DNA from: Lepidodermella squamata
Taxonomy: Eukaryota > Animalia > Gastrotricha
NCBI GenBank assembly: GCA_047495785.1
Contig: JBLDXI010000054.1
Coordinates: 186,001 to 250,000 of the forward strand
DNA length: 64,000 bases
Direction of reading: 5' to 3'
Part shown: positions 1 to 64,000 of the stretch, one piece after another
Numbering within the stretch: position 1 is the first letter of the stretch
How the letters are laid out: each line of letters begins with the position of its first letter
The notes under the pieces: generated by a model
Database searches by the model: none
Told to the model about the DNA's origin: nothing
The model's input: the letters and a program-made list of their open reading frames with translations, nothing else
Translations under genes and position numbers: made by a program

Positions 1-467
1 AAATCAGTATCTTAAAGTGTCGGAATATACTGTGATTGAATTGAAGCTTTCCGATGAAATGATGCATTTTTAATAGCGAATATTTATTCCGATGGTTCCG
101 AAGGTTTCAGATAAAAATGGTACGATGAAAGTAATTATTGTTCCGATGATTTGAAGTTACTTCTAAAGCACACGTAAATCATTACTATCTGGATTCTTCT
201 TGACTGGATTCATCTGGATTCATCGAAGGTAACGAATGAATTGGCATTGGATGAAATATACCTGCGACTTGAACAGATGAGATCGATATTCATTGCTAAG
301 CCAGATTTACTCTGAGCATGACTCTGTGCGTGATCTGCAGGAAATTGAAAAATTAACGCCCATTCCGCAAACATTATCAGTTTTTTGATTCCTCATATCC
401 TTCATCAAACAGAGGCGCAGCTGCTCGAACTGAAGAATTCTCTGGCATTTCATCTCATTCCCTTGAT

Positions 468-817
468 ATGTTGAAGCACATATAGCCAGTAAGCTATGCT
501 TTATTTTTTGTATCTGCCACCTTAATGCACAAATTTTGTCCTCCAATGCAACTTACAAGGCCGCGGAAATACTGACTGCAAATTGCAACATTGGACCAAC
601 AGCTAATTCGCCGACTGAATACGACGACCAGCCATCAACTTTACGTCTTGTCCTTCAGGTTGACAGGTTTTACGGCGTTAACGACGTGGAGGAATCAGTC
701 GCATTCAAAGGCGTTCTACAGATGATATGGATAGTTCCCTGTGTTGCGAACTACGTAAACAATCCGGCTAATCAATGGCCAGCCAAATTGAAGAAGCTGC
801 TACATGAACCGCCAGAT
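468..817 (+). pseudogene. 5'-only, frameshifted duplicate of the pLGIC gene at 15416-16573
   Basis: Near-identical to 15416-15770 (SSNATYKAAEILTANCNIGP...EPPD). A 4-nt deletion after the ATG at 468 gives an early TAG at 483-485. Homology stops abruptly at ~817. The upstream flank from ~272 also matches 15213 onward. Confidence 0.88.
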
Positions 818-1102
818 AGCAGGAATTTTATTTACAACATCTACAAGATTGAACAATATCCAGAAAGGATAGTGAGAAGAAGTCTGCTATGAAGAGCAGC
901 TGAACGTCCGAGTAGGTGTATAAAGATGAAGTTGACACAGAGACAGCCTTGAAATCAGCCGGTTTATAACGGGCGTCACATCTGGATTCTGAATATTGAT
1001 AATTCAACCGAAACTGTCACAAAGCGCCATGGGTTCAAGAAAAGAAAAGAGAGGAGAGAAGAGGGCGTGTCATGGTGACTGTTTAATGAATGTGTGCGTG
1101 TT

Positions 1103-4100
1103 TCAGATTTCAGCATAAAGACAAAAGTAAAGATTAATTCCCAAAACGATGAATAACGCAGCGAATAAGGCCATCAAGTCATAGACACGAATGAGTGGCA
1201 GCGCTCTGAAGCAGCGTAGCAGTTTGATTTCGTTAGAAAGTGTAGCTTCGAAACGATTAGTCATAGCTGCCGAAGTAACAATTTCATACATTGTCAAGGC
1301 CGCAACAGTTGCTGTTAGGCTTAGGATGTAGTTCGCATAGAGAATCTGATTAGAAGTCTCAGGAACGCTGCGCAAAACATCGGACTGTGCGACAACCATT
1401 GACAGCATGATTGTGCAACAAATTGCGGGACGATCTGGGACGGCTGGCTCCATTAGCAGACTGCCGAATCCAAGCAACAGCAAAATGTAGCAAGGAATCA
1501 GGAAATTCACAATGTAGTAACCAGGGTCGCGTTTGAACTTCAATAAGATCTTGACGTATGAAACTTGGGAGGTGACTCTTGATTTCGAAGCCACAGTACC
1601 TCGTTCTGTTTTGTAGCTGTCAAATTCCCAAACGCCGTAATCAAGAGAACCAGCTATATTAACATATAACCCGCCGATCGAAAGAAACTCAGTATTCTCC
1701 TCGAGTTCCATTGTCATGTCACATGTTTGCTGATCGAAGGGAAACGTTGTTAGGTCAAGCTTGCACTTGGTGGCGAAAGTTCCAACTCGAGTCCAATGGA
1801 AAAACAAGGTTCGATTCGGCCGAGTTGGATAGTAGGCAATTTCAATCTTCTCCCCGCAAACCGGATTGGTTATGTCGAAATCGGGAGTTTTGTTAGGGAA
1901 AATCATCGAAGGTCGCCATATGTCAGTTCGCCGGGTTGAAACGAGCCGCTCCTTGTCATCAGCCCCTGGAGCTGTGTAGCTAGCGTCGCAGGTCGAAACC
2001 ATCCATTGGAGGAGGAATGAGCCCCAGAAGTAGAGTCGCTGCTGGTCCAGCTCAAAAGACTCTACATTATCGAGATCAAGACTGATAAATACAGACGTAG
2101 CACGTCCAGGTGTTCGCTGTTCAACGCCTAGATACGGACACGGGATGAGATCTCCTAATGCGACTGTTGGCAACATATTCCCAGGCAATAGCTGTGGAAC
2201 AGGAAAGCCTGTTACTGGATCGTAATAAGTAGCCCCTTGATCGGTAGTAGAATTGTTCAAAGTTGCTGTTGTTATCGCAGTTGTTTTCTGATTGATCGAA
2301 GTGCTCGAAGACGTGTACTGTTGTGTAGTTGTCGTCATGAGGCTGGTTGATGATGATGATAGCGAAGATGATGATGATGAAACAGTTGTTGTGGTATCGT
2401 TCCTTGTCGGCGACAAGATCCAAGTCATCCTTCCCGAGAAACAATTTTTGAGATATTTGAAATGTCAACGAATATTTCTTACACTCGCCTGACGTTGGTG
2501 GTACCTCTGAATACTACCATTTCAGCCATGCTATTACCCGTTATGTAACGTAAGTTAGTGAAACATATAGCCGAAGGAGTCGCTCCATAGCCAGGCAACG
2601 CTGCTATACCAACCTGCAAGAAAAATTGTCTACCAATCGCGAAAATAAAGAAAGATACGAACCGTTACAGTGTAGTTCACTTTTTGTACAATAAGCCGGT
2701 ACTTCGCATTGCCACTGGAATCGAACAAGTTCGATAGACCGCACGCTGGTTGGGACACACTGGTGTAATTGAACGGCACTGGGGTGAAATTCGTGACTTT
2801 TGCGCTGTCAAAAGCCGCGTAAATCTCTCCACTACCGTTCGCGAGTCGCTGAGATATGGTCAATCCATTGTAATTCAGCATAGCATTAGCATTACTGCTG
2901 CTCTGGCCGTCAGTTGAGTCTATTAATTCAATATAAATGTTTATGGCTCGAAGGCTTCCAGCTCTTCAACTTACTAAAAGACTTATATGCATAAAGGGTG
3001 GGGAAGCTGAGGATAAACCAAGCTGACGATCCATTTGTCGGATAATAGGCGTCTAAATCAAATTCGATGCGCCAAGGCCAATTCTCATGAGTGTTGCTAA
3101 AGTCCTGTGAGATAAAACCTGAAAATCCCGACTAAACATTATAGATCATGCGCACCCCTGTTATGAATGACAACGGCCAGGGTGACTGGAGAGTGCAGCC
3201 TTTCAGATAGGAGCATCCCCCAGGACCCCATCGATACGTCCAGGCCGTGATGCTGCTGTTATATCCGTCAATGCTGTTGATCATGTGAATGGAGGGAGGC
3301 CCAGCTAAATCAATCGGATAAGGCACAGTAAAGATGTCTGGATCTGGGAGTACGGATCCTTGCGTATGCCAGAAATTGCTGCATTCAAAATTCAAGAAGA
3401 TAGATACCAGCGATCCAAGAAGGGTTTGATCGGAGGGAATAGGGCGATTTTCGAAAATCTCTCTCCCATTGATCATTCGTTCAAGGATGTTTAAAAGGAG
3501 ACTAAAATCATCTCTACTTTTCTTATTAGCATTTCGCTGAGAATAGTTTAAAACTGCATTAAAATTACATGTTTACGATAACTTGTGCCAACAAAAATGG
3601 CGTAAAATTGCTTAAAATGAGGTAGCTTTTTCTTTTTATTGACTTTTTTATTGACCAATGTCATTTTTACCGAACAATGTCTTATTTCATCCGACATCCA
3701 AAAATGGGACTAAAATCATCCGACATGAAAGCTCGAATTTTCTCGAATTTCACTCTAATTTTATGGTGACATTGCCGGTGGTTTATCCGAGTTGTCACTT
3801 TTTACTGTAATTATTTGAAATTACGAAAAAAATAAGTCGGCTGATTTTAGTCAAATTTTTAGATGTCGGATGAAATAAGACTTTGGTCGGATAAAAAAAG
3901 TTTTCCCCGTGATCGATGATCTTTATGAAAATTCTGAAAAAAGAACGGAATCAGCATATACAAATTACCTCTTCGCCTTGTTAAGGGGGATTATGCATCG
4001 AAAAAAGCAGCTTTTTTATGAATTTTTAATTTTGTATAAGGCCATGAAAGCAGGCAGACGAGCAATTTTCTTCCATTATAAATTGAATCTTCATTTCTCA

Positions 4101-5627
4101 ATAAGGAATCACGGCGAAGCCATGACTTCTAGGGTTACTTTTCACGGGGAATAATCCCGTGGTGATGTCTATTTTCTAATATTGGCAACTCTCAATCGAT
4201 TATCGATTATCGATTATCGATTATCGATTTTGAAATGAGTTCTTTTTTTAAGTGATCAAAGTTATCGCTGCTTGTTACTTTGTGGAAGATGATTACCCCT
4301 ACCGATTTTCCTTCTGAGTTTTGGACGTCTATTCCACTAGACTTTTCCAGTTTCAAAATGGGTCGATTATTCCCAATTTTCAGCTTCAAGGGGGTAAGCT
4401 TATCCCCTTCGGAGTTTTATCGCAGCTCTCTGGGAAAATAACCACGGGAATCCCCCACTCTCCCATAAGCCTCTGTCCATAGTCGGATCAGATATATATA
4501 AATCAGCAGCTGCAGTCAACTCACAATTTTCGGACGACGATATCAGAATCCGAACCCATTCCAATGAGGAAAGGCCCAACCCATGACTGGGCGCTCATCA
4601 GCGAATGCAAAGTGTTCAAGTTTCCGAGCATATCGACATCGGCGATGCAATTTGTCGCTGGTAAGGGATAACTACCATTGAGTGGAATAATGGAAATCTG
4701 ATTTACAAGCAAAATTCCAGATAAATTGTTCTTTGATCAACGCCTAATAACCTACATTATACGTGCGATAATTGCGCTGCGTTTGGAACACGATTCGATA
4801 CGTTGAGCTGCCTGAATTTGTTAGAAAATTACTGTTACCGCAGCTTGGCTGCGATTCGCCAAAGTCTGTGGTCCCGTTCATCGGGGGTCGATAAGTGACA
4901 TTGATTGTTGCAGGCTGTCTGAACTCGTTGAAACTTGCATAGACCTTACCACCAACTTCGAGCTTGTGCCAAATTGTCCCGCTACAACCAAAGCTGATGA
5001 AGGAATCGTAAATCGCAGCTGAGCTATTCGACTTTGCTAAAAAAATTAATAATTGAATATTAATTCAGGGCCAAAGGAGCATAAGAATCTCAACAACTTA
5101 CTTGGCACCATTTCCACTGCTCGTCCGATGCCGAAGCCGAACCAAGCGTCTGAATTGCTGGTTTTGTAGGTAATCGAAACCTCAACTTCGATTCGAAACG
5201 GAGCAACTACGCCATGTTTATCTGTTATCAACTGCCAAGGCTCTGATTAGTTCAGTTGGTGAAACTTGGTGAAACTCACTGTCCCCGCAACCAAGCCGAA
5301 GGTTTTGTTCGTATTTGCCTGCGAGGAGATGAGCTGGATGCCGTTTTGGACGAATGCAGCCGAGTAGGAGAGAGTCAGGCTGGTGTTTCCATTTGCATTC
5401 GCATCTGTTCGGTCGAAAGACAGGTCAGCTACATATCGCGGAGTTCCTGCGAGTGATTCTTGAAGTGGAACAGAAGCTGTGTCTGGTACAGGGTCTGTTC
5501 CTGATTCAACCCCACCCAATCCTAAATTTGATGAATATTCGATTACTGATAAGTACCATCCGAACCTCGTACCTGCAGACAGAATTGTAACGATGAAAAC
5601 CAAATATGAGTTATAATAAAGCATCAT
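1103..5627 (-). CDS. Fusion gene A: signal peptide + two tandem unknown beta-rich domains + Ser/Thr stalk + Cys-loop pLGIC (~985 aa, 10 exons, intact)
   Basis: Hand-spliced exons 5627-5573, 5521-5280, 5240-5102, 5036-4756, 4697-4525, 3378-3156, 3104-2975, 2919-2663, 2613-2483, 2429-1103 total 2958 nt, are open, and use only GT-AG introns. The last exon has loop A WRPS, Cys-loop CKLDLTTFPFDQQTC and four TM helices, but no signal peptide of its own. Confidence 0.85.
3667..3894. mobile_element. MITE-like inverted repeat in intron 5 of gene A
   Basis: gtcttatttcatccgacatc...gactaaaatcatccgac (~3678-3724) is the imperfect reverse complement of gtcggctgattttagtc...gatgtcggatgaaataagac (~3836-3881). 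Confidence 0.6.
4195..4229. repeat. (ATCGATT)x5 microsatellite
   Basis: Read directly from the sequence. Confidence 0.85.
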
Positions 5628-8600
5628 AAGGCATATTTCATGAAAAAATTCATTCACCTACTTCACCCTAAGCTTCATCTCAGCTGCGGGGCGTAGGCAG
5701 AAAGTAATGCTGTTTACAGGTTTAGTAGCTTTTAGTAGCTAAGGCTGGGAAGCTAAGCTGGCAAATAGCTCTATGGCTAAATTGCTTTCAACTCAATTCA
5801 AAGATTTTTAAAGGATTTAAAAAATTAATATCATAATGTGCTCGCCTTGGGCCTTGGGTTTATTGACCTGTGACTTGGACAATTTTAAAAGCTTGGGTAC
5901 ATCGCTGAGAACAGGTTTATTACTTATTCCACATAAGTATATTATATTATGTTTTCATTGGGTTTTTTGACACTTGATTTTTTGACATTTTCTGAATTAG
6001 ACGCCTGAAACGACGTCTGACGACGTCTGAACCTCTGAAAAATGAGACGATACCTCTGGGTTTTCCCAGAAATTTATTTCGGAGTTTTCATTCATTACTA
6101 TCAATAAAACTTAATAATAATAGATAATAGTTGTATTTAAGCCTCTCATTGACTGAAGAGTCATTAACGTTCCCGGTTTTGAAAATTCTTTAAGACAATC
6201 ACCACCACTAGTTTCAGCAGATCTTAAGACTTAGGGACAGAAACGAGGGTCATAGCGTTAGCGATATTGAATACCGTATTGCTGCAAATACTGACCCACG
6301 CTCGTTTAGTAACCCACCTCATTTAATAACCCAGGCAAATTGATGAGTCAGATACATAACCCCACCCTCGTTTAATAACCCGGGTTAAAGCTTTTAAGGG
6401 TTAATAACCCGTCGACGATAAAGGACCACAAGCCACAAAGAGGTATTTGATTACGCCGCACAGTCTCGCGTGGATTAGTCATCAGCGTGTCGCAACGACT
6501 CCGAGGCCGCACGAAAGTGCAGGTGCTGTGCTAAACAAATACGCGAGTGGCGTTAATCCCTTGGAGGAATAGAAGAAGAGAAACCTCTTCATCCGCACAC
6601 GAAGCTTGGGACACGAAGGCGTCACGCTGAGACCCGAGCGAAGGCGCCAGAAAGGCTCAGCGGAACGAGAGTGACTAGGAAAACAGCGAAATCGTCTTTC
6701 ACGATGAAAATTAAAAGCTTTTTTGATGGAAATTTTGAAATTTGACGAATTGATGAGTTAAGTCATTGGAAATTTTAGAAGCTCTACAGGGTAGCCAAAA
6801 AGAGCTGCAGAGGGCAAAATCATTGATTTGAGTGCGCATCCCTTTATAGCATCCCTGAAAAAAATAAAACATTCTTTTACCCATGAAATTCTTTAATTTC
6901 TCGAAACTCCTCATTAAAAATTGATGCGCACTCCAATCAATGAACTTTGCCTGCCTGCGGTTCTTTTTGGCCACCCTGTAGTTGTATAACCCCACCCTCA
7001 AATAGAAATCACTCTCGAATAGAAGCCCAGTTTTTGGTAATTTTTGGCCTTCCAACTTTGCATAAGCTCGTGATAGTATTTACAGCATTACGGTAACTCG
7101 GATTTAGGGTCGTTTTTACGTCCTTTTAAGATCACGGGTGAATTGAAACTGGCTCTTCATTAGAATATCCTTAGATAAATAGCCAAGTTTAACAGTTCCA
7201 AACTCAGCCTAGGTAGTTTCGAGCATGGTCACAGGTCCAATACATGTTAGTTCACTTCATGAAAATTACCGCTTAATTTCCTGAAATCCTACTTTATTCT
7301 TTTAAGATTCGTGAACGTGAACGTAACGGGTCAATAAGCATACAATACAAAGTCAATAAAATACTTATCGATTGTTTATAACAATCCTCTGCAATTGAAT
7401 AGCCGCTCTGGTTGAAGTAAATATCCAGAGGGCAAATTATTATGGCGATATATGACTTGGGCACTTCACTGCGATAACACTATACGTATTCCAGCAAACA
7501 CAAGCGAGTTGAATTGTGGATTCGAATACAGCTCAAACACCAGCGGCAGCAACCAAGTATAAATTGGCGCTTAGGATGAAAAAACCAGCCGCAAGAACTA
7601 CCAGGATGTCGCAGACACGTTTAAATTCCAGTGGTTTGAAGCGGCGAAAGAGCTGGATCGGAATTGTGAATTTTACTACATCACGAGCCATAAATATCTC
7701 ATAGATGGCAACGGCAGCCATAGTCGCGTTGAGACTCAAAGCATAGTTTGCCAACAATATTTGCTGATCAGTCTCAGGAACGCTTCGCAAGACATCAGAT
7801 TGCGCAACGATCAGTGACAGCATGATTGTGCAGCATATGGCTGGGCGGTCCGGGACACTTGGATCCATCAACAGAGTACCAAGTCCAAGTACTATAAGGA
7901 TGTAGCAGGGGATCATAAAATTCACAATGTAATAGCTTGATTCGCGTTTGAACGTCAGCGTAATCCGCGCATAGGAAACGCGCGATGATAACGCCCTTAT
8001 TCGCGCTGGCATTGTACCCTGTTCACTTTTGTAATTTGATAACTTCCAAACTCCAAAGTCCAGAGACCCAACCACTTTAACGTACAACCCACCAATCGAT
8101 AAAAACTCCGTGTTTTCCTCTAAAGCCATCGTCATATCGCAGGTTTGGTTGTCGAAAGGAAAAGTGGTCAGGTCCAACTTGCAACTGGTTGCGAATGTCC
8201 CAACACGTGTCCAGTGGAAAAACAAGGTTCGATTCGGCCGAGTTGGGTAGTAGGCGATTTCAATCTTCTCCCCGCATACCGGATTGATTATGTCAAAATC
8301 GGGCGTTTTGTTAGGGAAAATCATCGAAGGTCGCCATATGTCAGTTCGCCGGGTTGAAACGAGCCGCTCCTTGTCCTCTGCACCTGGGGCTGTATAGTTC
8401 GCACTACAGGTGGATACCATCCACTGCAGCATGAGAGAGCCCCAAAAGTAAGCCCTCTGTTGGTCTTGCTCCATCGATTCGACATTTTCCAGGTAAACGG
8501 TGGCATATACCGTTGATGCACGTCCAGGTATTCGCTGCTCGACGCCAAGATACTGGCACGGAATAATATCGTCAATAGCCACGGTTGGCATTAAGTTCCC

Positions 8601-9284
8601 AGCCAGGAGCTGTGGCACTGGGAAGCCAGTCACTGGATCGTAGAAAGTGCCCTGAACACTCTGATCGGCCACAGAATTGTTTGAAGTAGTTGTGAGGCTT
8701 ATCGATGGCGTTATCGCGTTATTTTTCTGATTAATCGTCGAGGCTAATGAGGTGTATTGCTGTTTAGCAGTTGTCATCAGACTGGTTGATGAGGATAATG
8801 AAGTCGAAGCGGTTGTTGTGGTGTCATTTCTTGTCGGCGACAAAATCCAAGTCATTCTGTCGAAGAAAATAGTTTTGAAGAAATTGGGAATCTCAAGTAA
8901 TAATGCTTACAGTCGCCTGATATTGACGGTACCTCTGAATACCACCAATGTGGACGAGGTGTCCCCAGTTAAGTATGGTAAGTTAGTGAAACATATAGCC
9001 GAAGGAGTCGCCCCGTACCCCGGCAGCTTCGTAATACCAACCTGTGAGACAAAACCACTTAAAACCAGCGATAGGAAAAACAAGTTACCAACTGTCACAG
9101 TATAGTTGACTTTTTGTATTATAACATTATGCTTCCGTATTGCAGGATCAAAGTCCACGTTGTCACGTGGTATGAATAGCTAGTTCTGGGGCGTTATTTT
9201 TTTCGTTGCTTCGTCGTTTCGTCGTTTCGTCACTTCGTCATCTTTTACAAAAAAACTGACGAAAGAAAACAAAATGGGGAAAAA

Positions 9285-9349
9285 GGAGGATTCGAACCCG
9301 GGACCATTGGGTTATGACGCACAAGGCGAAACCACTGAGCAACAGTGCT
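9285..9349 (-). other. tRNA-derived (initiator-Met-like) pseudo-tRNA/Pol III promoter at the inner edge of the left TIR
   Basis: Minus strand reads AGCACTGTTGCTCAGTGG...CATAACCCAATGGTCCCGGGTTCGAATCC followed by a T-run, i.e. A-box, CAT loop and B-box. The acceptor stem does not pair. Confidence 0.6.
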
Positions 9350-10183
9350 GGGTCATGGTAGTCATCTTCGTTCGCCATTTTTATGTATTATATAAAGCAT
9401 GGCTATCGGTGCAGTATTCGAGAAATGCGCGGATAACGCACGAGGCCGTAGGCCGAGGGCGTTATTGGGCATTTCGAGAATACTGCCCGATAGCCACGGT
9501 TTATTTGATATAAACCACCGATGCCGCCAGACAGGGTTGACAGCTGGGCCATAAAATTTGAATTTTCAAATGTTATTGCGGGCAATCAATTGCGTGCGCG
9601 CGCGCGCTTGACGGTATTGTGCTCACGAGAGAAAGAGACGGTCATTGTGTCGAAGACAGTACGAAGAAGATTACTCAGGGTTTTTTTAAGCAAACGATTG
9701 GTTGTTACAAACGATTTTTTGGTAGTTACCTCGCTCGAAAGCGACATTTTTTGAGCTGCATTGGTAAAAATTAAATGTTATTTTTACCGATAATACGAGC
9801 GAAGCGAGGAATTTTTGAGGATTTTCCACTAGAAAAGGCTCTGAAACCTCTTAAAAATGAGGTTACAGCAGTCTTTTCCAGGCGTTACTTCGATTTTGGT
9901 TGTTACACTTGCTCCGATTGGTTGTTACATTGTAACATGTGTAACATGCTTAAAAAAAACACTGGATTACTTGAGGTTTTTGTGGTGTAATAAAAGCGCG
10001 CGCATCCGGTCTAACCGTCTTTTTCTTTTATTGCCTATAATTTAAAGTAAGGTCCTCGCAATTTGACAGGAGTGCATTATAAGAAAAGTTGTATGGATAA
10101 TGCACTCAGATAACACGTCATCGGTGGTTTATATACTAAACGAACGCTACACTTGAGCGTTTTTTGCCGGTTGTAGATAGAAA

Positions 10184-10249
10184 GCCTCCTATTGTATAGT
10201 GGCTCAAATCCATGGTTCTGATCCTTAAGGTTCCGGGTTCGAATCCTCC
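10184..10249 (+). other. Second, different tRNA-like head at the inner edge of the right TIR
   Basis: TTGTATAGTGG (A-box-like)...GGTTCTGATCC...GGTTCGAATCC (B-box), then TTTTT. Confidence 0.55.
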
Positions 10250-11139
10250 TTTTTCCCCATTTTTTTTTCTTTCGTCAGTTTTTTTGTAAAAGATGACGAA
10301 GTGACGAAACGACGAAACGACGAAAAAAATAACGCCCCAGAACTAGCTATTCATACCACGTGACAACGTGGACTTTGATCCTGCAATACGGAAGCATAAT
10401 GTAAGCCTGTACTTCGCATTGCCACTGGAATCAAACAAATTCGACAGGCCGCACGCTGGTTGTGACACATTGGTGTAATTGAACGGCACAGGGACGAAAA
10501 AGAAATTTAGGCTGTTGTCAAAAGCCGCATAAAGCTCCCCACTACCATTTGCTAGTCGGTGAGAAATGGTCAAACCAAGGTAACCCCGCATAGCATTGAT
10601 GCCCTGGCCATCAGTTGAATCTGTTGAATAAAAAACAGATTACACATAGCTGGAAGGTTTTCATTTCATGAAATTACCAAAAGACTGAGTTGTTGTGCGG
10701 GCGGAGAAGCTCAGGATGAACCAGGACGACGATCCATTTGTCGGATAATAGGCGTCTAAATCCACTTCGATGCGCCAGGGCCAATTCTCATGAGTTTTGC
10801 CGAAGTCCTGTGAGATAAATCGCCGCTTCAAAATGCCTAATCAATCAGCTAATGCTCACCCCTGATATGAAAGAGAACGGTGAGGATGACTGAAGGGTGC
10901 AGCCTTTCAGGTAGGCGCATGACGTATTTCCCCATTGATACGTCCATGCCGTGATGCTGCTGTTATAGCCGTCGAAGCTGTTGATCATGTGAATGGAGGG
11001 AGGCCCAGCTAAATCAGTCGGATAGGGCACAGTAAAGGTGTCTGGATCTGGGAGTACGGATCCTTGCGTATGCCAGAAATAGCTGCATTCATAATAGAGG
11101 ATAAAAAAACATATTTTAATCACGCCATAAACAACTCCA

Positions 11140-12742
11140 TACAGATCTGAAACTCGGAAGTCCCGTCTCATGAGACAGTTTTTCTAACTTTTTTCGAATT
11201 GTCTCTTTTACAAAAAATAGTTATTTTAAGACTCTTTCAGGACGGTTAAATTTGTTACTTCACGCCGAAATTTTCAGAGTACATTAATCCGGTACAACTT
11301 TGAACACCTACGTCCATGCAAATTTAAATGTCCTGTGTAAGTTCAACAGATGCGATTTTGGTCGAGTTTTCAACGTAGTTCGATAGGGGCCGCCTTGCGT
11401 AACATTCTGATATTTTATTCTCGGAAATTCGCAAGCTTAAGGATTTGGCAAGGGGTACCCCAAAAGTACAATTTTGAACAGCGCAGTGCAACTTTGAACA
11501 CCAAGATTTTGTGTAATAAAACATCCACCTTTATTCGTGCGCAGAGAATTTCGCGTGAAATTTGCGATTTTCAACTCACTGGTTCGCTCTTTAAGAATAA
11601 CGGACTGCGTGAAAATTGAAAAATAATAAGCCATCAACATTTTTATGGTGGACTTTTTACTCGGTATTTAAAATTAATTCGTTGCCAATACGAGATAAGA
11701 AGTCTTTTTTCTGATCACTACGTTCTCTATGGAGCATAGTGAAGTTCAGTAAATGCGAGCGAAGTCTATAAAAACTTGAAACATTCTCCTCGCAGTGAAA
11801 ATAATGAATTTCCATGATGTTCAAAGTTGTACCTTTGAGTGTTCAAAGTTGTACCGGCTACCCTTGCAACTTTGAGCACATGCCACGCGAAAACCACTCT
11901 ATAGAAGGGCGTGCCTTTTTTGGCTACTTCTTCAGAAAAGTATAAGCTTGAATTCGCCAAGTTGGAGCGCGCGGATATCTGCTACGGTTATCGCAGGGCA
12001 ACACTTCAAAGTAGACCAAAAGCGTTGTTTTTTCGGGAATTTTTAGGGAAGAGACTGTTGGGGCTGTGTGAAACTAGGCAAAATGTTAGATCTCAACGAG
12101 ACCTATATTTAGTAAAATTTCCAAGCGATAGATCCCCGTAGTTTCAGAGAAAAGCTGATTTGCGTGAAATGTTTAAACTTGTACCTGTTCAAAGTGGTAC
12201 CGGATTACGGTAAAATACTTTTATCTTACTTGATTTATGCTCTATCCAACGAGGGATATATAACTTGAGCTAAACAGAATTTTTTTGAATTTTTTCGAAA
12301 TTGTCATGTACAGGGCATTCTCGTGAGCTAAAAATCACTACAAATAACCTAATAGGTATTTTTAGAAAATTGTTCAACCAGAACCACAACATTCTGATCA
12401 GCTTAAGTTATAGTATATCGTTGAATAGAGAATGAATCAAATAATATGAAAGTATTTTTCTCGGAATTTTTCGGCATGAAATAAAAAATTAAACCATCCC
12501 GAAAGACTCTTAAAATGGCGATTTTTTCTTAAAAGTGACCAATCTTGAGACAATTTAAAAAAGTCAGAAAAAACCGTCTTATTAGACGGGGCTCAATGGA
12601 TAGAGGAGCGCTACTAGTGTTCCGTTAAATTTTTTTGGATTTTTTTTGGAATCAAGCTTTTTCTTGGGGAATTTAAGAAAATAATTCAAAATCGGAAAAA
12701 TTACGACGGGAATAGGAAGATCGCTAGTTTCCGATCTGTATA
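11140..12742. mobile_element. Older degenerate TIR element in intron 5 of gene B
   Basis: 11140-11255 is an imperfect reverse complement of 12485-12590 plus 12725-12742. Confidence 0.55.
11282..12210. mobile_element. Nested MITE with TA TSD (Tc1/mariner/pogo-like ends)
   Basis: ta|cattaatccggtacaactttgaaca ... tgttcaaagtggtaccggattacgg|ta. The motif caactttgaaca is repeated internally in both orientations. Confidence 0.7.
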
Positions 12743-15415
12743 GAGCTGTCTATGAATCTCGCCCATCGATTCGCTTTTCACTTATTTAACAAGAATCCCT
12801 ATTATTCCAGCACTTAATCAGCACTTCACACTTTTATAGATCATACGGAAGGTTTCATAGTCTGCAATGTTAAATATGAATCAGCAGCACTCAACTTACA
12901 ATTTTCTGACGACGATATCAGAATTCGTACCCATTCCGACGAAGAACGGCGCATAGAATGACTGGAAGCTCATTAGCGAATGCAGAGCGTAAAATAAACC
13001 GCGCATATCGACATCGGCGATGCAATTTGTCGCTGGTAAAGGATCACTACCGTTCAGAGGAATAATGGAAATCTGATTTACAAGCAAAATTCCAGGTAAA
13101 TTGTTCTTTTATCAACGCGAAATAACCTACATTATACGTGCGATAATTACGCTGCGTTTGGAACACGATTCGATACGTTGAGCTGCCTGAATTTGTTAGA
13201 ACGTTATTGTTACCACAGCTTGACTGCGATTCAGCAGAGTCTGTAACACCCGCGTTCATTGGCGGTCGATAGGCGATCTTCCCAGGTGAAAGCGCCAACT
13301 CGTTGAAACTTGCATAGACCTTACCACCGACTTCGAGCTTGTGCCAAATTGCCCCGCTAGCACCAAATCTGCTGAAGGAATCGTAAATCCCAGCTGAGTT
13401 ATTCGATGCTAAAAAAAAGTTCAAAATTAGATGTTTATTCAAGTCATAAGAAGCTCAACAACTCACATGGTATCATGTCAGATAGTCGTCCGATTCCGAA
13501 GCCGAACCAAGCGTCTGAGTTGCTGGTTTTATAGGTAACCGAAAGCTCAACTTCGATTCGAAACGGAGAAACTAGGCCATGTTTATCTGTTATCAACTGC
13601 GAACGCTTTGATTAGTTCAGTTTGTGAAACTTGGGAAAACTCACTGTCCACGAAACCCAGCCGAAGGTTTTGTTCGCATTTGCCTGCGAGGAGATGAGCT
13701 GGATGCCGTTTTGGACGAATTCAGCCGAGTAGGAGAGATTCAGGCTGGAGTTTCCATTTGCATTCGCATCTGTTCGGTCGAAAGACAGGTCAGCTACATA
13801 TCGCGGAGTTCCTGCCAGTGATTCTTGAAGTGGAACAGAGGCTGTGTCTGGTACAGGGTCTATTCCTGATTCAACCCCACCCAATCCTAATTTTGACACA
13901 TATTTGATTACTGATTAGTACCATCCGAAACTTGTACCTGCAGACAGAATTATAATGATGAAAACTAAATATGAGTTATATCGAAGCATCATCAGGCAAA
14001 TTCCACGAAAATTTGACGTGAAATGTTTCATTCGCTTTATTTTGTTCGTGTTTTCTCCCAGCTGCGGCGCGTAGGCAGAAAGTGTTGTCGTTTTCAGATC
14101 AACCTCTTAGTAAGTGAGGCTCGGAAGCGTGCTCTATGGCTTGAATTGCTCCTCTGAACTCAATTGAAAGAGGTTTGAAAAATTAATTCATAAAGGCTAA
14201 TTGACCGTCGGCTTCGACAGACAATTTTCGACAATTTTGACAATTTTAAAGGATTGACACAACGCAGACAACAGGCAAGAGACTACATTCTCTTGTTCCC
14301 AGCTGTATAGCAGTGTCATAGACGTGCAATTTGTCATCTAAACAATTTCCTGCTGCGCCATGTTTTGAATTATTTATTATGACCGCCGAGCAGCGCATTA
14401 GTTCGTCAGCAGAAGCTAGCATAACAGGCGCCTATCTGATGCATTTTGATTCGATTGTCCAGGCTCATCCGTTAAAACATTGATCACACATTAATTATGA
14501 ACGATTGCTGAAAAGTGACGATTCATGATTTGTGCAAAACACCAAGTACGTGTCGATTTTCCTTGAAAAAAACTGAGGTTTCAACGTCTGTTCCCCTATA
14601 GAAAACCTTGGTTCCGCCGGTATCAAAAATTTAATGGTTTTCCCTTTCAGAGTTTAATAATCGAACCTGTTCCGGGGATCATTCTTCCCCCCATCGGTCA
14701 TGAAACATTGTAAATGTGTGATTTGCTGGGATAATTATGCTATCGTGCTCACTAAATTCATTTACAACGAAACAGAGATTCCTCCGAGCTCCGAGAATGC
14801 CACGCCTTACTCTTTTTGCGTCCAAATGACTCGAGACTCGAGCTAAGAGGTACCGAGTCCTCAGTTGATTGAGAGATCATTGAGCGGCGTTTAAGCTAGT
14901 TTGGTCACTTTCTCGCCTCAGGCGAACATACGAGATCACGCTTTGTTTTATTTGTATGAGTCATACGACTGCCGTTACCGAGAATTATATCGTAATATCT
15001 GCAACGCTCAACTACTTTTCTCTTTGAATATTATGATCCAACGAAAATTACGAAAATCTGTTTTATTTGTCCTTAGTTGACATACAAATTAAATTTCACA
15101 GCTGAAATAACACCATATTTTCATGGTTACTCCTGAAAATTATATTAAATTACAGTTTGCAGTAAAGCACCATTTTCATATGCTCGGGGATAAAGTATAG
15201 ATCGTAAGCAGTGAACAGACGAGATCGATACTCAGTGCCGAGCTAGATTTATTCTATGCATAGTTGCGTGCAAGACCTGCAGGAAATTGAAAAAATTAAC
15301 GCCCAATCAGCAAATATTATCAATTTTTTGGTTCCCCATATCCATCAGCAAATACAGTAGCAAATGCTCGAGCAGATGGATTGCCTAGCATAGCATTTTA
15401 TCTCATTCTTGTGTC

Positions 15416-16573
15416 ATGATGAAGCAGCTCCACGTAGCCTTTAAGCTATGCTTTATTTTCAGTATTCACGACCTTAATGCACAAAGTTTGTCCTCCAATG
15501 CGACGTATAAGGCCGCTGAAATACTGACTGCGAATTGCAACATTGGACCAACAGCTAATTCGCCGACTGAATACGACGACCAGCCAACAACTTTACGTCT
15601 TGTCCTTCAGGTAGACAGGTTTTACGGCGTTAACGACGTGGAGGAATCAATCGCATTCAAAGGCGTTCTTCAGATGATATGGATGGTTCCCTGTGTTGCG
15701 AACTACGTAAACAACCCAGCTAATCAATGGCCGGCCAAATTGAAGAAGCTGCTAAATGAACCGCCGGATCTGTATTGGATACCCTCTGTTGGACTAAGAA
15801 ACGCTATCAACCAAATGAATCTCGATAAAGCTGACGAAGTGGCTGAAGTGTTAACTATCTATCCGTTTGATGGGAAATTTATCGGTGGTTACACTGGGAG
15901 GTGGATTTATTCGTGTGATCTCGATCTTACTATGTTCCCATTCGACACCCAAACATGTACTGCTGTCATTCTCCAGCGAACAACGACCGATTTTATCGTC
16001 ATTCAATCAGCGGATTTCGTGCGAATCAGCAGTGAAATAATGGCTAGAAACTCTAACTGGAGGATGATTTCTAATTCGACTGCGATTGACGAATTCGCGG
16101 TAGCAAATTTGGGCCCTCTAAGGGAAGCAAGTTTTACGATGGTTTTGAAGCGGAAAGCCGACTACTACCTGCTGAACATGTTCGCGCCAAGTTTCGTCCT
16201 ATCTACCTTGGAAATCGCAGCTTTTGGAATCCCGGCAACTGAGCCTGATCGAGCTTCATTCGCCTGTTCAGTTATGCTGTCGATTTTCGTGCTTCAGGGC
16301 CTGTTTTCTGGGGCTGTCCCACAGTCACCCAGGCCTATTGTCACTTCTTACTACGTTCTCGGAGTAATCATGTTCGCTATGGGATGCTCGACCTACGCAG
16401 CTATCATGTGTGGCTACTGCATTATGTTCGAAAAACGGGCAAACAGAATTGTAAAATTTTGTGGCTTTGAATTGCGCGCCTTTGTTGTTATCGACATCAT
16501 TGCTTTCATCATTTTCTTTTCGTCGTACATTCTGTTCAATGTTGTTGTTACTTTCTACCTTGCTTTCGCTTAA
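15416..16573 (+). CDS. Intronless Cys-loop pLGIC subunit with very short M3-M4 loop (385 aa)
   Basis: Signal peptide, WIPS loop A, CDLDLTMFPFDTQTC Cys-loop, four TM helices, M2 start PDRASF. No vicinal cysteines. Confidence 0.92.
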   Translation: MMKQLHVAFKLCFIFSIHDLNAQSLSSNATYKAAEILTANCNIGPTANSPTEYDDQPTTLRLVLQVDRFYGVNDVEESIAFKGVLQMIWMVPCVANYVNNPANQWPAKLKKLLNEPPDLYWIPSVGLRNAINQMNLDKADEVAEVLTIYPFDGKFIGGYTGRWIYSCDLDLTMFPFDTQTCTAVILQRTTTDFIVIQSADFVRISSEIMARNSNWRMISNSTAIDEFAVANLGPLREASFTMVLKRKADYYLLNMFAPSFVLSTLEIAAFGIPATEPDRASFACSVMLSIFVLQGLFSGAVPQSPRPIVTSYYVLGVIMFAMGCSTYAAIMCGYCIMFEKRANRIVKFCGFELRAFVVIDIIAFIIFFSSYILFNVVVTFYLAFA

Positions 16574-16758
16574 GACGGTAATTTGAAATCGGCTAATCTG
16601 CTTCTAGTCTACATTTCTATTTCATCGTGGCTCAACGGTTAATAAAAAAATATCATAGTTTGCCATTTTCCTCAATATGTACAGCAATAATTCAAACAAT
16701 TGTTATCGGTACCTGAATTGCTTTTAGAATTAGAATTGTTGCTTTATTTATCGCGAAA

Positions 16759-17747
16759 TCAAAGTTGATCATGTGGCGATGCAAAATCAAAGCAAAATAG
16801 AAGATTCAGTGAACGTTTTTTATCACTCTCGGGTTTGCCAGTAGAAACCAGTAGAAACCATCTTCGAATCGCCTTGAAACTTCTGGAATATTTGGCTGCG
16901 ATTTCCCTCATGCGGCTCGTAGGCACTGTCATGCTGCTGCCACTGTTCCGAAATTCCTTCAAAGTGAACATCGCCAATGAAAAGTGAAAAGCGTTCAGTC
17001 ATTTCAGTTACAAACCTTCTCCAAGCATTCAACTATCTGCTTGTTGTTTATTATCCATTGCCTTCGCTCCCTATCATCCGCCCGCAATCTCAAAAATTGA
17101 TTGCGCAATGAATTCACGGAGATTCCAAATCTGTTAGCCAACTGCACGGCTCTCCCCTGGTAAAGTTGGGGTGATGTGCGCGCTTCCTAGAAATCTCAAA
17201 TAAAATCCAAGAGGAACAAAATGATGGATCTGTTACCTTGGCTAAAGACTGCAGCTGATTTGAAGTTAGTCTGACATACTTTCTTCGCATTGTTGCCAGT
17301 TTGTTTTCTCGAAACCAATCTCTAACGCGTTTAACAGTGATACCAAGCCGTTCCGAAATATCTTCAGATCTTTTACGAGGTAGACAGCAGTTTGACGCCA
17401 ACTCCTATGTGAATATTTGAAAGTTAGTAAAACGAAGTTGTAGTAAATCACTGTGCCTTTTCCAAAATATCCACTTGAGATCGGGTAAGTGCCGGTCCAG
17501 GAGTTGAACGGAAACGAGCTCCTGTTTCAGCCTTGAACTTTTGAAGAAACCACCTTCTCACGTAGCCGCAGGTTTTTCCAATTTTTCCGGCCACCTCCAA
17601 TAATCTTGGGTCGTCGCGTCTGAATGGCGGATATGGGTTTTTCTTATATGCTTCTTCGAGGACGGCAATTTTATCAAGCAAGGCTTGCTTAGCCCTAGTA
17701 ACCCGGCTGATTCCCCGTTTTGTTTGCGCGCGGCTTAACCGGCTCAT
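16759..17747 (-). CDS. Multi-homeodomain gene H1 (4 divergent homeodomains, 4 exons)
   Basis: LEEAYKKNPYP...VRRWF; ILEK|ELASN...VRDWFREN; SLAK|EARTSP...; CLEK|EFRNS...IRRWF. All introns are phase 0; the first has a GC donor. Confidence 0.75.
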
Positions 17748-18307
17748 GATATGTGTTTCTGTGATCTGAATGAGCACCTAACGTTCTAAAGTCGGCTTAG
17801 TGATAAGATGACTATTTACCAATTAATTAGAAAAATTATGTGTAGAAAATATGCAATGAAAAGAATTTAATCAACACGATCGTTGCCTTGTTATCTGTTC
17901 CCGTTTTTGACAGCTTCGACAAAACAGCCCAAATACAATACAAAATTATCAGCATCGACAAAATTGTCCACATACCAATTTCTTCGAACTTCGAATGATA
18001 AAGGATTTGGCGTATTATGGGGTGGGCGCCTATTGCTTAAAACGGGAATGCGAATTCTCACTGTGGGAATGTGTGCAAATCAACGTGCGCGGTACATGAA
18101 GCACGCTCGAAACATCGGATCTTCAAATCGGAATCCACCTAATTTCCGATAATAGGATACTATTTGAGATGTTTTGTACTGAATATATCTAGCGTCGATG
18201 GGTAACTACCACTATCGCTGTGACATTAGACATTACGCTTGTTTGATTGTTTTCTCCATGTTGTTGCTTCATCTGCTACGTTATTTTTCCATCTTCCCTC
18301 ATTGTAG

Positions 18308-20262
18308 ATGGAAAGCTCCAGTAACTTTGACTTCACTTTAAAAGTGATAGATCAAGATTCGAAAGCACCCAGCGCTGTTTATAGGAACCACCCCGGAAGT
18401 TTCACCTTTGAAGAAGTAGAAGCGCTGAGGAATGTAAGTTAAGTTTCGCCATTCATTGTACTTTCCAATTACTTGTCGTTCAAGGCGTTCCAGAAAAGTG
18501 CAAGACCGAGTCGGGATGTTATTAAAGAATTAGCCCAGCGATTTTCGAGATCAGAAAAATCATTCGCGGGTTGGTTCAGCAGAGAAAGAGGAAGGCATGG
18601 CATCAAGCTCAAAGTCCCAATTACTGAATCGAAGCGAGCTATTTTGGACCAGGTTGAAGTTCCAGAAAAGACGCAAGTTGTAATCCTTTTGCTATTCCTA
18701 GGCATTCGAGAAACCACTTGACGAAAGAACAATACAGTCCTTGTCTATGGAAACCGGCCTTTGCCCCTCAACAATACGATTTCAGTTTCTGAAGAATAAG
18801 AAAATTGCCAGAGGAAATATTGGACCACTAACTCACTCTTTTCTGCCTGGAGTTGAACGAACTGAGGAAGGCAAGTCAATGTAAAATAAAGTTTTCAATC
18901 TAAAGAAGACATTTCGCATGTCAGGCTTTCATCGATAACAACTATCCCTCAAAAGAAACTCGAAAGGAATTGAGCGATAGGTTCAAAAGGTCACGACTCG
19001 TGGTTCGTCAACGAGAGGCTTTGGCTTAAAAGAAACAGCCTGAGGAACCAGTTCGAACTCTCAGCCGATCAGGGAAACTTTCTGAAAACGGTGAATATGA
19101 CAATTTGTTTCATACTTTGAAACGTTTGATTTTGAAGGAGCTGTTGAAGAACCCAGCTTTGCCCCAAATGAGGATTGATGTTTTGACGGCTGAAAGTGGC
19201 ATTCCTCAACAGGCTATCAGGAATTATTTCCGTCTTCACAGACCCAGGAGGGATCCGATGAAGTATGATTCGTTGAAAGGAAAAATATCCTGTCTGCCAT
19301 TGCAAGTCATGCACCTTCGCCCTCCAATGCCTTCCCCAGAAAAGTTGGTCATTCTCGAAGAGCTATATGCTAAAAACCCAAATTTAAGTTTGAAGAAGAA
19401 CGACCCGAAAACGCTTGAAATCATGCGAAAGATCGGCTACTCGAGGGAGTACCTGCTCAGGTGGTTTCATTTCCGGTTCAGGTCAGAAACAGGAGCTAAG
19501 AGGAGGCCGAACTTAGAACGGGGTCTTACCGCTTCTCAAACAGAAGCTTTGCAAAAGGTTTGAATCATCAATCCCTTTCAACATGAATTTTACTTACGTT
19601 CTCGCAGGAATTGGCTTGCGATATCAGCCTCAAGAAAGAAAGAGCAGAAGATATAGCTCAGCGTTTGGGTCTCACAGTTTGTCGAGTTCGGCATTGGTTT
19701 GACGACAATCGGCCTCATCGAATTCGAGCCCGTCGGGTAAAACTAACTGAATATCAGAAAAATGCAATAGCAGAGGTAAGAACCTTTGATGGTTAATTTT
19801 TAATTATCTTACATTTGAACATATGAAGGAGGCACGGAAATTCACTCTATTGACCAAGGCCAAACGTCAAGAATTGAAGGAAAAGTTGGGCTTATCAGAC
19901 AATGTGATCCAACACAATTTCTCCAAGCTTCGGCCTAAAGAAGTGAAAATAGCTATGGCTAGTAGGATCGACGGGGAACTATTGGATCTTCTGAGAGAGG
20001 TAATAAATTCGAGTTTGAATTTCTCTACGTTTAAGCGTATTTACAGGAATTCCGAAATTCCGGGCCAGACATGAAAATTCCGATGAGCCGGTGCCATGAA
20101 ATTGCTGAAAAGTATGCCATGAAGGCGTCTACGATAAGAGCCTGGTTCAAAAGAGCCCGAAAGCAAATATTGGTGAAGCAAGAAACGACGAACTCGGCGC
20201 CAGCTCGTGAAGAAACTATCCCAGATGGCAAAATGGAGTTCGAATGGCACATCAATCTATAG
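18308..20262 (+). pseudogene. Multi-homeodomain gene H2 (8-homeodomain type) with two frameshifts
   Basis: Colinear with H4/H5. A ~2-nt deletion near 18830-18847 and an ~11-nt deletion near 18995-19000, relative to H5, break the frame. Confidence 0.7.
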
Positions 20263-20517
20263 ACAATGAGAGGGTGCATCACTCTCAGATTCACAAAAGA
20301 TGATAAATAAAGTTAGCTTGAGTCTTTTATTAGTTTTGGAACTTTTTGAGTTAGATTGTTGAAAAACGCATCGTGAACTGCTGTAGTTGAAATTAAACGC
20401 CAACCCGATGCATTTAATTGCTTTATTAAAACTCAAATGAAATATGAGAATGTTAAGATCGAAACGTGGTTTTTAACTTTCAACAAAACTGACTGGCTTT
20501 TTTGGTGACCTTCAGCA

Positions 20518-23500
20518 TCATAATACAGTGGACAATACGAAGTAAAGATTGACAGCCGCAGCAGCTTGAAATGCGACTAGAAAGGCAAATAGGTCAAATA
20601 TTCGAATTATTGTCATTGAGATGAGGTTCCATAATTTAAGAATTCTCAAATATTTTAGCTCTTGCCTTGCCATCAACGCCGTAGCAACTATCTGATACAG
20701 AGCGACTGCACTTATTGTTGCAGTGAGGTACAGCATGTAATTTGCGTAAATAACTTGCTGATTTGTATCTGGAACGCTTTGCAACACATCGGACTGAGCC
20801 ACAACCAGGGCTAGCATGACTGTGCTGCAGATGGCTGGTCTATCTGGCACAGCTGGATCCATTAGAAAGGTTCCGAAGCCGAGAACGACTAGGATATAAC
20901 ATGGCACCATCGAATTTACGATATAACTCCCAGGATCTCGTCTAAATACAAGTTTCAACTTCGCATAAGACACCGTTGAAGAAACTCGAGTTGCTGACAC
21001 AGCGGATCCTTTCAGTCGATGATATGACTCAAGGCCCCAAACCCCACTAGAAAGATCCTCCGGCATTCTGATGTAGAGCCCTCCGAATGAAATGAAATTA
21101 TTCGGTTCGTCCAGAATTAGCGAAATTTCACAGTGCTGCCGGTCAAACGGAAATTTCTCTACTTCGATATTACAGCCAGCCGTGAAAATCCCAACCCTCG
21201 TCCAGTGAAAGAACAAAGTTCGATTAGGCGAGGTTGGATAATAGGCTATGTCCATTTTTTCACCACATTCCGGGGTTGCGATATAGAAATCCGGGGTTTT
21301 GTTGGCAAAAATAACCGACGGACGCCAGATATCCGCCCTTCGTGTTGAAACTAATCGCTCCTTCTCGTCAGCCTCCGGTGCTGTGTAGGTATCTTCGCAG
21401 GCTGCGACCTTCCATTGAAGAAGAACAGACCCCCAAAATGAGACTTGCAGCTCCCTTGGCTCGATCGAAACAACTCTTTCGATAGTTAGCGATGCGTAGA
21501 CTATCGTTCCAGGGCTTGGCGAACGTTCTTTAATGCTGAGATAAGGACAGGGCATGAGATCTTCAACTTCGACACTCGGGTGGTGCTTTCCATCGAAAAG
21601 TTGAGGAATAGGAAAGCCTGAGTAAGGATCGGGAATTTTCATCGATTCATCGTCTTCCGAAAACTTTTGCCATCCTGTGCTTAATGACATGGATAGGGTC
21701 GATTCAGTGGTTTGGGGAATTGTCGGGCGTTCTGTCGTCGATGTGTCCACGTTTAGGGTGGATGGTCGTAGTTTCTTGACTAGTTGTTTGGGTTGTGACT
21801 GATGATGTTTCAGATTGCGTAGTTGTTTTAGTTTCAGTTGTTGTTGATGAAACTCGAGTCAGTCGCTGGCTCACTCCAGGATTCAAAAGCCACAAATATC
21901 TGAAAATCAAATGTTTAAACCAGTCTAATCACAGTACATGTACAAATTTACGTGTTTCGAACGTAGATGTTCGCATTGTTCCCTTTCAAACCCGTCAAAT
22001 AAAATGTTATTGGCCCAGTTTGAGTTGTAAAGTTCGAGAAGCAAACTTCAGCCGGCGTATAGCCGAGAGCCGGGAGTGGGGACATAGCCAGCTAGACAAC
22101 GAGAAATCAGTTTTATCTAACATTTTCTAGTTTGAAATTTACAGTGAGGGAGTCGTTCGAACTTTGAATTATGAGCCGATACTTGGCATTTCCTGAGGCG
22201 TTGAACAGGTCTGGAATTCCGCATGCTGGTGCCGTCTTGAACGTGTAGTTCAGTGGAGCGGCAGTTAAATTTGAAACCGTGCCTGGCTGGTAGGTTGCGT
22301 AGAACTCACCAGCTCCAACAGCTATGCGTTGGAATAACATCACGCCCCCGTACCTCTTCACAGCGTTATGAACAGGGCTACCAGCCGTAGCTCCTTGAGG
22401 CAACAAATGTTGAAAAAATGGCTGAAATTGGGGTGAGAAACTACCTGTGGTCGGAGCCATGTTAACTGGAGCGACATTAATGCCAAACCAAGCTTCAGAG
22501 CCGTTTGTTAGATATGTCACGTCGATGTCCATTTCCACTCGCCATAAATAATTCGCTAAAGTTGGTCCAATATCCTAAGCCAGAGTTTCAAATTTAATAG
22601 ACAAATTTTCGAGAATGAATCTTACACCAAGAGTTTGCATCCTCCCTCCGTTGATCGTGTTTGAGCTAGTGGCTACGTAGCCAACGGAATCCACAATACT
22701 GGATTGCGGAATCAGCCAACTAGGGGCCGATACGCTCTTGTCGTACGCATCGAAGCTGATACTGTTGAAAAAGTTAGGATCCCCTCCCCATCCTACCGGC
22801 AGGGTTAGAGAGTAGAGGTCAGGACCAGGGATGATTGTACCGACAAGGTTCCAATAGTAACTGAAAAATTGAAATAATTGATGGATTTTCATGGACCGCC
22901 AAGGTGGTCTTACAATTTCTTGACAAGAACTTCTCCATCCAGCCCCGAGGAGGCAAGGAAGAACGGACTTATGATTCCGTCGTTCATGAGATAGAAGAAG
23001 AGCCCATTAACGCCAGATACCGGGATGTTGGTGAGGCAAGTAACAGGCTGGAGTGAGGCAGAGCCACTCATTGGTACAATTGAAACCTGTCAAAAAAAAA
23101 TCAAACCATTTGTTTTATTTCAATAATTCTGAACTCACGTTGATCTTCTCGAAAAGAGCTTGGATAACCATTCGATAACTCATGCTACCAGAGCTATTCA
23201 AAATCAATCCACTCCCGCAACCAGGACTTGAAACGCTCAGAGATGAAGCATTGAACGGCATTGCGACTGTTAGATTTGTTTGAAGCGTTGGCCCGTACTT
23301 GGGCGAGTCCTCATAGCCCGCGTACAATCTTCCGCCAACTTCAAGCTTTTGCCATATGAAAAACCCAGGACCATAGTTGGCAAAGGCATCAAACCCAGAG
23401 GAAGCGTTGTTCGACTTGCCTGAAAAGAAAACATGAGTATAATAGGTTTTCAGACGATTTCAAAAACTTGCCTGGCTGGAAATAGGCCCGTTGCCCTATC

Positions 23501-23989
23501 CCGAATCCGAACCAAGCATTTGAAGCTGAAGTTTTGTAGTTAACGTCAACTTCGAATTCTATTCGAAATGGCGTGACAATTCCCATGTTCGAGACGATTT
23601 TCTGAATAAATTGAATGGTCTCAAAAGCTGATGTTTAGAAAGCTAAATGTTAGCTTACACTGCCATCCAACATGCCAAAAGTTTGGTTGGTAGACACTAG
23701 CATTGAGTTCAGTTGGTAACCATTTGATCCGAGTTTTGTGGCGTGAAGCATTGTTGGGGTCGAGTTGCCGCTGATTGAAGCATTATCGCGGTCGAAAGAC
23801 AGCCCAGCAATGTATCTTGGCGTTCCTGAAAAGAGTTGAGGAAGGGGCACTGAAGCCGTATCTGGAACATGATTTACGAGGCCGTTACAACGCCCTGGAA
23901 TATCCAGATATGAATTTTCAAATAATTTCATTAAAATTGATACCTGCGTAAAAGGCGGTTGCAAGTGCTATCAACACTTTGTATAACAT
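20518..23989 (-). CDS. Fusion gene C (divergent paralog of A/B); frame break in the stalk
   Basis: Signal peptide MLYKVLIALATAFYAG|RCNG, the same exon phases and both repeat domains, and pLGIC with CNIEVEKFPFDRQHC. The stalk ORF (21704-21910) and channel ORF (20518-21750) are in different frames. Confidence 0.75.
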
Positions 23990-24916
23990 TGTTGCGATAA
24001 TTGTTTCAAATCATAGCATTAGCTAGGCTTTATAATGTGGAAGGTCCTCAATGCAGACAGCGAGGGCTGTGTCGTGTTTTCTGTTTGCATTGAGTCAATT
24101 TCTAAATAATTAATGGCGATTCTAGTAGTCTTTTGCGTTTAGCATCTGTGTCATTCCAGCTGAGTACACTCTCTCTAACATGAAGTCCTCTTTGAAAATA
24201 CTCCCCCATCAATGTTTATGCGTCTCCGGACGGAAATTCAACACATTCCAGGGGGCATTGTCACTATTCAAGCTCAAATATGTCTGCAGTTGAAAATCGG
24301 CGTGAACTTTTCACTTCTGTCATGGGCATCTAAATTAAGTTGGAGACCAATCGATTTAGCGAAAATTTTCCCATTAGCTTGAAAATTTTCCCATTAGCTA
24401 GCTCTTTAACCGACAAGCTTGCTATTGTACTGAGCAATGACAAATAATCTGGCACTATTGGAACACTATTCTGGCTTGACAGGTGGCACTCTAGCTAAAA
24501 TGGAGCTTCGGGAGTTGCGGGAGACTCTCTATCTTCCTTTTAGAACAACATAATTTCACACTTTGCGGCCAGATCAGCGTGCAGGATGCTTGCAGCACGC
24601 ACGGCGCACTCTATTTCAATGATCGTTTATTTCAAAATTGGTGGAAAGATTTTATTTGCATTAAACACTTCAATCTTCCCGATATACTACTTTCCTGCCC
24701 GATACTTTCCTCCAAACAGGGCAAAAACCGATTCGAAGGATTGCGAGCATTTGGACACTTGTTCGAAGTGCGAAGCTGTCTATAAAACAGAAACAAATCA
24801 CAAGGCCAGGTTAATGCTGATTAGTTTCTTAGTCATTTGTATTTTTGTTGACATGTTTTATTTTAGATTGTTAGATTTCTTTTGTTTCGGATAACTGAAT
24901 AGGAAATTCAGCTATC

Positions 24917-25832
24917 ATGAGGAGATCGAATTACGGGCAAGCAAACCGGAGAATAAACAAGGTACCTACGACCAAGCCCGCTTTGCTTGAGGAGATCGTC
25001 GTCCTCGAAGACGAATATAAGAAAAACCCATATCCGCCATATCGACGCAACGACCCGAGAATATCGGAGGTGACCAAGAAAATTGGAAAGAGCTGCAGGT
25101 TTCTTCGAAGGTTCAGAGCTGAAACAGGAGCTCGTCGCCGTTCAACTCATGGACCGGCCCTGTCCCAATCTCAAATAGAAATTTTAAAGAAGGCATCTTA
25201 GCTTACAAATTTAATTCACCAATTGTCTAATTTTCGCGTATACAGGAGTTGGCGTCAAACACCTGCCTGCCTCGTAAAAGAGCGGAAGACATTTCTGAAC
25301 GACTTGGTATCACCGTTTTCCGCGTTAAAAATTGGTTTAAAAAAAACAAACCTGAATCCATGCGAAAAAAGTATGTCAAACTAACTTCAAAACAGCTGCA
25401 ATCTATAGCCAAGGTAACAAATCCTATATTTTTTTATTGTTTTAGATGTTACTGATTTCTAGGAAGCGCGTAAATCACCCCAACTTGACCAGGAGAGGGC
25501 CTTGCAATTGGCCAACCGAATAGGAATATCTACGGATGCATTGCGTCATTATTTTTCGAGATTTCGGCGGGACATTGATGACCCAAGAAAATGGGTGAAA
25601 AGCGACTGGCAGTTAGTTGAATGCTTGGAGAAGGTATGTATAACCGAAATGAAAAATCGAAACTCTCAATCTTGATTGGCGATGTTTTTTGAAGGAATTT
25701 CGGAACTGTGGCAGTAGCATGTCTGTGCCAACGAGCCGCATAAGGGATATTGCAGCCGAATATTCCAGAAGTTTCAAGACGATTGAAAGATGGTTTCAAC
25801 GCGCTAAAGTAGCGGCGAAGGCAGAAGCATGA
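24917..25832 (+). CDS. Multi-homeodomain gene H3 (paralog of H1, 4 exons)
   Basis: Open after splicing; first intron has a GC donor. A 15-nt in-frame deletion removes the Trp of the first homeodomain helix 3. Confidence 0.72.
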
Positions 25833-26043
25833 AACTTGACTCATCCGTGTTGCTTTTTGATTGACTACAAAACGATTAAAGGTTTTTCACGGAAGTATCG
25901 CCACATGGTTGATTTTGAATTCACGATAAATAAAGCAACTTAATTTCTGTATAATTCATGTTCCCATCAAAATGATTTGCCCTGAAATAACCCAACGTTT
26001 TATTCTATAGATTTTATGCTTCCGGCTATTACTCATAAAATAA

Positions 26044-27964
26044 ATGATTCCTGCTGTTGATGAGCTGGCTGTGAAGGTCCTGCAAAAGGGCGAGGAATTA
26101 CCTGACGCTGTTTTGAGACGCAGCTGTACCGGATGGACGTATAAGGAATTGAATGTACTTCGAAAGGTCTGACGCCTAGTTTCATGAAGCTAAATTCAGG
26201 ATATTATTGTCATGAAATTGTAGACGTTTTCAGCCAACACCAGACCTAGCCGTGAAGAAATTCACAAATTGGCGCTGCTGCTCAATAGATCCGATTCGTC
26301 TATCAGCAACTGGTTCAGCACAGAACGGGCTAAGCGAGGCATAAAATTTAAACAGTACATCACCGAGGCAAAACGCGCACTGCTAGACAAGGTAACACGA
26401 TATGATAGTCATTCGTTGTATTCGAAGTCCAAGTGTGTATAGGCATTCGAGCGAACTGAAAACATGTTCGCTAATGACAGAGCTAGAGCGCGAGCTTTAG
26501 CGAAAGAAGTTGGATTGACCCAGGTTACAGTCGAGGTGTACTTGTGTCAAAAAAGGCAGATTGCTCGAGGTAATGTGGGACCAAGAAAGAATCCACTCTC
26601 AGAGAAAGAACTTCAACAACTGCGAGAGGCACGTTCATATTGTTATGCTTTCTATTTATATGACTATTTTCTGCCTGTGATGCGTCCAGGTTTTGGATCG
26701 CTTCAATTACCCATCGAAGCAGCTTCGAGAGAACTTGGCCGCGGAGTTCAACCGCCCTCAGGCTTGCATTGATCTTTGGTTCGTGAGAGAGCGAATCAAA
26801 TTGGGACGAAATGACAGAAATAAACGTTACTACAACCTTTCAGCTGAGCAGGAAAAATGTCTTGAAGAGGTTAATATCATCTTCGAAATATTCATCTATC
26901 TAAATCTTGTGATAAAGGAATTGTCGAAATGCTCCAAAATGTCACTAGGACGAGCAGAAGAGTTGTCTATTAAAACTGGCATACCGGAATCTGCTATCCG
27001 CAGATATTTCTATATTCACAAGCCCCGCCCAGATCCGCCCAACTTCGACGAGCTCTCTGGCCAGTTGCCATGCTTCCCAGTAAATATCATGCACCTTGCG
27101 TTACCAACAACACCGCCAGATAAGCTCCTAATTCTCGAAGAGGAGTATCAGAAAGATCCTCATCTGCCGTTCGAAGTGAACGACCCGAGATCGATGGAAA
27201 TTTCGCGGAAAATCGGAACAGGCTCCGAGTACGTGAAAACTTGGTTCCGTTTCCGTCACAGAGCTGAAACAGGAACTCGCTGCCGCGTGAATCCTGCTAA
27301 GGCCTGGTCTCCGTCTCAGCTGGAAATTCTCAAACAGGTTAGCTGATTTACTTTTTTCAAATTATACCCAATTGATTTCTCGCAGGAATTGGCTGCAAGC
27401 CCCAGCTTGCCTCCTAAAAGGGCGCACGATATTGCTGAACGCATCGGTGTTCGAGTTTCCCGAGTACAGTATTGGTTCGGAAAAAACCGCCAAAGAGTTA
27501 GAGCGAAATTCGTCAAGTTATCTCCGGAACAGCTACAATTTTTAGCCGATGTAAGCTGCCATCCGTTAGTTCTGCTGCCCTGAATTTCCATTTTTTGTCT
27601 CGTAGGAAGCGAGGAAATCGCCACGCCTAGACAAAGCTAGGACGTTGGAGTTGGCTAAGAAGTTGGGCATTTCTACGAATTCAGTTGATCACCATTTTTA
27701 CAAGTTAAGACCACCGGGCACGAAGCATCAAACGCAGTTAAAAATCGACGGGAAGTTGCTTGAAACTCTGAAAGAGGTATTTTTCCATTAAGGTCTTGCT
27801 CATTTTCATGAAGATGTTCTTCGCAGGAATTTCGTAAAAGTGGCAGCGAAATGCGAGTCCGTAAGTGGCGCGCGAAGGAAATAGCGGCTGAATATTCAAG
27901 GAACGTGGATACGATTTGCGGGTGGTTTGCTAGGGCTAGACAACAAGCTCTGATGACAACATGA
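26044..27964 (+). CDS. Multi-homeodomain gene H4 (8 tandem divergent homeodomains, 8 exons, intact)
   Basis: Spliced ORF is open. Helix-3 motifs are ISNWF, VEVYL, IDLWF, IRRYF, VKTWF, VQYWF, VDHHF, ICGWF. Seven phase-0 introns lie at the same helix-1 position. Confidence 0.8.
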
Positions 27965-28015
27965 CAAAAATGCATTCGAAATTTTATATATCCCTGTGAT
28001 CCTCTCTTTTTGTAG

Positions 28016-29717
28016 ATGGAAAATTCCGTAAGTTGTGGATTTTCATTGAAAGCGATTGAGGCGGATTCAAAGGCTACCAGCCTGATATATAGGCATCATC
28101 CCGGCAGTTTCACCTATGAAGAAGTCTTGGCGATGCGTGAGGTGACTAAATTTCCACTGTTACTTCTTCAATGTTGGCTCAGGTGTTTCAGAAGAATCCA
28201 AGACCTAGTCGAGAGGTGATGCGAGACTTGGCTCTGCGATTTTCGAGATCGGAAAAATCGTTCGCCTCGTGGTTCAGTAAGGAAAGGGGGAGGCATGGCA
28301 TTGTCACTAGAAGCCCACTAACCGAATCGAAACGAATTATTCTGGATAAGGTTTTGTTTCACAAAATTTTTCCATTCCATTAATTGAAGTATTTGCTGAA
28401 GGCATTCGAGAGCCTTGCTTTTCTTGACGGAAAAGCTACGAAAGATTTGACTATGAAAACCGGTCTTAGCCAACAGACCATTCGCATTTACTATCGAAGG
28501 AAGTCAGGCATCGCTAAAGGCAACATCGGACCCAGTAAGAATCGGTTTTCACCCGAAGAATTGAATGAGTTGAGAAACGCAAGTTGTATTACGTTTCGTT
28601 CTAAATTCTGATTTCGGTCTCCAGGTTTTCATTGAAAGCAACTATCCTTCGAAAGCACTGATAAAGGAGTTGAGTGAGAGGCTGAATAGGTCACAGTCCA
28701 GTATCACTTTTTGGTTCGCTAGTGAGAGACTGTGGCTTGAACGAAAGAACTTGCGGGAACGATTCGAACTTTCCACATGCCAAGAAAAATTCCTGAAAGA
28801 TGTAAAACCTCCTTACGTGTGTTCATAGTTAGTGTACATCTGGACCTTGCAGGAGCTGATGAGAAATCCTGTGCTACCCCAAATGAGAGTTGAACTTTTG
28901 GAGGCGGAGAGCGGAATCCCTCAAAAAGCCATCAGGAAGTACTTTTGTACAAATCGCCCCCAAAAGGACCCGGAAAAGTTTGAGATCGGAGATCTGAGAT
29001 CGGAAACGGGAGCTAAAATGAGGCCGAACCCTGAAAAAGCTCTCTTGGGTTCTCAAATCGAATCTTTGCAAAAGGTTTGTTTCAGCTTGTTTCAGTCAGT
29101 CAAAATAATCGATGTTGTCGCGTTTAGGAACTGGCTTTGAACGCTCATTTGAGGAAAAGTAGAGCCGAAGAAATAGCCCAACGACTTGGTCTCACAGTTA
29201 GCCGAGTTAGCCATTGGTTTGGCAAAAATCGCCCCCATAGACTCCGTGCCAATCGAGTCAAATTGACAGAGGAACAGGCCAAAGTTCTGTCAGAGGTTGG
29301 CCGTGATTTCAATTTTCCTCATCGAATTAATTCAGATTTCACAGGAAGCAGCGAAATTCATTAATCTTGACAGCGCCAAGCGAAAGGAATTGATGGAACG
29401 ACTCGGCCTATCCGATAATGTTATCGAGTACAACTTCTTCAAGTTACGGCCGAAAGAAGTGAAAGTCGCTATGAACAAAAAGATCGAAGGGGAGTTGCTC
29501 ACCGTTTTGCAAGAGGTAACTAGGAGTTGTTGATTCTTCGATTCTCCCATTCAACCACTTATTCCAGGAGTTGCGAAATTGGGGACCTGGAAAGAAGGTA
29601 CCCAGCAGCCGGTGTTATGAAATTGCTGAGAAGTACACCGTGAACGCTCAAACGATACAATGCTGGTTCGCGAGGACTCAAAAGCTGCGTCTAGTGAAGC
29701 AAGAAGCCATCAAGTAA
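28016..29717 (+). CDS. Multi-homeodomain gene H5 (7 homeodomains; fifth deleted in frame)
   Basis: Spliced ORF is open and closest to H2. The HD5 segment is replaced by gagatcggagatctgagatcgg at ~28982-29003. Confidence 0.78.
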
Positions 29718-29855
29718 CCGCAAGTCTCTGACTTATTTATCCCAGAATGCAAGTTCGAATAAAAAAAAATGACCTCTAGATAAGGATTTGAGCGATAAGC
29801 CCATGTTTTGCTGTGTTAGCAGTGTAATTCAGACCTATGTGGGCATTAATAAAAC

Positions 29856-30903
29856 ATGAAGCTTAGTCTCACGGTTTTACTTGGCATTTTCGGAGTTGTC
29901 TCAGCCTTGAATAATCCCGACTGCGGCCGGGTAAAGGTTCCGCTCTCTAGGATCATAAATGGAGCTAAGGCTGAGAAGGGTCAGTTCCCTTGGATGGCTC
30001 AACTGAATGGCGGGTGTGGCGGGTCGATCTTGGACGATCAGTGGATCCTGACTGCAGCTCACTGTGAAAAGTAAACTATTGAAACAATGAATTCTTGATT
30101 TGTTCTAATAACAATTTTCAGCAATGCCCATCTAGTTTCGGTTGGATCTAACGCTGGAAATGGTCTTTACGACCCAGAGCAGAAGTCTTATACTGTTAAG
30201 AAGTTCATCCCGCATCCGAAACACAGTTCAGCATCAGGGACTATGAACTACGACATCGCTTTGATCAAAATCAATGACAAAGTGAGAGGTTCAAATTTGT
30301 CAATGAGCTGTTAAAAGTCATTTGCTGTAGATGAACTTTTCGTCGCCATACGTTAACCGAGTTTGCATTCCAACATCTGGCGATTACGTGACCGATAACA
30401 AGCAGCTAACTGTATCAGGCTGGGGAAAAACATCTCCTGGAGGGAGTGAGCTAAACAAATCAAAACTTCTGATTTTCAAGAAGATTATTTATTTCACAGA
30501 AAAGGGAAGTAGTGAATTGATGTTTACGAAGCTGGTTGGCGAGACGAATGCTGTCTGTTCTGGATCATGGGTACAGTAAGAGCTTTTCTCAATCCGCCTT
30601 GAGTTTATGTCAAATTTGGCCTAGGGTGGAATTTTCACACCGGAAATAATGCTCTGCGCCTCTGGAAATCGAACTTCACCTTGCGTAGGAGACTCCGGTA
30701 TTAGTCTTTCATCTTTTATGAGAAGTTAATACACATGATGTATTCTAGGTGGACCTTTGAGTTTGGCCGATGGTAAAGGACAAGTCATTCAAGTTGGCTT
30801 GGTGTCTTTCGGAGAAGCTCTTTGTGATGGGCCTCGCCCTTCAGTTTTCACACGTGTCGGGGCGCTCTATGATTGGATCAAGACGACTATTTCTAGCAAT
30901 TGA
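29856..30903 (+). CDS. Secreted S1A serine protease, chymotrypsin-type pocket
   Basis: Signal peptide, activation site R|IING, TAAHC, DIAL and GDSGGP across short introns. Ser rather than Asp at the S1 position (TSPCVGDSG). Confidence 0.9.
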
Positions 30904-31145
30904 CCTTAATTCCGCTAAACTTGTGAATAACTCCTATAAAATCATATATTGGAGTACAAATTAATGTTAATAAATCATGTGATGCAAGAATTCTCGCTCC
31001 TAGTCATTCTGTTTACTTTCTACCTTTCACCTCCAGCATCACTAAATTCTTTGAAATCGGACTAGTTGATAGGGACTGCGATCAAACAGGAACGAGCATC
31101 GTGTACATTCCATTTATTTTATGTCTAAACTTAAATCATATTAAA

Positions 31146-33452
31146 TCATGAAGATTTGAGTTGATTGATTTGATTTGAAGGTCCACGTGAATGAGCGGTC
31201 GACTTGATGGTGGAAACCGGAGCGTTGCGCTCGCCGAATTCCCCTGCCATCCATAAGGAACAAATGAGCACAGTCAACGAGACAGCAAGCGTCGCAACAG
31301 CGATTTGCTGCTCAACAGGACGCTGGTCCAGAATAATGTAAATCAAAACCCCAGCCGCTTCAATGCCCAGCGCGAATGCTACTTCAAACTGCAATAGTTG
31401 CGATGATTTTTTCGCTGAATTAGCCCTGGAAGCTTGGCGCAAATGAATGGCCCAGTTTGCTGCCTGAAGCAATGGCAGCAGTTGAATGGCTATTAAACTC
31501 AAAACCCAACCGAGGCGATTCCCAGCCACCGAGCTGCATGTCTCGCTCAATGTTACATCTAAAACATCAGATTCAAAGTTGTAAGACTCGCTAATAACTG
31601 ACAATCCACATTTTGAGGGATCTGCGACTTGCCACGCTGTGAAAACTGCAATATCCACGACGAGAATCGAAAGAAAGCGGAAGGTCGAGCTTCCAGCCCT
31701 TTGCTTCAATGATTGATATCTCATTTTCAATGTCGGTTTCCCTCTCCTGGTTTTGAGCTTTGCTTTTAGGGAATTATAGAAAAATACGCCAGTTCTCATT
31801 ACAATACTGCAGTGGATAAGAGTAACTCCGAAAAACATAAGGCTATGCTTAAGGTTCAGATGAATAACAGATGGCATTACGTCATTTCTGACATAAAACA
31901 TCGCACACATTTGCAGGACGATACATCCGGATAGGCCGACGAATATCGGCAAAGGATCGCTTACCAGTTTAATTCGATTCAAGTAAGATGCAACACGGTA
32001 GATTGTTAGAACCATAGCGAACCCTGCATAGAAAATTATGGCCAAGCTTTGGCCAAGACTAGGCCTAGCTATTCTCGATAGATTCAGCCGAGAATCTCGA
32101 GGAGGTTTGCCATCTCCAGTTTTCCAAATCGATGGGCCTAATTGCCTGATTTTCGCTAGGCTTTGATTGCCCTCCGAATTGTCAATCACGTAAACCCGTT
32201 GGAACCTTGTTTCCCGCGTCCAATAAGTTAGAAACACAGGAATCCCTGACAAAATGCCATTTTCATCGTAATGAAGGCGGGAAACTCTCAGCCCGTTGTA
32301 ATCAACCCCTCTCGCAGCATCGTTGACAATTTTCGAAATGTCCCCCGGCTCTGCGGTGTATCGATTCAAGGACGAGTTAATTAGGCGTAATCGCCGCTCA
32401 GCCGCGTCGAGAGTCACGACAGACTGCACAACGGCGTCGTGGCATATGTACCGGAGCTCGTAGAAAGGTCCCCGCGACTTGTTAGTGAAAAGGTCAAAAT
32501 CCAAATCGAATTGTTGCCTGTTATAACCAAATGTCGAATTACGTCCTGGGTCAATATTTTCGTCGAGATTCGTCAGCCAAACCATGTATTTCAGCTGTTC
32601 GATCACCATGTCCCGATTACACCCAGGCGGGAAGACTAACAATGGGGTAGTCAGCGGGTCTAAAATAGCGCCATAGGTCGTGAATAGGTACCTACCCCCT
32701 GTCATTCTTATCATATAGGAATAACATAGGAAATGAGTCATTAGAAACGGATTTGATAGTAGAATAAAGACGATTCGAACATCGGCGGCTTTAAGAGATT
32801 TTACTACGTCAAAATCGAAGCGTCTCATCGCATCGAACCATACTACACTGATTCCTTCGAGGTGAGCTCGTTTTCGGAACAGGTCAGCCTCAGTCGCGAA
32901 TTTGAACATCTCGTAATCTGTGATAATCCCGATTCGCGACCACTTTCCGACTTCTTTGATGAACTTCAGATAAGCCCAATGGCGAGCTTCAGTTGCTTCC
33001 ATCATCTGATAGACATTCGGGAATCGAATTTTGTCATTCAGGTAGTCTGCGGGGCATCCCATTGAAATCACGGTGAAATTCATGTTATGAGCCATGAGGC
33101 CCAGCGCTTTGCAGCCATCGTCATTGAAAGGTCCGATAACAATAGGGGCTGGAATAAGCCAGGGTCTTCCCTCCATGAAGTTTGTGTAGTTGAAAAAGGC
33201 GCTTGTTTCAGGCCGAGTAGCCGCAGAATGCGTGTCTCCGAATTCGAGCTTGATTTTGAAATCGGGCAGAAATTCCCGCTGACTATTCGCGTTTTTCTCA
33301 GCGATTTGAGCCGCTTGCATGCATTCTCGCATCACCGTGTTCTCAGGGTTTTTCGGCCATTGAAAATTCATCAAAATATGCAGCGTTCCATTTTTTTCAG
33401 CTGCCGAGAAGCTGATAGAGAACAAAATCAGAAAAGAAACTCGTATGAGCAT
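31146..33452 (-). CDS. Intronless divergent class C GPCR, GABA-B-type architecture
   Basis: Signal peptide, Venus-flytrap-like ectodomain (IVIGP...C, YLNDKIRFPN, WSRIGII, ADVRIVF), W..GDGKPPRD linker with no Cys-rich domain, then ~7 hydrophobic segments. Confidence 0.8.
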   Translation of the reverse strand: MLIRVSFLILFSISFSAAEKNGTLHILMNFQWPKNPENTVMRECMQAAQIAEKNANSQREFLPDFKIKLEFGDTHSAATRPETSAFFNYTNFMEGRPWLIPAPIVIGPFNDDGCKALGLMAHNMNFTVISMGCPADYLNDKIRFPNVYQMMEATEARHWAYLKFIKEVGKWSRIGIITDYEMFKFATEADLFRKRAHLEGISVVWFDAMRRFDFDVVKSLKAADVRIVFILLSNPFLMTHFLCYSYMIRMTGGRYLFTTYGAILDPLTTPLLVFPPGCNRDMVIEQLKYMVWLTNLDENIDPGRNSTFGYNRQQFDLDFDLFTNKSRGPFYELRYICHDAVVQSVVTLDAAERRLRLINSSLNRYTAEPGDISKIVNDAARGVDYNGLRVSRLHYDENGILSGIPVFLTYWTRETRFQRVYVIDNSEGNQSLAKIRQLGPSIWKTGDGKPPRDSRLNLSRIARPSLGQSLAIIFYAGFAMVLTIYRVASYLNRIKLVSDPLPIFVGLSGCIVLQMCAMFYVRNDVMPSVIHLNLKHSLMFFGVTLIHCSIVMRTGVFFYNSLKAKLKTRRGKPTLKMRYQSLKQRAGSSTFRFLSILVVDIAVFTAWQVADPSKCGLSVISESYNFESDVLDVTLSETCSSVAGNRLGWVLSLIAIQLLPLLQAANWAIHLRQASRANSAKKSSQLLQFEVAFALGIEAAGVLIYIILDQRPVEQQIAVATLAVSLTVLICSLWMAGEFGERNAPVSTIKSTAHSRGPSNQINQLKSS

Positions 33453-34582
33453 AGCATTTACTTCGAAATTGAGTAGACGTGAAATAAAACTCAATACTAA
33501 TGAGTGATGAATTTACACAACACAGAAATCAGTACCAACTATTAAACGCACTATCATTTAATTGGCTAGACGAAATTACTCGAAGTGGTATGACTTCAAA
33601 GGAAAAAGACTGAAAGAAATATATTGAGAGGACATAATATAGAGAAAAAACAAGCAATTTCACACGCACACAACGCACTAATCAGTGAAGATATGTCTGA
33701 TATCGTAATTGGAGGAAATTAAAACTACGATATCTCTGCTCGGACGAACCGCGAAATCGCCATCAGCTTCTGTTTTTAGGCTATTACTCTCATGAAATGT
33801 TATCCAAATTGAAATCCTCCTTAAATCGCCCCAGATGATTCACAGTTGATCATAGACTTGCCAATCTGGGCCCTTCGGAGCAAAAATTTGTGTTCGAAAC
33901 TAACTCCTAGTTCAAGACTCCTATAAAATTGAAACATGAGAATCACTATAGAATCCTTGAACTAGGGGGTAGTTTCGAATATTCAACTGGATGAAGCTCC
34001 ACTAAACGAACTGCACAGTAACTTTTAAAAAAGACTGAAAAAGGCTCATTGGGGTCACATCCAGTTGAATCCGGCATTGGAACCCGTTCCCAGCCTAAGC
34101 TTGGAAGGGCTCTACAATGCAGTGCCATCAGCCGAAGTGGTATACTCAGGACGAAGATTGAATCGACAGAGAAAAGGCGTAAGCATAGTCGGATCTGGGA
34201 TTCGTTCTGGCTTCAATCAAATCCCGTTTTTCCATTCTATAAAATCTTATGAGCTATTTATGCTCAATTTTCTTAGTTGCAGTATGCAAATAGCATCAAT
34301 TTACCAATGTCAACCATTCAATCTGAAGTTCGGAAATCATAAAATGAGAATGGATTGCATAATTCCGCGCCACTTTTCTAGGCGCTTTCGCGATACCGAA
34401 AACAAACCCCATTCACAAGTCTTCACAATGAAGCATGAATCAGTTGTGAAGCTCACTCAGCTCAGCCTAATCCTACGTTGGATTATATTTCCTTTTTCGC
34501 CCCCTCTCGAGGCGCAGGCCACGCATAACAAGAGATACGCCAACTATACAACACAACGCCATTCATTTCACCACCCACAAAA

Positions 34583-35329
34583 ATGCAACAACGTTATTAT
34601 TTCATCACCATATTGGCTGCTGTAGCAATCATCGAGCTATGCTCCGTGGTATACGCCGCTCGCAGCTACGGCGACTCCTGCGTACCAAACCTCGCCTCAG
34701 AATGCACCTCGCCCCTATCCTGCATCGACCGCTACTGCCAATGCCCTGGCTCTAGCCCGTTCTACCAGGGCAACGGATCCTGCGCATCAGTCGCGACAAA
34801 CTGCTCAGCCTGCCTGATCCGCGGATCGGCCTGCTCAGTTTCAACAAGTTGCGAAGGCACGCTGCAATGCATCAACAGCAGTTGCGTCTGCCCACAAACG
34901 GCCCCGTACTACGCCGGGTTCGGTTACTGCTCAGATGTCGACATGATGGCCTGTTACAAATGCAGGACCTACCTACAGGGCTGTCTAAATGACGGAAATT
35001 GCGCCGGTTCAATGTCCTGCATCAACCTACGCTGCAACTGCACATCGCCCGGTGTCTATGTTGGGTCCAACATGTGCTCGTACAATATCACGTGTAACAA
35101 ATGCCGGCAAAACGGCGAATCCTGCTCGACGACAGACAACTGCATTGGCGGAACGGCTTGTAACATAATTTCCAAGCAATGCTCGTTGGGCAATCGGTTA
35201 TCGAACCCGGATATTAGTGGATTTCTCATGTTGGCTGTTGTGATTTCACTTGGATTTCACATCCCGTCAACCCGGGCGAGGTATTTGCTTAGGAGATGTG
35301 TTTTGATGATTGTTTCTGCTACAACATGA
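34583..35329 (+). CDS. Cys-rich repeat (EB/EGF-like) secreted or membrane-anchored protein
   Basis: Signal peptide, four repeats of the pattern G.SC...C...L.CI...C.C, hydrophobic C-terminal segment. Confidence 0.75.
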   Translation: MQQRYYFITILAAVAIIELCSVVYAARSYGDSCVPNLASECTSPLSCIDRYCQCPGSSPFYQGNGSCASVATNCSACLIRGSACSVSTSCEGTLQCINSSCVCPQTAPYYAGFGYCSDVDMMACYKCRTYLQGCLNDGNCAGSMSCINLRCNCTSPGVYVGSNMCSYNITCNKCRQNGESCSTTDNCIGGTACNIISKQCSLGNRLSNPDISGFLMLAVVISLGFHIPSTRARYLLRRCVLMIVSATT

Positions 35330-35738
35330 TTAAACGTATACGACCTTTTGTATGGCTGAATAAATCTGTGCGGTTTTTTTCGCTGTCTCTTTTTTGGCTC
35401 AGGTGTTATGCGGGCTTTGATATGTACGGTTTCTTTGCTCAGTGCAAACAAACCTTTTCAGTGGCGTACTACTGATATAAGGTTACTCAAGACAACGAAG
35501 CATCTTGAACTGGAATATTCTTGCCATACCAGCTTGTAGTGAGGCCCTTTTTCTAATCGATGGTCACTTGCGGTGATGTTCAAACCCTGATTTTCGATTG
35601 GCGGTCGTAAAAAGTCTGCTGTTATCTCGTGCAATTTTAACTGGGGCATTTGGCCATAATTTTGCACTAGTTTTCATGTTCTTAAAAATCTGTGGGGTTT
35701 ACCACTTGGGACTTCTACATAGAAAAATGTAGACCAGT

Positions 35739-35901
35739 GGGTAGAAATGCGTAAGAAAGCGTGAAAAAAGTGAAATAAAAAAGTTCAACGCGCACTCTAA
35801 TTTTGCGTCGTGTTGAAGATAGCACATGCACACACATTTTCTTGAGTGCATGTAAAAACTTGTATCTAAATTTCTTCACGCTTTCTTACGCACTTCTGCC
35901 C
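35739..35901. repeat. Small MITE-like inverted repeat
   Basis: gggtagaaatgcgtaagaaagcgtgaa ... ttcacgctttcttacgcacttctgccc. Confidence 0.6.
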
Positions 35902-37317
35902 TCCGATTGCGCAACCGGCGCATCGGGGCCAGTCTGCGATGCGTCCGTAAATGAGTCATAGGTTCTAACATTCTAACACTGAATCTTTCTTGCTATGGTC
36001 CCATTACGTGGGCAAATTTTTCACTTAATTCTTTGAATAATTAAAGCTTCCACCAATTAGGAATATATCGCCTTTCAAATATATTCATATATTTCTGAAA
36101 AAAAGAAGTTACTTCTTCCAAAACTGCTAAATCCTAAATCCCTGATTTAACAGAAGAATAATCAGTTTTTTCCCCATGTCTACGTAATATATTACGCGGC
36201 ATTACAGCCCTTATAAGATTGTTCATTTGCCGGTAAACGCCGTGAATTAGGCCTGTTTATTTTGCCAATACCAAAGCCTAGTATCTACATGAACAATAAT
36301 ATTATGGCGCGGTTTTTTACCAGGATTTTTCCTAACAAATTGGGAAATCCGCTCCGAAAAAAGTGATGTTCAAATACCAAAGGGTTCCAGCTCCTTTAAA
36401 TAAATAGAGTTGCCACTTCTAATATTCCCAGTTTAAGAGCAAGCTTATCTAACAAATCCATAATCATTCTTCCTAATTTTTCTGATTTTCAAGAAAACCC
36501 GGCGCCAATATTTCATATTTTATCATATTTTATGGAATTTTTTAATTTTGTTCAATATCTTAGCTGCTAATTTGCTTACAACTTATTTTGATTTTTGTAT
36601 CGCTTAGTAAAAATTGATAAATAGGGATCGGTTATTGAGAGCGCAGTAAGCGAAATAGGTTCGTTAATTAAACATTTACCAAAATTTACCTCGATAGCCC
36701 TTTTTTTCTTTTAAAAATTGGAAAAATATATAATCGGAAAACTCGCAATATAATTTTGTTTATCGAAAATTTCAGGTAAAAGCGAGATATGAAATCCATC
36801 TATCAAACACGACAAATAACGTAATCGCGTTTCTTTCGCATAAAGCTGTGCCACTCATGCATGCCAAATTTCTTCATATTATCAGCGATAAGCAGGTGAG
36901 CGAGCAACTCGTGGCGAAATTTCTTAAGAAAAACAGCAGAAATTCAACATTGTTTTTTTCAGCTCTCAGCTTTCATCCATACGTGACAAGTTTCTAATGA
37001 GGTAGGTCAAAAAAACCGCATGTATTTTTACACGCGGCAATGGCGAAAAAAATCCTACAAAAACCTGCTGTCCACTCGTTAGAAGTAATGACAAGAGCGA
37101 GAAGCACGTGTGGCGTATTCGTATAATTTTATAACAGAAAATTATCAAGGCAAAAAGGAGAAAGCTATATAGGATTGCGCTATTCAAGCCACGCCGTTCA
37201 TCGCGGAATTAGTTTTTATTCAAAACTTGATTGACCTATGCACAGAGACATTTTTTGAAGATGCGCCAATTTTCTCGGCTTGTCCATTATTTATTACTTT
37301 ATTACTGTTTTAGAAAA

Positions 37318-40300
37318 ATGAATTACCAGCTTATTTTAGTCCTTCTATCAGGCCTTTTCGGCTCGGCCCTTTCTTCAGGTTGATTCGAAATTTATTCTCT
37401 AATTTGTTGTGAATGTATATTTTTCTAGCATCGAAAAAGGAATTAGTGGATGCGATATTTAAAAGCTACGACAAAGCAACTCCACCGTAAATATTTTATT
37501 CTTAATTTATCAATTTTTTTGAAATATTTTTTGAAGGTCGAGTGATACAGTAAATGTCGGCGTGAGGACGAAACTTGGTCAAATCAGCGAATATGCTAAT
37601 TACAAGCTGAGCGTCAATCTTCACGTAATTCAGGTAAAAAGTTTATTAATTTACTCATCGATTTTCTTTAAAAATGATTGAAATTTCACTAGGAATGGCA
37701 AGATCATCGCCTTCATTGGAAGCCGTCGGATTATTCAGGCCTCGAAAAGGTCAAAGTTCCTGTTGATAAAATTTGGTATGCTGAGGTTTTTGTTTTTATT
37801 AATAAAATTGAAAACCCATTTTTTTACAGGAGTGCCCAGGCTCTCGATATCTTGCGCACATCATCAAAGTAATGAATTTTTTTCCAGCGTAAAATATTTT
37901 GAAGATTTCGCGCGGTTGTAGAGTTGATCAAGTTGTAATTTTCGCAAATGGAACTGTCAATTACATTTCGATTGCTGGCCTCGACTTGAACTGCCGAGAT
38001 GGCCATGACAACAAAAATTGGCCGCTCAATGACTTGGTATAATATGATTTAACCTCTCTTGAATGGGTGGTTGTAAATTATTTGAATAACGAAAGAAAAT
38101 TCCTGGTAAAACTTCGAATTTTTTAAAAAACATTTAGATTTCGATTCTGAATTTTTTAATCCACTTACCACTTCAATTTTCGGCAGAACCTCTGGCATGA
38201 TTTACTGTAGCGGGAATTGATGAAAATGGCCTTAAAAACTATTTTTTGAAACATTTCAAAAGTGAATGATGATACCTTCCAAAGAATTTTAGAGTAAATT
38301 ACTGAATTTCTCAACTTCCAAATATTTTTTGAATTTCCAAATTTTTTATTTATTTTTTTCCTCACTTTTTCAATTCATAAAAAATTGTGTCATTTTTTCT
38401 TTTCCGAGTGCAATTCCTCTATGGAAGCTGTAAAATTGAAAAATTGAAAATTATTGAAAAATAAAAAAATAGAAAAATGCCAAAATTTTGAAAAATAATC
38501 CTAACGATTTTCTTGGGTTTTATCGGAACCCGATTCGATCGTTATAGCAAAATTATGAAAAATTTATTCGAAATAACCTTTCTTTTCAAAATTTTCGGGA
38601 TTTTCAATTGATTTTTCTGATTACTCACCAGTTTCTTTTTTTCCCTATCAAGAGCTGTCAAACCAACATGATCCAACTTCGAGACAACAAAAAGCTGAAC
38701 GTGACTGTTTCAGATGCCAACTTCGACATCAGCCACATCGATCCAGAATCGCCGCAACTCTACACCGTTACATCCAGCTCTTTCGTCCTGGGCAACAACT
38801 CAACGGCCGCCGATGACGATGAAGGCGATTCGAAGCCCGCTTTCATTCTTACCATCTCCGTGAGAACCGGCAACGCCGTGTTCTGGCAGAACATGCTCAT
38901 CGACCCGTTGATGATTCTGTGCATATTGACGGCGATGCCGTTTTTCATGGAAGTCAACTCGGCCGGCAAAGTGCCGTTCGCCGCCGCTGTTTTCATGTCG
39001 TTCTTCTTGTATGGAATCACGCTGTACAACTCTTTCGGATCAGCTATCCATTGGGCAACTGGGGGAGCTCCTAAAATAGGTGAGGTCATAAAACTAACAT
39101 TCATCCCTAAAATGAGGAGGACACAAACAACAAATATTTACAATTTTTTTTGAATTATTCAGTAATTTTCTGAAGTTTTCCAAATTTTTTAAGCTTTGTA
39201 ACGTTTTTCATGAATATTGAATTAATCGCTTTCTGAATTTCTTGAATTAAAAAGGTCCAAGGAAAAATAAATTTTTGTTCGATTAATCCATATACATTAT
39301 TTTAGGTGAATTTCCAAAAAGCCTGTCACGCCGACCCAATGTCACATACGCCAATCATTTTGTTTTAATTTTCTGAAATCGACAAAGCACTAGAATTTTT
39401 GTATTTTTAACTCATAAATACTTGGAGCGGCCTTCTATTGATTGATAAAAGGTTCTTGCGTTCTCCAATGGAAATTGTTACTAAATTCACTGAAAATGGG
39501 GTGATTTCGGCAAAAATGCCTTCCATTTTCCTCGGTTCGCTCATTCAAACATTTTTTCGAAAATAAAAAAAACAGTTTATCCAAGTTCAAAATGGTCCCT
39601 ATCTGGGGATGTGAAATTTGTCCGATGAATATTTAATTTCGATTTTTTGGGCTCAGCAAATATTTTTTCTTCGTAAAAAAGCAACGCGAAAAACTAATTC
39701 GCACGTTCAACAAGGGCAGTGGATTGCACTGCTTATAATATTTCTCAAAAATTCAGTATTGCTCCAATCACCTTGGGCCATTCGAGAGCTCAGAGGATGC
39801 CGAAAATTCAGTAAAAAATCCTGTCTTTTTATAGTTTGGCGTTGCCAAGCTATTCAACTACAAAGCCGAAGTATCCAAAGATATCATGGCCAAAATCGTA
39901 TTTGTCCTTGGGTTGGAAAAATCTGAAAAATGTGAAACTTGCAAAAAAGTGGGTGCCGATTTCCCATGGCTGTGAAAAACTCGGGAACTTTTCCCATTTT
40001 ATATGAATTTTATAGAAATTTTCGAATGTTGGAAATTTCTAAAAACACTTCTAAAAGTATAACGTTATGCATAAGTATGCATATAGTAACTGATTATTTC
40101 ATATAACTTTTTCACACATATAAAAAAAATATTTCGCCCCCATTTTCTGATTTTTTTCAAGACCTATAATACAAGATCTAATAAAAATTCAAATTTTCTG
40201 GAAAATTGTGAAATCCAATTAGTTAATTTTGGCAATTCTACCCCGAATTTCCAAATTTTTCTAACGGGAAAAATAATTTTAATTTTAATTTTTTGTTATC

Positions 40301-40712
40301 AGTTAAAACGTGGCGCTTTAATGCCGTTCAAGCCGCATTCGCTATAGTCCAGTCTAGCATGACGGTGGACATGTGCCACAAAAAAACCGACCCGGGCAAC
40401 TGCATGCGTAAAGTTTTCATCAACGCCCTCGCGCCCGTCTTGCTCTGCGGCTGTTTCAAGAAATGCGCCGACAAGAAGAAGAAAGCTGACGCGGCCAAAA
40501 CCGCAGAAGAAGGCCAGGCGATGACGCAACACGGCGCGACGTCGGATGACGTTAAAATCGAGCTGGCTCAGGATGACGAAGATAAGCCGAAGACAAAGGC
40601 GGAGAAGTACGCCGAGGAGTGGCACACGATTGCGTCCGTCATCGACCGAATTTGCGGCATTTTCTGGCTGATTCATGCTATTGTCACCATCACCCTGTGG
40701 CTGCCGAGATAA
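37318..40712 (+). CDS. Intron-rich, highly divergent nAChR-like pLGIC subunit
   Basis: Signal peptide, SYDK..PP, EWQDHRLHWKPSDY, M1-M3 in exons ~38653-39079 and 40302 onward, intracellular loop, EEWHTIASVIDR before M4. The middle exon boundaries are less certain. Confidence 0.75.
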
Positions 40713-40967
40713 ATTCGTAGGGGGAATGTCATTTACACTGCCGAATGGGAGAAAAACTGAACTAATTATTGTATTCAATTGTGGCTTTGAACTCATTAGA
40801 CCAACTTTTTATGACGAGCTCGATTGTTACTTCTTTTCAGCTTTTAAATTCAATAAAATAAAATTGGAATTTAATTGCAGAGATTTTTGCTAGAATTCCT
40901 ACGCATGGTGAATACGTGAGAACGTGTAAAAAAAATAAAAATAAAAAATAAAATGAAAATAAAAATG

Positions 40968-41039
40968 TTCCCTGACCGGGAATCGAACCCGGGCCGCCGC
41001 GGTGAAAGCGCGGAATCCTAACCACTAGACCATCAGGGA
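40968..41039 (-). tRNA. tRNA-Glu (TTC)
   Basis: TCCCTGATGGTCTAGTGGTTAGGATTCCGCGCTTTCACCGCGGCGGCCCGGGTTCGATTCCCGGTCAGGGAA forms a full cloverleaf, with downstream T-runs. Confidence 0.96.
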
Positions 41040-41902
41040 TGGCTGAAATGAGAGGGCGTGTGCGCACTCATCTAGGAGCACGTTCCAGCTGTAATAACAA
41101 CGTGGGTGATGTTTTTTTACTGTGCCGGCAATTTGTGGTTGCTTTATATTCGACACGCAGTACGTATAACAAAACATTATTTTTCTATGGAATCAGTATT
41201 TATCGAATAAAGACTTTGATGCTTCCGAAGAGGAAGCCGATGAATGGAGGGATTCATACATACACAAGTTAATTTTGCAAATTTTTGAATTCTTTTTTTC
41301 GAAATTGAGAGAATCTTCAATTATTTATCCAGGATTTTATACCGACGAAATTCAAAACTTACCGGAGAAAACCTTTAATCCTCAAAAACCCGATAGTAAC
41401 TGGTTCGGTCTTTTATGGTTGTTACCTGATTTGATCGAATTTCTTAGGATTTTTTGTCCTATTCTCAAGAGACATACCTGATTACTATTCATGTACTATG
41501 GCAGTTTAGAGATTATTCTGCGATTTTTCTGGCCGTGAGATAGGACTTCGCCTCTCCTTTTAGAATTGTTGATTCCTTCACCCCATATTTTCTTCCTTTT
41601 TCGTTACTTATGGGACATGCTGTAAGCCCAATCGACTCGGGCATCAGTTTGATGATTTAGAACCCGGTAACCGATAAGGCAATCAAAGATCCGTTATCCC
41701 CCGCTTGAACTTCTACGGCTAGACATCAAATTTCAATAAATCATTGAGTAGCAATAGCAAATTTGTGCGATATTGACAAAGGATAACGCATCGCGATGAA
41801 TCGTTGAGGAAATTGCATTCGAAGAGTTACAAATAAATAAACGAAAGCTGAAAGAGCCAACAGTACACAGAAGAATTTTTCCAGCAGCGTTATTGCGTCA
41901 TC

Positions 41903-43078
41903 ATGGATAGTTTGATTTTGCCAGAATTTCTCATATTCTGCATATTGCTGCGAAATGCCTTGGCTATACCAGCCAGCAATGACACCATTTGGACGTTCAA
42001 TCCAACAACGACGATTTTAAGCAACTGTAGGGTAGGACCTGCAGTCAATTCGCTGACTGAATTAGAAGGAGAGCCCACTCTAATTAGCCTAGGACTACAA
42101 CCGAAGCTCTTAGTCGATATTGACGATGTTTCTGAGACATTTACGCTTTATGCTGAACTATACGTCACCTACTTTTCAACATGCGTCGCCAATTTGTACC
42201 GCAATGTATCGCGCAATGGTAGTGTCGATTGGCCGCCTGCCATAGACTACCTATCACATGAGGATCCAACCCTGTACTGGTTTCCGGCTTTGTTCCACGA
42301 AAATTCAATTGGCAGCCCCGCGATGGTAGAAGGATTTTATAGAATGCTGCACGTGGGAATGACTTACGGCGCGATTAAAAATGGCTTGGTTGGAAAAATT
42401 GCGTCCTACTGCAATTTGGACATGACGTATTTCCCTTTCGATAATCAGGTGTGCCACATTGAATTCGTTCTCATGCAAAGCGAAACCTTTTCGAAAATCA
42501 ACAGGGCAGTGTTTGATTCTCATGAAGCTCCCTTTATGAAGTCTAACTCCGGTTGGGAACATGAAATTTCGAAGCGTAACGTCTCCTTTGGAACTTTGCA
42601 ATCAACCCAGAAGGTCAATTTTTCAAGGGCTACTTTCAGCTTCGAATTTAAGCGGAAACCGCAGTATTTCTTGACTTATCTGTTCGCTCCGAGTGTCCTC
42701 CTCGGTGTTTTGATTCTATCTTCTTTCCTCATCCCGGCCGAGGTTCCAGATCGGCCTGTTTTCTCTTGCACAGTTATGCTGGCTATTTTTGTCCTGCAAC
42801 AGAATCTTCAAGCTTCTCTGCCGAAAACGCCAAAGCCGGTGGTTGCTGGATTTTTCAGCCTGTCACAAGCCGTTCTCGCTACGCTATGTGTCATATACGA
42901 GTCAATGATGTGTGGATTTATTTCTATGTTTCCCGAAATCTCTGAGATAAAGTTTACTATTCTAGGTAAATCAGTTACGTGTTATCTGGTTGTCGATGTA
43001 ATAGTCTTCACACTCACTTTCTTGGCCTATTTGTTGTCAAATGTGCTAATTGGTATCATTATGCTACAGCTTTTCTGA
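41903..43078 (+). CDS. Intronless short-loop Cys-loop pLGIC, tandem copy 1 (391 aa)
   Basis: Signal peptide, WFPAL, CNLDMTYFPFDNQVC, four TM helices. Confidence 0.92.
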   Translation: MDSLILPEFLIFCILLRNALAIPASNDTIWTFNPTTTILSNCRVGPAVNSLTELEGEPTLISLGLQPKLLVDIDDVSETFTLYAELYVTYFSTCVANLYRNVSRNGSVDWPPAIDYLSHEDPTLYWFPALFHENSIGSPAMVEGFYRMLHVGMTYGAIKNGLVGKIASYCNLDMTYFPFDNQVCHIEFVLMQSETFSKINRAVFDSHEAPFMKSNSGWEHEISKRNVSFGTLQSTQKVNFSRATFSFEFKRKPQYFLTYLFAPSVLLGVLILSSFLIPAEVPDRPVFSCTVMLAIFVLQQNLQASLPKTPKPVVAGFFSLSQAVLATLCVIYESMMCGFISMFPEISEIKFTILGKSVTCYLVVDVIVFTLTFLAYLLSNVLIGIIMLQLF

Positions 43079-44411
43079 GTAATTAATTGTTAGTATCTTG
43101 GCAGTTATTATTATCCGCTCTAACGGATCGAAAGCGAAATCTAAAATTGAACGTTCGACATAAAATGAGAGACTCAGCATTTTTGAATTTGTTTCAACTT
43201 CACTACTGAGAGGGAGAATGGATGGCTGAAATTAAGGGGCGCGTGCGCACTCATGTAGGAGCGTGTTTCAGCTGCAATAATAATGTGGGTAATGTTTTTT
43301 GATGTGCCGGCAATTTGTGTTTGCTTTTTAGTCGACACGCGTCGATAAAGACACACGAAGCCGTCCTTATCGATGAAGTTAACTTTATCCAATAATGTCG
43401 ACTTTATCGCCATGAAATAAAGTCGGCCAGCATAATTTTCGTACATGAAGACAACTTTGTTTTACTCAAGTCGGCCTCGTCTCGCAAACCGCAAACATAA
43501 AAAGTGTACTGCGGGTGATAATGTCGACCCGCCAAGAATCGAGCATTTTGACGTCAAAACACTTGTTGACCTAAAACAAATCTTAGCAATAAAAGAGGCT
43601 GATAAAAAGCAGGTCACGGGCCGTGACCCAATTTCATCAGCAAATTGTTGGGGCCCGAGCCCGATTTCTACCCGTACGCGTTCGGGTCAGCCCGTACGCG
43701 GCCGGGTAACAGCGCTTTACCACTCCGCGCTCGGGCCGGTTTAAAATTTACCCGTATGCGACGTTTACTGTAAATTTAACGAATTTCAACGAATTCCGCT
43801 TCACTGCACACGGGCCGGCCGAGGTGTTAGCCCGAGCACGGCGGAGAACAATGGGAACCAGCGCTATTGTTCAGCGCTCGCGCACGCCGCACTCGGGCCG
43901 CCGGGCTCGGGCCGCCGGAATTTTGTCGCCTGCTAGTTGCCGTCCTACAACATAGTTTATTACCTGGGCGCGGCCAAACACAAAACTGACTGTTTGGAAT
44001 TCGTAGCAGAGTACCGGCTTTTTTATTGAAATAAATGAAATGTCAATTTCCACTAAACAGTATAATTTCCCGTTTCAATGTAAGGCATGGCGATGATTGA
44101 ACAGATTGAAGGATTGTAATAGCGATTTTTTTCACAACATCAATTCATGAAACTCAAAAGAACTGAAGCATCAGGCATCAGGTTATATCCGTTATGCAAA
44201 TGTGAATGAAAAGTTACACTGAGTTCACAAATTTTTAGAGATTTTTAGAAATTTGATAAATAAATGCAAGTGCGAAACATTTTTTCACATCAGAAATATT
44301 TAGACGACTCAACAATGGAAAGCAATGCTAGAAAAATTCATGCTTACAATGAAAATTGCGGCAGATATAAACATCTTTAACATAGAAAAATCAGAAATAG
44401 AAAGCAATGCA

Positions 44412-47400
44412 TCACTTGTTAGCGCAAGTCCTAGCCGAGTGGCACCGGGACTGGCAGAGGCGGCCGTTGTTCTTGCAAGGACAGTACCGCTTGTCGCACG
44501 CCGTTCGACACTGGCACGGCTTTGCAGTTGTGACACCAGCATCAGCGCCGGCCTTTGCAGCTGCCGTTCGCAAGGTGAGCCCCTTGTCTGCAGGAACCTT
44601 GTCAATTGTTAGGTTGGATGATTTGATCGGCTCGACTTCGTGCCGCATGAAGCTGCGAGAAATTACACCGTGTTCAGTTCCAATAATATAATCGCCGTAG
44701 TCGCCGATTCGCATGACCACTCCGATTAGGCGCCGCGGTTCAGTGTGGTGCCGATCTTCTTTCGGGATCGGTACGGCAACCCGGGTTCCAACTTCCAACA
44801 CTGGGTATTTTCGACGAACGGCCGTCAACATTCGATCGGCTTGCTTGTTCAGGTTGCTAGAAGCAGCAACCCGAACTTCGGCCTGACTTTGCTGATGTAA
44901 GCAAAGATCGCATAGATCTTCAGTCGTCTCTCGGCTGCTGCAATTATTGCATAGATGGAGAACAGCCGAGATGCTGGTTGAAGAGACAGCGGACGAGCTG
45001 GAGGCTGAGCGGGCCGATGATCGGGCGGATGACAGTTGAGCCATTTCAACCGGTCCGATAGTCGCAAGGCTAGAAGGTGCTTCCAAGTCAGGACGAGCGA
45101 TGGGGGCGATATAAGCGACGCAATCGTCGGTCAAAATGTCACGAAGAACGGGATCGCGATGAACGTCTTCGGGATTTTGGTAAGACGATGATTCATTCGA
45201 GTAGCTTGGCAAATCGATCGATTGCAGAGGCTTCGATTTGTTCGACGGTTGACCGCTCACGCCGGAAGCCGAAGCAGATGACACGGTGCTGATGTGATTT
45301 TGATGGGCCTCGTCGACGCTGGGACCTTCGTTAGACCAGGCGCTGAAAACCTGTGCGAGCTGGGAATCGACGAGAGGAGCAATTTTCGCGACTTTAGCCG
45401 GGGTAGCTTCCATTTGCAAGCATTCTTCGTCGGAATCATCGTCAGAAGCGTCTAAAAATAGGAGAAATAAAAATAGGATGTTGGGACAAATTAAATTTTT
45501 AGGGAAAATTCCACCTTAAAAATAAATCGCGAGAGAAGCAATTTAGGATGCCACTTTTTAATGGGATTAAAAAATTTCGGAGAAATTTAGTCTAACCTAA
45601 AAATGACCAGACCAAACGGAAAGGTTACCATCGGAATTCCCTGATTTTCTCCGGTAAATTTTGATTTTTTCGGGTATGGTCACGGAAAAATAAATTGAAA
45701 AATTCTGAGAAAAATGAAACCAATTTTAAGGAGCAATCTTTCATACACTGTTTTGAATACTTTCGAACTGGAATACTTACTGGAATAATAGTTGTAAATT
45801 TTTCCGCAAGAAAATGAAAGTGCAAGGGCTCAATAATCGAACTTCGTAAAAAACCCGAAACCCAAGTCTAAACTTAGCCTTGAACCCTAACCGAACCCTG
45901 ACACCTAACCTATTAACCTCTCGGAACCTATTTAATTTATTGGCGACACAGAAATGCTTCAAAACTAGCGCGAGCAAAAATCCGGAAAATTCGGATACTC
46001 GCCACTTTCGGATTGCAACACGCGCTTCAGGTCCTTCTCCGAGTCAATGGTGGGTACAACGTCGAACGGGATGCCTTGCACAGAGAAAAGGCCGCGGCAC
46101 GGTGGAAGTCCGAAAAGCCCCTCGTACGGAGTTGTACCGATTGCGACGTGCCAAGTGGTGTTGACAGCGAGTTGAATAGCGGGAAGTTTCGCCACCCAAC
46201 GATAGGAGCCATTGTCCAGCTGAGTAGCCGCAACAGCATCGTTGATCTTTTCGTTTAGCCGCTCCACGCTATTAAATGAAAGTAATTTATTAAAAATTAA
46301 AAAAATATTCAAAAGATTAAAATTTTGATGCTAGAATTCTAAAATAACCCGAATTAAAATCAAAGAGCCCACGACGAATTAAAAATACCCACCATCCTTG
46401 AGATTGACTGTGTCGAGGTCGACCATGGACAATTCTACCAACAGGGTTCAACTCGTTTACGCGTTTCACCAGCTGCGCATTTGTGAATTCTTTGCCGTTG
46501 TCACACTAGAGAAAAAAAAATTGGATTAAAATTTAATCAATTTTATATAAAAAATTAAAATATAATAATAAAATTAGCAAAATTGTAAATAAGCGCGAGA
46601 AGGGTAATACTCACGTGCAAAATTGTTGGACAGCCGATTGTGCTGAAAATATCGACAAGAACACCCGCTACAACTTCCTTGGATTTCGCAATCAAAGGAC
46701 GCAGGAAGCAAAATTTTGTCAACAGATCGATAAAACACAAAATATAGACGTAAGGAGATCCGGGGTTTGCGTTAGAATCATCTGGTTTCCGAGTCATGTC
46801 TGCAAAAAATATTAAAAAGTTAGAACTCACGTCTTAATTTATGAAAAAGCTGATAAAAAAACGAAAAAATAAATAAACTCACCGATAAGGTCAGCCTGAC
46901 CTCGCTCGAGAAACCGCTTCGGTCTCGACGGTCGTACCACAACCTTGGTCGTTTTCGGCTTTCGACGGCGATCGCATGTTTCGCAGGTTTCGACGTACAG
47001 CTCGCAAGCCTGCCGCGTAATGTTGGCGCATTTGTCCTTCAATTGCTCGTAGGTTCTTCTATAGCCCCGATGGTTTTCACCATGAGCCATATCAATGATC
47101 TGCATATTAAAAATAATATGAAAAAATTGAGAAAATTTTTTTGTAAAAAAACCTGCGTGTCCCATAAGTAACGCAAGCATAGGAAATACACGGAAAGGGT
47201 AAAAAAATTGAATAAATCACGATAATAGCTATCAAATATGTCTCTTGTGAATAGATAAAAAAATGCCGATAAATTAGATCTAACCAGGTAAAAAACCGAA
47301 AACTACCAAACCAACTACCAAACCTGATTTTTGAACTTACATCGTAGAAGTCTTCGATGGGATAGTAGAATAACACCCGCTGCTCGCTTTCGTAAGCCTT

Positions 47401-47625
47401 TCGATCAACAAGTCGTTCAGTACCATCGACGACGTGGACCAGGTAGCGATGGTCGCGGCGGCGGTCGAGAGAAGTCTCGCGCTTGTTGTGGGCGTTTTTC
47501 GTTTCTTCGATTTTCGCCGCTAGTTGTTGACGGTTGAATAGCGCGTGATTATCGCCCGCTTTCTCACGAATCTTCTCCAACTGTTCATTGAACAGCTGAC
47601 GATGTTCGTCAACGATGATGCTCAT
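44412..47625 (-). CDS. Integrase-type DDE transposase (KRBA2/SCAND3-like), ~701 aa, 6 exons
   Basis: Exons 47625-47341, 47099-46883, 46799-46615, 46505-46393, 46268-46003 (GC donor), 45451-44412 total 2106 nt and are open. H2C2 zinc motif, ADLIDM, CDNGKEF, HSQSQGCVER, TPYE, and a C-terminal Cys cluster CQCRTAC...CHS...C. Confidence 0.88.
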
Positions 47626-47918
47626 AATTATTTATAAAACCTAAACAACAAACAACAGGAAAGTTAGTAGTTGGGGTTATTTTGAAGGGTTATTTTATTA
47701 AGGTTGTAACGCTTGATCAACGGAATATTGATTCATAGAATAATGAAGTCAGATAATCAGTACAGTTGTAGACAAAATCACCGGCTGCAGAGCCGACCAG
47801 CTTGGCATGTGGACCTGAAAGATAAACGAACATTAGACGAACATTAGACGAAGGTCAATTTGGCGAAAAAATGGGGGGGAAATTCGCTAAAAAAACGCTG
47901 GAAAAAATAACTAACCTT

Positions 47919-48341
47919 TCAATTTTCCAACATTGGAAGGTCATCATCATCAGAGGGTTGACCTTGTGCTTGTTGAACGGCTGCTTCTTGAGCGGCTGCT
48001 TGTTGCGCGGCTAGTCGACGGCGGCGCTGCATTTCAGCGATCGACTCGGCGATGTCCGGCAATACCGGGTCGATCGGGAGATCGTCGACTTCCTCCGTCT
48101 CGGAGCCGGAGTCACTGACTTCCGACCCCAAGGTCGAGTCTTCGAGGTGATGCTCGATCTCCTCCACGTCGATGAGCACGTGGCCGGCAGCGTTGACGTA
48201 GTAGCCTACGCGATTTTCGTCAGGCCGCCAATTGTTGCCGTTGCCCTGCCTGTTATTGTTGCCGCTGCCGGAGCCGCCGTTGCCGGAGCCGCCGTTGCCG
48301 AAGCCGCCGTTGCCGAAGCCGCCGTTGCCGCTGCACGCCAT
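47919..48341 (-). CDS. Accessory ORF in the transposon (Gly/Asn-repeat, acidic, Gln/Ala-rich; 140 aa)
   Basis: GC-rich ORF with (GNGG[FS])x4, upstream of and co-oriented with the transposase. Confidence 0.55.
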   Translation of the reverse strand: MACSGNGGFGNGGFGNGGSGNGGSGSGNNNRQGNGNNWRPDENRVGYYVNAAGHVLIDVEEIEHHLEDSTLGSEVSDSGSETEEVDDLPIDPVLPDIAESIAEMQRRRRLAAQQAAAQEAAVQQAQGQPSDDDDLPMLEN

Positions 48342-49802
48342 TGAACAGTAGTGAGTAGATAGTAGTGAGTTGGGAGTATTGAGTTTAGTTAGTTGAGTTG
48401 TTATCAAAATTTGAAACTTCTCAAATGATGGTTACAAATTGAGCTTTCAGTTATCGGCTGTCAGTGGGTGGAGCTTAGTGTTACACGTGCGTGATATTGA
48501 CAGGTATACCCGGGTGCCAGCGATGGGTGCGCGTGCACATTCAGCGCGCGTCTTGTCGTGCCGCGTGTAATCTAAATAAATCACGCATACCATCAGATGC
48601 GCGTTACAGCGGCGATGTCAAACAGCGGCGTCTCTATGATCTTCTAAGATTGATTCATCAGTAACCTCATCATTAAACAACACGTGTCGAGCTTCATTCA
48701 ATTGCGGCGACTTTTATTGTCAAACGAGAAGCCAAAAAAATGAAAAATGATAATGATAGTAAATAACATAGATTGGAAAAGAGACGTTTTTCCAATAAAA
48801 CAAGACCGTTGGAAAAAAAAAATTGGAAAAGAGACTCCATCATTTTTATTCCGTTTTAAGTGTAATAACAGTCGTTAAGGTACAACGGGTTCCATGCTGG
48901 TTGTAGAACGGCCGCGCCCAGGCAATAAACTTATGTCGTAAGACGGCGCTAGTCAGGCGGCCGAAGTCCAGCGGCCCGAGCCCGGCAGCCCGAGTGCGGC
49001 GCTGAACAATAGCGCTGGTTCCCATTGTTCTCCGCCGTGCTCGGGCCAACACCTCGGCCGGCCCGTGTGCAGTGAAGCGGAATTCGTTGAAATTCGTTAA
49101 ATTTACAGTAAACGTCGCATACGGGTAAATTTTAAACCGGCCCGAGCGCGGAGTGGTAAAGTGCTGTTACCCGGCCGCGTACGGGCTGACCCGAACGCGG
49201 CCGGGCCGAATTCGGACTCGGGCCCCAACAAAATGACAAAGCGCGTATAACAAAGCAATATTTTATATTGGCAGCGCACTTCCGAAGATGAAGGCGATGA
49301 ATAGATGGGTGGATTCATAGGTAAGCCCAATTGCCCGACGATACGTTTGGGCATCATGTTGATAATTTAACCCGGGTAACCGATGTGGCAATCAAAAATC
49401 CGGTATTCCCCGAATCAGCTCCGGGGTTAAAGCCGTCCTTTTGTTGATATAGCCAGCTTCATCAAATAAAGTCGACACAAGCTAAATTGCTATTTTATTG
49501 AGAACCAGCTAAGCTTTCTCAGTAGCTTGACCAAAGCGCCAGCTTAAATTTCGAGCTAGACATCACATTTCTAGGTGATCTTTGATATATTCCATGCAGG
49601 GACATGTGAACATTCAGTTGCGGCTCATACTGCATCGCCTTCAACTGAATAGCGATTGTCGAGCGATATTAGAATTGACAACGAAAAATTCATCGCGTTG
49701 CACCGCTAAGGAAATTGCATTCGGAGAGTTCAAAATAAATAAAAAAGGTAAAACAACCTTTTGTAACCGGAATGATTTTTCGAGCTTCATTATTGCGTTT
49801 TC

Positions 49803-50977
49803 ATGGCTAGTCCGATTTTTCCAGCATTTCTCATATTTTGCATGGTGCAAAATGCATTGGCTATACCAGCCAACAACGACAGCATTTGGACGTTCAACCC
49901 AACGTCTACGATTCTGAGCAACTGCAGGATAGGGCCTTCAGTCAATTCGCCGACTGAATTGGAAGGAAAGCCCACGCGCTCATCAACCTAGCACTTCAGC
50001 CGAGGCTTTTAGTCGATATCGCCGATATTTCTGAAACATTTACGATTTATGCTGATCTGTACGTCAGGTTTTATTCAACATGCCTCACCGATTTGTACAG
50101 TAATGTATCGCGCTATGGTAGAGTCGAATGGCCGCCTGCCATCAAATATCTATCGCATGAGGACCCAGGTCTATACTGGTTCCCGGCATTGTTTCACGAA
50201 AATTCAATCGGCAGCCCGGCGATGACTTACGGATTTTACAGAGATGTCGCAGTGAGCCCCTACTTTGGGACGGTGACATTCTGCTTAACTGGAAAGTATT
50301 CCTCATTCTGTAATTTGGACGTGACCTATTTCCCGTTCGACAAGCAAGAGTGTCATATCGAACTTGTTCTTTTGCAAAGCGAAACATTCTCGAAAATCAG
50401 CGAGGCTTTGTTACTTACTTATGGAGCTCCATTCTTAAAGTCTAACTCCGGCTGGGAACATGATATTTCAAAGCGTAACGTCACATTTGGACCTTTGCAA
50501 TCCATGCCGTCGGTCAATTTTTCAAGGGCTACTTTCAGTTTCGAATTCAAGCGAAAACCTCAGTATTTCTTGACGTATCTGTACGCTCCTAGCGTACTCC
50601 TCGGCGTACTAATTCTTTCGTCATTTCTCATCCCGGCCGCGGCTCCAGATCGGCCTGTTTTCGTATGTACAGTCATGCTGGCTATTTTCGTTCTTCAGGG
50701 AAATCTTCAAACTTCTCTGCCGAAAACCCCTAAGCCGATGGTCGCAGGAATTTTCAACTTGTCACAAGCCGTTCTAGCTACACTATGTGCCATTTACGAA
50801 TCTTTAATGTGCGGATTCATCGCTCTGCAGCAAAAAATTGCAAGGAAAAAGTACAAGATTCTTGGTTATACAATTGCTTGCTACTTGGCTGTCGACTTCG
50901 TAGTATTTTCACTCACTTTTCTGGCGTATTTACTGTCTAATGTGCTCGTTGGTATCATTATGCTGCAGCTATTTTGA
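49803..50977 (+). pseudogene. Short-loop pLGIC tandem copy 2 with +2 frameshift
   Basis: cccacgCGctcatc at ~49971-49984 versus ccaactctcatc in the paralog. The rest is colinear and open. Confidence 0.82.
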
Positions 50978-52555
50978 ATGAATATTTGATAAGATATTTG
51001 ATATTTCTATCCTCTAATAAAATTCTAATGAAAACATGCTCTCTTTAAAAATCTGCGAATCTCTAGCATAAATAAAGCCAATGGTCGCCGAAATATTCGG
51101 CACATCACAAGCCGTTCAAATTTTCAACAGCGAATTCGTGCACGTGGTCGATTTTCGTCCAATCACGCTGATTCTGATTTAGAACCGATCATGAACCATG
51201 AACCCGTACCTTCCGGAATCGTCCCTTGCTTCAATCTCGGCTCGTTCCATCGCCTCCCAGCTCACCGAGTCGATCAGAAACACCGCTGCCCCAGTTCTGC
51301 GTCGATTTAAGCTTTAAGAGGGAAGATCTAACGATCCTGGAAGACAGCGAAGTCAACTACCGTCAACATCGACGCCCGCAAGGAATTGCTGGAACATCAC
51401 TCGCCTATGGAGGAGCTCGACACCTTTGCTCTCTCAGCTGCGATCTGCGATTCCCGACGGCAAGGTTCAGCGGTTTGCAGTCGCACTACGACGCGGCGCT
51501 TCAACACTGGGTGCTTTCCTCTAGTGACCAGAACACGGCGTACCTCTTCGACAGTTGGCCGCGTAAGCAGGCGGAAATCTCTGAGCTACTACAACGCCAA
51601 CTGGTCGAAAAGCACTAGAATGACAGTTGAGTGTCTGTGATATGCCTTACTATGTGCTAAAACCAGGCATATGATAATTGCGCGCCAATAAAGTATGGCT
51701 TAGTTCAAATCAGAAGAGCCAACTTGGTTTTACGATCAACTTCAACAGGAAATAACTTTGATTTCTCATGTAATCCTGTTGTATAATCACGCTAGCTCGA
51801 TTTCGCTTTGTCTAATAACTCGTGCCATCACAGCTTGTTGCTCAATAAAAACTGTTGCGCCTTTTGCAGCAAACACGGCTTGTTTCCTTACCTTTCGTGT
51901 TGGATGTAGCGAGTAAATTCACCGCATCCACTCTAACGCGCCGCATAGGGTGTAGCTAGCAAAACTACTGAATCCTTAGGGTGTAGCGATCGAATTGGAT
52001 ACACCCGCACGTGGGTGCAAATAGCAAACTTGTGTAAGTGATAAAACAAGAAAATACCGGAATGGCGTTTTTCCTTTTTTTTATTGGTTTCAAAAGAATG
52101 CTCATGAAATTCAGCATTCAGGAGAAGTGAGGGCTAAAATTTGTAAAAATAGACATTTTTTCTGAAAATTGTTACGTTTACCCTTTCACGGCCGAGCATG
52201 AGAGCATGAGAACAGATTTCTCTATGCGGCCGAATTTTTTATCTCTTGAAGGAAAATATTTGGAAGCATCTCAGAGGGGTTCCGAAGGCCAGTGAATCCA
52301 CAATTTTCTGATTGGTTGGGGAGCATCCCCCCCTTTCGGAGCGTGACGTTATTTATATAAGATCGAAAACTCGTTCTCCACAGGCATAGAACATGGGTAC
52401 TAATAATTAACCATCTGAGTATTGGGAAAGCCGAGCGATATTACTAGTGGTAAAAAAGGTTTTTCATTATGAAGTGTTGAGGAAATTGCAATCAATATAC
52501 AAATATCAAATCTGCAGGCCGAGCCTTATACTGCTAGTACCAACACTCCGCCGTC

Positions 52556-53728
52556 ATGACTAGATCGAATTATGTCGCATTTCTGTTATTCAAAGCGATT
52601 CAAAGTTCCTTGGCTGTAGCAACTAGCAATGACAGCGTGTGGACGTTCAACCCAACTTCAACGATTCTGAGCTACTGTCGGATAGGGCCATCAGTGAATT
52701 CGCCAACTGAGTTGGAAGAGAAGCCAACTCTCGTTGAGCTAGTGCTTCAACCAAAGCTTCTAGTCGATATTGATGACGTTTCCGAAACATTCACCGTCAA
52801 TGCCATGATGCTGGTCAATTACAAATCTAAATGCATAGCAGATTTGTATAGGGAAATATCGAGAGTTGGTTCCGTATCATGGCCGCCGGCAATCCATTCG
52901 CTAACCAAGCAGGATCCAAGCCTATTCTGGTTTCCGGCCTTGTTTCACGAGAATTCAATCGGCAGTCCGGCAATGACTGACGGGTTTTACAGAGATGTCG
53001 GCGTGGCACTAGACTCCGGCGTGGTTACCTTCACCTTGATGGGGAAATTTGCTTCCTACTGTAATTTGGAAATGACCTATTTTCCTTTCGACACTCAAGT
53101 CTGCATCATCGAATTTGCTTTGGAACAAAGCGAAGGTTTCTCGAAGATCAGCAGCGCAGTGTTCAGTCCTTACAATGATCCGTTTTTAAAGGAGAATTCT
53201 GGCTGGGAACATGAGTTTTCGCGCCGTTCCGCCACCTTTGGGATTCTGAGATCATCCCCATGGGTCAATATGTCATGGGCTAATTTCAGCTTCGAATTCA
53301 AGCGGAAAGCGCAGTATTTTTTGACGTATCTGTTCGCGCCGAGTGTACTCCTCGGCGTGTTGATTCTTTCGTCATTTCTCATCCCGGCCGAGGTTCCAGA
53401 TCGGCCTGTTTTCTCTTGCACAGTAATGCTAGCTATTTTTGTCCTGCAACAGAATCTGCAAGATTATTTGCCAAAAACCCCAAAGCCGATGGCCGCAGGC
53501 ATTTTCAGCATATCACAAGCCGTTCTCGCTACGCTGTGTGTCATATACGAATCATTAATGTGCGGCTTAATCGCGATATTTCCCGATATCACAGGAAAAA
53601 AGTACACGATTCTTGGCTATACAATCACTTGCTATCTGGCTGTCGATGTCGTAGTCTTTTCAATAACCTTCCTGGCCTATATTTTGTCCAATGTACTCAT
53701 TGGTATCATTATGCTGCGGCTTTTCTGA
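52556..53728 (+). CDS. Intronless short-loop pLGIC, tandem copy 3 (390 aa)
   Basis: CNLEMTYFPFDTQVC, four TM helices, paralog of 41903. Confidence 0.92.
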   Translation: MTRSNYVAFLLFKAIQSSLAVATSNDSVWTFNPTSTILSYCRIGPSVNSPTELEEKPTLVELVLQPKLLVDIDDVSETFTVNAMMLVNYKSKCIADLYREISRVGSVSWPPAIHSLTKQDPSLFWFPALFHENSIGSPAMTDGFYRDVGVALDSGVVTFTLMGKFASYCNLEMTYFPFDTQVCIIEFALEQSEGFSKISSAVFSPYNDPFLKENSGWEHEFSRRSATFGILRSSPWVNMSWANFSFEFKRKAQYFLTYLFAPSVLLGVLILSSFLIPAEVPDRPVFSCTVMLAIFVLQQNLQDYLPKTPKPMAAGIFSISQAVLATLCVIYESLMCGLIAIFPDITGKKYTILGYTITCYLAVDVVVFSITFLAYILSNVLIGIIMLRLF

Positions 53729-54251
53729 ATAATTTATCGTTAGTGTTCACCATCTGCTTTTTTTGGCCTCAGAACCGGCAGAATTTCATGCTTAAAGGTT
53801 TATGGCGATCTCAGTTATCCATTTTGTACCGTAATTTTTTGAAAATATGAAAAGCAAGTCGGCAGTTTTTAGTCACATTTTTGGTTTTCGGATGAAAAAA
53901 GACATTTGTCAAATAAAAAAAAGTGTTCCCCGATTTTGCCACGTTCAAGCGTTATCGCAAAAAACCTGATCGCGCAAGAGTTTCTCAGCAGTATTATTTC
54001 GCGATATTATGCCATCGCGGTTTTCACTACATCCATACTCCATACCAAGTCCAGTCTGCAGTTTGCCCACTCCATCGCCATCCAACTGAATAACGAAGGC
54101 AAAATCTAACAGTATTAAAATGTCAACGAAGATTGCGATGAATCGTTGAGGAAATTGCATCCGAAGAATTTTTGCGATGAAAAAAAACACAAGCTGAAAA
54201 AACCAATAGTACCCAGGAGTATATTTCAGTTGTATATTTCATTACATTGTC

Positions 54252-55427
54252 ATGGATTGTCTGATTTTGCCAGCATTTCTAATCTCCTGCATATTCCTGC
54301 GAAATGCCTTAGCTATACCAGCCAACAATGACAGTATTTGGACTTTCAATCCAACTTCAACGATTCTAAGCAACTGTAGGATAGGACCGACAGTCAATTC
54401 GCTGACTGAATTGGAAGGGGAGCCAACTCTCATCACATTAAAACTACAACCGAAGCTTTTGGTCGATATCGACGACGTTTCCGAAACGTTCACAGTCTAT
54501 GCGACACTTTTCGTCAACTATTTTTCAGCGTGCATTGCCGATTTGTACCGCAATGTATCGCGTAATGGTAGCGTCGAATGGCCGCGTGCCATATCTTATT
54601 TGTCACATGAGGATCCAACCTTGTACTGGTTTCCGGCTTTGTTCCACGATAATTCCATCGACAGCCCCGCTATGGTAGAAGGGTTTTATAAAATGCTGCG
54701 TGTGAAAATGATCGACGGCGAGTTTGGAATTGGCTTGATTGGAAAATTTGCGTCCTACTGCAATTTGGACATGACGTATTTCCCTTTCGATAATCAGGTG
54801 TGCCACATTGAATTCGTTCTCATGCAAAGCGAAACCTTGTCGAAAATCAGCATAGCAAAGTTCGCTTCTCATGACGCTCCGTTTCTAAAATCTAACTCTG
54901 GTTGGGAGCATGACATTTCGAAGCGCAACGTCACATTTGGGACCTTGCAATTAACCCCGCAAGTAAATTATTCTAGGGCTACTTTCAGCTTCGAATTCAA
55001 GCGGAAACCGCAGTATTTCTTGACTTATCTCTTCGCTCCTAGTGTACTCCTCGGCGTACTAATACTTTCGTCATTTCTCATCCCGGCCAAGGTTCCAGAT
55101 CGGCCTGTTTTCTCTTGCACGATTATGTTGGCAATTTTCGTCCTGCAAAAAAATCTTCAAGCTTCTCTGCCGAAAACGCCAAAGCCGATGGCCGCAGGCA
55201 TTTTCAGCCTATCCCAAGCTGTTCTCGCGACGCTGTGTGTCATTTACCAGTCAATGATGTGCGGATTCATTGCTCTGCTGCCGAAAGTTGCCAGGAAAAA
55301 GTACACGATTCTCGGTTACACAATTACTTGCTATCTGATAGTCGACGTCGTAGTATTTTCACTCACCTTCACAGCTTATTTGTTGTCAAATGTTCTAATT
55401 GGTTTTATTATGCTGCGGCTTTTCTGA
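54252..55427 (+). CDS. Intronless short-loop pLGIC, tandem copy 4 (391 aa)
   Basis: CNLDMTYFPFDNQVC, four TM helices, paralog of 41903. Confidence 0.92.
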   Translation: MDCLILPAFLISCIFLRNALAIPANNDSIWTFNPTSTILSNCRIGPTVNSLTELEGEPTLITLKLQPKLLVDIDDVSETFTVYATLFVNYFSACIADLYRNVSRNGSVEWPRAISYLSHEDPTLYWFPALFHDNSIDSPAMVEGFYKMLRVKMIDGEFGIGLIGKFASYCNLDMTYFPFDNQVCHIEFVLMQSETLSKISIAKFASHDAPFLKSNSGWEHDISKRNVTFGTLQLTPQVNYSRATFSFEFKRKPQYFLTYLFAPSVLLGVLILSSFLIPAKVPDRPVFSCTIMLAIFVLQKNLQASLPKTPKPMAAGIFSLSQAVLATLCVIYQSMMCGFIALLPKVARKKYTILGYTITCYLIVDVVVFSLTFTAYLLSNVLIGFIMLRLF

Positions 55428-56026
55428 ACATGAAATGTTTTATAAATTGGACAGCAGTCATTTCGTTAGCGACGCGCCAAAGCAACCACTTTACTATTTA
55501 TAGATTTTTTTGGAAAGTACGTTCGACCATGAAACGTAAATTCAAATTACGATCAGTAGGATCAGTGCTCAAAAAGCAAAACGTACTTCGCCATTACGTT
55601 GGGCTCCCTAAAGTACGATCGAATGAGTCATCAAAGTGGTTGTTTCGGCGCGTCGCTAACGATATGCATATTAACCGCTGTGTTGAGTTGAGAGATGATT
55701 TATAATTAACGGTCCACCTTAAGAATAATTGGTAAGAAAACATATTTTGTAATGGTACCTAATGCCGCTGCAACAAATAAAATATTCGAAATCTGAGTTA
55801 GTAAATCATCAGTTCCAATAAGTGTTAGATATTATCGAAGGAATCACTGATTTTTTATTTAATTTAATAAATTTAATTTAATAGGAATGACAATAAAACG
55901 TCGGGATATAGTTAAATTATTACCAAATTATTGAATTCAGTACCAAATTATTCCAATCAGTTCAAATCTCAAATTTTAAAACCAGCGTTCAACCCTAACT
56001 CTAAAATAACTCTAATAACTCAAAAA

Positions 56027-56713
56027 GGTATATTTTCCCTTTTTGTACATAATTTCCTATTTACAGATTTCACGCTAAAGGTTGATGTTTTATATGGTTT
56101 AAAAATGTTTTTCTAGTTAATCGCGAGCTGAGACACCTACTGGGCATCATTTGACACATATGGGGTAGATCTATATACACAAAATTGGCGATATTCGTAT
56201 CGTACACAAATATCGTCGCACAAATGCGTATTAGGGATTTCATCCATGAGAACCTAGAATTTAGCTCCTAAAAAGTTTCATTTATTCTTGTCAATCACTT
56301 TCGCAAAACAAGTTTTTTGGCTATAAAATCTAGCTTCTCATGAGGGTGTAAATCTAGCGAAGGGTTATGGTTAGGGTTAGGGTTAGGGTTAGGGTTAGGG
56401 TTAGTTTAGGGTTTGGATCAGGGTTAGGATCAGGGTTAGGGTTAGCTTTGGGGCTTGGCCTCGATATGCAAGTGATAATTACGCAAAAACCCAGGGTAAT
56501 TATCTGATGGACAACATCCCTCGTACGCATCTGTGTACGATACGAATATCGCCAATTTTGTGTATATAGATCTACCCCATATGTGTCAAATGATGCCCAG
56601 TAGGTGTCTCAGCTCGCGATTAACTAGAAAAACATTTTTAAACCATATAAAACATCAACCTTTAGCGTGAAATCTGTAAATAGGAAATTATGTACAAAAA
56701 GGGAAAATATACC
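56027..56713. mobile_element. Fold-back/MITE-like element with ~182-bp arms around a TTAGGG core
   Basis: 56027-56208 is the reverse complement of 56532-56713. Confidence 0.85.
56362..56445 (+). repeat. Interstitial (TTAGGG)n with variants
   Basis: About five perfect units plus degenerate units. Confidence 0.9.
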
Positions 56714-56798
56714 ACATATTTATGTACAAATAGGGAATATATACCACATAATTATGTACAAATAGGGAAAATATACCACATAATTATGTACAAATAGG
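56688..56798. repeat. 32-bp tandem repeat, ~3.5 copies, overlapping the right arm end
   Basis: Unit ttatgtacaaatagggaaaatataccacataa. Confidence 0.85.
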
Positions 56799-59700
56799 CA
56801 CTCCGTTTTAATAAATTAGATTTTCGTTGATTAGCCTTTGCAAATTTGAAAAATCAGCAAAGTGAGGTTGGATGAACTTTGAATTTATCATCAAATTAAA
56901 CAGCGCGCACATATCAATTATAACAAGGTGGGTGCAATAATGTGTCGTACAAGAAAACGCTGCGAAATTTTAGCGAAAGGCGGCTAATTGGCGAGTCACG
57001 CAAAAGACGCGCTAAAACGCGCGCGCGGCTGTCACCTCGCAAAATTCAAGAATCCTCACCACTCGCGCGCGCGCGCTCACTTCTTCATACCTGTGCGCGC
57101 GATATATTATAGCAAGCGAGCAGTAGTGCTGATGATAGTAATGGAAAAGGACTGCGAGCTGTGCCACCAAAATGTCACCTCAGCGTGCGGTTAATATAAA
57201 GCGCGTGCTCGATTAAAATTTAACGCGCTGGCGTTATAAGAGTATCTACTGCGACTACGACTACTACAGGTACTACTACAGCATTCATACAACAATAAAC
57301 AATATGCACCAAAATTAAACCGGCTGACACCTGTGCTTCAAACTTCAAAGAGCAATAAAGGCCATTGACAGTATTGCTATATATCGCGCTACGCCTCGCG
57401 TGGCACGCGCCGATGCGCATCGTCTCCGCATGCGCATATAATAGTCTCCGTTTCTTGTTACATGCTACGCTGAAACAATAATACCCGCGTTGTGCTGTGT
57501 TGACATCAAACACTATGAAGGCCCCTTTTATTTTACAGCTGCATCATAGTAGGTAAAAGTAACAATAATTACTTGTTCATTGTTGTTGTATTGTTTTTAG
57601 CAGTATTTAGAGGCTAAACAACTGTGGCGTAATAATCGCGAGTCGCCATCGCATTTATATATATTTGTTGCTTCTTCATGAAGAATAACAACCTGTGCAG
57701 GCAGTGGTTCCGCGGTATATTCCTTTGTTCAAACTGCTTAGCCATTTTAGACCTTATTATGAAACATTCAAATTTAATTCTAGAAACTCGGCTTTTGAGC
57801 TAACTATTTTTGAAAATAATTTCAAGAATTTTTATATTTTCTAGGATTTTTGGTCCTGGATTAGCAATAATTAATATTTAGCCCAATTTCCCAGTGATTT
57901 TCCGAATATTTCCGGTCAGTTAAAAAATTTCGGAAAAATTAGAAAATGTTTATTATGAAAAATTCCATGTTTTTCCCAGGCTGATTTCGAGCCTTATTCA
58001 CCTTGATACGTTCATCTAGGCAGTTAATTTAAATTTCAAAAAATTACAAAAAATTGCAGTAATTTGTTTCATTCAATTTTCATCTTTATTAATTTCTTTG
58101 CTATAAAGTATAATTATTTAAATTTACTTCACGAAATGTTCCCCTGAAAAATCCCGATATTTTTCCAAAGACTTTCACCGTTCTGTGATTACATGGAATA
58201 ATTTTTCAAGTCGAACTTTTCCGCCTAATTTTTTAGCAATTTTTCCCGATCTTCAAAAACTGAGTAAAATTTAGGAAAAAAGTATTTTCTTTATTATAAA
58301 AGTAACATTGATTAATTGGATGTTCCCACCAATTTTGAGTCTCGTTTCCTTTCTAACCTTTACTTCTTTTTTTGCCTTCATTCTTCTAGGTTTTTCATCT
58401 AAAATGTTCAAAATGTTTTGAAAAATTCACCGTAACTCGATTAACCGGAATTTCGTCCTTATTATTAATGCATTTAATTTTCTTCGCGAAGATTTATATG
58501 AAAAATCCCAATATCTTTCCTAAGAATTTCACCGCTCCATGTATTTTTTATGTGATTACATAAAATAATTTCTCAAGTCAAACTTGTCCCCCGAAGTTCT
58601 TTATATGCGAGCTAGCATTGCATTTTCAGGTGCAGTGTATAGATGACGGCGCCATGCGGTCGCCTGCGTGACGCGTGTGGTGTGAAAAAATGGCTGAGCT
58701 CAAACGTGGATTATACACTCTCACCGTCCAAATTACAAAGGATCTTTTTCCACATATATTTTTTTCATTTCCCCCTCGTAATAATAATAATGAAAAATGC
58801 GTGTAATAAAACACTCGTTATGATATTAATCATACATTTTTTTCACTATACCCATACAGCATAAGAGCTCGAGTTGAAAAATCCTTATAGCAAAACGTGT
58901 AATATTAATGCGTAAGGTCACACGATTTTTTAGTCAATAATTCCGCTCGGCTTTTATACGTATGCACATATCACTTGTGTGCATAATGCCTCACATTTTT
59001 TTGCGCGCCAGTCAATAATTTTTTTTACGCTCCCGACACCTGGGAAATATAGTAGACAGTTCAATTTCCAGAAATTATATTCTGATTTTTTCTCAGATAA
59101 ATGTATATGAGCTGTATGGCTGGTTTTTTTCATTTCCCTTTTTTACCATATTTTTTTTCTAAATTTTCGTTGAATTATGAGAAAATTATGACACCCATTT
59201 TTTGTAGAAAAAAAGCAGGTGAAGAGATTTATTTGCGCATTATTATGCATGCGACGCGCATACGCGTAGTGATTAATACCTAATAATAATAAAAATATTA
59301 CGCGCTATTCAAAAATGCAGGCACCGAGCCCATTTTGCAGCGTTGCACGACGACCAATCGACCAATAATATTCATCATCACTACTCGCACTAGCCTGCTA
59401 TATGCCATATAGTATTTATTTGGCAACAGAAAAACTGCGTAAAAAATGCCCAGGTGTAGTATAGTAAGTATATTTCATCGCTAGAAATCGCGGCAGACGA
59501 TCTATTGACGGTATCTTGTTAGATGAATGCTGAAAGCTGAATAACCCTTCTAATTTTCTTAATATAGGATTTTTACAAAAATAATAAATTATTTTCATCA
59601 CGTGAAAGGTTGTTTATACGTTGTAGTCTTACTCCGGCTTGGTTGCGCGTGACAAAAAGTTGTCAAAATTTGCTATCTGTGTGGGCCTTGTTTACTTACC

Positions 59701-59944
59701 TTGAAAGATTTGCGTTAATAATTACGCATTTTTCTTCAATTATACTTACACGAGGATAAATTGCCCCATCAGCTTGCCCCAGTTTTGTCCAATTTTATAA
59801 TTTTTTTTAAATATTTAGAAAAATTCAAAATATCCCATTAATTCCATTAATCATTATTCATAAAATAAATATTTTCTATAGATTTATTACAAAAGTTTTG
59901 TGTCGAGAAGAAAGCGCGAGAGCAAATTTTAATTTGTTGTAAAA

Positions 59945-62895
59945 ATGGCCGCCGCTTCGGTTCAAATCAGCCTGAACAGCGGCACTAAGAGCGGCGAGCC
60001 CAACAACCCATCAGACACCTCCCACCACGAAGTTTCTTCCAGCCAAAGCTACCCGGACTACATCGAGGGCCAAGTCGCCGCTCAGTTGGTCCGCGACGCC
60101 ATCCGCGCCTTCGACCCGGATGACTCAGACTCGAATGACGCGCCGTCCCGCTTCCAGACCTCGGACAGTGCTGATGCTTTAGCGAACCCTTTATCGCCTC
60201 CTCTGTCCAACAACGACTCGAACCACGGCCCTCTCGATAGCCCTAGAAGGCAGGAAACTGCGAATTTAGTTTCGACAGAAGACGAGCTGGACGAAGAACT
60301 AGCGGCCTTAGTCGATGAAGATGAGGTGCAGTTGCTGGAGCAAAGCCTCGATGCTTCAGGCAATGGCCGGCTGAGGGAGGATGAAGAGTTGCTGTTGGGC
60401 GAGGACCCGAATGCCGAATCTATCGATCTTCCATTACCACCAGCCTCGCTACTCACGTCTGATCCTGAGCATGACGCGAAATCGCCGGAAGTCCATCATA
60501 TTGTCTCATCAGAATCAGACCAAATTCAACCAAGCGTGACGGTCCCTAAGCTTGAACTGGAGTCAAGTTTAGACCCCGTTTCAACATCACCCGTGCTCGA
60601 AGTCGAGGAATCACCTCACATTCAGTCAAGCGTGACGCCAGTTTCGGCTGAGCCAGCCGTTCAAATCGAAGTATTCCATCAAATTATAGGCGAACCGGAC
60701 CAAATCCAGTCACCTGTGACGGAAGCTAAACCTCAAACTGAATCTGTTCAGCCAACTGTGGCGGAACCTGAACCCACCTTAACCCATCAATTTATCGGTG
60801 GGAGTGATTCCCCGAGGCTTGATTTGAAGAGCCCGGAGCCGAATTTCACTGATATCGCCGATCCGCAATTCTTGACTGATACGTCAAAATCCGAGGACGA
60901 AAGCGAGACAGTTCTAGCTGAAGATCACCCAAGCGTGATCGACGTGGTAGATTCACAACAGGTGACTCTCGATGTGAAACCCGAGCCAGTCTACGAGAAT
61001 ATACCCGAAAAAACCGATTCTCCAGTACGACCACCGAGAGGCCATCGAAGGACTCCGTCGATGCCTTTGGAAGTTCTCAAATTCGAAGTAGACCCTCGAG
61101 ACACCTTCACACCCCCTATTGCACCCAGGCGGCATAAGAAAACCGCGTCTTTGGTCCAGGCTGAAGCTAGGCTGGAATACGACCCGATTAATCCAAGAAG
61201 TCGAACTGCTGAACCGCCCGTGGCGAGTCCGGTCGATGAACCACCCCCTGTTGCCCCGGCCCGGTCGAAAAAGCCTCAGGTCGAGCAAACAGTGGTCACG
61301 CAGGAGCAACTCGTCGCTGAGTTGAAGGAGGTTCTTAAGAAAAAAGACCGTTATGTAGAAGTTGTACCTGAAAATGTTCGTGTTATTGAACAGGAGGTTG
61401 TTGTTGCTCAAGAGCCGAGTGTCATTGTCATAACGGAACAGCCTGGCGCATCGCAATCGCCGAGACGCTTGGTTGAAATTGCGTTGGTTGGCGATGCCGG
61501 GGTTCCGTCCAAGTTGGCCCTCAGCCAACACGCCAGTGGCGACTCAAAATCTGTGCCTAGTTCAGTTAATTTTAACATAACGGTCGATGGTGCTGAGGTG
61601 GCCTTGTTGGTTCACAACAACGGGGCGGTGGCAGGGGATGACGCTGCCTTACAGTCCAGGTCTGCCTTCAAACAGGTTGATGTTGTAGTAGGCTGTTTTG
61701 CCATGGATAATGCTCAATCGCTGGAGAACCTCAAGAAGCGGTGGATACCCGAGGTAAGTGCGATTTTAGTTCTTTGAGATTCATTTAATGCTTATTTGCA
61801 CATAGGTGAAGAAACTCTTAATTAGATAAAGTCTTAGTTGAGCTTTTGTTGATATTGCAATCATACATCCGGGAAGACATTTTAGTTTCCGTTATAAATT
61901 TCAGTTGAGTTTATTTGAATTTGGATTCTTATCATTTTAACAGTACTCTAATGATTCTTTTGGACTGAGGACTGAGCTTTATATTAACGAATTGACACGA
62001 ATCTCTCCTACAAATTTATCATTGACCATTTTTCATTTTGTCATTTTTTTCAATAATAATGATGAATAAATGTATAATTATGTGTAGCTTTTTTACTTTT
62101 CACACATTTAAATTTCATTCATCAAAATGCGCATTTCAATTTTCTGGTCCATAAGGCATTAGCTATTCATAAAGTTTTGCTCACGTAATAGGATGGGAGC
62201 TCACAAGGGACAAAAAGCTCCAAGCCCATTTTCCTTGAATTTTTCTGATGCTCGGTTCAAGAAACTCAATCGAGGTCGGTCATTTTTCTGAAAAATCAAT
62301 AGGGAACTTTTTATGCAAGATTGGCAACCAGCCATCCAACCTTTCTTGGTGCCACATAGTCTAATACCTATTTTTACTAAAATTCCTTAAATTCTTCGTT
62401 TTTCTACCTATCCCGTTCTTTTCTCTTCTCTGAATATAGGTTCGAGCAGCACGGCCTGGAATACCGATTATTCTTGCAGCAGAGCGCTTTCAGCCGCGTG
62501 TGGTGAGAACCGAAACCGACGACTCGTCTTCGGGCTCGTCATCAGACGAAGAATCAACCGCTTCTTCAAACCTGCACGTGCACCACCACGTAAAAGTATT
62601 AACCCAAGCCGAGTGCCAAGCCGCAGCCAAAGAACTCGGAGCAGCCGGGTTCGTAGAATACGTCAAACCGCAAAGCAATACGCCAAACAGCAAAAAGCAA
62701 GGAGATATCAAGCTAGATATCAAACAAGTTTTCGAGGCAGCTGTCCGAGCGTTTTCAGCACACGAGGCTGAAATCATCCACAACACCTCGGCGACAATAA
62801 GTGGCGATGCTACGGCTCAAAATGCCATGAAACCTGAAGTCCCAGCCGCTGCGATTCAGACGCCGGCTAAAAAGCGATGTTGCTCAGTTATGTGA
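59945..62895 (+). CDS. Atypical Rho-family-like protein with long acidic/Pro-rich N-terminus (~754 aa, 2 coding exons)
   Basis: Exons 59945-61753 and 62440-62895. IALVGD, DVVVGCF, SLENLKKRWIPEV, PIIL, AAKELGA, QVFEAAVRA, and C-terminal KKRCCSVM CAAX. Confidence 0.82.
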
Positions 62896-63555
62896 GCAGG
62901 TCAAAATGTCAAAATTATTTACATTATTCAAAATCTTAAGCTATGCCATAACAAATTATATCAAATTTTTATGAAATTAAATAGTATTTATCAAAACTGA
63001 ATGTTGTGAATATTTGTGAACTTATGGCCTTATTATATTGAATCATGACTTGAAACCAAAACCGCATTGTGCTCTTGAATCGCTGCTCTATATACATCTT
63101 GCCATTCTTTCCTGGGCATTTTCTCGTTTTTTTTCTGTAAATTTTCACATGATGCATTGTGCAAGATGATATATATCTGTATGCATGTCTACGTGTGTAA
63201 TTGGCGCAGCGTTAGCGCTTATATATTTCCGTTCAATTTCGTTCCATCTCGGCGAGGTCTCGATATTACGACAGAACAATAAAAATTTGAAGATTTCTTA
63301 ATTGTGGGTCTTCTCAAATTTCTGAAACGCAGGTGGCTTGTCACATCGATAAATCTATGGAGACATACAGAGTTGCTGAACCTACCACGTGACGGAACCC
63401 CATCACTTGAAGTCAAGTCACATTTTATTTATGTCTCAGGTTCGTGGGAAACAAGGCGAATAGCTCTGTACCGTGTCCATGTAGTTCTTATGTTATTACT
63501 GTAGCAGCGACTAGTAACGTTCTATAATCATTTTTTTGCATTTTCTACAATCATT

Positions 63556-63864
63556 ATGAGGGCCGTTATTGCTATTGCTGCTCTTATTGCAGTCGCCTTG
63601 GCTGCCCCACGGAAGAAACCAGGTAATTTAGCTCTATAAATTCACGCTGAATAATTAAATCCTGTTATAGACATCGCATGCCCAGATAGATTTACAGGAT
63701 TTTCGCTAATAAGGCTCTTTGCTGCGATGGCAACGCTAACCCGCTCAATTGGGGACGGAAATGCTGTGGCAAAGCTGCTTACAAACCTTTAATTCAGCAG
63801 TGTTGCAATTGCGCTGTTCTTCCGATTCTCACTGGCAAAAAGAATTGCTTCACAGAGGAACCAA
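63556..63864 (+). CDS. Partial galaxin-like secreted di-cysteine protein
   Basis: Signal peptide MRAVIAIAALIAVALA, then LCCDG...KCCGKAAYKPLIQQCC. Exon 2 needs a frameshift near 63700 or an unseen splice; the gene probably continues beyond the window. Confidence 0.5.
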
Positions 63865-64000
63865 GTAAGTATTGAACCATAATTGGTTGCAATGGAAGTC
63901 TGAGGCTAGTTTCTAGGTTGTGAGTTATTGAGGGTTTGAAATTAGTATATCTTAAGTTATACTACTGCATTTCCTCAATTTAAACAAATAATAGACTTCT

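Follow-up and report, generated by a model that had tools for sequence, protein, structure and literature searches.

Within the window (the whole 64,000-nucleotide stretch of Lepidodermella squamata DNA that was analysed), positions 16759-29717 hold five paralogous genes, modelled from the sequence, with 4, 8, 4, 8 and 7 tandem homeodomains (HDs). The first, g1 (17747-16759, minus strand), was delimited by its frames, its splice sites and tblastn matches to exons 5-8 of g4; its four exons (17747-17457, 17404-17237, 17186-17016 and 16956-16762, with the stop codon at 16761-16759) encode four HDs of the HD5-8 type in 275 amino acids. The other four genes lie on the plus strand. g2 (18308-20262), modelled from alignment to g5 and from exon lengths, has eight exons (18308-18433, 18485-18652, 18702-18870, 18925-19090, 19138-19557, 19608-19775, 19829-19999 and 20047-20259) and eight HDs, and is broken in its N-terminal half. 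g3 (24917-25832) has four exons (24917-25192, 25246-25413, 25463-25633 and 25695-25829) encoding four HDs in 250 amino acids. The intact g4 (26044-27964) encodes eight HDs in 516 amino acids over eight exons (26044-26166, 26224-26391, 26443-26628, 26690-26869, 26918-27337, 27386-27550, 27606-27776 and 27827-27961), and g5 (28016-29717) encodes seven HDs in 452 amino acids, likewise over eight exons (28016-28141, 28183-28350, 28402-28578, 28625-28801, 28853-29074, 29128-29295, 29345-29515 and 29568-29714; stop codon 29715-29717). The splicing of all five genes is predicted from frames, GT/GC-AG signals and conservation. GC donors are needed in five of the 27 introns, among them intron 1 of g1 and of g3 and the exon 3 donors of g4 (GCACGT) and g5 (GCAAGT). 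The HD counts agree with those of an earlier sequence-only reading, with the correction that the ancestral set is 4, 8, 4, 8 and 8.

The HD units abut without linkers and repeat roughly every 56 residues (range 55-62). Phase-0 introns of about 50 nt interrupt seven of the eight HDs, always between HD residues 18 and 19, in a numbering whose register was set by profile-to-PDB alignment (profile position 2 = F20). Each internal exon thus opens with helices 2-3 of one HD, closes with the arm and first helix of its successor, and is symmetric (phase 0-0); these in-phase exon cassettes give substance to the modular build proposed earlier. In g4, HD5 lies entirely inside exon 5 (26918-27337), uninterrupted by an intron. 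When the g4 exons were used as tblastn queries against the window, all exon classes were recovered in the other four genes, with no match elsewhere in the window. The four exons of g1, like those of g3, line up in order with exons 5-8 of g2, g4 and g5, in support of the view that the 4-HD genes correspond to domains 5-8 of the 8-HD genes. Remnants of HD1-4 were sought by tblastn at E≤5 on the 5' side of both 4-HD genes (17748-18307 and 22900-24916), and none emerged, the best match having an E-value of only 0.035 in a tiny database.

The repeats model as homeodomains by sequence and, for HD5 of g4, by fold, as the sequence-only reading had held. Pfam, PDB-profile and fold searches were done exon by exon, with joined protein models used only for alignment, pI and dN/dS. 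The Pfam scan covered 29 exon pieces, made up of all internal exons, all last exons and the first exons of the two 4-HD genes, and each piece carries just part of an HD; the Homeodomain family was matched at E≤0.1 in 17 of them, the best match reaching 27.7 bits on a partial HD. The stretch 26693-27343 of g4 scores 38.6 bits with Pfam Homeodomain (PF00046), for which 22.9 is the cut-off. Searched as a profile, the 56-residue exon unit matches 175 PDB chains, and nearly all of the matches listed are homeodomains, including DUX4 (E = 2.8e-14), PBX1 (1e-8) and Engrailed-2 (4e-8); the exception among those listed is a pair of designed repeat proteins, which have no matched stretch of their own. 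Furthermore, an AlphaFold model of exon 5 of g4, the fold prediction covering HD5 of this gene alone, has three helices (residues 67-79, 90-99 and 103-118) at pLDDT 79-89, and the top Foldseek matches listed for it are all homeodomains or homeodomain-containing chains, with a target TM of 0.75-0.87 and an rmsd of 1-2 A.

The conserved core of these HDs comprises L16, F20, W48, F49 and R53. F49 is invariant in HD1, HD3, HD4, HD6 and HD7, while W48 has an identity of 0.69 and is replaced by Y, H, N or Q in HD4 and HD7. Two extensions lie in the loop between helix 1 and helix 2. One, of four residues after positions 26-27 of HD5, had been noticed before; the earlier account was incomplete, since HD8 also carries three extra residues in the same loop. 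Similarly, the claim that no HD has Asn51 is correct for 30 of the 31 HDs and fails for HD3 of g2 (W-F-V-N-E-R), a domain that falls within a frameshifted exon of the window and is undamaged in a second copy of the locus described below.

The sequence-only reading offered two roles, the reading of long DNA or RNA sites and protein scaffolding. The most likely function, at roughly even odds, would be nucleic-acid binding in the nucleus with non-canonical or low per-domain specificity, affinity being drawn from four to eight tandem domains, as in other homeobox expansions that evolve fast. The high pI of the joined protein models (9.8-10.9, with 19-24% K+R) and the retention of R53 (R or K in most units, residues 52-53 being conserved) lean towards nucleic-acid binding, whereas canonical reading of bases seems disfavoured by the loss of Asn51 and by positions 47, 50 and 51, the base contacts, which are the least conserved in the HD and vary freely. 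The same losses, together with N-terminal arms that are not basic throughout, would also be expected of proteins that leave DNA unbound, serve as scaffolds or cofactors in protein-protein interaction and use their HDs only as stable three-helix modules, as do HOPX and the dimerising HDs of ZHX proteins. This alternative is considered rather unlikely, given the basic composition and conserved residues 52-53 already mentioned, and given HD6, which in all five genes retains the pattern W-F-x-x-N-R/K with an invariant Asn at position 52.

A second, collinear locus lies on another contig (C23:1118-1158k), with a nucleotide identity to the window of 79-96%, mostly 87-96%. Mismatches amount to 3.4% in exons and 4.7% in introns, with 2.5 and 8.3 indels per kb, respectively. 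The second locus represents either the alternative haplotype or a segmental duplication of recent date; sequence taken as probes from the window contig's start and from the end of C23 matched dispersed repeats only. All five genes are unbroken in the C23 copy, with open frames over 4-8 exons and splice signals that are kept except for an AC donor at g1 intron 1. In the window, by comparison, exons 3 and 4 of g2 (169 and 166 nt) are 2 and 11 nt short and out of frame, against 171 and 177 nt, both in frame, on C23. Exon 1 of g3 lacks 15 nt, which removes W48, F49 and the three next residues from helix 3 of HD5, and these nucleotides are present in the 291-nt exon of C23. HD5 of g5 was lost when 198 nt were deleted, in frame, from exon 5, which measures 420 nt on C23 and includes HD5. 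g4 is 95-100% identical per exon between the two copies. The domain loss and frameshifts noted earlier are thus confirmed, and because the C23 genes are whole, the two frameshifts, the 15-nt deletion and the domain loss are taken to be recent lesions. With three of the five window genes damaged, at least this copy is partly dispensable.

Selection on the family is recorded both among the paralogs and between the two copies. Paralog pairs share 35-64% protein identity, with synonymous sites mostly saturated, and their pN/pS ranges from 0.33 to 0.58 (binomial P from 1.4e-3 for g1-g3 to 2.9e-21 for g2-g5). The synonymous excess is significant in every paralog comparison, which shows that the paralogs are under purifying selection, and the divergence agrees with the fast evolution that had been proposed. 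Comparison of the window with the C23 copy gives a dN/dS of 0.2-0.5. Over exons 2-3 of the 4-HD genes dN/dS is 0.6-0.85, and these genes are only weakly constrained. This weak constraint, the lesions of the window copy, and on C23 the AC donor of g1 and a retroelement of 9 kb within the third intron of g2 could suggest that the cluster consists of decaying pseudogenes of no present function, with open frames that are merely residual. However, the C23 genes remain open with their splice signals otherwise in order, the synonymous excess extends to all paralog comparisons, and paralogs old enough for dS to be saturated have kept intact frames; decay of the whole cluster is accordingly judged improbable.

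HDs at equal positions in different genes are 41-51% identical, compared with 7-32% for unlike HDs within one gene. Because equal-position HDs are so much more alike, the array appears to have been assembled once, long ago, its positions retaining their identity ever since. Most likely, an eight-HD array arose by duplication of symmetric exons, and whole-gene duplication would have come after its assembly. The 4-HD genes would then represent the HD5-8 half with a start codon of its own, and the family would have a birth-and-death mode of evolution, with fresh lesions in g2, g3 and g5 of the window copy. The sequence-only reading had likened the cluster to poly-zinc-finger genes. KRAB-type poly-zinc-finger genes are indeed clustered, fast-evolving and composed of tandem small DNA-binding modules, but as repeat turnover the analogy does not hold. 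In zinc-finger arrays, repeats are gained, lost and homogenised, whereas the HD positions of the gastrotrich genes have been kept distinct since before gene duplication; unlike those arrays, this one is apparently old and stable. As internal exons are symmetric and run from helix 2 of one HD through helix 1 of the following one, their skipping could stay in frame. A speculative extension, given very little probability here, is that regulated exon skipping might yield in-frame proteins with chimeric HDs in varied number and order, and that HDs lacking Asn51 might use an undescribed mode of recognition. If exon skipping does occur, a single gene would generate, in a combinatorial way, proteins that read nucleic acids at multiple sites.

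In the L. squamata genome, family-level matches are confined to the window locus and the C23 locus. Outside the family, the strongest match of the genome (C54:2186-2194k, on the window contig) consists of ORFs of about 300 amino acids with two HDs about 134 residues apart and was set aside as a different family. An exhaustive profile search of 1.84 billion representative proteins gave no family-level match; it gave no self-match either, so L. squamata is evidently missing from that collection and other gastrotrichs may be too. JGI metagenome contigs likewise gave no family-level match. The family therefore appears to be lineage-restricted, on what is a thin sampling of gastrotrichs.

Membership in a known homeobox class was considered from the same searches. 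No zinc-finger family is among the Pfam matches of the 29 pieces scanned; in the 8-HD genes, the first exons encode 41-42 residues leading straight into HD1, which begins about 25 residues from the N-terminus. On both counts, the genes are not ZHX or ZFHX orthologues; such orthology is what the sequence-only reading had named as refuting it. TALE proteins have a three-residue extension between helices 1 and 2; in that loop HD8 has three extra residues and HD5 four, the latter placed after positions 26-27. HD8 has no P-Y-P motif and its helix 3 reads W-F-A-R-A-R or similar, without Asn51; Homeobox_KN is matched at E-values of 0.004-0.02 only. That the genes are divergent orthologues of the ZF class (ZHX, HOMEZ, ZFHX), of DUX or of TALE is close to negligible as an explanation: DUX4 comes first in the PDB profile search, though only through two summed stretches, PBX/Exd (TALE) give the best single-HD matches and HD8 has its loop extension, but the scanned exons have no zinc fingers and no room for any, HD8 lacks the TALE signatures, the HD5 insertion follows position 26 and not 23/24, and the 1.84 billion representatives hold no family-level match.

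A multi-homeobox family restricted to its lineage, with non-canonical nucleic-acid binding and birth-and-death evolution, is regarded as the probable overall explanation. Gastrotrichs are almost unexplored genomically, and the genome paper for L. squamata examined Hox genes alone (PMC11660948). A family of 4- and 8-HD genes made from in-phase cassettes would be a clear case of a multi-domain, transcription-factor-like gene being assembled and then decaying, since the history of each domain can be followed in the locus, a short and a long form occur as a pair, and loss has reached different stages in the two copies. Homeodomains without Asn51 are here in natural variety, ready for tests of what such domains bind. 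Nothing known about homeobox genes is overturned by the cluster, which is a further case of the fast-evolving, lineage-restricted multi-homeobox families known from nematodes and mammals.

The nematode examples are Caenorhabditis elegans ceh-100, with 12 HDs, and ceh-99, with four (Hench et al., 2015; PMC4448998). Their HDs are divergent and tightly packed, with units down to 55 residues, and the genes lie in duplication-rich regions and have no orthologue even in close relatives (PMC4448998). The gastrotrich genes resemble them in their packed divergent HDs, in combining long genes with a short 4-HD paralog in one genome and in lineage restriction, a likeness of kind only: the phylum is different, and the phase-0 intron pattern at 18|19 in seven of eight HDs is described here for the gastrotrich genes. 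Orthology is not expected, because the phyla are distant and orthologues are missing even within Caenorhabditis.

Several HDs per protein are also found in the ZF class, namely ZHX1-3, HOMEZ, ZFHX3/4 and zfh-2 (Holland et al., 2007; PMC2211742). As in the gastrotrich proteins, some of these HDs are divergent; in contrast to them, ZF-class proteins have C2H2 zinc fingers, long linkers and animal-wide conservation, and the gastrotrich proteins have neither fingers nor linkers. Some HDs of the ZF class serve dimerisation instead of DNA reading. Among public proteins, a Timema 'Homeobox domain-containing protein' matched over 10 stretches is a poly-HD protein found elsewhere, and four proteins from ENA contigs (P0004, P0005, P0010 and P0013) have about 500 amino acids and about eight HDs. 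Asn51 is missing in several HDs of these proteins, as in the gastrotrich genes, yet their likeness to the family is no more than that of HDs in general, with scores of up to 171 bits over 17 stretches. P0005 has no match to the five-gene family and is 25-33% identical to other clusters of the L. squamata genome. Lastly, DUX4 and other double-homeobox genes and PRD-like expansions of the Obox/ETCHbox type share tandem arrays, rapid divergence and lineage restriction with the gastrotrich genes. They are not known to have more than two HDs per gene or a cassette exon structure. In the PDB profile alignment, HD2 of DUX4 keeps W-F-Q-N-R-R and HD1 reads W-F-Q-N-E-R.

Gene models predicted from reading frames and splice signals place g1 at 17747-16759 on the minus strand (four exons), g2 at 18308-20262 (eight exons), g3 at 24917-25832 (four exons), g4 at 26044-27964 (eight exons) and g5 at 28016-29717 (eight exons). 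All 27 predicted introns are of phase 0 and 41-61 nt long, internal exons measure 165-186 nt, and exon 5 is 420 nt. When the exons of g4 were used as tblastn queries, each exon class was found in g1, g2, g3 and g5 at 33-55% identity, with no matches in the window outside the five genes. In alignments, the four exons of g1 and g3 correspond to exons 5-8 of the long genes, and the sequence-only reading was therefore right that the four-domain genes correspond to domains 5-8; relics of homeodomains (HD) 1-4 were sought upstream of the four-domain genes and none were found. GC donors are required at 5 of the 27 predicted introns (window starts 17456, 18871, 25193, 26629 and 28579), at only two junction types: the HD3 junction of g2, g4 and g5 (GCAAGT or GCACGT) and the first junction of g1 and g3 (GCACAG or GCATCT). 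For GC-AG introns, this predicted share would be unusually high. Intron 4 of g4 (26870-26917) is 48 nt long, in frame and free of stop codons; if retained, it would add 16 residues inside HD4 and leave the frame unbroken.

An internal exon encodes the end of one domain (homeodomain residues 19-60) followed by the beginning of the next (residues 1-18). Despite this splitting, 17 of the 29 exon pieces match Pfam Homeodomain at E<=0.1 in searches run exon by exon, and 26693-27343 scores 38.6 bits (cut-off 22.9). A profile of twenty exon units of 56 residues matched 175 PDB chains, with E-values of 2.8e-14 for DUX4, 1e-8 for PBX1 and 4e-8 for Engrailed-2; among the top matches listed, nearly all are homeodomains, and the exceptions, two designed repeat proteins, show no matched stretch of their own. 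In the PDB alignment, profile positions 1-43 fall on homeodomain residues 19-60, which puts an intron between residues 18 and 19 of every domain except HD5, the only one of the eight to have none. Within g4 exon 5, HD5 is predicted from a nine-row alignment to fold into three helices (pLDDT 79-89), of which the first two are joined by a loop of 10 residues, and the top Foldseek matches shown for this model are all homeodomains or homeodomain-containing chains (target TM 0.75-0.87, rmsd 1-2 A). Thus the repeats, for which a Pfam check had been proposed, are homeodomains. The insertion reported between helices 1 and 2 of HD5 was recovered in the HMM alignment as four extra residues after position 26-27, and HD8 has three extra residues in the same loop.

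The reported absence of Asn51 holds for all domains except HD3 of g2, which reads W-F-V-N-E-R at residues 48-53; the same residues of HD3 are W-F-V-R-E-R in g4 and W-F-A-S-E-R in g5. Elsewhere, these positions are W-F-S-(R/T/K)-E-R in HD1, degenerate in HD2, Y-F-x-x-x-R/K in HD4, W-F-x-x-x-x in HD5, x-F-x-R/K-x-R in HD7 and W-F-x-R-A-R or similar in HD8. HD6 reads W-F-x-x-N-R/K in all five genes, its conserved Asn sitting one position beyond 51. The proteins are basic (pI 9.8-10.9; K+R content 19-24%), the core is conserved at positions 8, 12, 16, 20, 26, 34, 48, 49, 52 and 53, and conservation is among the lowest at positions 47, 50 and 51 (0.07-0.24). Judged from sequence, these features fit nucleic-acid binding without canonical base reading, in which tandem domains would supply avidity. 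It is also possible that the g1-g5 proteins act as scaffolds.

Homeodomains at the same position share 41-51% identity across genes, and those at different positions 7-32%, HD1 being nearest to HD3 (32%) and HD4, HD6 and HD7 forming a loose group (22-25%). This pattern argues that the eight-unit array was in place before the genes duplicated and that its units have escaped homogenisation. As regards repeat turnover, the proposed analogy to poly-zinc-finger proteins is thus not supported, as those are turnover arrays, whereas the homeodomain positions of g1-g5 remain distinct. The array may have arisen by duplication of one cassette exon, since the common intron position, phase-0 symmetry and 56-residue period fit such an origin.

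A whole-genome search (121.2 Mb, 151 contigs) with g4 exon 5 revealed, besides the window, five further matches on contig C23. There, C23:1118-1158k forms a collinear counterpart of the window from 13 to 34 kb, in which the receptor and protease genes on the flanks are also present; nucleotide identity is 79-96%, for the most part 87-96%. The sequence-only reading had described domain loss and frameshifts, and both are present in the window: g2 exons 3 and 4 (169 and 166 nt) are 2 and 11 nt short relative to g5, both shifting the frame; g3 has lost 15 nt, removing W48-F49 of HD5; and g5 lacks HD5. An 11-nt or 198-nt deletion is unlikely as a sequencing error because the reads are HiFi. On C23, reading frames are unbroken in all five genes, with g2 exons 3 and 4 of 171 and 177 nt, the 15 nt of g3 present, and a 420-nt g5 exon 5 with a full HD5. 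Thus, the counts of 4, 8, 4, 8 and 7 domains are correct for the window, while the ancestral set was 4, 8, 4, 8 and 8 and the window lesions are recent. Overall, the earlier observations were confirmed with three corrections, and their interpretation was partly supported. The donor of g1 intron 1, GC in the window, is AC on C23. Intron 3 of C23 g2 spans 9,002 nt (C23:1126007-1135008) and contains a 1086-aa ORF with RVT_1 (reverse transcriptase), RNase H and integrase zinc-binding domains, so the insertion is an LTR-retrotransposon-like element.

Two origins fit the C23 stretch, an uncollapsed haplotype and a recent segmental duplication; probes meant to tell these apart matched repeats. The offset between paired homeodomain matches grows slowly, and these pairs suggest that collinearity extends over at least about 260 kb. 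Near the end of C23, 1470001-1476000 is 100% identical, in inverted orientation, to 1435039-1441038, which may reflect a fold-back artefact of amplified-DNA assembly or a very young inverted duplication.

The paralogous proteins are 35-64% identical, with synonymous sites largely saturated. Their pN/pS is 0.33-0.58, and synonymous change is in significant excess for all pairs, the binomial P being weakest for g1-g3 (1.4e-3) and strongest for g2-g5 (2.9e-21). Comparison of the window copies with those on C23 gives a dS of 0.025-0.29 and a dN/dS of 0.2-0.5; mismatches amount to 3.4% in exons and 4.7% in introns, and indel events to 2.5 and 8.3 per kb, respectively. The four-domain genes are least constrained (dN/dS 0.6-0.85 over exons 2-3). 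Exon 3 of g3 (25463-25633) is 76% identical to C23:1146939-1147109, against 95-100% for neighbouring g4 exons, and over exons 2-3 g3 is about as far from its C23 copy as either is from g1. This could stem from an accelerated rate of change or from conversion by a paralog not seen here.

Family-level matches, defined as above 54 bits per exon, occur in the genome in the window and on C23 and nowhere else; the next best (51 bits) belongs to a different family, of ORFs with two homeodomains about 134 residues apart. Against 1.84 billion representative proteins, the profile gave 966 matches, of which the best reaches only 171 bits across 17 stretches. None of them is an ORF of the window, so the library does not include this genome. 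Poly-homeodomain proteins are numerous in other sources: one of Timema stick insects matched over 10 stretches. Four proteins from ENA contigs (P0004, P0005, P0010 and P0013) have about 480-600 aa and about 6-9 homeodomains, several without Asn51, and an acidic motif at the C-terminus is common to P0004, P0005 and P0010. One of them, P0005, is only 25-33% identical to other clusters of this genome, and the ENA family is not close to this genome. In Caenorhabditis elegans, ceh-100 has 12 homeodomains and its relative ceh-99 four; orthologues of either gene are absent from other Caenorhabditis species (PMC4448998). The g1-g5 family is another case among known poly-homeodomain genes. The L. squamata genome paper (122 Mbp, 157 HiFi contigs) limited its gene analysis to Hox genes (PMC11660948).

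Two intronless Cys-loop receptor ligand-binding ORFs (Neur_chan_LBD, 35-38 bits), at 15416-16573 on the plus strand and 20518-21750 on the minus strand, adjoin and lie between the homeobox genes. Further along are a trypsin-like gene starting at 29856, an ANF_receptor ORF (31146-33494) and a minus-strand tRNA-Glu (TTC) gene (40967-41039). Elsewhere on the window's contig, C54, a 6-kb stretch (2001-8000) occurs in eight or more places of the genome (on C54, C30, C29, C15, C65 and C4) at 96-100% identity and looks like a young dispersed repeat.
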